Of a stretch of 32,000 nucleotides of DNA, positions 1 through 32,000 are shown one piece after another (position 1 is the stretch's first letter; every line of letters begins with the position of its first letter). The DNA is taken from NCBI RefSeq assembly GCF_000012925.1, contig NC_007517.1, forward strand, positions 480,001 through 512,000, written 5' to 3'. This DNA is from Geobacter metallireducens GS-15 (GTDB taxonomy: Bacteria > Desulfobacterota > Desulfuromonadia > Geobacterales > Geobacteraceae). The translations under genes were made by a program, and so were the position numbers. The notes below the pieces were generated by a model. The model ran no database searches, was not told the origin of the DNA, and worked only from the letters and a program-made list of their open reading frames with translations.

Positions 1-228
1 AACGGCAACTTCCTCATCGAGGGGCGGCGCAACGTGAAGGTGAACAACGAGGACCAGATCATCATCCTCCAGGGGACCGTGCGTCCCCGGGACGTGTCGC
101 CGGACAACACGGTCAATTCCAGCCTCATCGCCGATGCCCGCATCACCTACACCGGCGAGGGGGTCATCAGCGACCGGCAGCGGCCGGGGTGGTTGATGAA
201 TTTCCTTGACTATATCTGGCCGTTTTAA
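1..228 (+). CDS. flgH: Flagellar L-ring protein FlgH, C-terminal fragment (5' end outside window)
   Basis: Frame 1 is open from nt 1 (NGNFLIEGRRNVKVNNEDQIIILQGTVRPRDVSPDNTVNSSLIADARITYTGEG...). This matches the conserved FlgH C-terminus, and the ORF lies directly upstream of flgI. Confidence 0.85.
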   Translation, partial: NGNFLIEGRRNVKVNNEDQIIILQGTVRPRDVSPDNTVNSSLIADARITYTGEGVISDRQRPGWLMNFLDYIWPF

Positions 229-233
229 CGGCC

Positions 234-297
234 GGGACTAGGGACCGGGGACCAGGGACCAGGAAAACCAGCGTCCCGGATCACGGATCACGGATCA
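234..297 (+). repeat. Direct heptad repeat array: 4 x GGGACYN (234-261), a 15-nt spacer, then 3 x CGGATCA (277-297)
   Basis: Read directly from the sequence: gggacta gggaccg gggacca gggacca gg ... cggatca cggatca cggatca. It lies in the flgH-flgI intergenic region. Confidence 0.6.
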
Positions 298-302
298 CTA
301 CT

Positions 303-1400
303 ATGATTAAACGAATTATCTCCATAGTGTTTCTCCTCCTTACCCTTCCCCAGCTGGCCCTGGCGGTCCGGATCAAGGACATCGCCAGCTTCGACGGGGT
401 GCGGGAGAACCAGCTCATCGGCTACGGCCTTGTGGTGGGGCTCAACGGCACCGGCGACAGCGACCAGACCAACTTCCCGGTCCAGTCCCTGGCGAACGTG
501 CTGGAGCGGATGGGGGTCACGGTGAACCGCAACGACATCACCGTGAAGAACGTGGCCGCCGTCATGGTGACCGCCAATCTTCCCCCCTTTGCCAAGCAGG
601 GGACCCGCATCGACACCCTCGTGTCATCCATGGGCGACGCCAAGAGCATCGCCGGCGGCACCCTCCTCATGACACCCCTCAAGGGTGCCGACGGCCGGGT
701 CTACGCCGTGGCCCAAGGGGGGGTGCTGACCAACTCCTTCTCCTACGGGGGGCAGGCGGCGTCGGCCCAGAAGAACCACCCCACGGCGGGACGCGTCCCC
801 AATGGCGGCCTGGTGGAACTGGAGCTTCCCAACGTGCTGTCCGATCGGGGGCAGCTCCGCCTCAACCTCCATCAGCCCGACTTCACCACCGCCACCCGCA
901 TCGCCCAGGCAGTGAACGAGCGGTTCAAGGGGGGCGTTGCCGCGGCCACCGACCCCGGCGCGGTCATGATGAACCTGCCTGAAGCCTACAAGGGACGGGT
1001 CGTGGAGTTCGTGGCCGACATGGAGCGCCTGGAAGTGCGTCCCGATGCCATGGCCAAGGTGGTCCTCAACGAGCGGACCGGCACCATCGTCATCGGCGAT
1101 AATGTCAGAATTTCGACAGTGGCCGTTTCCCACGGGAACCTCACCCTCTACATCAAGGAGACCCCCAAGGTCTCCCAACCCGCGCCCTTCAGCAAGACCG
1201 GCGAAACCGTCGTGGTCCCGCGCACCGAGATCAAGGTGAACGAGGGGGGCGGCGGGCTCGCCGTGGTGAAGGAGGGGGCCAGCATTGGCGAGGTGGTCCG
1301 GGCCCTCAATGCCCTCGGCGTGACGCCCCGGGATCTGATCGGCATCCTCCAGGCCATCAAGGCCGCCGGGGCCATGCAGGCCGAGGTGGAAGTGATTTAG
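303..1400 (+). CDS. flgI: Flagellar P-ring protein FlgI (signal peptide present)
   Basis: 365-aa ORF. It has an N-terminal hydrophobic signal (IISIVFLLLTLPQLALA) followed by RIKDIASFDGVRENQLIGYGLVVGLNGTGD, and ends in GVTPRDLIGILQAIKAAGAMQAEVEVI. These are canonical FlgI motifs. Confidence 0.95.
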   Translation: MIKRIISIVFLLLTLPQLALAVRIKDIASFDGVRENQLIGYGLVVGLNGTGDSDQTNFPVQSLANVLERMGVTVNRNDITVKNVAAVMVTANLPPFAKQGTRIDTLVSSMGDAKSIAGGTLLMTPLKGADGRVYAVAQGGVLTNSFSYGGQAASAQKNHPTAGRVPNGGLVELELPNVLSDRGQLRLNLHQPDFTTATRIAQAVNERFKGGVAAATDPGAVMMNLPEAYKGRVVEFVADMERLEVRPDAMAKVVLNERTGTIVIGDNVRISTVAVSHGNLTLYIKETPKVSQPAPFSKTGETVVVPRTEIKVNEGGGGLAVVKEGASIGEVVRALNALGVTPRDLIGILQAIKAAGAMQAEVEVI

Positions 1401-1412
1401 AGGCCGGAACCT

Positions 1413-1476
1413 GGGATCGGGGACCAGGGACCAGGAAAGGCATTTACCGGTCCCGGATCCCCGGTCCCTGGTCCCG
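1413..1476 (+). repeat. Inverted heptad-repeat hairpin: 3 x GGGAYCN (1413-1433) facing 4 inverted copies (1449-1476)
   Basis: 1420-1435 (gggaccagggaccagg) can pair with 1460-1475 (cccggtccctggtccc), giving 16 bp with 1 mismatch and a 24-nt loop. The heptad unit is the same as at 234-297. There is no clear U-tract. Confidence 0.6.
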
Positions 1477-1483
1477 GTCTGTT

Positions 1484-1499
1484 TGGCATGCAACATGCT
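1484..1499 (+). promoter_or_regulatory. Candidate sigma-54 (RpoN) promoter upstream of flgJ-flgM-flgN-flgK-flgL
   Basis: TGGCATGCAACATGCT has GG-N10-GC spacing and matches the TGGCAC-N5-TTGCW consensus well. It lies about 60 nt upstream of the flgJ-like ATG and is embedded in the imperfect palindrome gtttggcatgca...tgcataccaaac. Confidence 0.6.
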
Positions 1500-1560
1500 G
1501 CATACCAAACAGACTTGATTTTTTGCTCAAGTTTTCACGGTTTTTGTCGAAAGGAAGAGT

Positions 1561-1926
1561 ATGCAGACCTCCATTTCTCCCGATACCCTCGTTCAGGAGA
1601 GCGATGCCTCCCGCGCCCGGCAACTGGCGGCCCGGAAAGACAACGCCAAGGCTGCCCGTAAGGTGGCCCAGGAGTTCGAGGCCATGTTCGTCGGCATGAT
1701 GCTCAAGTCGATGCGCGAGACCGTGGGGAAAGACAAGCTCACCGGCGGCGGCAAGGGGGAAGAGATGTTCCAGTCGATGCTCGACCAGGAGTACTCCACC
1801 GCCATTGCCACGAGCCAGGGGGGAATCGGGCTTGCCTCCATGATCGAGAAGCAGCTTGTGCGGGAGGCGGCGCCCCGCGGCGAAAAAACGCCGGTTACGG
1901 TTTTGAAAGGTAGAGAGAAGAAATGA
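1561..1926 (+). CDS. flgJ: Rod-binding protein (FlgJ N-terminal-domain-only type, no muramidase domain)
   Basis: 121 aa. The segment AQEFEAMFVGMMLKSMRETV...EEMFQSMLDQEYSTAIA is the rod-binding domain signature. An RBS (aaggaaga) lies upstream, and the stop overlaps the flgM start (ATGA). Confidence 0.85.
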   Translation: MQTSISPDTLVQESDASRARQLAARKDNAKAARKVAQEFEAMFVGMMLKSMRETVGKDKLTGGGKGEEMFQSMLDQEYSTAIATSQGGIGLASMIEKQLVREAAPRGEKTPVTVLKGREKK

Positions 1927-2216
1927 CTGCAATCAACGATATTGTATCCCTTTCCAGCACCGCCGCCATGCGTCCTGCAACCGGGGAGAAGCAGGCCAAG
2001 CCTGTGCAGGCTCCCGCCGCCGGAACGGTCCAGTCCTCCGACCGGGTTGAGCTTTCCCTCGGCAAGGTGCAGGTGGAGCGGCTGAAGGAGATCGCTCCGG
2101 CGGAAGAAACCGTTCGCACCGACCGGGTTGCTGCCTTGAAACAGCAGGTGGCCGGCGGCTCCTACACGGTCGACAGCAGGCTTGTGGCCGGCAAGATGCT
2201 GGCCCTGTTCCGCTAG
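1923..2216 (+). CDS. flgM: Anti-sigma-28 factor FlgM
   Basis: 97 aa with the C-terminal segment RTDRVAALKQQVAGGSYTVDSRLVAGKMLALF, typical of FlgM. Its position between flgJ and flgN fits. Confidence 0.8.
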   Translation: MTAINDIVSLSSTAAMRPATGEKQAKPVQAPAAGTVQSSDRVELSLGKVQVERLKEIAPAEETVRTDRVAALKQQVAGGSYTVDSRLVAGKMLALFR

Positions 2217-2233
2217 GACGACGGAGGAGACGA

Positions 2234-2731
2234 ATGTCACAAGGAATGACGAATCTGGCGGATGTGCTCCACGCCCGCAGGGCGAGCATGGAGGAAATGA
2301 TCCGGCTTCTGGCGGAAGAGCGGGAGGCAACCATCAGTTGCGATACCGAGCGACTCCACGAGGCAACGGCACGCAAGCTGGAGGTGGCCGCCGCCATGGA
2401 AGTGCTCGACGGCAACTGCCGCCAGCTCATGGCCAACGAGGCGGAGCGCCTCGGCCTGCCGGCTAATGCAACCCTCTCTCCCATTATCGCCAGGAGCGCC
2501 CCTGCCGAACAGGCTGAACTCACCGCGCTGCAGAAGAAGATTGCGTTCCTTGCTGGCGAGATTCGGCAATTGGTGGACGACAACCGGCGGTTCCTGGGGA
2601 ACTCCATCGCCACCATCAACCGCTCTCTCGCCTTTTTCCAGAGCCGCTTCACGGTTTCCGAGACCTACGGCGGCTCCGGGCAGATGGTGGAGCGGGGTGC
2701 CAACTCCAGTTTACTCCGCAGGGAGATCTAA
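2234..2731 (+). CDS. flgN: FlgN-family flagellar export chaperone
   Basis: 165-aa helical protein immediately upstream of flgK/flgL, with RBS ggaggag. The call rests on FlgN-like length and context rather than a strong motif. Confidence 0.65.
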   Translation: MSQGMTNLADVLHARRASMEEMIRLLAEEREATISCDTERLHEATARKLEVAAAMEVLDGNCRQLMANEAERLGLPANATLSPIIARSAPAEQAELTALQKKIAFLAGEIRQLVDDNRRFLGNSIATINRSLAFFQSRFTVSETYGGSGQMVERGANSSLLRREI

Positions 2732-2734
2732 CCC

Positions 2735-4168
2735 ATGGCCATACAGAGCATCCTCGACATCGGCAAGTCCAGCCTGATTGCCCAACGGCTCGCCCTTGAG
2801 GTGACGAGCGAGAATATCACCAACGTCAATACTCCCGGCTATTCGCGGCAGACAACGGTTCTCGCGACGGGAATCACGACCATGGAGCGCGGGTTTCCCA
2901 TGGGAACCGGCGTCAAGGTGGCGGATATCCAGCGGGCCTACGACGCCTTTCTGCAGTCGCAACTCTCCAAAGAGAATACCGATAACGGTTTCGGTACGGC
3001 GGTTCTCTCCTCCATGAAGCGGACCGAACAACTCTTCAATGATTTAACCACCGACGGCCTTGGTAAGGCGATGCAGAACTTCTTCAACGCCTGGCAGGAC
3101 CTCACCGCCAACCCCCAGGGGCAGCCCGAGCGTCAGGCGGTTCTTTCTATGGGACAGCAGCTGGTGGACCAGTTTCAGCGGATCAATGGCTACCTCAACG
3201 ATGTGAAGAACGAGGCCAACAAATCCCTTGAAGGGCTCACTTCGGACGTTAACGACAAAATCGGTCAAATCGCCTCGCTGAACGACCAGATCAAGCAGAT
3301 CGAGATCCAGGGGGGGCATGCGAACGAGTTGCGTGACCAGCGCGATCTCCTTGTGCGCCAGCTGTCATCGAAGGTCGGGATCACCTATGTGGAAAACGGC
3401 GACGGGACTCTGAGCGTTAGCCTTACTCTCGGGCAGCCGCTGGTCATTGGCGACAAGGCGGCAAAACTTTCCCTTGAGCCCGATCCAGGCAACTCCAGTT
3501 ACTACAAGATCATGGCTACCTCCCCCGGCGGCAATACCGCGGTGGATATCAGCACCATTGCCGGAGGACCCGGCAACGCCCAGGGAGAGATGGGGGGGGC
3601 GCTTCAAGTTCGGGATACGCTCATCAACGGCTTTCTCTCCGACCTGGACGAACTGGCGTACAACCTCGCGAACGAGGTGAACAGTGTTCACTCGGCCAGT
3701 TACGGCCTCACCGGCACTACGGGACTAAACTTTTTTAATCCTCCTGCTGCGATGGCTGGCTACAGCGGCAAGGGGGGGATTTCTCTCGCCATCTCAAAGA
3801 CCTCTGACGTCGCTGCCGCCGACAGCGATCCTCTAACCGGCGGCACCGGCAACAACAAGAGTGCCTCCAGTATCGCCAGCATTTATGACAAGGTTCTGGC
3901 TACCTCGGGTGGCAATTTGACGCTGGAGGGATTCTTCAACTCCCTAGTCGGCAAGGTGGGAGTGTCGGTGCAGGATGCAACCCGCAGGGCTGACCAGTCG
4001 GGCGGAATCCTTAAGCAGCTCGACAATCTGCGCGAGTCCAATTCCGGCGTCTCCCTCGACGAAGAGTTGGCCAACTTGGTCAAGTATCAGAAGGCCTATG
4101 AAGGGGCCGCCAAGCTGATCAATGTCGGTTCGGACATGATGGACACCATCCTCGGCCTCATCCGTTAG
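2735..4168 (+). CDS. flgK: Flagellar hook-associated protein 1 FlgK
   Basis: 477 aa. The N-terminus (LDIGKSSLIAQRLALEVTSENITNVNTPGYSRQ) and C-terminus (SGVSLDEELANLVKYQKAYEGAAKLINVGSDMMDTILGL) are canonical FlgK. Confidence 0.95.
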   Translation: MAIQSILDIGKSSLIAQRLALEVTSENITNVNTPGYSRQTTVLATGITTMERGFPMGTGVKVADIQRAYDAFLQSQLSKENTDNGFGTAVLSSMKRTEQLFNDLTTDGLGKAMQNFFNAWQDLTANPQGQPERQAVLSMGQQLVDQFQRINGYLNDVKNEANKSLEGLTSDVNDKIGQIASLNDQIKQIEIQGGHANELRDQRDLLVRQLSSKVGITYVENGDGTLSVSLTLGQPLVIGDKAAKLSLEPDPGNSSYYKIMATSPGGNTAVDISTIAGGPGNAQGEMGGALQVRDTLINGFLSDLDELAYNLANEVNSVHSASYGLTGTTGLNFFNPPAAMAGYSGKGGISLAISKTSDVAAADSDPLTGGTGNNKSASSIASIYDKVLATSGGNLTLEGFFNSLVGKVGVSVQDATRRADQSGGILKQLDNLRESNSGVSLDEELANLVKYQKAYEGAAKLINVGSDMMDTILGLIR

Positions 4169-4209
4169 TATTGGAGCGAGATCAAGACTCGGGAACGGAG
4201 ACCCATATT

Positions 4210-5094
4210 ATGCGTGTAACCCAGAACACTACGGCTAACCTCGTCACCAACAACCTCCAGACCATCCGCAAGAGGACCGAGGATCTGCAACAGCAGGCCT
4301 CCACTGGCTACAAGGTCAGTACGGCCAGCGACGATCCGGTGACGGCCCAGCAGATTCTCCACATGAAATCACTCATGACCGCTGGCGATCAGTATGCCCG
4401 CAACATTTCAAATGGCATTGCCTGGCTCACCATGAGCGAGGGAGCCATGTCTGAGCTGGGTAACGTCATTACGCGGGCCAAGGAGCTTGCTGTGGCGATG
4501 TCGAGCGAAACCAATAACGCCAACTCTCGGGCTGCTGCCGTTAATGAGTTCAAGGAACTCAAGGCCCAGATCATCACCCTCGGCAACACCCAGCTTAACG
4601 GCAGATACATCTTCGGCGGCTTCAAGAACGATACCCCTCCCTTCGATGCGTCGGGGAACTTTAACGGCACTGACGACGCCATCATGGTGGAGGTGGACCG
4701 GGGTTCTTCCGTACAGATGAACTATTCCGGGGGGCAGTTGATCCGCGGAACCGGCGGGGGAACTGACATTATTTCCAGCCTCGACAATATCATCAATGCA
4801 CTGGGTGCTGATAATACCAGTGGCGTCCAGGCAGAGCTGTCGACTTTGGATAACGCCTTGGGGCAGGTGCTCGCAACCCGTACCGATCTCGGCGCTCGGA
4901 TGAGCCATTTTAATGCGGCTAATAATATCGTCAACGACATGAAGCTGAGTCTCACCAAGATTACCTCAGACAAGCAGGATATAGATCTGATGCAGGTCAT
5001 CAGCGATCTATCCAAGCAGCAGACGGCATATCAGGCGGCAGTGGCTGCTTCGGCAAAGGTTTCACAGGTTTCGCTTCTCGACTACCTCAGGTAA
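4210..5094 (+). CDS. flgL: Flagellar hook-associated protein 3 FlgL
   Basis: MRVTQNTTANLVTNNLQ... at the N-terminus and a flagellin-like C-terminus (DIDLMQVISDLSKQQTAYQAAVAASAKVSQVSLLDYL). I prefer the ATG at 4210 (ggag RBS about 9 nt upstream) over the TTG at 4171 in the ORF track. Confidence 0.9.
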   Translation: MRVTQNTTANLVTNNLQTIRKRTEDLQQQASTGYKVSTASDDPVTAQQILHMKSLMTAGDQYARNISNGIAWLTMSEGAMSELGNVITRAKELAVAMSSETNNANSRAAAVNEFKELKAQIITLGNTQLNGRYIFGGFKNDTPPFDASGNFNGTDDAIMVEVDRGSSVQMNYSGGQLIRGTGGGTDIISSLDNIINALGADNTSGVQAELSTLDNALGQVLATRTDLGARMSHFNAANNIVNDMKLSLTKITSDKQDIDLMQVISDLSKQQTAYQAAVAASAKVSQVSLLDYLR

Positions 5095-5122
5095 GAGGGG
5101 GAGCGCCAGGAGGGCACAATTT

Positions 5123-5359
5123 ATGCTGGTATTAACGAGAAAAATGGGCGAAACGATCACTATCGGCGATCAGATCAGGATCAAGGTGGTGGAGATGAAG
5201 GGGAACCAGGTGCGGCTCGGCATCGAGGCTCCCGGCGACATGCGCATCTACCGGGAGGAGATCTACCTCAAGGTCCAGAAGGAAAACCAACTGGCGGCCG
5301 CCTGGAGCCTGGAAGACCTTGAGAGTGCAGTCAACTTTGCCGGTGCCGGGAAGGAGTAA
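5123..5359 (+). CDS. csrA: Carbon storage regulator / translational repressor CsrA
   Basis: MLVLTRKMGETITIGDQIRIKVVEMKGNQVRLGIEAPGDMRIYREEIY is an unmistakable CsrA sequence. An RBS (aggaggg) lies upstream. Confidence 0.95.
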   Translation: MLVLTRKMGETITIGDQIRIKVVEMKGNQVRLGIEAPGDMRIYREEIYLKVQKENQLAAAWSLEDLESAVNFAGAGKE

Positions 5360-5827
<468 letters not shown>

Positions 5828-5859
5828 CCCGTGGCGTGGCTGCCGGCCTGTTGATGAGA

Positions 5860-5889
5860 GCCTCTCGACGCCCGTCGGGAGGCTTTTTT
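5860..5889 (+). terminator. Intrinsic terminator after fliW
   Basis: gcctctcgac-gccc-gtcgggaggc forms a 10-bp stem (one G-U pair) followed by tttttt. Confidence 0.65.
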
Positions 5890-5919
5890 GCAAAAAATCA
5901 GTAAATGTAATTTTTTTTC

Positions 5920-5946
5920 TAAAGTTTTTTTTGCCCCTGCCGATAA
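5920..5946 (+). promoter_or_regulatory. Sigma-28 (FliA) promoter of fliC
   Basis: TAAA (5920-5923), a 15-nt spacer, then GCCGATAA (5939-5946). This is a perfect match to the TAAA-N15-GCCGATAA consensus. Confidence 0.85.
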
Positions 5947-6040
5947 CGTTACCAAGAGCAGCAAGCGTGAGGGAAACCTCGCCGGCCACCGCCGGGGCCC
6001 AGGCGGAAAATGGCAAGATCGACCTAACGCACACCTTAAA

Positions 6041-6075
6041 GGGGTACGGAAACCCCAAAACAATCTCACGGAGGA
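6041..6075 (+). promoter_or_regulatory. Candidate CsrA binding sites in the fliC 5' leader: hairpin with ACGGAA loop, plus a site overlapping the Shine-Dalgarno
   Basis: ggggt-ACGGAA-acccc (6041-6056) presents GGA in a hairpin loop. cACGGAGGA (6067-6075) overlaps the RBS 9 nt upstream of the ATG. A third hairpin, gagg-GAAA-cctc, lies at 5969-5980. Confidence 0.5.
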
Positions 6076-6083
6076 TTTACACC

Positions 6084-6911
6084 ATGGCACTCACAGTCAA
6101 CACCAACGTCGCATCCCTCAACGCCCAACGCAACCTCGCTTCGACCCAGGTATCCCTCAACCAGTCCCTGCAGCGCCTTTCTTCCGGCCTCCGGATCAAT
6201 AGCGCCGCCGACGACGCCGCCGGTCTCGCCATTTCCGAGGGGATGAAGGCGAAGATCCGCTCCATGAACCAGGCCGTCCGTAACGCCAACGACGGTGTGT
6301 CTCTTGTGCAGACCGCTGAAGGCGCCCTGAACGAAGTGAGCAACATCCTGGGCCGGATGCGCGAACTTTCTACCCAGGCCGCAACCGGCACCCTGACCAC
6401 CGCTCAGCGTTCCTACATCAACGGTGAATTCCAGCAACTCAGGTCGGAGATTACCCGTATTGCCGCTGCCACCACGTTCAACGGCACGAACCTTCTCAGC
6501 TCCGCCAAGACCATCAAGATTCAGATCGGTACCGGCAACAGCTCCTTTGACAAGCTTTCCATTGCCCTGAGCTCCATGAACGCAAGTAACGCACTGCTCG
6601 TTAGGGGCAGCATCGGTGGTGCCAGCGGTGGTATTGCCCAAGCCATGCTCGCAACCCTAGACACGGCGATCGACAAGGTTTCCAAGACCCGCGCTGGCCT
6701 CGGTGCCATCCAGAACCGCCTCCAGTCCACCATCAACAACCTGCAGGTTGCCGTGGAGAATACCTCGGCTGCACAATCCCGGATTGCCGACGCCGATATC
6801 GCGTCGGAAACCGCTGCCATGACTCGTGCCAATATCTTGACTCAGGCAGGCACCTCTATTCTGGCACAAGCCAACCAGGCTCCGCAGACAGCTTTGAGCC
6901 TGCTTCGCTAA
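6084..6911 (+). CDS. fliC: Flagellin (short, about 275 aa, D0/D1-only type)
   Basis: MALTVNTNVASLNAQRNL...LRINSAADDAAGLAISE...GAIQNRLQSTINNL...QAPQTALSLLR. I use the ATG at 6084 with RBS ggagga. The upstream in-frame extension to 5784 in the ORF track runs through the terminator and promoter, so I treat it as an artefact. Confidence 0.95.
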   Translation: MALTVNTNVASLNAQRNLASTQVSLNQSLQRLSSGLRINSAADDAAGLAISEGMKAKIRSMNQAVRNANDGVSLVQTAEGALNEVSNILGRMRELSTQAATGTLTTAQRSYINGEFQQLRSEITRIAAATTFNGTNLLSSAKTIKIQIGTGNSSFDKLSIALSSMNASNALLVRGSIGGASGGIAQAMLATLDTAIDKVSKTRAGLGAIQNRLQSTINNLQVAVENTSAAQSRIADADIASETAAMTRANILTQAGTSILAQANQAPQTALSLLR

Positions 6912-6935
6912 AACACGTTGACACTGCAGTAGTAA

Positions 6936-6969
6936 AGAGGGGTGGGCTTTGTTCCCCCCCCTCTTTTTT
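6936..6969 (+). terminator. Intrinsic terminator of fliC (its T-tract is the IS target site)
   Basis: agaggggtggg-ctttgtt-cccccccctct forms an 11-bp stem (1 mismatch) followed by a T-run at 6964-6969. Confidence 0.7.
6962..6969. repeat. Target-site duplication, left copy (tctttttt)
   Basis: Identical 8-mers directly abut both IS ends. An 8-bp duplication is typical of the ISL3 family. Confidence 0.85.
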
Positions 6970-8295
6970 GGTTCTTCAGGGAATTCCGGGGAAGATTAAT
7001 AAACAACAACGGCAGCACTGCGGTATCTTGATGGTTCCCCAACCAAAAAAGATCGCAGGAGGCTGCCGTTGTCGTATTCCGATGTTATCGCAATTGCGGG
7101 AGGGTGGGAAGGATATCGTGTTGCTGGGACACGCACTATCGTCACAGGTGATGCCAAACGGATCGAGGTAGAACTGATTGCCCTGTCCCAGGATGAGATG
7201 GTGTGTGGCTCGTGCGGCGGGCGTTGCACAAGCGTCCATGAAACGACCAAGCGCGTAATTCGAGATTTGCCGATTCTCGATGCTCAGACTTATCTGATCG
7301 TTCACCGCCGCAGGCTGCTGTGCCCTCAGTGTGGGCCAACGCTGGAGCGTCTGTCATGGCTGGCGAAATACGCCCGCGTGACGCGCAGGCTTGCAGAGAG
7401 CGTAGCGCGACTGTGTGGTGTCGTGTCTGTGAAGCACGTGGCGCAGTATCTGGGGCTTTCTTGGGACCAGGTGAAGGAAATCGACAAGCGCTCACTCACA
7501 GAGCGGGTCGGCACCGTCGACCTCTCAAACATCGAAGTTCTCGGGATGGATGAGTTCGCCCTTCACAAGGGGCACCGCTATGCGACGGTTATCATCGAGC
7601 CATACCGTAAGGAAGTCTTATGGATCGGCAAAGGCAGGAGTCGCGAGAGTATCCGTCCTTTCTTCACGCAGCTTGGCCCACATGGCTGTAAACGGCTCAA
7701 AGCGGTCGTGATGGATATGAACGCATCATATGAGGAGGAAATCAAGCAGCACTCGCCCCAGGCAGACATAGTCTACGACCTGTTCCATGTGGTGGCGAAG
7801 TATGGCAGGGAAGTGATCGACAGGGTGCGAGTCGATGAGGCAAACCGCCTGAAGGAAGACAAGAAGGCACGGAAGGTAGTCAAAACATCGCGGTGGTTGC
7901 TGCTACGAAACAGCGAGAACGTCAAGGGCGACGACATGCTTCGCCTCCAGGAACTGTTGGAGGCAAACCGCAGCCTCCTTACGGTCTACCTGCTCAAAGA
8001 CGATCTGAAGCAACTGTGGAAGTTTACCTGCATTGAAGAGGCGGGACTATTCTGGGAGCAGTGGCACCAAAGGGCGATGGAGAGTGGAATACCGCCACTC
8101 ATCCTGTTTGCCCGCCGGCTAAAGGGCTATCTCCAAGGAATCCTCAACCACTGCCTCTGGCCCCTTCACACCGGAATCCTCGAAGGCATCAATAACAAGA
8201 TCAAGGTGATCAAAAGAATGGCCTACGGCTTCCGGGATCACGAATACTTCTTTCTCAAGATCAGAGCCGCTTTCCCCGGAATTCCCGGATGAACC
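6970..8295 (+). mobile_element. Complete ISL3-family insertion sequence (1326 bp)
   Basis: IRL is ggttcttcagggaattccggggaag (6970-6994). The reverse complement of IRR (8271-8295) is ggttcatccgggaattccggggaaa, giving 22/25 identity. The element holds a single transposase ORF and is flanked by the 8-bp direct repeat tctttttt (6962-6969 and 8296-8303). Confidence 0.9.
7069..8292 (+). CDS. ISL3-family DDE transposase
   Basis: 407 aa with a TTG start after RBS gcaggagg. It has an N-terminal zinc-finger region (CGSCGG...CPQCG). The motifs LGMDEFALHKGHRYATV, VVMDMNASY, DLFHVV and EGINNKIKVIKRMAYGFRD are characteristic of ISL3 transposases. Confidence 0.9.
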   Translation: MSYSDVIAIAGGWEGYRVAGTRTIVTGDAKRIEVELIALSQDEMVCGSCGGRCTSVHETTKRVIRDLPILDAQTYLIVHRRRLLCPQCGPTLERLSWLAKYARVTRRLAESVARLCGVVSVKHVAQYLGLSWDQVKEIDKRSLTERVGTVDLSNIEVLGMDEFALHKGHRYATVIIEPYRKEVLWIGKGRSRESIRPFFTQLGPHGCKRLKAVVMDMNASYEEEIKQHSPQADIVYDLFHVVAKYGREVIDRVRVDEANRLKEDKKARKVVKTSRWLLLRNSENVKGDDMLRLQELLEANRSLLTVYLLKDDLKQLWKFTCIEEAGLFWEQWHQRAMESGIPPLILFARRLKGYLQGILNHCLWPLHTGILEGINNKIKVIKRMAYGFRDHEYFFLKIRAAFPGIPG

Positions 8296-8303
8296 TCTTT
8301 TTT
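8296..8303. repeat. Target-site duplication, right copy (tctttttt)
   Basis: Same as the left copy. Confidence 0.85.
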
Positions 8304-8313
8304 TTGCCGTCAT

Positions 8314-8340
8314 TAAAGTTTTTGCTGCTGTTGCCGATAA
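8314..8340 (+). promoter_or_regulatory. Sigma-28 (FliA) promoter of fliD-fliS
   Basis: TAAA (8314-8317), a 15-nt spacer, then GCCGATAA (8333-8340). This is a perfect consensus match, 19 nt downstream of the IS end. Confidence 0.85.
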
Positions 8341-8428
8341 GATAGATAAAGGGAATCATGGGCAATAGATGGAAAGGGTCCCTGTGTTTGGCGCGGGAAT
8401 TGCTTTCCATTGTTTGGGAGGAAAAGCC

Positions 8429-9847
8429 ATGGCTAACATCTCAATCAGCGGTTTGGTAACGGGCCTTGACAGCTCGTCGATCATCTCTCAGCTTATGCAG
8501 CTGGAACGGACACCTGAGAGGATCATGAAGGCGAAGCAACAGAAATATCAGAACCAAATTTCAGAGTTTCAGAAGATAGAAACAGCCCTCAAGAGCTTTC
8601 AGAAGGTTGTGAAGGGATTTAATACTCTTGGCAATTTTAAATCAATGCAGACAACAGTGGCAGACAATTCCGTCCTCACTGCGTCTGGCTCCAGTACTGC
8701 CACGCCGGGAACCCATACAGTACAGGTGACGACCTTGGCAAAAAACCAACGCCAAGTATCCATGGGCGTCGCCAGCCAGACGGACAAGGTTTTCAATACC
8801 GGGAGCTTCACCATTACTGACAGTGCAGGCAAGACCACGACGGTCAGTATTGCTGAAGGGCAGAATTCCCTTGGGGATATAGTGTCGGCAATCAACACCT
8901 CTGGTGCTAATGTTACCGCATCTATCATCAATGATGGGTCACCAACCCCCTACCGTTTGGTTGTGACAGGCAAGGATACGAATAACTACACACTGGATTT
9001 CTCTGGTTTGACAACTCCTCCTGCCGGGGGGACCGGTTCGTTGCTCCCAACCATGCTTGGGCCGTCGGATCCGTCGTATCAGGCCGGCACCGCTGCAACT
9101 TTGGTTGTCGATGGTATCACCATGACGAAAACGTCGAATACTGTCACCGATGCTATCCAAGGGATAACATTGAACCTGCTGAAAGAGGGCAGCACCACTA
9201 CTGTTAACGTTGCTAACGATACGAGTGCAGTCACAAATAAAATTAATGAATTCATATCTTCATATAACGATGTTATCAATTTGGTAAACAAACAATCTAT
9301 CTATAACCCGGACACGAAGACTGCAGGCGTGCTCTCAGGAGATTCGACAGTAAGGACAATACAGTCAAAGCTCCAGTCACTCCTGTCTACAACCGTTTCA
9401 GGCGTTACTGGACCCTACACCAGTCTTGCCAGTCTCGGGATAACCTCGGACAAGAAAGACGGGACTCTCTCAGTCGATTCCACGGCCCTGTCCTCGGCAC
9501 TTTCCACTAATTTTGAAGCTGTTGCCGATCTTTTTACCCATAACACGGGAACCTACACGACGTTGCCAAGTAATCAGTATGGCATTGCGCAACAGTTTAA
9601 TCTCGCAATAGACTCGATGGTGAGTCCCTATATAGGTACTGGCGTGTCAACTAACGGACTCATTGAGACGCGTATCAAGGGCCTTAATACTTCAATATCT
9701 GACATCAATGACCAGATTGATTCGCTTGAAAGCCGTATAGAGAAGATGCAGTCTAATCTTCAACTTCAGTTTACCAATATGGAAACTACCGTCAGCAAAT
9801 TACAGACCCAGGGTAATTCACTTCTAAGCTACCTGAGCAAGCTGTAA
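8429..9847 (+). CDS. fliD: Flagellar filament cap protein FliD
   Basis: MANISISGLVTGLDSSSIISQLMQLERTPE... at the N-terminus and a C-terminal coiled coil (...IEKMQSNLQLQFTNMETTVSKLQTQGNSLLSYL). I prefer the ATG at 8429 with RBS gggagga over the upstream start at 8369. Confidence 0.9.
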   Translation: MANISISGLVTGLDSSSIISQLMQLERTPERIMKAKQQKYQNQISEFQKIETALKSFQKVVKGFNTLGNFKSMQTTVADNSVLTASGSSTATPGTHTVQVTTLAKNQRQVSMGVASQTDKVFNTGSFTITDSAGKTTTVSIAEGQNSLGDIVSAINTSGANVTASIINDGSPTPYRLVVTGKDTNNYTLDFSGLTTPPAGGTGSLLPTMLGPSDPSYQAGTAATLVVDGITMTKTSNTVTDAIQGITLNLLKEGSTTTVNVANDTSAVTNKINEFISSYNDVINLVNKQSIYNPDTKTAGVLSGDSTVRTIQSKLQSLLSTTVSGVTGPYTSLASLGITSDKKDGTLSVDSTALSSALSTNFEAVADLFTHNTGTYTTLPSNQYGIAQQFNLAIDSMVSPYIGTGVSTNGLIETRIKGLNTSISDINDQIDSLESRIEKMQSNLQLQFTNMETTVSKLQTQGNSLLSYLSKL

Positions 9848-9860
9848 CGAAGGAGGGGGC

Positions 9861-10283
9861 ATGTACTCGCCGCTTAATCAATATCAGAACAACCAAGTGT
9901 TGACAGCTTCCCCAGAGAAGATTCTTATCATGCTCTACGACGGGGCGATCAACTTCACCCGTATAGCTCAGGAGCGGCTTCTTGTCAAAGATGTGCCAGG
10001 AAAGGGGATTTATATCGGGAAAGCTTTGGCAATAGTTACTGAACTGATGAACACTCTGAATCACGAGGTTGGAGGTGAAATCGCGGCTCACCTTGAACAG
10101 TTGTATCTTTACCTGATGGATGAGTATACCAAAGCCAATATGTCATATGAGATGGCGCATCTGGAAAATGCAGTCAAAATTCTTACCATACTCAGGGATA
10201 CCTGGAAGGAAGCTGCTGAGATTGTTCAACGTGAACGCGTTGCTTTACTTAACGAGCAGCACGTATCTCGCATGGCAGGTTAG
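9861..10283 (+). CDS. fliS: Flagellin-specific export chaperone FliS
   Basis: 140 aa with YQNNQVLTASPEKILIMLYDGAINFTRIAQERL...LYLYLMDEYTKAN, a FliS signature. An RBS (aggaggggg) lies upstream. Confidence 0.9.
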   Translation: MYSPLNQYQNNQVLTASPEKILIMLYDGAINFTRIAQERLLVKDVPGKGIYIGKALAIVTELMNTLNHEVGGEIAAHLEQLYLYLMDEYTKANMSYEMAHLENAVKILTILRDTWKEAAEIVQRERVALLNEQHVSRMAG

Positions 10284-10297
10284 AGAGGCCATTGTCG

Positions 10298-10708
10298 ATG
10301 ACCCTTGGTGATCTTCTGGTGGATGCGGAGCGACAAAGTTCTCTGCTTTTGCAGGAGGCGGAAAAGCTGCTGCGTGATCTTGACATTATTGCCGATGATG
10401 AGCTTGCTCAACTCTTGGCGCGGCGGCAGGAGATTGTAGATTGGTTTCAGAATTTTGACGTCCGTCTCTATGATTGCATGGACGGTTCCCCTGACGCACA
10501 AGCAGCAGTTGCTAAGTTCAGGATATGCCAGAAAGAGACCATGGAAAGAATTTTGGAAATAGACGCAATGACCGTTGCCTTGGCAAAGGGACGACTTGCC
10601 TCCATCGGCGATGCCCTTGCAGCATGTGCCAAAGAGGCGAAGGTTCTTTCTGCCTATGGAGAGACTGTAGGCGGAACGAGACGACATCGGCTCGACAGTG
10701 TTTTGTAG
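10298..10708 (+). CDS. Hypothetical helical protein, possibly a FliT/FlgN-like flagellar chaperone
   Basis: About 136-aa ORF immediately after fliS in the same operon and followed by a strong terminator. The start may be the ATG at 10298 or the TTG at 10292. I recognise no motif, so the function is inferred from position only. Confidence 0.5.
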   Translation: MTLGDLLVDAERQSSLLLQEAEKLLRDLDIIADDELAQLLARRQEIVDWFQNFDVRLYDCMDGSPDAQAAVAKFRICQKETMERILEIDAMTVALAKGRLASIGDALAACAKEAKVLSAYGETVGGTRRHRLDSVL

Positions 10709-10737
10709 ATTACGGGCAGTTGGAGAAGAATGCGAGC

Positions 10738-10770
10738 AAGAAGGGCGACAGGTACTCTGTCGCCCTTCTT
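10738..10770. terminator. Bidirectional terminator between the fliS operon (+) and maf (-)
   Basis: aagaagggcgacag-gtact-ctgtcgcccttctt forms a perfect 14-bp stem, sitting between convergent genes. Confidence 0.7.
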
Positions 10771-10795
10771 TGTCAGAAAGAAATGGATTAATGGT

Positions 10796-13315
10796 TCAAT
10801 CATTCGATGGAGCGGCAAGTCCCTCCAATTGTGAAAGTGCAACTCTGTTTGTCGGGTCATTCTCCAGCACCCTGGCAAAAAGATCCCGGGCCGTGTCCGC
10901 AAGCCCGGCATCCCGGCAAAGTATGCCGAGAGTCACCAGCGTTCCCACATCCTTTGGTGCAATGGAAAGGTAACGGTTGAAGGCATCGAAGGCTTCGTCG
11001 TAGCGCCCAAGGGCCTTCAGAATCTCTCCGTAAGGCGAAAGGTAGGCTGGAGACATGCGTGACAGGCACTCAAGGGCCAGCAGGGCGTTTTCAACGTCGT
11101 TGCCTGCAATGGCAAGAGATGCTATCTGCCGTAAAGCGTCTTCAGTCGTTGGGTGGGGAGGGTCGACCAGCAGGTGCTGGTAGCATTCGATCGCTCTGTT
11201 CGGTTCTTGCTGGAGTTCGGCAATGAGGCCGTTGATGAAATAAAGGTAGGGCTCTGCCTTCTCGCGGTCAGGATGGGAGGCAATCCCTGCTGCCATTGCT
11301 TCCAGTTCTTCACGCTCACCCCGCCGGAAGAGTAGCCGCGCTTTGCTCCGGATGTGCTTCAGGTCATAGCCCTTTTCCAGAAGTTCCATCCTGATGGTCT
11401 GCTCATCGGTCATGAGATGGGTAAATTGATCATCAAGCTCGCGGAATTTTCCCAGAATCGCTTCAGAAAGGCATTGGGCAGTGACAGGGTGATTGCGCAG
11501 CCAAAAGCGACCGCGACCCGGTTGCCCGTCCCGTAACCACTGGGAGATGAAGAGGTCGCAGTCCGGCGAAGACTTTTCCTCTTCTATTCTGGCCTCTATC
11601 CTGGACAGTGCGCTGTTTGTCACAGCCAGAAGTTGGATAGTCCCTGCCATGTATGCCTGATAATAGTCTCGCGTTGCTTTCTCGATCTGTTCGTCTGTCC
11701 ACTCCTGTTCCTCTTTTGGTGTTCTAAGAATTGAGAGGAACTTTTTTAGACCAAACTGCTTTACTAGTAGTGAAAAATCTCCATAACGTCGGTCAAGCTT
11801 TCGTTCAATCTTGTCCATCTGCACTTTATGGCGAAAACTGCGCTCCTTGCCATTGCGTCCGAACAACCCATCAGTACACTCCAAGGCCTCTTGAGAGAGT
11901 GAGAGAATCTCCTTGAATTTGTGCTGGGCACGTTCGAGCTCCTTCTTGATTTTGCGATAGTGGCTCAATCGGGCCTTTGAGGTCGGAGGAGGCAGGTATT
12001 TGTCAATGAGTGCTGAAGTGGAGATCGTGTCTTCAGGCAGGTCGATTTCTGAAGGCGGCCGGTATTCGATGAGGGGAATCTTTGCGGCACCCAGAGAGAT
12101 GTTGTAGAGCCGGTGCCCTTTGCTCACAGCCAGTTCGGCCTGGAGCTTGAGAATCTCCAGCGAGTGTGCGTATCCGTGGTTGGTGTCGGCCAACCAGCCG
12201 CCGTTGGTTTCAATTCGGGGAGAAAGTTGGCCTAGGTCAGGCCCTACCTTGTTTTCAGCGCTGCCGGCGGCGTGGGTATGCCCTTCACGGGAGAAACAGA
12301 GGTCTACCCCGGCAAGAACGATGGTTTCACATCCCATGTTCATGGCAATAGAGAGGGCGTAGTTGCTTACTGTTGGTCCCGTATAGAGATGAGTTTCGAT
12401 GTTCAAAGGGGTGGACCAGGGGAAGAGGCTGTCGGTGTAGGCGCTTCTCCCGCCCCACTGCCCCACCAGCAGGGGGGATGCATGGTAGCTGCTGACGAGG
12501 ACCGGAGATTCCTCCATGTCAGCAAAATATAACATCTCACGGCTCACCTCGAAACTGACCTTCTGGGGGTCAACCGTAGCGACTAGGTGAGGAACTATTT
12601 GCTCGCTCTGCAGGATTTTGCTGATTCGGGAAACGGCAATAAGGACAAGACGGTCGCGGTTTTCCCGAACCCACGGCAGGGCTTCGCGGAGCGATGGACC
12701 ACCGGCAAGGATGACGGCGGTTCTTCCCTTAAAGGTGTCGACGAGGGTCCGGGAGAATGCGACACGGTTTTCTGCAAGATTTTCCAGTTGCCTCAGGATG
12801 TATTGGGTGCAGTTGATGGAGGCATGGGTTTCATGGACGAGAGTTCTGACATTCAGATTGATATTCCAGGAGATGTCTCGATACTCGGGGAGATTGGCAT
12901 CGCTTGAAGCGATTGATTCATTAACCCTGACCGCGTCAATGAAAACATACTCGTTGATTTGCAGGTCGGTTGCTATTTCCTCCCAGGTGTCCGGCGTGGC
13001 GATGATCACTTCAGGCGGGAGTTCCTTAAGGATTCCCTCTTCCGAGAGCCGTTCAATCACCTCCGGCAACTCGATGAAAAGATAACGGGATCCGGAGGGA
13101 ATCCCTTTGTTTACAACATAGGTGGGAAACAGCCCTGAATCTGTCCCGATGATGATGTTAAGCTGATATTCGGCAAAGAGTGATTCTCCGTAGGTTGATG
13201 CATAGAGCGAATCGGAGCCGATGGAGTTGAATGCATTCCGGTTTACCTGGTAGAGGTAGCGATCTCCGAAGTCGTTTACCAAAAATGGCCCGAGGTAATT
13301 TCCCGTATCGGACAT
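10796..13315 (-). CDS. maf: Motility-associated factor (Maf/DUF115, MptE-like) flagellin nonulosonate glycosyltransferase with a C-terminal TPR domain
   Basis: The N-terminus has ...NIIIGTDSGLFPTYV.... The central region (AVILAGGPSL...LIAVSRISKIL...HLVATVDPQ...GPTVSNYALSIAMNMGCETIVLAGVDLCF) is typical of Maf. The last ~170 aa are TPR-like (ECYQHLL..., LKALGRYDEAFDAFNRYLSIAPKD..., ARDLFARVLENDP). I use the ATG at 13315; an alternative GTG lies at 13330. Confidence 0.8.
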   Translation of the reverse strand: MSDTGNYLGPFLVNDFGDRYLYQVNRNAFNSIGSDSLYASTYGESLFAEYQLNIIIGTDSGLFPTYVVNKGIPSGSRYLFIELPEVIERLSEEGILKELPPEVIIATPDTWEEIATDLQINEYVFIDAVRVNESIASSDANLPEYRDISWNINLNVRTLVHETHASINCTQYILRQLENLAENRVAFSRTLVDTFKGRTAVILAGGPSLREALPWVRENRDRLVLIAVSRISKILQSEQIVPHLVATVDPQKVSFEVSREMLYFADMEESPVLVSSYHASPLLVGQWGGRSAYTDSLFPWSTPLNIETHLYTGPTVSNYALSIAMNMGCETIVLAGVDLCFSREGHTHAAGSAENKVGPDLGQLSPRIETNGGWLADTNHGYAHSLEILKLQAELAVSKGHRLYNISLGAAKIPLIEYRPPSEIDLPEDTISTSALIDKYLPPPTSKARLSHYRKIKKELERAQHKFKEILSLSQEALECTDGLFGRNGKERSFRHKVQMDKIERKLDRRYGDFSLLVKQFGLKKFLSILRTPKEEQEWTDEQIEKATRDYYQAYMAGTIQLLAVTNSALSRIEARIEEEKSSPDCDLFISQWLRDGQPGRGRFWLRNHPVTAQCLSEAILGKFRELDDQFTHLMTDEQTIRMELLEKGYDLKHIRSKARLLFRRGEREELEAMAAGIASHPDREKAEPYLYFINGLIAELQQEPNRAIECYQHLLVDPPHPTTEDALRQIASLAIAGNDVENALLALECLSRMSPAYLSPYGEILKALGRYDEAFDAFNRYLSIAPKDVGTLVTLGILCRDAGLADTARDLFARVLENDPTNRVALSQLEGLAAPSND

Positions 13316-13333
13316 GTTAGAGCCTTTCACTAT

Positions 13334-15313
13334 TTATTTCCGTTGTTTGGCAGATTTCGCTGATGCTGCAGATATGGAAATGTGCGCCCTCAAAGGGATT
13401 CTGTTGCGCCTGGGTTTGCTTGTTTCATCCATTTCCGATGCGCTGAAGCCGCATCGGAAAAAGTATGACGGACCTACCGGCTTGCAGGTTACCAGGCCGA
13501 GCAGTGCGGAGAGGGAGCGGTCTACGCTAATCTGCAAGATCGAATGTGCATCTCCGATCTCGATTATCCCTTCAGTCACGCCAAGCCCCTGTTTTGCCGA
13601 CACCAGAAAAGAACTCGCCTCACCGTGGAAAAATCTCTTGCCTGCTACAGGAAAGGTTTCCGGATTGTTTCCACCGTTGTGGGCCCGGAAGAAGAGTGTT
13701 GCAGCGTCGAAGGCTTCGGGATTTATGGTGACGTTGCCGAGTCGCAGGGAGCCCACGGGGATCAAAGGCCAATCGAATCGGTAGTCTATGGAAATTGTAG
13801 TGGTGTTGATGTCAATGCCGACCAGTTTCGTTATGGGACCAAGGGGGGGGCTGAATGTGGCCTCAACGGTTACCATTCCGCCTTCAGGATGCCAGCGAAC
13901 CAACGGTTCGACAGGCGCCAAGTCCGTTATCTTGGGCCGTCCATGGGTCTCGAAGACCGCATGCCCCGTATAAAAATCGGCTCCGGCGGTGATGTCGTCG
14001 AAATAGCCGTGATAGAGGGTGCCGCAGAGGCTGCGTTCGTGGATTCGGGAGAAAACGAGGGAGTCAAAGGCCAACCCGCGGCGCAGGTTCAGCTTGAGCC
14101 GCACCCCTGGCGTTTCGATCGTAAGGTAGTGTCCTTCGCGCAGAGCGGAGACTTCAGGGGGGAGGATCTCCACGCCCCCCTCGACAAGCCTCGTTAAATG
14201 CGTTATCCCACAATGGCGGCCAAAGGAGTTGAGGCGGCTTCGGTAGCGTTTCCAACGGCGCGGGGTAATGTGGGTGCGGAAATCGCTGCTCCAGAGGTAG
14301 CAGAGTTCGCGCCACTCCTGGTCCGTGGCATTTCCCTTTGCCAGCAGCGCGTCGTGAATCCGTTGGCAGGCGGAGTTGATGCCGATGTCGTCCCGACCGG
14401 TGACGGCCCATCGGGTGATGTTGTACTTTTCCTGCTTTTTCACCGGGATAGGTGCCTCGGGGGATTCGAGGCTCAGACGGTTTCCGGCTCCCGGCTCATG
14501 AAGCAGGGAGAGGAGTCGTGAGGGAGGAATGAAGGTGAAGCGTCCCTCCTCCAGCAACCGCTCGAAAAGCTCCCTGATCCGTCCCCACTCGTCATGCTCC
14601 ATGACCGCTTCGGTGGTGAAACGACCGGGGCGGAAGTCAAAAATCTCAATATCATTGCCGTAGAGGGGGATGGCGCGGGTCGTGCCGTTGTCGTGCCGGC
14701 CGATAAGGGCAAGGTAGTCGTCCAGTTCCAACTCGCCATGGACATAGCGCTGGAACTTCTGAAAGAAGATGGAGTTGTTCCAGATGACCGGCAGCTCTTC
14801 GCCATGCTGGCCCATGGCGATCTGGGGAAGATAGCGCCATGCCGGATCCCACTGGGGGTGATGGTAGGCGGGGTTGTCCCATTCCATGACCATGGCCTCG
14901 AAGCCCGCCTCGCGGTAGTGTCCGATGAGCCCGGCGGAGTAAGCCTGTTCGTTGACCAGAACAATGCGTGGGCGCAGTCCCAGAAGCCGCTCATAGGTCT
15001 GGTTGCCGATGCGCAGGTTCTGCCGGTTCACTTCAGCCGGCACCAGGGGGCCGATCATCTGGGAGTAGCCGCTTCCCACCAGCTCGCATTGCCCCGAGCA
15101 GAGTTCCCGAAGTTCCTCCACCCAAGCCGGGTCGATGGCCGCCACGGTCTCGAGGGTATAGCCGGTGATCTCGATGCCGAAGGGGAGGTTTAGGTCGCGG
15201 GCCAGCCGAAGCAGAGGCCAGTAACAGCGGCGGACCACCTCGGGGCGCAACTCTTCCTCGATGGAAGAGAAGGCCAGGTTCAGGTGGAAGATGGTATAGA
15301 GAGATAGTGACAT
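13334..15313 (-). CDS. GH57-like (beta/alpha)7-barrel glycoside hydrolase/transferase family protein
   Basis: 659 aa. The N-terminal ~200 aa resemble GH57 (FHLNLAFSS..., GQCELVGSGYSQMIGPLVP, LVNEQAYSAGL...YREAGFEAMVMEW). The large C-terminal region is unassigned. The start overlaps the ATP-grasp stop by 1 nt (TAATG). Confidence 0.55.
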   Translation of the reverse strand: MSLSLYTIFHLNLAFSSIEEELRPEVVRRCYWPLLRLARDLNLPFGIEITGYTLETVAAIDPAWVEELRELCSGQCELVGSGYSQMIGPLVPAEVNRQNLRIGNQTYERLLGLRPRIVLVNEQAYSAGLIGHYREAGFEAMVMEWDNPAYHHPQWDPAWRYLPQIAMGQHGEELPVIWNNSIFFQKFQRYVHGELELDDYLALIGRHDNGTTRAIPLYGNDIEIFDFRPGRFTTEAVMEHDEWGRIRELFERLLEEGRFTFIPPSRLLSLLHEPGAGNRLSLESPEAPIPVKKQEKYNITRWAVTGRDDIGINSACQRIHDALLAKGNATDQEWRELCYLWSSDFRTHITPRRWKRYRSRLNSFGRHCGITHLTRLVEGGVEILPPEVSALREGHYLTIETPGVRLKLNLRRGLAFDSLVFSRIHERSLCGTLYHGYFDDITAGADFYTGHAVFETHGRPKITDLAPVEPLVRWHPEGGMVTVEATFSPPLGPITKLVGIDINTTTISIDYRFDWPLIPVGSLRLGNVTINPEAFDAATLFFRAHNGGNNPETFPVAGKRFFHGEASSFLVSAKQGLGVTEGIIEIGDAHSILQISVDRSLSALLGLVTCKPVGPSYFFRCGFSASEMDETSKPRRNRIPLRAHISISAASAKSAKQRK

Positions 15314-16527
15314 TAAGGGACCGTCTCGAAGCGGATCACCTGACGAGTTGCATCAATGCGTGACCACGCGTCTTTTTCATCCTCGCCAACAGCGATCACC
15401 CAGCAGCACCGTTTACCGTTGTCTATCATGGGCTCAACCCGATCACCTACAGCCTTCGTAATCAATATCTGCTCGATCCCGGGTAATGCGCGCGCTTCTT
15501 CTATTCCACTGATGGATCTGATTATGCCGGGTTCGGGGAAAATTCCTGCACAGATGGATGTCCTATCATGCTTGGCGGCAAGGAGGCTCTCGTCCAGTTG
15601 CTCTCCCATGGCCAACTTCATGACGGCTTTGATTGGGTCTTTCCCGGAACTCAGAGGTGTCGTGTACTGGGAATGGAATCCACCGCTCAGCCGTGCCGGC
15701 ATCTCGAGTATCATCGGCCCCTGATCGGTCAGTATCATGTCGGCTTTCGCGGGGCCAAAATCAATACCTAACGAGTCGGCAGCAGCATCGACGACCTCAC
15801 AGATGCGCTTTTGTGTTTCCTTGTCGAGGTTCGAGGGGTCCACATGGGCTGTTTCTATGGCGTAGGGAGCGAAACCGAAGTGCCTGTCAGCCAGACTAAC
15901 GTGATAATGCTTCCCCTTCCAAATGATGGTTTCGACGCTCTGTTCTTTCCCCACTACGAATTGCTCGATAATTGCCGTCCCGGTTCGCGAGGTGGCGCAG
16001 GCGGCTTTGAAGGCGGCGGGAAGCTGATCAGGCCGGTCGATGCGCATGCTCCCCCGTGATGCAGCGCCATCAACTGCTTTTACGATGGCAGGGAAGCCTG
16101 TATGAACAAGAATTTTTTGAGCTTCCTCCAGCGTCGACGCTTCGGCGCTCCATGGGGTCGGAATTTTGTCCCGCAGCCATCTTTCTTTCATAAGGGCCTT
16201 GTTGTTCGACCGTCTGGCCACCTCCACCGGAACCCCTGGCAAGCCGAGTTCCTCGCAGACCGCTGCAACCGTAATTGCCACATCTGCGCCGGCAAAGGCC
16301 CCTTTCAGCCCAACCCTTTTCCCGTGCTCCCTCGCCCATGCCACATGCCCCTCGACATCTTTGACGTCCAGTACGAGGTGCTCGTCCGCCAGTTGGAACC
16401 CTGGGGCCTCGGGATTGCGGTCACTGGCGATGACATAGTATCCGAGGGCGCGGGCTCGCTCTAATGCGGGTATCTGCATTATGCCGGCACTGACTACGAG
16501 AATGGCGGGGCGTTTTTCAGAGTTCAT
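15313..16527 (-). CDS. ATP-grasp domain ligase
   Basis: A pre-ATP-grasp region (ILVVSAGIMQIPALERARALGYYVIASD) is followed by NKALMKERW...GFPAIVKAVDGAASRGSMRI...IIEQFVVGKEQSVE.... I prefer the ATG at 16527 (RBS aaggaa); the ORF track start at 16602 would overlap the SDR gene by 29 nt. Confidence 0.8.
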   Translation of the reverse strand: MNSEKRPAILVVSAGIMQIPALERARALGYYVIASDRNPEAPGFQLADEHLVLDVKDVEGHVAWAREHGKRVGLKGAFAGADVAITVAAVCEELGLPGVPVEVARRSNNKALMKERWLRDKIPTPWSAEASTLEEAQKILVHTGFPAIVKAVDGAASRGSMRIDRPDQLPAAFKAACATSRTGTAIIEQFVVGKEQSVETIIWKGKHYHVSLADRHFGFAPYAIETAHVDPSNLDKETQKRICEVVDAAADSLGIDFGPAKADMILTDQGPMILEMPARLSGGFHSQYTTPLSSGKDPIKAVMKLAMGEQLDESLLAAKHDRTSICAGIFPEPGIIRSISGIEEARALPGIEQILITKAVGDRVEPMIDNGKRCCWVIAVGEDEKDAWSRIDATRQVIRFETVP

Positions 16528-16573
16528 GGGGAAATTCCTTACCTGATGGTTACTTTTGGGCTGTTGGAATCTT

Positions 16574-17416
16574 TTATTCCAGGTTTGATTCAGGGTCGTC
16601 ATAGAAGTGCAGAAGATCGGTCAACGTTTCTGGGCTCTGGTATGCCGCCCATGTCCCGTCGGGCCACGAGTGCCCTTCTATAACGTATCCGTCGTCGCAG
16701 AAAATCACGTTGCCAGTCAGGTGCCGTTGGGGGATACATAGGGCAATGGCCGATTCCACGACCCCCTCTACCGTAGCGAACCGCTTGGTGGGAGTATGCG
16801 CCAGTATCGAAGCAGCTCTGCGTGACAGTTGCCCGACATCGTCCCGCAACAAGTGCCGATTGAGCGGTGTTTCAACGGTTCCCGGGGCCAACCCGTTGAC
16901 ACGGACCCCAAAACGGGCCAGTTGCGCTGCGGAACTTTTGACTAGACCTTCAAGGCCATGTTTTGATGCGACATAGGCGTGAGAACCTTCCAGGGAAACC
17001 CTGGATGCATCGGAACACAAGTGGACGAGATGACCGTGGCGCTGCTTGACAAACAGACGCGCGAATCCGGCTGTCAGAAGAAATGCGCCGGTGAGGTTTG
17101 TGTTTATGACTCGCGACCAGTCGTTTAAAAGCTCTGGAATATCTTCTTGCCCGAGCTTCATCACGGCATGGTGTGTCCCGGTAAAATTGAAGGCCACATC
17201 GATGCGGAGGTTGCGTTTTCCCAGAGCGGTGAAGAAGTTGCTGACCGAAGACGGGTCGGTAACGTCCACTGGCAGGTGAGGGAGGCCGATCTCGGGATCT
17301 TTTCGCCCCGCGACGATGCAGGCCGCCCCTACTGCCGTTGCTGCTTGGGCGAAGGCCCGCCCCAAGACCCCGCTTGCCCCCAGAACGACGATGTTCATGC
17401 CACTAAGAATTCCCAT
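16574..17416 (-). CDS. Short-chain dehydrogenase/reductase (classical SDR)
   Basis: Contains the NIVVLGASGVLGRAF nucleotide-binding motif and the YVASKHGLEGL (YxxxK) catalytic motif. An RBS (ggaagg) lies upstream, and the start overlaps the upstream gene by 14 nt. Confidence 0.85.
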   Translation of the reverse strand: MGILSGMNIVVLGASGVLGRAFAQAATAVGAACIVAGRKDPEIGLPHLPVDVTDPSSVSNFFTALGKRNLRIDVAFNFTGTHHAVMKLGQEDIPELLNDWSRVINTNLTGAFLLTAGFARLFVKQRHGHLVHLCSDASRVSLEGSHAYVASKHGLEGLVKSSAAQLARFGVRVNGLAPGTVETPLNRHLLRDDVGQLSRRAASILAHTPTKRFATVEGVVESAIALCIPQRHLTGNVIFCDDGYVIEGHSWPDGTWAAYQSPETLTDLLHFYDDPESNLE

Positions 17417-18824
17417 GGGCTACCTTCCATCCGAAGAAAGATTGTGCATTAGCATAGAAAAGGTCACGGCAAAACTCATCGATGTCAACCTGATCGGGGT
17501 TGAAAAGACCGGATTCCAGATCGTCAGCCAAACGTAGCGTTATGGCTTTACGGAAATATTCGTGACGGGCCGTTGAGAGAAAACTTCGGGAGTCTGATGC
17601 CATGCCGACGAAAGTTCCGAGAACACCAACAGCGCATTGAGCGTTCAGGTGGTCCTCTATGCCGTATATCTGGTCGAGAAACCACCAAGGGGGACCGTGC
17701 TGAACTTTCCCTCGAATTCCCTCTCCCCAAAAACTTCCGGCAATGGTCGCGAACATTAACGTGTCACGGGGATTCGAATTGAACAGAATCGTTTTCGGCA
17801 ACCGCTCGGAGGTGTCCAGTTGATCGAGGAACGCAACGAGAGACTCCCCCTGCGGGAAATCTCCTATAGAGTCGCAACCTGCATCCAGGCCGTATGATGA
17901 AAAAATTCGGGTGTTGTTGTTCCTGCGAGCCCCAAGGTGCAACATCATCGTCCAGCCGGATTCGTGATTCCATTCTGCGATCTGGCGCATGAACCAACTG
18001 CGCCATTTTTCGAGATCATCAGCGTCGATATCGGAAGAACTTAAAAGCAACCGGCTGAAGATGGTGGTGGCTTCGGCGTCCGAGCAAGGAGTTGCGTAGC
18101 ACCGGTCCATCCCATGGTCGGAGACCCGGCATCCGAGTTTGTGGAAGAATTCATATCGGACCCGAAGCGCCTCCATGAATGTTTGTAACGACTCTATTGC
18201 GATGCCGGAACATGCTTCGAGCCGTGAGCGCCAATCGTGAAAATTCTGGCGGGTGTGGAGGCAAAGCGCGGAGTCAGGGCGAAAGGTCGGGAAAACCCGA
18301 AAAGAGACCTCCTTATCTTCTACAAGTTGGCGGTGCGCTTCCAACTGGTCGGCTGGATCGTCAGTGGTGCAGAGGACTTCGACGCCAGCTCTTGCCAGTA
18401 ACTTCCGTGGCCGGAAGTTTTCGGTCGCGAGCATCGAGTTCGCCTCTTCCCATATGCACTCTGCAGAAGACGGTGTCAGCGGAGCCGTTATGCCGAAAGT
18501 CCGCTTGAGCTCAATCTGGCACCACGCCTGCATTGGGCTTGAGGCCATCCGCGTGATGGTGCGAGCCCACGCATCAAACCGTTCTTTTGGCGACGCTGAG
18601 CCGGTGCACAGATCCTCGCGCTCACCGGCTATCCGCATGGCTCGCCATTTATAGTGGTCTCCTTCGATCCACAGTTCCGAAAGATCCCTGAAGTGGGCAT
18701 TACTGGCAAGCCTTGCCGGCGGCAGATGGCCGTGATAGTCAATGATTGGCAAGGAGGCATGTCGCTCGTACAGGGTAAGGGCGTTTTCTCTTACAGATGC
18801 CGTGAAATTACGCCTAATCGTCAT
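17403..18824 (-). CDS. uxaC: Glucuronate (uronate) isomerase UxaC-family protein
   Basis: 473 aa. LYERHASLPIIDYHGHLPPARLASNAHFRDLSELWIEGDHYKWRAMRIAGEREDLCTGSASPKERFDAWA...QIELKRTFGI is a clear UxaC N-terminal signature, including the HxH metal motif. Confidence 0.8.
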   Translation of the reverse strand: MTIRRNFTASVRENALTLYERHASLPIIDYHGHLPPARLASNAHFRDLSELWIEGDHYKWRAMRIAGEREDLCTGSASPKERFDAWARTITRMASSPMQAWCQIELKRTFGITAPLTPSSAECIWEEANSMLATENFRPRKLLARAGVEVLCTTDDPADQLEAHRQLVEDKEVSFRVFPTFRPDSALCLHTRQNFHDWRSRLEACSGIAIESLQTFMEALRVRYEFFHKLGCRVSDHGMDRCYATPCSDAEATTIFSRLLLSSSDIDADDLEKWRSWFMRQIAEWNHESGWTMMLHLGARRNNNTRIFSSYGLDAGCDSIGDFPQGESLVAFLDQLDTSERLPKTILFNSNPRDTLMFATIAGSFWGEGIRGKVQHGPPWWFLDQIYGIEDHLNAQCAVGVLGTFVGMASDSRSFLSTARHEYFRKAITLRLADDLESGLFNPDQVDIDEFCRDLFYANAQSFFGWKVAHGNS

Positions 18825-18873
18825 GATGATTCCTTTTCCTGCATTTGAGAATCAGTGTCAAATCGCTTAGACA

Positions 18874-19758
18874 TCAGCGTCGAACAAAACGGATCAACTG
18901 TGTCGAGCCTAGATCACCCAGTTTGGCCAGCGTATCGAACAACTGCTTGTAGGGCTGCGGGATGATACTTCCTGGGGCGTTTGCCCCAAATGACGCAACT
19001 TGAACGGCGGTAAACCCGTAACGATCAAATTGACGCAGAATGCCTTCCCTGCTTGGAAGCTGAAGATGCTGAACAGGAAGAAAATGGTGCCATTGCGGTC
19101 CTAGAATTTGGGCATGAACATGGGCGCGGGGAGTTTGGATAAGAACCTGACCTCCTGATTTCACTCTCCGGGATAGCGTTGTCAGTAATCCGGGGAGATC
19201 GGCTATATGTTCGTAGACATCCCAAAGAGTGACGATGTCGGTTAGACTCTCTCCTGCCAGCCACTCGTTGATTGGTTCGAAGTTGTGCCCCCGAACCGCA
19301 AGATGAAGAGTGTCTTCTCGTGGGTAATCGACAGCCGTTGTCTTTCCCATATTCGGTTGTGTTGCCCGGCAGACGTCAAGGAAAACGCCATCGTATGCAC
19401 CGAAATCCACAAGGTCTTTGCCTTGCTCCAACTCTAGGCCTATATCGTTGATGCTTAAACGGTATTCCCGCTCTCTGGTTTCCCGCCACTCATCGCTATA
19501 TCGCTTTCCATCATTTGCGTCGGTGTTTGTCGCTGCCATTTTATGGTGGACTGAATAGTCAGAATAAAATGCATTCAGGCGCTCAATGTCCGGTTCGCGG
19601 CCTATGGACCATGACCCACACGCTCCACAGAGAATCCAGGTCGTCTCGTAAGGCTGCTGACCCGACGTTACTGTCGTTTCGGTCAATGTCTCCCCGCATA
19701 TCCGGCAGACCGTAGTTTGTCTGTCCCCACAGAATGATTTTATTGTCTCGGCAACCAT
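18874..19758 (-). CDS. Class I SAM-dependent methyltransferase with an N-terminal Cys4 zinc ribbon
   Basis: CRICG...CGACG is followed by LVDFGAYDGVFLD (motif I) and DIVTLWDVYEHIADLPGLLTTLSRRVKSGGQVLIQTP. I prefer the ATG at 19758 (RBS aaagga, 6-nt spacing) over 19824. Confidence 0.8.
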   Translation of the reverse strand: MVAETIKSFCGDRQTTVCRICGETLTETTVTSGQQPYETTWILCGACGSWSIGREPDIERLNAFYSDYSVHHKMAATNTDANDGKRYSDEWRETREREYRLSINDIGLELEQGKDLVDFGAYDGVFLDVCRATQPNMGKTTAVDYPREDTLHLAVRGHNFEPINEWLAGESLTDIVTLWDVYEHIADLPGLLTTLSRRVKSGGQVLIQTPRAHVHAQILGPQWHHFLPVQHLQLPSREGILRQFDRYGFTAVQVASFGANAPGSIIPQPYKQLFDTLAKLGDLGSTQLIRFVRR

Positions 19759-19768
19759 TTCGTATCCT

Positions 19769-20686
19769 TTAATCAGTTCGCCGTGAATAAAGACATACTT
19801 CACGACCAATGTTGAGATTGGCAAGGCTTTGGTACAACGATCTCTTGACTGATGTTAGCCCAGCGGCGGCGAGGTTGGTTTCGAACTGCATGCGTTTCGC
19901 GTGACATGCACGACCTCGCGTGTCATTTCCTATATAGTTGTCACCCATAAGCAGGAACAGATCGATAGGAAAAGTTGATTCCTTGCACGTAACTTCAAAT
20001 CCGCTTCTCGTCAACAAATGTTCCAGGGATTCGAAGTCGAAGAAATTGATGTGATGGGGAGGGGCAACCCACCACGGTTGGAAATTACAGGCCGTGCGAA
20101 GGGCCAGTTGAAATGGGTTGTAGTCGTTCGGAACGACGACGCAGAGAATTCCCTCGGGGGTTAGGTTCTTTCGGACAATGCCGAGGAAATGTTCAGGATC
20201 GGGGATGTGCTCCAGTACCGCACTCATGTGTATGACATCAAATAGCCCGAGTTGAATCGCAGTGTCGGTCGAGAAAAACTCCTCGATGATGTCGAGGCCC
20301 ATTTCCCGGCTGTGAGCCGCTGCTCGGGCCGAGGGTTCAATCCCGACTGTTTCCCATCCGCGGTCTTTGCCATGTTTCAGGAAAAAGCCGGGGCCTGACC
20401 CTATATCGAGGATACGGCGGCGCTTTTGGGGGAGCAGTTCTTCAAAGGTGTCGTAACGATCACCATAAACCAGATTCCACCAGTCCAGATCCTCCCGGTA
20501 ACGTTCCAGGTAAAGAGGTTTCTCGGATGTATAGTATTCGTGCCGATAAACCTCTTCCAGTTCTTCCGCTGACGGAATCGGAACGATATGCTTAAAACCG
20601 CATTTGCTGCAGTCGATGACATCAAATCCCTTGACTGAGTCGCAGACTTCACCTTCATGATCACACCAGGTTTTCTTTTCAGCCAT
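19769..20686 (-). CDS. Class I SAM-dependent methyltransferase with an N-terminal zinc ribbon (paralogous architecture to 18874-19758)
   Basis: CDHEGEVC...CSKCG is followed by RILDIGSGPGFF and FDVIHMSAVLEHIPDPEHFLGIVRKNLTPEGILCVVVPN. The ATG at 20686 overlaps the pseF-pseG stop by 8 nt; an alternative TTG lies at 20716. Confidence 0.8.
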   Translation of the reverse strand: MAEKKTWCDHEGEVCDSVKGFDVIDCSKCGFKHIVPIPSAEELEEVYRHEYYTSEKPLYLERYREDLDWWNLVYGDRYDTFEELLPQKRRRILDIGSGPGFFLKHGKDRGWETVGIEPSARAAAHSREMGLDIIEEFFSTDTAIQLGLFDVIHMSAVLEHIPDPEHFLGIVRKNLTPEGILCVVVPNDYNPFQLALRTACNFQPWWVAPPHHINFFDFESLEHLLTRSGFEVTCKESTFPIDLFLLMGDNYIGNDTRGRACHAKRMQFETNLAAAGLTSVKRSLYQSLANLNIGREVCLYSRRTD

Positions 20687-22460
20687 GAGAAGAATGCATC
20701 CTTTCCAGTTTTTCAACGATCTTCGTGGCTATCCGCGTCGCACCGTACCCATCGACAGTGGCGCAGGCGCGGCGTCCCACTTCGTGTCTGAGTTCCCGAG
20801 AGTCAAGAAGTGATAATGTCGATTCGATAATCCTCTCATTGCTGCATTCTTCGAGTACGCCGCAACTGAAAGCAAGCCGGTCATCGACAAACTTTGAGGC
20901 CGAACGGGCGTGATCCGGAGTCAGGCATAAATACACTGCCGGTACGCCGGATGCTGCCAACTCGTAAGCTGTTACACCAAAAGACGCGATGGCCAGATCG
21001 GCTTGTCGCATGAGTGATGCCATGTCGCTTACTTCCCGTTCGATACGGTAGTGGCGTCGGGCTTGGGAGAGAAACTGCTGCAGGTCCTCTTCATGGACAA
21101 AACCTGCCCCTATAACCACGATCGTTTCAAAATCATTCTGCAATTCGTCAAGGACGCGGAGAACCCTAACAGTGAAATTCGCAGGGTCACTCCCTCCCAT
21201 GGTGAGAAGGAGTGCTGGAGGATTGTTGTTGCGCGGGGGGCAGGGCGCGCAGAATTGTTTGCGGAGTAAAACCCACTCCCAACCGCTGCAGATCTCACCG
21301 TTGAAATTATTCCAATTCAGTTCTGAAATCTGAGGGATGGGAGGATAGAAAAGGAGATCGGCTGCAAGGCGTCGAGGCGTAGGATCATCTATGCCAACGA
21401 CCAGAATGCCATCCTCGCGCCAGGAATCGACTTTTTCCACGGGCAAATCGTTCCGTATATCGAGTATCAGGACGTCGGGGTGATGGCGCGAAATCAGTCC
21501 ATCCATCCATTCCCCTTCGTCTGCATCTTCCTGCCGTTCGAGCGGAAAATCCGCTTGGCGCACCATTTTCATGCCGGGTTCGCCGCTGGCCATGGCGAAG
21601 ATTATACCGCAGCCCTGCTTCTCTCGCAGTTCTCCTGCAAGAGCCAGGCAACGAACCACATGCCCGAGGCCGGTACGACTATCGCCATCGCAACGAATGA
21701 GAACCTTGTGGCTCCGGTCGGTTGCTTTTTTCTGATAGACATGTTGATTGATTTGAAGCAGGTGAGGATTGTTCCTGAGAAGTCGTACGACGTCGGCAAT
21801 ATCGGCATCCCCCGCAGGAACGCCGAGAAGCCGGTAAAGTTCATCGAAAAATTGCACATCCGCCGGAGTATCGACAGACAGCCGGGCGCCTTTGAAGCGG
21901 TGTTCGTTGCCGACTGGAATCCGGGCAATATGAAATTTGTCCGGGTGTGCAATGAAGTAGGCCGTTACATGCTCAATGGCCACCGGATCATCGGGGGCTT
22001 CGGTCATGAGCCTCTTCAGGGCTCCACGCGTGAAGGTGCAGAACCCTTCGTGAATGGAATTAATCCCTGCTTCGATAGTGCAGTACTCAGCCCCTTCCTG
22101 CAAGAGGGTTCGCACCAACCGGTCCATTACCTCGGGATCCACCAAGGGAGCATCGCCAGTAACACGAATGATGACATCGGCATCAACCTCTTCTGCCGCC
22201 TTGTTGAAGCGCAAGAGGACATTGTCCTCGGAGCCTCTCACCAGGGTAACCCCTCGCGTTTGGGCGAAGTCAACCAGAGGGTCGTCGCAGGGCTTGTCCG
22301 ATGTGGCGATAACTATGTCATCGAGAGTGCGGCTGCGGCGAAGGCGGTCAATAATATGCTCAAGCAGCGGTTTGCCCGCCACTGTCATGAGCACCTTTCC
22401 CGGCAGGCGCGAAGAACCCATGCGGGCTTGAATGACAGCTACAATTTTCTTTTTAGCCAT
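20679..22460 (-). CDS. Bifunctional cytidylyltransferase (PseF/SpsF-like) fused to UDP-2,4-diacetamido-2,4,6-trideoxy-L-altropyranose hydrolase (PseG-like)
   Basis: The N-terminal half has KIVAVIQARMGSSRLPGKVLMTVAGKPLLEHIIDRL...IRVTGDAPLVDP (CTP-transferase-3 type). From about aa 250 it has VLIRCDGDSRTGLGHVVRCLALAGEL and LLTMGGSDPANFT (PseG/SpsG type). Confidence 0.8.
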   Translation of the reverse strand: MAKKKIVAVIQARMGSSRLPGKVLMTVAGKPLLEHIIDRLRRSRTLDDIVIATSDKPCDDPLVDFAQTRGVTLVRGSEDNVLLRFNKAAEEVDADVIIRVTGDAPLVDPEVMDRLVRTLLQEGAEYCTIEAGINSIHEGFCTFTRGALKRLMTEAPDDPVAIEHVTAYFIAHPDKFHIARIPVGNEHRFKGARLSVDTPADVQFFDELYRLLGVPAGDADIADVVRLLRNNPHLLQINQHVYQKKATDRSHKVLIRCDGDSRTGLGHVVRCLALAGELREKQGCGIIFAMASGEPGMKMVRQADFPLERQEDADEGEWMDGLISRHHPDVLILDIRNDLPVEKVDSWREDGILVVGIDDPTPRRLAADLLFYPPIPQISELNWNNFNGEICSGWEWVLLRKQFCAPCPPRNNNPPALLLTMGGSDPANFTVRVLRVLDELQNDFETIVVIGAGFVHEEDLQQFLSQARRHYRIEREVSDMASLMRQADLAIASFGVTAYELAASGVPAVYLCLTPDHARSASKFVDDRLAFSCGVLEECSNERIIESTLSLLDSRELRHEVGRRACATVDGYGATRIATKIVEKLERMHSSHG

Positions 22461-23313
22461 TCCATTCGTTCCTTACATGCAGAAAAGGTCTCAAGCCGTC
22501 GGAAGGGTCGGCACGCCATTCGCGGTCAGGGAACTCAACGGGGGTGGGCACCTTTTCTCCTGTGCCGTCTGCAGACAGAGCAGTGCTCACATCCGCAATG
22601 ACGGCTTTGATTCCGTCAGGGAGCCAGCAATGGCCGGTCGCGAACTCTTCTCCCTCACCTTCCAGGTCGAGATGGAACTCCACTGCACTGGCTTCCCACT
22701 GATGCACTGCCCGCTGGATTACTGCAGGGGAGACGCTATGGTCGGACCAGCCTACCGGGCAACCGAAGCGTGAGCGAATGGTTTCAATGGCTGCGAGGTT
22801 GCACTCTTCTGGGGGGGCAGGATACCCGGAAACACAGTGGAGCAGGGTAAGATCCCTGCACCCCGCTGTGCGCAGCATTTCCACCGCACCGCCAATCTCG
22901 TCCAGTGTGGCCATCCCTGTTGAAAGGATCACGGGTTTTCCGGTCGCGGCACATGCCCGTAACAGGTCATTCCAGAGAAGCTCATATGATGCGATTTTAT
23001 AAAAATCCACATACGGCAAGAGCTCTTCTACCGCCTGGAGGTAAAAGGGGGTGCACGAAAACTGAATCCCCTGCTTTCGGCACCTCTCGGCGAGGGGAGA
23101 GAGAAATTCAACGGGGAGTTCCCATGCTTTCCGTGCCCTGAGCACGGGGCTCTTGGCGAGAACTTCCGGCGCGAAGAGTTCCTCGACTCGGAAAAGCTGG
23201 AACTTTACCGCTCCACAGCCTACGGCCGCTGCGGTGTCGATGAAGCGAAAGCAGCGCTCCAGGTCGCGGTGGTGATTGCTGGATACCTCTGCTACGAAAA
23301 GGGGGCTGCTCAT
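22453..23313 (-). CDS. pseI: NeuB-family nonulosonate synthase (PseI-like), short form without the C-terminal SAF domain
   Basis: 286 aa. FVAEVSSNHHRDLERCFRFIDTAAAVGCGAVKFQLF...FYKIASYEL...KPVILSTGMATLDEI...LLHCVSGYPAP...GWSDHS is a NeuB TIM-barrel signature. It is about 55-60 aa shorter than a typical PseI. An RBS (aggag) lies upstream. Confidence 0.75.
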   Translation of the reverse strand: MSSPLFVAEVSSNHHRDLERCFRFIDTAAAVGCGAVKFQLFRVEELFAPEVLAKSPVLRARKAWELPVEFLSPLAERCRKQGIQFSCTPFYLQAVEELLPYVDFYKIASYELLWNDLLRACAATGKPVILSTGMATLDEIGGAVEMLRTAGCRDLTLLHCVSGYPAPPEECNLAAIETIRSRFGCPVGWSDHSVSPAVIQRAVHQWEASAVEFHLDLEGEGEEFATGHCWLPDGIKAVIADVSTALSADGTGEKVPTPVEFPDREWRADPSDGLRPFLHVRNEWNG

Positions 23314-23534
23314 GTGTTCTCCTGAAGTCGGCCTGTAATTGGTTCAAGAGCCTTTTGAAATATCACTATACCCGCTCCTTATCTACACTCTTCAGTCGGG
23401 CGAGAAGAAAAGGCAAAATGGTTTCTCCACAGAAGCTTCCCGTCTCGAGGCAATGCCCTTTGCGAAGATCAAGGGGCTGCCAGCAGGGTTGAGAGTCTTG
23501 AGAGTCTTCTGGAGGTCAATAATGTTTGACCTGT

Positions 23535-25553
23535 TCATGCTTTCCGTGCAGCAATTTTCATCTGTCCGTGATATTCGTCGCCAGAACTCACTTCAAGACA
23601 CTGGAATCCATACTTTTTCAATAGAATTCTTATCGAGATGAAATCATAGAGCACGGGATGGAGGGGGGCGTCGAGATGACGCCATTGCTCGCCGGCATAT
23701 GCGGCATCGGCCGAATTTATGTTGGGCGTATTGAGCAGGATGAGCCCCCCTTGCTTGAGAATTCTGCGGAGAATGGTTAGAAAAGGTGCAGGATTTGCAA
23801 TATGTTCGAGGACATCCCACGCGGTGACAACATCAAAAGTTTCGTCGTCAAAGCTGGATTCGAGCAGTGTTCCCGTGGTTACCGCCAAACCATACTTTTC
23901 TCGCGCAACTTCTGCGGCTTTGTCTGAAATCTCGATGCCGCATACATCCCAATACCTGAGGCTGGCTTCCCAGAGGAACGCCCCGGTGGAGCAGCCAATG
24001 TCCAGTAATTTGCCTCGGGGGAATTTCAACTCTTCTGGAACATACTTTTCGACAAAATCCATCCGTCGCTGATGGAGAAAAAACGAGTTTGGATTTGGCG
24101 TGTCCAGATTCGGATCCCATCCCATTTTCTGTCTGTGTTGGGGGGAATAGTAAATCTCATTGTAAAATTTGGTCAGGTATTCATCTGTGGGGCAAGGATT
24201 GAGAAAGACCGCCTGGCAATCCATGCATTGATCAAAGGTAGATTTGTAATCTTCATGGCCCAGGAACGAAAACTTTAAATTGAATTCCGTGCCTCCACAA
24301 ACAGGGCATGTGTTCAAGTCTTTGCAGTAATCGGCATAGTTATCTTCATCTATTGCCAGTATGCTGCGCGACGTTTGAGTTTTTGGTTGTTGCGGGCGGT
24401 TCAAAAAGTTGATCGCTGCAAGTTTTTCCACTATCTGGTCGGCCCGGTGCCGATAGGTATGGTGGCGGAGGGTATGATCGTACAGGTCGGCAACCAGTTC
24501 TCGCCGCTCCTGCGCATGCGTAAGGAAATACTCACCTTTCTCCGCAAATTCGTCGAGATTTCTGAAGGTGATCTCTTCCCAGTGCGCAGGAAAAGCCCGA
24601 ATCATGTCGTCCCGGTAATCGTTCAGCATGAATGCCTTGGATGCGTAAGCGTCAAACGGTCGATTGTTGATGGCTTTTTCAAGCTGCAGGGAAGAGATGT
24701 TAAGATTCAATGCGTATTGCTGGAATGCCTTTGACAGTTCAGTGCCGTAGGGAACTTTTTCATGGAAAATGGCGTTCGGTTTGTCCCAACCATTCCCTCC
24801 GCCATAAATGTGCAGATCCACGCCTTCAATGCTGTCGAGGATATATTTCCTCATGACAGTGCTGCCCTTGCCGTGAATCTTGTAATAGATCATCTGCCAG
24901 AAACTGGCGGGTTCAGTCGTGTACACCTGATGGACAGCGCGATACTCCGGGGTTGAAAAAAACTGTTTGCAGATTTCAAATGTGGGAACTTCCATGTTAT
25001 GGAGCTTGGAATAGATTACCTCGTCAATGAATTTGTCTACGAGTTCTATCCCTACACAGTTCTGTTCAACGTGAGCCGATACTCCACCGACAAAACAGAC
25101 TGAAGATTCTATGCAGGGAGAGTCGAGTGCGATTGGGTGAAACCAGGTAGGATCAGTTGCCAAAAGAATATGGTCGCAGTTCTCCGTCCCGTCATTCCGA
25201 AGCAACTCCAGAAAACTATCATCCCAGACGAATTCATAATAATATTCCGGGAAATTGTTGATCTCGTCGGAGAGTCCATCGTTTCTCGCTAGATAGGGAC
25301 AATCGTAATGGAGCGAGACCAGCGGGATTCCCAATTCGCGGAGGGCATAACCGTTGGGGGATTTGCAGAACCCATTGTAACCATAGGCAAGAACGAAATC
25401 AGGCTGAAAAGAGCGTAGTTTGGTAAAGTCGAGTCCTTCCGTAGTCAGGTCGATTCCCCAAACTTCATGGCCTGCTTCGCGAAATCCGGTGATGTATCCA
25501 TCTATGACGAAAGGGGCAATAACCCCGGATGTCCTGAAAATTGCAATTTTCAT
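23535..25553 (-). CDS. Fusion protein: CgeB-like glycosyltransferase (DUF3880 / Glyco_trans_1_2 type) plus Zn-ribbon class I SAM methyltransferase
   Basis: In the N-terminal ~390 aa, ...LNLNISSLQLEKAINNRPFDAYASKAFMLNDYRDDM...FRNLDEFAEKGEYFLTHAQERRELVADLYDHTLRHHTYRHRADQI is CgeB-like. The C-terminal part has CPVCGG...CMDCQ, LLDIGCSTGAFL and FDVVTAWDVLEHIANPAPFLTILRRILKQGGLILLNTPN. Confidence 0.75.
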   Translation of the reverse strand: MKIAIFRTSGVIAPFVIDGYITGFREAGHEVWGIDLTTEGLDFTKLRSFQPDFVLAYGYNGFCKSPNGYALRELGIPLVSLHYDCPYLARNDGLSDEINNFPEYYYEFVWDDSFLELLRNDGTENCDHILLATDPTWFHPIALDSPCIESSVCFVGGVSAHVEQNCVGIELVDKFIDEVIYSKLHNMEVPTFEICKQFFSTPEYRAVHQVYTTEPASFWQMIYYKIHGKGSTVMRKYILDSIEGVDLHIYGGGNGWDKPNAIFHEKVPYGTELSKAFQQYALNLNISSLQLEKAINNRPFDAYASKAFMLNDYRDDMIRAFPAHWEEITFRNLDEFAEKGEYFLTHAQERRELVADLYDHTLRHHTYRHRADQIVEKLAAINFLNRPQQPKTQTSRSILAIDEDNYADYCKDLNTCPVCGGTEFNLKFSFLGHEDYKSTFDQCMDCQAVFLNPCPTDEYLTKFYNEIYYSPQHRQKMGWDPNLDTPNPNSFFLHQRRMDFVEKYVPEELKFPRGKLLDIGCSTGAFLWEASLRYWDVCGIEISDKAAEVAREKYGLAVTTGTLLESSFDDETFDVVTAWDVLEHIANPAPFLTILRRILKQGGLILLNTPNINSADAAYAGEQWRHLDAPLHPVLYDFISIRILLKKYGFQCLEVSSGDEYHGQMKIAARKA

Positions 25554-25593
25554 GCGTTAGTCGACCTCCTCGTATTTGTTCTTGCCCATCCGG

Positions 25594-26790
25594 TTATTTC
25601 GGCGCCGAAGGGGGGCATAGAAGCTCCTGGAGTGCTGTTATGACCCGGTCCTGGTCGATCTCGGCGAGGCCGGCATAGAGCGGCAGAGTGATCGCTTCCC
25701 GGTAATACTGCTCCGCTTGAGGGAAATCTCCTGCATCGAAACCGTTTGCGCGATAGTAGGGTTGGATATGCACAGGGATGTAATGAACATTAACCAGGAT
25801 GCCACGCTGCCGGAGAGCCTCGAACACCTCTTTCCGCCCCTTGTGTCCGCTGCCGGGCTCTCCAGCCTGGAGGCGAATGACATACAGGTGAAAAGCGGAG
25901 TAGCTATCGGGATGCTGGAACGGCAGAACAAACGGGTCATCGCGAAGTGCCTCGTCATACCGCTTCGCCAGGTGGTGCCGTCTCTCCACGAACTCATCCA
26001 GCCGCGTCATTTGGCTCACCCCCAGGGCCGCCTGGATGTCGGTCATCCGGTAGTTGAACCCAAGTTCGATTTGCTCGTAGTACCAGGGGCCGTGGGATTC
26101 TCCCGCCATGAGGGCCGGGTCGCGGGTGATGCCGTGGCTGCGGAGCCGGACCAGCCGCTCGTGCAGTTCCGCGCTGTTAGTCAGGACCATCCCCCCTTCG
26201 CCAGTGGTGATGATCTTGACGGGGTGGAAGCTGAAGACCGTCATGGCGGAATGGCGGCAATTGCCGACCGGTTCACTCTTGTACCGTCCGCCGATGGCGT
26301 GGGAGGCATCCTCGATGACGGTGAAACCGTACCGCCCGGCAAGGCGGCCGATGGCCTCCATGTCGCACGACTGCCCCGCGAAATGGACCGGGATCACCAC
26401 CTTCGGCAGCTTCCCCTCCCGTGCGGCCCGCTCCAGCTTCTCCTCCAGCCGTTCGGCGCTCATGTTGTAGGTGCGGGGATCGATGTCCACGAAGTCCACG
26501 GTGGCGCCGCAGTAGAGCCCGCAGTTGGCGGAGGCCACAAAGGTGTTGGGGGAGGTCCAGAGGATGTCGCCGGGACCGAGCCCCGCCGCGAGGCAAGCCA
26601 TGTGGAGGGCCGAGGTGGCACTGTTCACTGCCACGCCATGGGCGGTGCCGCAGTAGCCGGCCACGGTCTGCTCGAAGCGCTCCACTGTGGGGCCTTGGGT
26701 GAGCCAGTCGGAATTGAGAACGTCGACGACGGCCTGGATGTCGGCGGGACTGATGCTCTGGCGGCCGTAGGGAATCGGAGCGCTTCTCAT
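25594..26790 (-). CDS. pseC: UDP-4-amino-4,6-dideoxy-N-acetyl-beta-L-altrosamine transaminase (DegT/DnrJ/EryC1 family)
   Basis: 398 aa with IPYGRQSISPADIQAVVDVLNSDWLTQGPTVERFE...NSATSALHMACLAAGLGPGD...FSFHPVKIITTGEGGMV (PLP lysine context). It pairs with pseB through a 4-nt overlap. Confidence 0.9.
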   Translation of the reverse strand: MRSAPIPYGRQSISPADIQAVVDVLNSDWLTQGPTVERFEQTVAGYCGTAHGVAVNSATSALHMACLAAGLGPGDILWTSPNTFVASANCGLYCGATVDFVDIDPRTYNMSAERLEEKLERAAREGKLPKVVIPVHFAGQSCDMEAIGRLAGRYGFTVIEDASHAIGGRYKSEPVGNCRHSAMTVFSFHPVKIITTGEGGMVLTNSAELHERLVRLRSHGITRDPALMAGESHGPWYYEQIELGFNYRMTDIQAALGVSQMTRLDEFVERRHHLAKRYDEALRDDPFVLPFQHPDSYSAFHLYVIRLQAGEPGSGHKGRKEVFEALRQRGILVNVHYIPVHIQPYYRANGFDAGDFPQAEQYYREAITLPLYAGLAEIDQDRVITALQELLCPPSAPK

Positions 26791-27815
26791 GCGAAATCGT
26801 CCTTGCGGCGGTTGATGTCAGGGTTGAGGTGGGTGTAGATCAACTCCCTCAGCTGCTCGACGCTGAGCCAGTCGCTGTTGGTGCCGCTGTTGTAGGCGAA
26901 CCCGTCGGCGCAGTGACGCCCGCCGAAATGATTCGTGAACTGCTCGGTATTCCACAACGCCATGGAGGGGAGAATGACAAAGTAGTCCTTGAACTCAATG
27001 GTGTTCAGGGCATCGGTGGTGGTGATCATCTCCTCGTGCAGCTTTTCCCCCGGCCTGATGCCGACGATCTCGATCCGGCAACCGGAGTCGACGGCCTTGG
27101 CCACGTCCAGGATCCGGTAGCTCGGGATTTTGGGGACGAAAATTTCCCCTCCCCACATGATGTCCAGGGCCTTGAGCACCAGTTTGACCCCGTCTTCAAG
27201 GGTGATGTTGAAGCGGGTCATCCGTTCGTCGGTGACGGGCAGCACCCCTTCGCGTTTCCTCTTCAGGAAAAAGGGGATGACGCTTCCCCTGCTTCCCATT
27301 ACGTTGCCGTACCGGACCACCGAGAATTTGATCTCGTTTTTCCCCCGGAAATTGTTGGCCGCCACAAAAAGTTTATCGGAGCAGAGCTTAGTTGCACCGT
27401 AGAGGTTGATGGGGGCGGCGGCCTTATCGGTGCTCAGCGCTACAACCTTCGTTACTCCCTGCTCAAGTGCTGTTTCGATGATGTTCTGGGCGCCGAGAAT
27501 GTTGGTCTTGATGGCCTCGAAGGGGTTGTATTCGCAGGCGGGCACCTGCTTAAGGGCTGCGGCGTGGACAACGATGTCGATCCCCTCGAAGGCCCGATAG
27601 AGACGATCCTTGTCGCGGACATCGCCGATGAAGTAGCGTATCTGACGGTACCTGTCGGGCGGAAACTGCTGTGCCATCTCGAACTGCTTCAGCTCGTCCC
27701 GGGAGAAGACCACGATCCGCTTTACCTCGGGGTACGAGGTGAGGATTGTCTCGATGAATTTCTTGCCGAATGATCCGGTGCCCCCGGTAACGAGAATGGA
27801 TTTTCCTGTAAGCAT
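26787..27815 (-). CDS. pseB: UDP-N-acetylglucosamine 4,6-dehydratase (inverting), FlaA1/PseB type
   Basis: 342 aa with KSILVTGGTGSFGKKFIETIL...VFSRDELKQFEM...FIGDVRDKDRLYRAFEGIDIVVHAAALKQVPACEYNPFEAIKTNILGAQN...YGATKLCSDKLF. Confidence 0.9.
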   Translation of the reverse strand: MLTGKSILVTGGTGSFGKKFIETILTSYPEVKRIVVFSRDELKQFEMAQQFPPDRYRQIRYFIGDVRDKDRLYRAFEGIDIVVHAAALKQVPACEYNPFEAIKTNILGAQNIIETALEQGVTKVVALSTDKAAAPINLYGATKLCSDKLFVAANNFRGKNEIKFSVVRYGNVMGSRGSVIPFFLKRKREGVLPVTDERMTRFNITLEDGVKLVLKALDIMWGGEIFVPKIPSYRILDVAKAVDSGCRIEIVGIRPGEKLHEEMITTTDALNTIEFKDYFVILPSMALWNTEQFTNHFGGRHCADGFAYNSGTNSDWLSVEQLRELIYTHLNPDINRRKDDFA

Positions 27816-27878
27816 GTCCGCTCCGTTGGTTGCTGTAATCGTGTGGGAGATACGCTGTGTTGGGTTGTTGTGGGGTCT

Positions 27879-27894
27879 TGCAAGTACGGTGCCG
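27879..27894 (-). promoter_or_regulatory. Candidate sigma-54 promoter of the pseB...maf operon
   Basis: The minus strand reads CGGCACCGTACTTGCA, with GG-N10-GC spacing and 15/16 match to TGGCAC-N5-TTGCA. It lies about 65 nt upstream of the pseB ATG. Confidence 0.65.
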
Positions 27895-27909
27895 GTAGTG
27901 GTGTGTCAA

Positions 27910-27956
27910 AATAACAGAAACGAGGCGGTGTTGTCGCTGGAAAACCGTCTGTTATT
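27910..27956. promoter_or_regulatory. Inverted repeat aataacaga-N29-tctgttatt upstream of the pse sigma-54 promoter (possible activator or IHF site)
   Basis: Perfect 9-bp arms at 27910-27918 and 27948-27956, extendable by cg/cg across a 2-nt bulge. No binding-protein identity can be assigned. Confidence 0.3.
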
Positions 27957-28087
27957 GAGGGGATTTTGTGTTGGAAATCTGCCGCGATTTCAATGAAAAA
28001 CGACGGATGACTGAATTTTGACTCTCGATGGGGGTGCGGAGTGGTCAAGGATTAGTATCTCTTGACACGGGGGGGCAAGTATGGAAC

Positions 28088-28114
28088 TAAAGAAATGTCG
28101 CATGATGCCGATAA
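28088..28114 (+). promoter_or_regulatory. Sigma-28 (FliA) promoter of the PilZ/YcgR-like gene
   Basis: TAAA (28088-28091), a 15-nt spacer, then GCCGATAA (28107-28114). This is a perfect consensus match. Confidence 0.85.
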
Positions 28115-28185
28115 AATACAGTATGCTATGAATCCGGTGCCCCGGATTGCTGCTCATTTACATTTTCCTTGAGGATTCCCTGTAG

Positions 28186-28965
28186 ATGTCGACGGAATAC
28201 AGCAATTACTTTGAAGAGCTCCAGAAGATCAATGTTGCCGTCCGTCTCGGTGGAGGCGGATCATTCGACGGTACTGCCGCCATCACTTCCCTCAAGGGGG
28301 ACCTCGCCTGGCTCGAACTGTACGGCAATGAACAGCCGCCGCGGGGAGCGGTGCAGGTGGGGGCCGAGACATGGGTGTCGGTCTGGACCGGCGGAGCCCT
28401 GTGCCGCTGTGACGCCAAGGTCGAGACGGTCCGTGATGACCGTCAGTTTTCCATCCGGCTGGTTGGTGAGGTCAAGGAGACCCAGCGGCGCGAGTACTTC
28501 CGGCTTGACGTGTCGCTTCCGGTACTCTACAAGGTGCTCGATACTGTTGCCCCCGAGGATGCGGAGGCCGACTGGAACTCGGACCGGAAGGTATTCTGCC
28601 GTCCCCCCGAGATGGTGCCCACCAGTGACGGCCCAAAGGTCGTTGACTGGGACGGCGAGGACGTTGTTCCGGTGAGGACTAACCTGAGTGGCGGGGGGAT
28701 GCGTTTGCGGGTTTCCCGTCTGGTGGAATCGGGGACCCTCGTGAAGCTGACCCTCTTTCTGCCGCTTCCTCAGCCCCGCGTCATCTATGTGGTCGCCGAG
28801 GCGCTCCGCTGCCAGGAGATAACCCTGAGCCGGGAGCCGGGCCAGCACTACTCCATGTCACTCAAGTTCGTCATGATTGTTGACCGGGACCGGGAGGCGA
28901 TTATCTCCTACCTCTTCAATGAGCAGCGGCGCGAGCTCATGGCAAAGAACGAGCGGGTTCGATAA
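28186..28965 (+). CDS. PilZ-domain c-di-GMP receptor, YcgR-like flagellar brake candidate
   Basis: 259 aa. QRREYFRLDV (RxxxR motif) and NLSGGGMRL (D/NxSxxG motif) define a PilZ domain after an N-terminal YcgR-N-like region. It sits next to motAB under a sigma-28 promoter. Confidence 0.8.
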   Translation: MSTEYSNYFEELQKINVAVRLGGGGSFDGTAAITSLKGDLAWLELYGNEQPPRGAVQVGAETWVSVWTGGALCRCDAKVETVRDDRQFSIRLVGEVKETQRREYFRLDVSLPVLYKVLDTVAPEDAEADWNSDRKVFCRPPEMVPTSDGPKVVDWDGEDVVPVRTNLSGGGMRLRVSRLVESGTLVKLTLFLPLPQPRVIYVVAEALRCQEITLSREPGQHYSMSLKFVMIVDRDREAIISYLFNEQRRELMAKNERVR

Positions 28966-28990
28966 TAAACGGGCAGTCGGCGTCGTTTGC

Positions 28991-29034
28991 ACGCAAAAAG
29001 GGCCGGGAAGAAATCTCCCCGGCCCTTTTTGCGT
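28991..29034. terminator. Bidirectional intrinsic terminator between the pilZ gene (+) and motB (-)
   Basis: acgcaaaaagggccggg-gaagaaatctc-cccggccctttttgcgt has perfect 17-nt arms with T/A runs on both sides. Confidence 0.85.
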
Positions 29035-29049
29035 GCGTATCCGCAGCCG

Positions 29050-29853
29050 TTACGGTTTTTGCGTCGTTTCCGGCTCCGCTTTTTCCCCTTCGCCCGAGAG
29101 GAGCACGATGTCGACCCGGCGGTTTTTTGACCGCCCTTCGGCGGTGGCGTTGTCGGCAATGGGGCGATATTCGCCGAAGCCGGCGGCCGAGATGGCGGAC
29201 GGCTGGAAATCGTAGGATTTGGTCAGGAAGTGGACGATGTTGGTGGCCCGCGCCGTGGAGAGCTCCCAGTTGGAGGGGAAGAGGGGAGAACTGATGGGCA
29301 TGGTGTCGGTGTGCCCTTCAACTCTGACCGCATTGGAATAGCCGGCCAATGATTCCGCCACCTTGGCGAGCAGGGGATAGGCGCTCTCGCGCACGATGGC
29401 GCTTCCCGAATCGAAGAATCCCGCCTCCTTGAGGCTCACCACGAGTCCCCTCTGGGTGATCCCCACGCTGACCTTGGCCTGGGCCCCCTGCTTGACCAGG
29501 TAGGCCTCCATGGCTGCCTTGATGGCCCGAAAATCCTTTTCTTCCGCCCGTGCCCTCCCCCCCATCTTCTGTCCCTGGCTCCGTCCCTTGTTGATGAGGT
29601 CGGGGGTGATGGTGGGGATGATCCGCATGTCGGTGGAGTCGATCACCACCGGTTTGGCCGCGGAGCCTTGGATAGTGGTGAAGCCGAAGGATTCCCGCAG
29701 GGACATCATGACCTGTTCCACCTTCTTCTTGTCCGATTGTCCCATGGCATAGAGTGCTACGAACACGGCAAAGAGAAGGGTGAGAAAGTCGCCGTAGGAG
29801 ACGAGCCACCGTTCGTGGTTAACGTGTTTTTCTTCTTTCTTCGGCTTTGCCAT
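29050..29853 (-). CDS. motB: Flagellar stator protein MotB (OmpA-like peptidoglycan-binding C-terminus)
   Basis: HERWLVSYGDFLTLLFAVFVALYAM is the TM segment with the conserved Asp. The C-terminal OmpA domain has VRVEGHTDTMPI...NWELSTARATNIVHFL...NRRVDIV. Confidence 0.9.
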   Translation of the reverse strand: MAKPKKEEKHVNHERWLVSYGDFLTLLFAVFVALYAMGQSDKKKVEQVMMSLRESFGFTTIQGSAAKPVVIDSTDMRIIPTITPDLINKGRSQGQKMGGRARAEEKDFRAIKAAMEAYLVKQGAQAKVSVGITQRGLVVSLKEAGFFDSGSAIVRESAYPLLAKVAESLAGYSNAVRVEGHTDTMPISSPLFPSNWELSTARATNIVHFLTKSYDFQPSAISAAGFGEYRPIADNATAEGRSKNRRVDIVLLSGEGEKAEPETTQKP

Positions 29854-29859
29854 GGGCGA

Positions 29860-30624
29860 TTATTTCCCTTTCTTCTCGTCGCCTTCCTGAATGAAGGCCT
29901 TCAGCTTCTGCTCGATGAAGTGGGGGTTTTCGCCGTTCTGGATGGCGATGAGCCCTTCGATGATCATGTTCTTGCAGATAAGTTCTTCCTTGATGCCGTG
30001 CTTGATCTTGGTGCCGAAGGGGAGACAGACGATGTTGGCGGTCATGAGGCCGTAGATGGTGGCAACGAAGGCAACGGCGATGCCGGCACCCAGCTTGGAG
30101 GAGTCCGACAGGTTCGCCATGACGTGGATGAGACCGAGGACGGCGCCGATGATACCGATGGTGGGTGCATAGCCGCCGGCCGCCTCGAAGAACTCGGCAC
30201 TCTGCTTGGAGTGCTCCTCGTAGTAGGCGATCTCGATCTCCAGGGTTTCCCGCAGTTTCTGGGGGTCGATGCCGTCTACCACCAGGGAGATTCCCTTCTT
30301 GGTGAAGGCGTCCTTGACGTTCTGGGCCTCCTGCTCCAGGGAGATGAGGCCGTTACGCCGGGCCTTGGCCGCGTAGCCGATGATCTCCTTGATGACCTTC
30401 TCGGGGTCGTGCTGGGCAGGAAAGAGGACTTTCCTGATGTCCTTGACCGCCCCGATAATGGTCTTCATCGGATAGCTGACGAAGGCGGCTCCGAAGGTGC
30501 CGCCAAGTACGATGAGTGCTGCAGTCGGCTGGATGAGGGCGCCCAAGTGCAGCCCCTCTATCAGTGCGCCTCCGATCACGGCCCCGAAGCCCATTACCAA
30601 ACCGATGATTGTCGCGATATCCAT
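29860..30624 (-). CDS. motA: Flagellar stator protein MotA
   Basis: 254 aa with MDIATIIGLVMGFGAVIGG..., ...APTIGIIGAVLGLIHVM... and ...AFVATIYGLMTANIVCLPFG. This is the MotA/TolQ/ExbB channel signature. Confidence 0.9.
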   Translation of the reverse strand: MDIATIIGLVMGFGAVIGGALIEGLHLGALIQPTAALIVLGGTFGAAFVSYPMKTIIGAVKDIRKVLFPAQHDPEKVIKEIIGYAAKARRNGLISLEQEAQNVKDAFTKKGISLVVDGIDPQKLRETLEIEIAYYEEHSKQSAEFFEAAGGYAPTIGIIGAVLGLIHVMANLSDSSKLGAGIAVAFVATIYGLMTANIVCLPFGTKIKHGIKEELICKNMIIEGLIAIQNGENPHFIEQKLKAFIQEGDEKKGK

Positions 30625-30675
30625 GCGTTAGTGGTCCCGTAAGAAAAGTAATTGAAGTGTAGGGTTGTGCAAGAT

Positions 30676-30939
30676 TCAGTCCTCAAGGGGGCAGCAGAGA
30701 CGGTAGATCGTCATCTTCTTGCGGAAAAGGTATTTTTTTGCTTTGCCCGGATTGGCCCGATGGAGGACGAGCGCCTTGAACGTGACGATCTTGTCGACGA
30801 TTGCGGGAGCCTTCTCCAGCACGAGATACTTCTTGCCGTTGACAAGGGTGATGTGGGTGTCCGGAGTCTCTTCAACGGCTTCAATCAGGTCGGGATTTAC
30901 CAGGAATTCGCTTCCATCGAGGCGTGTCAGCTTGATCAT
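30676..30939 (-). CDS. flbD: Flagellar protein FlbD
   Basis: MIKLTRLDGSEFLVNPDLIEAVEETPDTHITLVNGKKYLVLEKAPAIVDKIVTF is a FlbD family signature. It lies upstream of motAB, as in many non-enteric loci. Confidence 0.85.
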   Translation of the reverse strand: MIKLTRLDGSEFLVNPDLIEAVEETPDTHITLVNGKKYLVLEKAPAIVDKIVTFKALVLHRANPGKAKKYLFRKKMTIYRLCCPLED

Positions 30940-31031
30940 GGGGCACCTTTTGTCGAGAAGGGATAGTGGCAGCTCTCTCTCTTCATTTCGGTTGCATTGC
31001 GAAATACTTTAGAGAAAGCCATATGTGGGGC

Positions 31032-31047
31032 AGCAACTGTCATGCCA
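31032..31047 (-). promoter_or_regulatory. Candidate sigma-54 promoter of flbD-motA-motB
   Basis: The minus strand reads TGGCATGACAGTTGCT, with GG-N10-GC spacing and 15/16 match to TGGCAC-N5-TTGCW. It lies about 90 nt upstream of the flbD ATG. Confidence 0.65.
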
Positions 31048-31141
31048 TACAGGGATTGATAAATATGCACAGTTTACCGGGTATTACATAAAAAATAACT
31101 ATTTTTCGGGAAGGTAGAGGATTTGAGCGGCAAAAAAATAT

Positions 31142-31168
31142 TCAAGATTTTGCCGGGCCGGCCGATAC
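31142..31168 (+). promoter_or_regulatory. Weaker sigma-28-like promoter of flaG
   Basis: TCAA (31142-31145), a 15-nt spacer, then GCCGATAC (31161-31168). That is 3/4 and 7/8 matches with correct spacing, about 38 nt upstream of the flaG ATG. Confidence 0.45.
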
Positions 31169-31205
31169 GGTTCATAAGGGATATCAGTTGTCAAGGAGGA
31201 GCCCC

Positions 31206-31580
31206 ATGAACGTGGAATTTTCCAATGTGGCCAGGGTAGTGCCGGGGGGAGCAACCGTGGCGGAGCCGCTTAAGCCTTCCCAGGCGGAAGAACGGAACAA
31301 GGAAGTTCCCGTCGAGCTGCCGAAAACGGCCCTGAAGGAGTTGTTGCCTGCTGAGCAGGAAGAGCGGGCTAAGGCGGCGGCCGACAGGATCAACGAATTC
31401 ATCGAGTCGTTCACCCGCGATCTTAAGTTCACTATCGACAAGGATTCCGAGAGGGTAGTGCTGAAGGTCGTTGACCGCAAGAGCGGCGACGTGATCAGGC
31501 AGATCCCGTCTGAAGAGGCTTTGAAAATAGCGAAGGCCCTTGATGAGCTCAAGGGGTTGATCATCAGAGAACAAGTGTAA
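31206..31580 (+). CDS. flaG: Flagellar protein FlaG
   Basis: DRINEFIESFTRDLKFTIDKDSERVVLKVVDRKSGDVIRQIPSEEALKIAKAL is a FlaG family signature. I use the ATG at 31206 behind RBS aaggagga; the track start is the TTG at 31188. Confidence 0.85.
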   Translation: MNVEFSNVARVVPGGATVAEPLKPSQAEERNKEVPVELPKTALKELLPAEQEERAKAAADRINEFIESFTRDLKFTIDKDSERVVLKVVDRKSGDVIRQIPSEEALKIAKALDELKGLIIREQV

Positions 31581-31724
31581 GATTCCAGACGCAGGGATTT
31601 GTTTTCTTGATGATTGCCGGTCTGAGGCGATGCTGCGTTCTGGTTGTCTGAAGTGTAACTTTGCGAAATGATTATGCTGAGGCAGCGGGCGGTTTTTTGT
31701 CTGACTTCATATATGTGTTTGCGT

Positions 31725-31751
31725 CAAAAAACCGCCTATGGCGGTTTTTTG
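31725..31751. terminator. Bidirectional intrinsic terminator between flaG (+) and the right-edge minus-strand gene
   Basis: caaaaaaccgcc-tat-ggcggttttttg forms a perfect 12-bp stem with T-runs in both reading directions. Confidence 0.75.
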
Positions 31752-31770
31752 TTGCCATTGACGATTAACA

Positions 31771-32000
31771 TCAATCGTTCAGGAAGAAACTCTTGTTCTC
31801 CTCGAAGGTTTCCTGGAACGTTGCCAATGCCTTTTCCGCTGTATCGGAAGTGAAGCCGAGGAGCATTGCCTCGGGTGCATTGGTCAGGTTCAGGTCGTCG
31901 TCGGCATCCCGGTCGCCGATCCCGAGTTTCTTGCAGAACTTGTTGGCCAGGCTCGCCGTGGCGGTGAGGAAGAGGTCGTACTGGTCGGTGATGGGGGCGC
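31771..32000 (-). CDS. Unknown protein, C-terminal 75 codons (5' end outside window)
   Basis: The minus-strand frame is open from the window edge to the TGA at 31771-31773. It reads ...APITDQYDLFLTATASLANKFCKKLGIGDRDADDDLNLTNAPEAMLLGFTSDTAEKALATFQETFEENKSFFLND. It is absent from the ORF track because no long Met-initiated segment lies in the window. I do not recognise a family. Confidence 0.55.
   Translation of the reverse strand, partial: APITDQYDLFLTATASLANKFCKKLGIGDRDADDDLNLTNAPEAMLLGFTSDTAEKALATFQETFEENKSFFLND

Follow-up and report, generated by a model that had tools for sequence, protein, structure and literature searches.

The flagellin modification operon sfmABCDE of Shewanella oneidensis MR-1 (SO_3261-3265) encodes a SAF-less NeuB, a TPP enzyme, an SDR, a methyltransferase and an ATP-grasp protein (Bubendorfer et al. 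2013, PMC3765264). This operon is required for a flagellin O-glycan in which a mono-N-acetyl nonulosonate of 274 Da carries a methylated, nitrogen-free outer moiety with the formula C9H16O7, C10H18O7 or C11H20O7 (PMC3765264). The outer moiety is very readily lost in the ion source, and the mass loss was smaller in the ATP-grasp deletion than in the deletions of the other four sfm genes (PMC3765264). Further points of comparison are the canonical CMP-pseudaminic acid pathway of Campylobacter and Helicobacter (PseB, C, H, G, I, F) and the Ashwell pathway of hexuronate catabolism in Enterobacteria, where UxaC and UxuB/UxaB carry out aldose-ketose isomerisation and then keto reduction to an aldonate. 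In C. jejuni, Cj1438 is an ATP-grasp glucuronamide ligase of the capsule, which provides a precedent for an ATP-grasp enzyme acting on the carboxylate of a sugar acid.

We analysed a 32,000-nt stretch of DNA, hereafter the window, from Geobacter metallireducens GS-15. The segment from pseB to maf (27815 down to 10796) is best explained as a 12-gene pseudaminic-acid-type flagellin glycosylation operon (Table 1). Its first gene, pseB, overlaps PseC by 4 nt. A preliminary description had singled out the UxaC, SDR, ATP-grasp and GH57-like genes as a sugar-tailoring module located between the methyltransferases and maf. All four open reading frames are present on the minus strand, Pfam and NCBIfam profiles confirmed the four domain assignments, and the block is indeed flanked by two Methyltransf_23 genes upstream and by Maf downstream, whose start lies 3 nt past the GH57-like stop codon. 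The junctions are also as described: UxaC and SDR overlap by 14 nt (17403-17416) and are translationally coupled, and the ATP-grasp and GH57-like genes have in common the A of a TAATG junction. We detected no internal promoter or terminator signals above background across the block. The ATP-grasp frame as listed (16602..15313, 429 aa) overlaps the SDR gene by 29 nt. This overlap is probably an artefact, since homologues are 403-404 aa long and Met26 (16527) is preceded by an AAGGA motif; a start at Met26 leaves a gap of 46 nt after the SDR gene. The start of MT1 was likewise placed from homologue length (304-305 aa), and the MT2 start at 19758 yields 294 aa, in line with homologues of 294-296 aa.

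Table 1. Genes of the pseB-to-maf operon, with positions in the 32,000-nt window
Feature	Position	Strand	Basis
PseB, UDP-GlcNAc 4,6-dehydratase (inverting)	26787..27815	-	TIGR03589 equivalog 534 bits vs cutoff 408; Pfam Polysacc_synt_2
PseC aminotransferase, UDP-4-amino-4,6-dideoxy sugar maker	25594..26790	-	TIGR03588 equivalog 568 bits vs cutoff 424; Pfam DegT_DnrJ_EryC1
Glycosyltransferase-like (Glyco_trans_1_2/DUF3880) + Methyltransf_23 fusion	23535..25553	-	Pfam
SAF-less NeuB-type nonulosonate synthase, 286 aa	22453..23313	-	Pfam NeuB 205 bits
CTP_transf_3 cytidylyltransferase (PseF-like) + PseG-like GT28 domain fusion	20679..22460	-	Pfam, NCBIfam
Methyltransferase MT1 (Methyltransf_23)	19769..20686	-	Pfam; probable start ATG at 20686
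Methyltransferase MT2 (Methyltransf_23 only), first gene of UxaC-type cassette	18874..19758	-	Pfam
UxaC uronate isomerase, NulO-cluster clade, 473 aa	17403..18824	-	PF02614 635 bits
Classical SDR keto-reductase, 280 aa	16574..17416	-	adh_short_C2 119 bits, adh_short 110 bits
ATP-grasp carboxylate-amine ligase, L-amino-acid-ligase type	15313..16527	-	ATP-grasp_4/3 + LAL_C2
GH57-like three-domain protein, 659 aa	13334..15313	-	Glyco_hydro_57 56.9 bits, residues 27-164 only
Maf (motility-associated factor) flagellin nonulosonate transferase, TPR tail, last gene	10796..13330	-	Pfam MptE-like 150 bits + TPR

Like the canonical pseudaminic acid pathway, the operon encodes PseB and PseC above the NCBIfam equivalog cutoffs, PseG-, PseI- and PseF-like domains, and a Maf protein as presumed transferase, for which NCBIfam gave a weak FlagModPseD match. 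In contrast to the canonical pathway, PseH is absent, NeuB is SAF-less, PseF and PseG are fused, the PseG-, PseI- and PseF-like proteins fall below their family cutoffs, and six extra tailoring genes are present. The SAF-less NeuB reached 171 bits against the PseI equivalog (cutoff 340) and 168 bits against the NeuB equivalog (cutoff 400), and is 62-75% identical to homologues of related loci. Within the PseF/G fusion, Pfam placed CTP_transf_3 on residues 7-201, and the PseG model TIGR03590 matched residues 252-514 (135 bits relative to a cutoff of 153.6). Pfam and NCBIfam domain calls revealed no PseH or GNAT protein in the operon; a PseH gene might lie at another locus of the genome. MT1 presents 50-73% identity to homologues that, in most related loci, immediately follow PseF/G, and the N-terminal half of the glycosyltransferase-like fusion has a 39% identical homologue that adjoins Maf in a Geobacter MAG (locus L067).

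The UxaC protein exceeds the cutoff of the NCBIfam glucuronate isomerase equivalog (522 vs 387), can be aligned end to end with Salmonella UxaC (3IAC) and has kept the motifs HxH, GDHYKWR, TTDDP, RNNNTR, WWFxDQ and DSRSFLS. The SDR presents GASGVLG and YVASK motifs, and its closest relatives in NCBIfam and the PDB are dehydrogenases of sugar acids (D-mannonate oxidoreductase, gluconate 5-dehydrogenase, KduD and sorbitol dehydrogenase); D-mannonate oxidoreductase is the best NCBIfam match, although none of the NCBIfam families hit by the SDR is matched at its cutoff. On the basis of these two assignments, UxaC and SDR could be an ordinary hexuronate catabolic pair that arrived in the flagellar island by chance, with the ATP-grasp and GH57-like genes as unrelated passengers. 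The pair does resemble the Ashwell pathway in its succession of isomerisation and keto reduction, but its reductase is an SDR and the window contains no dehydratase (UxuA/UxaA), kinase (KdgK), aldolase (KdgA), transporter or regulator. The order methyltransferase-UxaC-SDR-(methyltransferase)-ATP-grasp was found in all nine UxaC relatives whose context was looked up, always beside PseB/PseC, a SAF-less NeuB, a PseF/PseG-like protein and a GH57-like gene. In 9/9 of these contexts UxaC is immediately preceded by a Methyltransf_23 gene, and in most of the nine contigs the UxaC and SDR genes share 4-14 nt; some of the loci adjoin flagellin or Maf and others polysaccharide flippases. Because this gene order recurs in nine independent contigs while UxaC identity drops from 95% to 49%, the arrangement goes beyond chance. 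A UxaC relative located behind a LacI regulator and without nonulosonate (NulO) genes was encountered only at 44% identity. The preliminary description had named the occurrence of the block elsewhere as a self-contained catabolic unit as evidence against its proposal; the gene neighbourhoods instead place 9/9 UxaC relatives in NulO clusters. The block is non-catabolic, and a chance arrival, which is also at odds with the translational coupling and with the background-level promoter and terminator signals inside the block, is extremely improbable.

We then considered loci found through the GH57-like protein, 59 out of 79 of which carry a NulO core gene. Among the 65 loci whose upstream sequence extended to 4 kb or more, an ATP-grasp gene was found upstream in 53 and an SDR gene in 42. 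No NulO genes were seen within 10 kb of three cyanobacterial GH57-like loci. The slot of UxaC is occupied elsewhere by KduI/IolB, a split transketolase, an ALS-like or a DXS-like TPP enzyme, an AKR, a GFO/IDH/MocA oxidoreductase or a second NeuB, and all the enzymes found in this slot use a free sugar or uronate, reacting at its aldehyde. The ATP-grasp proteins of UxaC-type loci share a median identity of 74%, compared with 28-34% to those of other cassette types, and the SDRs 69% and 27-29%, respectively, whereas the GH57-like protein is about 46-52% identical whatever cassette type accompanies it. As judged from these comparisons, methyltransferase, UxaC, SDR and ATP-grasp form an exchangeable, co-varying cassette, with the GH57-like protein as a core partner. 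The four-gene module proposed earlier therefore requires redrawing: the methyltransferase-UxaC-SDR-ATP-grasp set is conserved together with NulO genes across distant lineages, but the GH57-like gene also occurs with many other cassettes. Similarly, the flagellar setting holds for the window, whose operon contains maf, but the GH57-like family extends beyond flagella and beyond this genome and is often near polysaccharide genes. In one variant, an AMP-binding enzyme stands in for the ATP-grasp protein, and an AAC(3)-type N-acyltransferase domain is part of the same polypeptide as the GH57-like protein. The step that is constant across variants is carboxylate activation, by an ATP-grasp or an AMP-binding enzyme. 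This tailoring system is widespread but unstudied.

The ATP-grasp protein matches LAL_C2 well above the cutoff (72.6 bits vs 29.4), and its best PDB relatives are the L-amino acid ligase BL00235 (3VOT, 7.6e-20) and BacD. Like BL00235 and BacD/YwfE, it presents an ATP-grasp fold and an LAL_C2 C-terminal domain suited to ATP-dependent amide formation from a carboxylate; the E-values, however, are only 1e-20 to 1e-9, and its likely substrates are an aldonic acid and an amino sugar rather than two amino acids. As amino acids are what these closest relatives of known structure ligate, either the acid or the amine might nevertheless be an amino acid. The reading that best fits the evidence is an amide-linked sugar-acid substituent, one of the outcomes suggested in the preliminary description: the cassette would build a sugar acid and join it through an amide linkage to a sugar of the pseudaminic acid type, a pathway to which we assign about an even chance. 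UxaC would isomerise a free hexuronate to a keto-uronate (most simply D-glucuronate to D-fructuronate, or galacturonate to tagaturonate), which the coupled SDR would convert by keto reduction into an aldonic acid (mannonate or altronate). The Methyltransf_23 enzymes would O-methylate this acid, and the LAL-type ATP-grasp enzyme would activate its carboxylate as an acyl phosphate. Because PseH is absent, we propose that ligation takes place onto a free amine of the Pse precursor: the PseB/PseC product would contribute its 4-amino group to the amide, or the nonulosonate its equivalent 7-amino group, in place of the missing acetylation. The diverged PseG-like, SAF-less NeuB and PseF-like enzymes would then complete a CMP-activated N-aldonoyl nonulosonate for transfer to flagellin by Maf. 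The predicted glycan mass is that of a 274.116 Da core plus a 178.048 Da hexonoyl group plus n x 14.016 Da. Alternatively, as a generic carboxylate-amine ligase, the ATP-grasp enzyme might join a small amine to form a carboxamide at C-1 of the nonulosonate or C-6 of a uronate, in a reaction resembling that of Cj1438, rather than an N-acyl group; many related loci possess class-III aminotransferases that might make the amine partner. There is, however, no class-III aminotransferase or decarboxylase in the window, and the lack of PseH leaves a sugar amine unacylated. The Shewanella glycan also argues against it, with its nitrogen-free outer moiety and a 274-Da core that has one acetyl per two nitrogens (PMC3765264), and we consider this alternative very unlikely.

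The GH57-like protein (Gmet_0448, 100% identity) was modelled with AF2 (pLDDT 86, pTM 0.88), and the full-length predicted fold matches the GH57 4-alpha-glucanotransferase 1K1X and GH38 mannosidases. The T. litoralis GH57 enzyme (TLGT; 1K1W/1K1X) and GH38 alpha-mannosidases are its best sequence and fold matches and have the same three domains and a similar length, although identity is only about 12-13% and the GH57-like protein has invariant KKQxKYNxxRW and SDxRTH motifs of its own. The positions of the nucleophile Glu and acid/base Asp are conserved: in the alignment with TLGT, Glu122 and Asp221 lie opposite its Glu123 and Asp214, and Glu122, Asp221 and the KKQxKYNxxRW loop are invariant in 139/139 family members. 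The family comprises at least 701 clusters at 50% identity across many bacterial phyla and archaea, and its genes often adjoin polysaccharide genes. These comparisons establish the GH57-like protein, on sequence grounds, as a core enzyme that does not depend on the cassette and in which the GH57 catalytic pair is invariant. The enzyme probably acts on an anionic substrate and not on a glucan, since the genes sit in nonulosonate clusters and not in alpha-glucan clusters. Under the amide model, the enzyme would stand outside the steps listed above; it would act on a part that every cassette variant shares, in functional coupling with N-acylation.

The invariant Glu and Asp and the resemblance to a glucanotransferase, itself a transglycosylase, are also what would be expected if the cassette made a second acidic or polyhydroxy sugar that the GH57-like protein, as a retaining transglycosylase, linked glycosidically to the nonulosonate or flagellin, with ATP-grasp used otherwise, for instance in ester or lactone formation. 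The easy loss of the Shewanella outer moiety in the ion source, as for glycosidic substituents, points in the same direction (PMC3765264). We nonetheless regard such a linkage as quite unlikely: the donor sugar would be set by the cassette, yet the GH57-like sequence shows no co-variation with it, no gene for nucleotide activation is found alongside the cassette, the products of UxaC and SDR are open-chain acids and thus poor glycosyl donors, and carboxylate activation is the conserved feature. It is also possible, though unlikely, that the GH57-like protein hydrolyses an alpha-linked activated uronate or sugar such as UDP-glucuronate and thereby supplies free reducing substrate to the cassette enzymes, a role compatible with the amide model. 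Each of the alternative cassette enzymes uses a free aldehyde, the GH57-like protein shows no dependence on cassette type, and its invariant Lys/Arg-rich loop suits an anionic or nucleotide substrate. Hexuronate uptake or catabolism is not known from Geobacter, so that an internal source would be needed. However, the Rosetta-stone fusion, whose partner is an aminosugar N-acyltransferase domain, suggests the amine acceptor side rather than the acid side, and UDP-glucose dehydrogenase was not seen in the clusters.

By architecture, the closest studied relative of the cassette appears to be sfmABCDE, and the earlier statement that none of the four genes belongs to a known accessory set was too strong given this experimentally implicated operon. 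Both systems have a SAF-less NeuB (290 aa in Shewanella and 286 aa in the window), an SDR (255 and 280 aa), a SAM methyltransferase and an ATP-grasp_4 ligase (412 and 404 aa), and sfmABCDE likewise adjoins maf, with pseB/pseC nearby. The Shewanella operon differs in that a TPP enzyme (SfmB) occupies the UxaC slot and in that a GH57-like gene is not reported in the operon, of which sfmE seems to be the last gene. Arithmetically, the three outer-moiety formulae equal the mono-, di- and tri-O-methyl acyl groups of a hexuronate plus a pyruvate-derived C2 unit, reduced, a match that is not unique, as di-O-methyl-heptonoyl and dideoxy-nononoyl groups also fit. Ready loss in the ion source is more typical of a glycosidic bond, but aldonamides can cleave by lactonisation.

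Twelve genes on the minus strand of the window form a run from PseB to Maf in which most junctions are tiny gaps or overlaps. ORF and domain calls give the order as PseB, PseC, a glycosyltransferase-like/methyltransferase fusion, a NeuB without SAF domain, a PseF-like/PseG-like fusion, two Methyltransf_23 proteins, UxaC, SDR, ATP-grasp protein, GH57-like protein and Maf. The preliminary description had singled out UxaC, SDR, ATP-grasp and GH57-like genes as a sugar-tailoring module; our ORF calls and Pfam and NCBIfam matches confirmed its coordinates, its four domain guesses, the 14-nt overlap of the UxaC and SDR genes and the TAATG junction of the ATP-grasp and GH57-like genes. The GH57-like ORF (659 aa) is 100% identical to Gmet_0448. 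A further overlap of 29 nt between the SDR and ATP-grasp genes in the raw ORF list is probably an artefact of the ORF caller: homologues of the ATP-grasp protein are 403-404 aa long, and Met26 is preceded by an AAGGA motif. Scanning the operon for promoters and terminators yielded fewer matches than in shuffled sequence and no above-background signal interrupting it, which is consistent with one long operon. The Maf protein carries an MptE-like (DUF115) domain (PF01973, 150 bits against a cutoff of 34.6). The plus strand of the window encodes flgI, flgK, flgL, flagellin, an ISL3 element, fliD and fliS, and motA, motB and a PilZ gene lie beyond the PseB end of the operon. The product of the PilZ gene, just upstream of the glycosylation operon and adjoining motB and motA, is a PilZN1-PilZ (YcgR-like) protein.

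Coordinates of the features discussed (positions in the window unless a homologous locus is named)
Feature	Coordinates	Strand	Remark
Glycosylation operon, PseB to Maf	27815..10796	-	12 genes
Glycosyltransferase-like/methyltransferase fusion	23535-25553	-	Glyco_trans_1_2/DUF3880 + Methyltransf_23
UxaC	17403..18824	-	
SDR	16574..17416	-	
ATP-grasp protein	15313..16527 (probable start)	-	
GH57-like protein	15313..13334	-	Gmet_0448
Flagellin ORF	5784-6911	+	listed start TTG
ISL3-family insertion sequence	6970-8295	+	apparently intact
ISL3 transposase	7069-8292	+	407 aa
ISL3 terminal inverted repeats	6970-6993 and 8272-8295		24 nt, 92% complementary
fliD	starts 8369	+	
PilZN1-PilZ gene with motB and motA	28186-28965 and 29050-30624		
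Low-G+C stretches	8000-11000, 19000-20000, 24000-25000		47-50% G+C
GH57-like/AAC(3)-type fusion (protein P0264)	L091, 5609-8482; L092, 2005-4878		PF02522

The operon follows the canonical pseudaminic acid pathway in its first two steps only. PseB and PseC reach the level of NCBIfam equivalogs (534 bits against a cutoff of 408 and 568 against 424, respectively). In contrast, the PseG-, PseI- and PseF-like proteins score below their equivalog cutoffs (135 against 153.6, 171 against 340 and 27.5 against 206), the SAF domain is absent from the PseI-like NeuB, and Pfam and NCBIfam searches of the operon ORFs for PseH detected no GNAT or hexapeptide acetyltransferase domain. PseH may be encoded elsewhere in the genome of G. 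metallireducens. Taken together, the missing PseH and the PseG-, PseI- and PseF-like proteins below their family cutoffs fit a precursor carrying a bulky, non-acetyl N-acyl group. NeuB proteins without SAF domain have been noted in the literature only as an uncharacterised "environmental" group (PMC8208679).

The UxaC protein exceeds the cutoff of the glucuronate isomerase equivalog NF002794 (522 against 387 bits) and matches positions 5-464 of the 464 in PF02614 (635 bits). Its alignment with Salmonella UxaC (3IAC) spans the full length and keeps the motifs DYHGHL, GDHYKWR, TTDDP, LHLGAxRNNNTR, WWFLDQ and DSRSFLS, among them the N-terminal HxH and the WWFxD of the amidohydrolase-type active site. 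An intact uronate isomerase could also be read as the mark of a catabolic island, and the genomic context of its relatives led us to reject this reading. The co-located catabolic genes, transporter and regulator of the Ashwell hexuronate operon are not present around the window UxaC, and no co-located dehydratase, kinase, aldolase, transporter or regulator was found in the window or in nine related UxaC contexts. A search from UxaC showed that all nine of these contexts present the order Methyltransf_23-UxaC-SDR-(methyltransferase)-ATP-grasp and adjoin SAF-less NeuB, PseF/G-like and GH57-like genes. The relatives (eight proteins, one of them on two contigs; loci L081-L090) are 86, 63, 57, 57, 52, 51, 50 and 49% identical to the window UxaC, and one of these nonulosonate clusters belongs to the cultured Roseateles asaccharophilus; in the database the relatives go by "glucuronate isomerase". 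As a control, a relative of 44% identity has a LacI regulator in front of it and no nonulosonate genes nearby. The preliminary description had reckoned with the block occurring elsewhere as a self-contained catabolic unit; this is not what we found, since all nine close relatives reside in nonulosonate clusters and the LacI-linked one is only 44% identical. Its connection of the module to flagella stands in part: one UxaC-type locus (L081) adjoins Maf, flagellin, FlaG, FliD and FliS, whereas two others (L084 and L089) adjoin flippases, so that the association is with nonulosonates and not strictly with flagella.

UxaC was found in none of the 80 loci retrieved with the GH57-like protein. These UxaC-free loci first suggested that UxaC is an add-on specific to G. 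metallireducens, an idea that the UxaC-centred search overturned. Three loci of Verrucomicrobiota and Acidobacteriota (L011, L012 and L019) present SDR and ATP-grasp proteins of the UxaC type (53-69% identical to those of the window) but lack UxaC within 10 kb; in these sugar-degrading lineages its part might be played by a housekeeping UxaC encoded elsewhere.

The SDR matches adh_short (110 bits) and adh_short_C2 (119 bits), and its translation contains the Rossmann glycine motif (GASGVLG) and the YxxxK motif (YVASK) of classical SDRs. The proteins closest to it are dehydrogenases of sugar acids, namely D-mannonate oxidoreductase, gluconate 5-dehydrogenase, KduD and sorbitol dehydrogenase. 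The ATP-grasp protein matches ATP-grasp_4 (45.6 bits; cutoff 27) and LAL_C2 (72.6 bits; cutoff 29.4), a domain of L-amino-acid ligases, and its best PDB match is the L-amino acid ligase BL00235 (3VOT). Its substrate could thus be an amino acid. The protein reaches no NCBIfam equivalog, every match being far below cutoff.

The GH57-like protein matches its Pfam family over residues 27-164 only (profile positions 44-190 of 291, 56.9 bits) and no NCBIfam model. Its AF2 model (pLDDT 86) presents a (beta/alpha)7-barrel followed by helical and beta-sandwich domains, and the top Foldseek matches are the whole 4-alpha-glucanotransferase of T. litoralis (TLGT; 1K1X, E 8e-22) and GH38 mannosidases, with TMq values up to 0.66. 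By profile alignment, Glu122 and Asp221 correspond to TLGT Glu123 and Asp214, the catalytic nucleophile and the acid/base, respectively. Neither residue varies among the family representatives (139 of 139), and the Lys/Arg-rich loop KKQxKYNxxRW (residues 292-302) and the motif SDxRTH are likewise invariant. The protein is almost certainly catalytically active, and its predicted substrate is probably anionic. The related barrel fold also brought a de-N-acetylase into consideration, which we set aside provisionally because it is the Glu/Asp pair of GH57, and not a metal triad, that is invariant. A starch-like substrate is very unlikely for the family, and the nonulosonate clusters in which its genes are found argue against a role on alpha-glucans. 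A search of 1.84 billion representatives at E<=1e-30 gave at least 701 clusters at 50% identity, and the boundaries of the family are sharp. It is very widespread, with Desulfuromonadia, Acidobacteriota, Verrucomicrobiota, Chloroflexota, Actinomycetota, Firmicutes, Cyanobacteria and the archaea Methanothrix and Methanocalculus among its hosts.

We compiled the neighbourhoods of 79 GH57-like loci with flanks of up to 10 kb on each side. At least one nonulosonate core gene was present in 59 of them, flagellar genes in 16 and Maf in 8. In 65 loci the upstream sequence was 4 kb or longer; of these, 53 presented a same-strand ATP-grasp gene upstream (immediately adjacent in 34) and 42 an SDR gene upstream. 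The genes are usually arranged in the order PseB, PseC, SAF-less NeuB, cytidylyltransferase, (class-III aminotransferase, AKR), PseG-like, Methyltransf_23, a variable cassette, SDR, ATP-grasp and GH57-like. The cassette contains a split transketolase, an ALS-like TPP enzyme, a DXS-like enzyme, KduI/IolB, an AKR, a GFO/IDH/MocA oxidoreductase or a second NeuB, along with assorted methyltransferases and radical-SAM enzymes; variants with TPP enzymes occur in 12 related loci. A plasmid of Solidesulfovibrio carbinolicus provides a cultured example with the transketolase cassette, where the PGAP gene names are generic only. In Acidobacteriota, glycosyltransferases, AsnB and a flippase lie downstream, which indicates a polysaccharide target.

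Some neighbourhoods depart from this arrangement. A PIG-L de-N-acetylase and a formyltransferase are inserted between the ATP-grasp and GH57-like genes in L051, L052 (at about 8.4-10.0 kb), L059 and L072, and a formyltransferase only in L055. The hosts are Desulfuromonas, Pelobacter, Syntrophomonas and Syntrophobacteraceae, and the insertion is suggestive of the replacement of an acetyl by a formyl group on the same sugar. Three cyanobacterial loci (L060, L064 and L065) have no nonulosonate genes within 10 kb of the GH57-like gene and are flanked by genes for a solute-binding protein, a hybrid histidine kinase, a GAF adenylate/guanylate cyclase and a membrane transporter. The family may also occur in a second context that is unrelated to the first.

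Sequence identities separate the cassette from the core. Within UxaC-type loci, the median pairwise identity is 74% for the ATP-grasp protein and 69% for the SDR, whereas both are only 27-34% identical to their counterparts in loci of the transketolase, TPP and KduI types; the transketolase, TPP and DXS types are mutually similar. The GH57-like protein, on the other hand, is approximately 46-52% identical in every comparison, UxaC-type loci included. Because the ATP-grasp protein and the SDR track cassette type, both would handle a cassette-specific molecule, and the constant identity of the GH57-like protein suggests that it acts on something which all variants share. In one variant, the GH57-like protein is joined in a Rosetta-stone fusion (P0264) with an aminosugar N-acyltransferase domain of the AAC(3) type; KduI and SDR precede the fusion, and an AMP-binding (adenylating) enzyme stands in place of the ATP-grasp protein. 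The fusion supports a coupling of the GH57-like protein to an N-acylation step, and together with the AMP-binding swap it supports a constant chemistry in which activation of a carboxylate is followed by N-acylation of an amino sugar.

The only studied relative that we found is the sfmABCDE operon of Shewanella oneidensis, which encodes a 290-aa NeuB-domain protein, a TPP enzyme, an SDR, a methyltransferase and an ATP-grasp_4 protein, adjoins maf and is needed for flagellin modification (PMC3765264). Compared by published description, in architecture and protein lengths, the two operons share a SAF-less NeuB, SDR, SAM methyltransferase and ATP-grasp protein beside maf/pseB/pseC. They differ in that the TPP enzyme SfmB takes the slot held by UxaC in the window and in that sfmE seems to close its operon; the genes SO_3266-3269 are not mentioned in the two Shewanella papers. 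The flagellin glycan of S. oneidensis contains a 274-Da mono-N-acetyl nonulosonate (C11H18N2O6) bearing a nitrogen-free outer moiety of C9H16O7, C10H18O7 or C11H20O7 (PMC3765264). Mutation of the ATP-grasp gene caused a slightly smaller mass loss than the other four mutations and left the filament in place, and the outer moiety was labile in the ion source (PMC3765264), a lability that could reflect a glycosidic bond. By arithmetic, a hexuronate joined to a pyruvate-derived C2 unit, reduced and amide-linked, gives C8H14O7, and one to three O-methyl groups then give exactly the three reported formulae, a fit that is not unique. We infer from this fit that the TPP variant may follow the same logic as the UxaC variant.

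The most likely reading of the mechanism is the following. PseB and PseC would act canonically, and their product would keep its amine since PseH is missing. UxaC and the SDR would convert a hexuronate to mannonate or altronate, the methyltransferases would O-methylate this acid, and the ATP-grasp protein would ligate it to the 4-amino sugar or to a 7-amino nonulosonate. Maf would transfer the finished sugar to flagellin, for a predicted glycan mass of 274.116 + 178.048 + n x 14.016 Da. The GH57-like protein may release a reducing uronate from an activated form, process an acylated nucleotide sugar or carry out a transglycosylation, and we favour none of these three roles over the others. More broadly, we advance only tentatively, and with more doubt than confidence, that the GH57-like protein and a carboxylate-activating partner constitute a pan-prokaryotic modular pathway for N-(polyhydroxyacyl) nonulosonates, in which swappable aldehyde-processing cassettes (UxaC, KduI/IolB, split transketolase, ALS-/DXS-like TPP, AKR and second NeuB) vary the acyl chain and the GH57-like protein is a new catalyst of GH57/GH38 fold acting on a nucleotide-activated or nonulosonate-type anionic substrate and not on alpha-glucans. 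If so, the 236/250/264-Da Shewanella moiety would be one product and G. metallireducens would make the hexonoyl analogue.

None of the papers listed in our literature searches connects a uronate isomerase to pseudaminic acid or to the glycosylation of flagellin, or GH57 to these or to nonulosonic acids, and none deals with pseudaminic acid with ATP-grasp and transketolase or with Gmet_0447-0452. We regard the locus, by its architecture, as a nonulosonate tailoring operon of the known sfm type; it includes an uncharacterised core enzyme family and yields clear, testable predictions of mass. Nonulosonate decorations govern how flagella assemble, the charge of the surface, the attachment of phages and recognition by the immune system. 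The chemistry of their N-acyl diversity is known, but, to our knowledge, its genetics are largely unexplained. The locus points to a concrete route, in which synthesis of a sugar acid and ATP-dependent amide ligation replace PseH, and the same logic seems to extend from Proteobacteria to Acidobacteriota, Verrucomicrobiota, Firmicutes, Cyanobacteria and methanogens. For the outer moiety of the flagellin glycan of Shewanella, reported in 2013, there is now a testable structural hypothesis, and the GH57-like proteins constitute a family with invariant catalytic residues and a likely new substrate. These results also call for caution in annotation: "glucuronate isomerase" or "glycoside hydrolase family 57" in a nonulosonate cluster is not evidence of the use of pectin, hexuronates or starch, and genome and metagenome models are exposed to this misreading.

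Several features of the window stand apart from the module. The glycosyltransferase-like/methyltransferase fusion is an unusual one; the one sizeable gap between genes of the operon (221 nt) comes after it, and a homologue of its N-terminal half adjoins Maf in a Geobacter MAG (locus L067). Three stretches are of low G+C content compared with 55-64% elsewhere in the window, so parts of the flagellar glycosylation island may be of mosaic or horizontally acquired origin. In the flagellin ORF, Flagellin_N begins only at residue 105, and the gene probably starts some 100 codons further down than listed. Finally, the ISL3-family insertion sequence lies between flagellin and fliD.

Follow-up and report, generated by a model that had tools for sequence, protein, structure and literature searches.

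Why does a gene of a hexuronate-catabolism family lie in a biosynthetic operon of a flagellar region? An earlier, sequence-only reading of this Geobacter metallireducens locus proposed that a UxaC-family enzyme had been recruited there, acting either on a different substrate or in the reverse, biosynthetic direction. Within the window, the 32,000-nucleotide stretch of DNA analysed here, the gene occupies exactly the interval it had been given, 17403–18824, and lies on the minus strand: a single 473-aa frame runs from an ATG at 18824, preceded by the ribosome-binding site AGGAAAAGGA, to a TAG at 17403, and the plus-strand translation of the same interval contains many stops. Both N-terminal motifs by which the family had been recognized, PIIDYHGHL (residues 26–34) and GDHYKWRAMR (residues 55–64), are found in the minus-strand translation. 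The glucuronate isomerase identity is borne out by a full-length match to Pfam PF02614 (635 bits, model positions 5–464 of 464), by a score of 522 bits against the NCBIfam glucuronate isomerase equivalog NF002794 (cut-off 387) and by the glucuronate isomerase 3IAC as the top solved-structure match (E 3.6e-107); the AlphaFold2 model of the protein has a pLDDT of 92.3. The best reading of this homologue is a predicted, catalytically intact uronate aldose–ketose isomerase.

Ordinary hexuronate catabolism is an unlikely task for this isomerase, because the genome lacks the enzymes that would surround it. The lack of uxaA, uxaB, uxuA, uxuB and eda nearby, remarked upon before, holds for the window and also genome-wide: family searches of the window and of the complete 4.01-Mb Geobacter genome (completeness 100%) found no UxuA, UxaA, UxuB/UxaB-type dehydrogenase (Mannitol_dh) or KDPG aldolase, and the genome likewise yielded no KduI and a single copy of uxaC. 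This copy is thus the sole uxaC, with no uxu, uxa or eda genes elsewhere that could depend on it, and the proposal of recruitment survives the refuting condition that had been set for it. The description of uxaC as isolated does not hold, as a 14-nt overlap links the uxaC stop to the start of a short-chain dehydrogenase/reductase (SDR) gene, implying translational coupling, and this reductase could fill the UxuB/UxaB role. Its best NCBIfam match is the D-mannonate oxidoreductase PRK08277, but at a score far under the cut-off; orthologues 54–74% identical follow UxaC in loci L082, L084, L086 and L087.

Judged by its gene content, the surrounding operon is a predicted Pse-type nonulosonic-acid flagellin glycosylation operon (Table 1), encoding PseB, PseC, a short NeuB, a PseF–PseG fusion, two methyltransferases, UxaC, the SDR, an ATP-grasp ligase, a GH57/GH38-like protein and Maf. 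PseB and PseC are recognized at the equivalog level, both scoring over their NCBIfam cut-offs. The PseG model TIGR03590 reaches 135 bits (cut-off 153.55), the PseI model TIGR03586 171 bits (cut-off 340), the SAF domain being missing, and the PseF model is matched weakly (27.5 bits), with CTP_transf_3 clear in the same protein. A genome search identifies the short NeuB as the sole true NeuB of the organism. For PseH, TIGR03585 gave no match in the genome at E ≤ 0.001 in a search that matched 13 of 14 control genomes, and the operon holds no GNAT-family gene.

Table 1. Features of the window, in order of position (L numbers denote compared loci).
Feature	Position	Strand	Evidence
Flagellin, presumed glycan acceptor	5784..6911	+	Flagellin_N + Flagellin_C
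Maf-type flagellin nonulosonate transferase, C-terminal TPR, last gene of operon	10796..13330	-	MptE-like 150 bits + TPR
GH57/GH38-like two-domain protein, constant cassette member	13334..15313	-	Pfam GH57 E 2.6e-15
ATP-grasp carboxylate-amine ligase (LAL_C2 type)	15313..16527	-	LAL_C2 + ATP-grasp_4
SDR reductase, proposed keto-uronate reductase	16574..17416	-	adh_short_C2 119 bits
473-aa uronate isomerase of the UxaC family, in the nonulosonic-acid-cluster clade	17403..18824	-	Pfam, NCBIfam, tree
SAM methyltransferase 2 (Methyltransf_23)	18874..19824	-	Pfam; orthologue in L002, L082
SAM methyltransferase 1 (Methyltransf_23)	19769..20716	-	Pfam
CMP-sugar cytidylyltransferase + PseG-like UDP-sugar hydrolase fusion	20679..22460	-	CTP_transf_3 + Glyco_tran_28_C
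Short NeuB/PseI-like nonulosonate synthase, 286 aa, without SAF domain	22453..23313	-	NeuB 205 bits
Glycosyltransferase-like + methyltransferase fusion	23535..25553	-	Pfam
PseC aminotransferase	25594..26790	-	TIGR03588 568 bits vs cut-off 423.5
PseB UDP-GlcNAc 4,6-dehydratase (inverting), first gene of operon	26787..27815	-	TIGR03589 534 bits vs cut-off 407.75
Sigma-54-like motif CGGCAC-N5-TTGC	27880..27894	-	65 nt upstream of pseB; one mismatch to consensus

Several of these genes merit closer description. The AlphaFold2 model of the GH57/GH38-like protein (pLDDT 90.7) retrieves in Foldseek the GH57 4-alpha-glucanotransferase 1K1X (E 1.4e-23) and GH38 mannosidases (TM 0.64–0.66). The ATP-grasp gene probably starts at 16527 (404 aa) and not at 16602; its homologues measure about 404 aa, spanning 94% of the longer ORF, and the ESM Atlas entry begins at residue 26 of that ORF. 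An ESM Atlas match to a cluster composed mostly of Spirochaetota is recorded only as a lead towards the flagellin glycan of Treponema denticola, taken up below. The fusion of a glycosyltransferase-like domain with a methyltransferase is missing from the pseC–neuB interval of a sister species' operon (L002), and it marks the GC minimum of the operon (0.47). Since the Flagellin_N match to the longest ORF starts only at residue 105, the real flagellin is probably about 275 aa long. The flagellar control proposed earlier fares unevenly: the location in a flagellar region stands, but the window holds 34 sigma-54-like motifs of equal quality where chance predicts 32, and it is position alone that supports the one upstream of pseB. 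Sigma-70 and terminator scans inside the operon returned nothing above shuffled sequences.

Placed in a tree, as the sequence-only reading had advised, the UxaC homologue falls within a clade of 44 rows (SH-aLRT 100, stem 0.34) that is separate from canonical UxaC. In all seven contigs examined (neighbourhoods were viewed directly for 7 of the 44 clade members), a methyltransferase–UxaC–SDR–(methyltransferase)–ATP-grasp cassette is accompanied by NeuB, a CMP-transferase and a GH57-like gene; the surroundings are flagellar, adjacent to pilin genes or of the capsule/O-antigen type. A further 11 members are tied indirectly to ATP-grasp matches. About 75 canonical UxaC loci, by contrast, gave no tblastn match to any cassette protein other than generic SDRs; E. 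coli uxaC has uxaA, exuT and exuR as neighbours, whereas the Geobacter copy sits in a nonulosonate tailoring cassette. The nearest canonical locus (L004, Acidobacteriota) contains carbohydrate-active genes and no uxu or uxa genes, so the contrast is drawn with the E. coli locus and the tblastn-screened loci. The recruitment goes beyond a single case, since clusters of this kind house a whole UxaC clade that spans phyla; that a UxaC-family enzyme has passed out of catabolism into a biosynthetic operon of the flagellar region is supported by clade, operon content and missing catabolic genes alike. Among the papers covered by our literature searches, none joins nonulosonic or pseudaminic acid with uxaC or with glucuronate or uronate isomerase, and none joins Geobacter metallireducens with glucuronate isomerase; matches to Geobacter with pseudaminic acid were irrelevant.

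The comparison of active sites that had been called for gives a divided picture as to the different substrate suggested earlier, in which the catalytic residues are all unchanged while several positions invariant in canonical enzymes are switched. The homologue shares fold and family over its full length with canonical UxaC (E. coli b3092; PDB 3IAC, 1J5S), is about 45% identical to canonical UxaC of other phyla, and keeps every residue of the metal site, the catalytic set and the conserved motifs. Across an alignment of 126 sequences, 44 of them clade members, H33, H35, H59, Y60, R185, D187, H297, W381, D412 and R414 (E. coli numbering) are kept in 126/126, and the query equivalents H31, H33, H57, Y58, D411 and R413 are invariant. 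We take the metal ligands to be the HxH after β1 and the Asp after β8, and His59, Tyr60 and Arg414 to be further mechanistic residues; every residue with a presumed role in binding the metal or the substrate carboxylate is among those kept. The reaction is probably of the canonical type, aldose to ketose on a uronate. Fixed differences set the clade apart at sites invariant in canonical enzymes, namely Q295 to M or L, Y349 to F (44/44) and S379 to P, which lie within or adjoin barrel strands β5, β6 and β7 in the secondary structure of the AlphaFold2 model.

Sister cassettes differ in the isomerase that they carry. In L088, L096 and L098, a KduI/IolB cupin with a KduD-like SDR stands in for UxaC at the same cassette position, beside orthologues of the same methyltransferase, ATP-grasp and GH57-like genes (39–50% identity for those of L088). 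Methyltransferase 1 is kept upstream of the isomerase in both types of cassette, with orthologues 49–73% identical in L082, L084, L086, L087 and L088. KduI/IolB enzymes also interconvert the aldose and ketose forms of a C6 uronate, with reduction by an SDR as the next step, but they have a cupin fold in place of the amidohydrolase barrel of UxaC, their known substrates are deoxy-uronates, and the Geobacter genome contains none of them. On the evidence of these gene neighbourhoods, the exchange of UxaC for the cupin is an apparent non-orthologous displacement by an unrelated fold. Cassettes L095 and L097 have no isomerase at all; the isomerase is therefore an accessory part rather than a core one.

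From this gene content we lean, by a narrow measure, towards a pathway in which UxaC and its SDR would convert a hexuronate into a hexonate-type acid that is O-methylated and amide-linked to N7 of mono-acetyl pseudaminic acid. PseB and PseC would first produce UDP-4-amino-4,6-dideoxy-L-AltNAc, whose 4-amino group would stay unacetylated, PseH being missing. A hexuronate, probably derived from UDP-glucuronate, would be isomerized by UxaC to a keto-uronate, which the translationally coupled SDR would reduce to a hexonate-type C6 polyhydroxy acid, and the two methyltransferases would O-methylate that acid. In favour of this pathway, a UDP-glucose dehydrogenase gene directly adjoins the GH57-like gene in L095 and L098, and the Geobacter genome has two genes of that family. 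The ATP-grasp ligase would then form an amide between the carboxylate of the acid and the free amine, the future N7 of the nonulosonate, after which PseG, the short NeuB and PseF would complete and CMP-activate the sugar and Maf would transfer it to Ser/Thr residues of flagellin. The GH57/GH38-like protein possibly frees the reducing end of an NDP-uronate. We infer the uronate substrate, the order of steps, the attachment site and the role of this glycosidase-like protein.

Two characterized flagellin glycans offer precedents for this pathway. In Shewanella oneidensis MR-1, sfmABCDE (short NeuB, SDR, methyltransferase, ATP-grasp and a TPP enzyme) is needed to make a flagellin glycan composed of mono-acetyl Pse (274 Da) and a 236-Da moiety with 0–2 methyls (PMC3765264). 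The likeness, one of domain content between our operon and the published description, lies in a short NeuB (290 aa in Shewanella, 286 aa in Geobacter) together with an SDR, a SAM methyltransferase and an ATP-grasp_4 protein beside maf and flagellin. Clear PseH, PseG, PseI and PseF orthologues were not found in S. oneidensis (Bubendorfer et al. 2013, PMC3765264), whereas in Geobacter PseH is the only one with no match, the PseG and PseI models scoring under their cut-offs and the PseF model being matched weakly. The carbon-skeleton enzyme also differs, being the TPP-dependent SfmB in Shewanella and UxaC here, where the operon has no TPP enzyme and UxaC takes up the variable position; a GH57-like gene belongs to the Geobacter operon and not to sfmABCDE, and a hexonoyl group (178 Da) does not account for the 236-Da moiety. 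In Treponema denticola, small D0/D1-only flagellins carry a Pse-configured nonulosonate with a 2-methoxy-4,5,6-trihydroxy-hexanoyl chain (PMC13439194). This O-methylated C6 polyhydroxy acyl chain is the kind of product predicted for Geobacter, but it is 3-deoxy (KDG-like) and fits a 4-deoxy-uronate/KduI-type route better than UxaC; as the Geobacter operon has no dehydratase, its product cannot equal the T. denticola chain. The T. denticola structure reportedly goes back to Kurniyati et al. 2017.

The same biosynthetic purpose could be served by other chemistry, a reading that we consider unlikely although far from negligible. In one form, the ATP-grasp ligase would link the carboxylate of NDP-glucuronate to the amino sugar first, the GH57/GH38-like protein would free the anomeric carbon, and UxaC would then isomerize the glucuronamide; isomerization may indeed follow ligation in this way. 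In the other, the uronate-derived unit would be attached otherwise than as the N7 acyl group, and the ATP-grasp enzyme could add an amino acid rather than a sugar acid, because it is of the L-amino-acid-ligase type (LAL_C2 is typical of such ligases). The constant presence of the glycosidase-like protein in the cassette speaks for such chemistry, as does the UDP-glucose dehydrogenase gene that directly adjoins the GH57-like gene in L095 and L098, and the three clade-specific switches would suit a modified substrate. Against it stand the retention of every residue that we take to bind metal or carboxylate and the nature of the substitutes for UxaC, since KduI/IolB enzymes are, to our knowledge, known only with free uronates; nothing discriminates between the step orders.

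Running UxaC in reverse, from ketose to aldose, so that an aldo-uronate would be built into the glycan as a sugar, is very improbable. The UxaC reaction is reversible as a matter of established enzymology, but a source of fructuronate or tagaturonate is not apparent, UDP-glucuronate is directly obtainable through UDP-glucose dehydrogenase (the family has two genes in this genome), and the operon holds no dedicated uronate-activating nucleotidyltransferase. The reverse direction entertained by the sequence-only reading is also not needed, because the coupled SDR, which would pull the forward reaction, and the KduI/IolB swap both fit aldose-to-ketose isomerization followed by reduction. That an ordinary catabolic glucuronate isomerase merely landed here by horizontal transfer, as a hitch-hiker or scavenger with no glycan role, would accord with the score above the NF002794 cut-off, an island GC lower than that of the flanks, a nearby ISL3 transposase and the presence of uxaC in just 3 of the 12 species sampled from the genus, but this account is close to refuted by the missing downstream pathway, the translational coupling to the SDR, the monophyly and long stem of the clade, a gene order conserved down to 48–50% identity across unrelated contexts and the analogous isomerase that takes the place of UxaC in sister cassettes.

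Returning to the hexonate-type pathway, we give an even chance to its extension to the whole clade, in which UxaC, interchangeable with IolB/KduI cupins, would turn sugar acids derived from NDP-hexuronates into the O-methylated C6 polyhydroxy N-acyl chains of nonulosonic acids. These chains may decorate flagella, pili and capsules, and the enzymes may have an altered specificity, for an amide-bound, deoxy or methylated uronate, marked by Q295M/L, Y349F and S379P. Nonulosonic acids on such surface structures, flagellin included, shape motility as well as phage and immune recognition, and no part of these sugars varies more, or has a poorer genetic explanation, than the side chains. Linking a cassette of methyltransferase, uronate isomerase, SDR and ATP-grasp ligase to C6 hydroxy-acid side chains would provide a predictor of glycan chemistry that can be read from genomes, with specific masses to expect in a Geobacter amenable to genetics. 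It also proposes how the otherwise unexplained flagellin glycans of T. denticola and Shewanella might be built and, if true, would supply the missing genetics for a T. denticola-type flagellin glycan. Because the clade scores over the glucuronate isomerase equivalog cut-off, the analysis flags a systematic annotation error: if the reading is right, the clade's genes are misnamed as catabolic glucuronate isomerase under NCBI's model. For the family, the locus would represent a catabolic enzyme lineage that has split off a biosynthetic clade, together with non-orthologous displacement by a different fold.

The sequence-only reading had placed a gene of the glucuronate isomerase (UxaC) family at 17403-18824, and this is borne out, with the strand as the sole addition needed. 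The plus-strand frame over this interval is closed; the minus strand carries a single ORF of 473 residues, preceded by a good ribosome-binding site. The query protein contains both motifs named in that reading (residues 26-34 and 55-64), matches Pfam UxaC end to end (635 bits), scores 522 bits on the NCBI glucuronate-isomerase equivalog model against a cut-off of 387, and has the glucuronate isomerase 3IAC as its best solved relative (E 3.6e-107).

Domain scans of all large ORFs in the window set the gene within a tightly packed operon between two flagellar blocks. This operon is a pseudaminic-acid-type flagellin glycosylation island, with UxaC in its tailoring half, where the end of UxaC and the start of the SDR gene overlap by 14 nt. 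We refer to the methyltransferase (MT)-UxaC-SDR-(MT)-ATP-grasp gene set, with the GH57-like gene, as the cassette.

Genes of the flagellar region and glycosylation operon, and cupin genes occupying the UxaC slot at other loci (L handles)
Feature	Position	Strand	Remarks
flgI, flgN, flgK, flgL, fliW, flagellin, ISL3 transposase, fliD, fliS, fliT	left part of the window	plus	
PilZ gene, motA/motB	right part of the window		
Operon	27815 to 10796	minus	tightly packed, between the flagellar blocks
PseB		minus	first operon gene listed; TIGR03589, 534 bits
PseC		minus	after PseB; TIGR03588, 568 bits
Glycosyltransferase-like/methyltransferase fusion	23535-25553	minus	after PseC
NeuB	22453-23313	minus	286 aa, without SAF domain
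Cytidylyltransferase-PseG fusion		minus	after NeuB
Two Methyltransf_23 genes		minus	between cytidylyltransferase-PseG fusion and UxaC
UxaC	17403-18824	minus	
SDR		minus	after UxaC
ATP-grasp ligase	15313-16602	minus	LAL_C2 domain; longest ORF
GH57-like protein	13334-15313	minus	659 aa
Maf-TPR protein		minus	last operon gene
KduI/IolB-family cupin	L088:11223-12002		in UxaC slot
KduI/IolB-family cupin	L096:3661-4551		in UxaC slot
KduI/IolB-family cupin	L098:8193-9017		in UxaC slot

No gene of the operon is lower in GC than the glycosyltransferase-like/methyltransferase fusion (0.47). The operon of a sister species (L002), 93% identical, has nothing like it between pseC and neuB, so the fusion looks like a recent insertion. 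An intact ISL3-family transposase gene (7069-8292) lies where a lower-GC block has its edge, separating the flagellin gene from fliD. In the longest flagellin ORF (5784-6911, TTG start), which overlaps fliW, Flagellin_N begins at residue 105; the real flagellin probably has about 275 residues and D0/D1 domains only, like the flagellins adjoining the cassettes of L082 and L088. The ATP-grasp ORF is probably over-extended, with its start near 16527, as homologues have about 404 residues and the ESM Atlas record begins at residue 26.

Among 201 sampled genomes of the order, three carry the gene, all of one genus and with flanking genes alike, and a Desulfuromonadales MAG fragment (70% identity) shows MT-MT-UxaC. 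A large protein search returned a graded set of relatives whose identity falls from 95% to about 44%. The phylogeny proposed in the sequence-only reading, built here from 126 sequences by a quick maximum-likelihood method with E. coli UxaC as the root, places the query apart from canonical UxaC in a clade of 14 rows (SH-aLRT 100, stem 0.31), itself nested in a clade of 44 (SH-aLRT 100, stem 0.34). We examined contigs for seven spread-out members (P0006, P0009, P0015, P0032, P0037, P0016 and P0031; 63-49% identity), and all seven lie in nonulosonic-acid clusters with MT-UxaC-SDR-(MT)-ATP-grasp, usually joined by a short NeuB, a CMP-transferase, PseB/PseC and the GH57-like gene. One cluster is a flagellar island that includes flagellin, FlaG, FliD, FliS and a pair of Maf genes, and others contain flippases, Wza/Wzz/Wzy or Capsule_synth; one adjoins pilin and PilS/PilR, and one comes from Roseateles asaccharophilus. 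Identities to the window's proteins (SDR 54-74%, ATP-grasp 62-74%, MT1, the methyltransferase upstream of the isomerase, 52-73%, GH57-like 42-56%) argue clearly that these neighbours are orthologues, and indirect evidence puts UxaC and ATP-grasp on the same contigs in 11 further clade members, whose longest contigs equal in length those of ATP-grasp search hits. Generic SDR similarity apart, tblastn found no match to cassette proteins at about 75 canonical UxaC loci (39-45% identity), from Flavobacteriia, Acidobacteriota and other groups. Whereas E. coli uxaC neighbours uxaA, exuT and exuR, the query lies in a nonulosonate tailoring cassette; UxaC in such clusters is a clade, not an accident.

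Short NeuB proteins (283-296 aa) accompany most inspected UxaC-type cassettes, and a NeuB of full length, SAF included, is present in the KduI-type locus L088; absence of the cap may leave space for a bulky N-acyl group. In the capsule-type cluster L087 (14430-16347), the GH57-like gene appears as two tblastn pieces meeting at 14851-14852 and the second methyltransferase is fragmented too; frameshifts or errors of assembly may account for these breaks.

Tracing relatives of the ATP-grasp and GH57-like proteins further afield led to three loci (L088, L096 and L098) in which orthologous MT, ATP-grasp and GH57-like genes (49%, 50% and 39% identity, respectively, in L088, the locus compared) accompany a KduI/IolB-family cupin in place of UxaC. 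These cupins score 225 and 119 bits on Pfam, have IolB 5-deoxy-glucuronate isomerase as their best NCBIfam model, and are paired with a KduD/gluconate-5-dehydrogenase-like SDR. Two uronate isomerase folds stand in for one another here, a case of non-orthologous displacement. The folds are unrelated, have nothing in common but aldose-ketose isomerisation of C6 uronates, and are each followed by a reductase; no other evidence argues as strongly that the slot requires precisely this chemistry. A UDP-glucose 6-dehydrogenase gene directly adjoins the GH57-like gene in L095 and L098, preceded in L098 by a sugar-phosphate nucleotidyltransferase, which points to an NDP-hexuronate precursor. In the cassettes of L095 and L097 no isomerase gene was found in either locus; therefore, the isomerase is an interchangeable acid-supply part outside the cassette core. 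The AT-rich contig of L098 carries at 1-106 a neighbour from the LIC12162 family; this family takes its name from a locus tag of Leptospira, which hints at a spirochaete origin.

Comparison of 82 canonical and 44 clade sequences in E. coli numbering (Ec) revealed 106 positions conserved in both sets, among them H33, H35, H59, Y60, R185, D187, H297, W381, W382, D412 and R414, from which we infer that the catalytic apparatus of the clade enzymes is intact. Other sites, invariant or near-invariant in canonical enzymes, are switched: Q295 (100% Q in canonical enzymes) to M/L, Y349 to F in 44/44, S379 to P in 43/44, H105 to R/Q/C, G434 to A, A24 to V/H/T and L55 to I. In the AlphaFold2 model of the query (pLDDT 92.3), M294 (Ec Q295) lies on strand beta5 two residues before a conserved His, F348 (Ec Y349) immediately precedes the invariant N349 at the end of beta6, and P378 (Ec S379) occupies the loop that follows beta7, directly ahead of the invariant WW pair. 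Amidohydrolase-fold enzymes form their active site at these strand ends, so the modelled switches would fit a substrate pocket that has been reshaped and made less polar.

ATP-grasp enzymes join carboxylates to amines, and UxaC, the SDR and the methyltransferases most likely supply the carboxylic acid for such a ligation. PseB and PseC would make a 4-amino sugar whose amine would stay free of acetylation, because no PseH was found anywhere in the genome. UxaC would convert a hexuronate (gluco or galacto, free or amide-bound) to a keto-uronate, the coupled SDR would reduce this to a hexonate-type acid, the methyltransferases would O-methylate it, and the ATP-grasp enzyme would ligate it to the free amine. 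PseG, the SAF-less NeuB (the genome's one real NeuB) and PseF would then finish and activate the sugar for transfer by Maf. The genome also holds two UDP-sugar dehydrogenase family genes. The GH57-like protein, which is constant in the cassette and has thousands of relatives in different phyla, resembles GH57 4-alpha-glucanotransferase and GH38 alpha-mannosidases across both domains in its model (pLDDT 90.7), a fold that would suit freeing the anomeric carbon, whether of an NDP-uronate or, after ligation, of the intermediate. The glycan predicted for this organism would carry a hexonoyl chain with 0, 1 or 2 methyls (452.16, 466.18 or 480.20 Da).

Two published glycans show that products of the proposed kind exist. 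On S. oneidensis flagellin, a mono-acetyl Pse of 274 Da is accompanied by a moiety of 236 Da that has 0-2 methyls; this glycan requires sfmABCDE, the genes for a short NeuB, a TPP enzyme, an SDR, a methyltransferase and an ATP-grasp protein (PMC3765264). SfmA, at 290 aa, is a short NeuB like that of the window. On T. denticola flagellin, a 2-methoxy-4,5,6-trihydroxy-hexanoyl chain is attached to a nonulosonate of Pse configuration (PMC13439194); we reproduced the mass of this glycan by arithmetic (274.12 + 176.07 = 450.18).

The serious rival to this scheme keeps the biosynthetic role and differs in the order of steps or in the chemistry of attachment. The reverse, biosynthetic direction suggested for UxaC in the sequence-only reading is not supported, as no substrate source is apparent for it and the coupled reductase is left out of account. 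That reading had also named a refuting scenario, in which uxu/uxa genes elsewhere in the genome depend on this copy as a misplaced catabolic gene. The genome (4,011,182 bp, two contigs, scored 100% complete) was searched by family, with control genomes matched in each catabolic-family search; the query is its one UxaC, and UxuA, altronate dehydratase (UxaA-type) domains, Mannitol_dh-type UxuB/UxaB, KDPG aldolase and KduI were not found genome-wide, so this scenario does not apply. A hitch-hiking catabolic gene is close to excluded, given also the clade's conserved nonulosonic-acid neighbourhoods and the analogous cupins filling the slot elsewhere.

Both the sfm operon and flagellin islands that carry additional tailoring genes were already known; our literature search found no paper linking a uronate isomerase to nonulosonic acids. 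The UxaC cassette is widespread and allows testable mass predictions, and its UxaC clade exposes a systematic misannotation.
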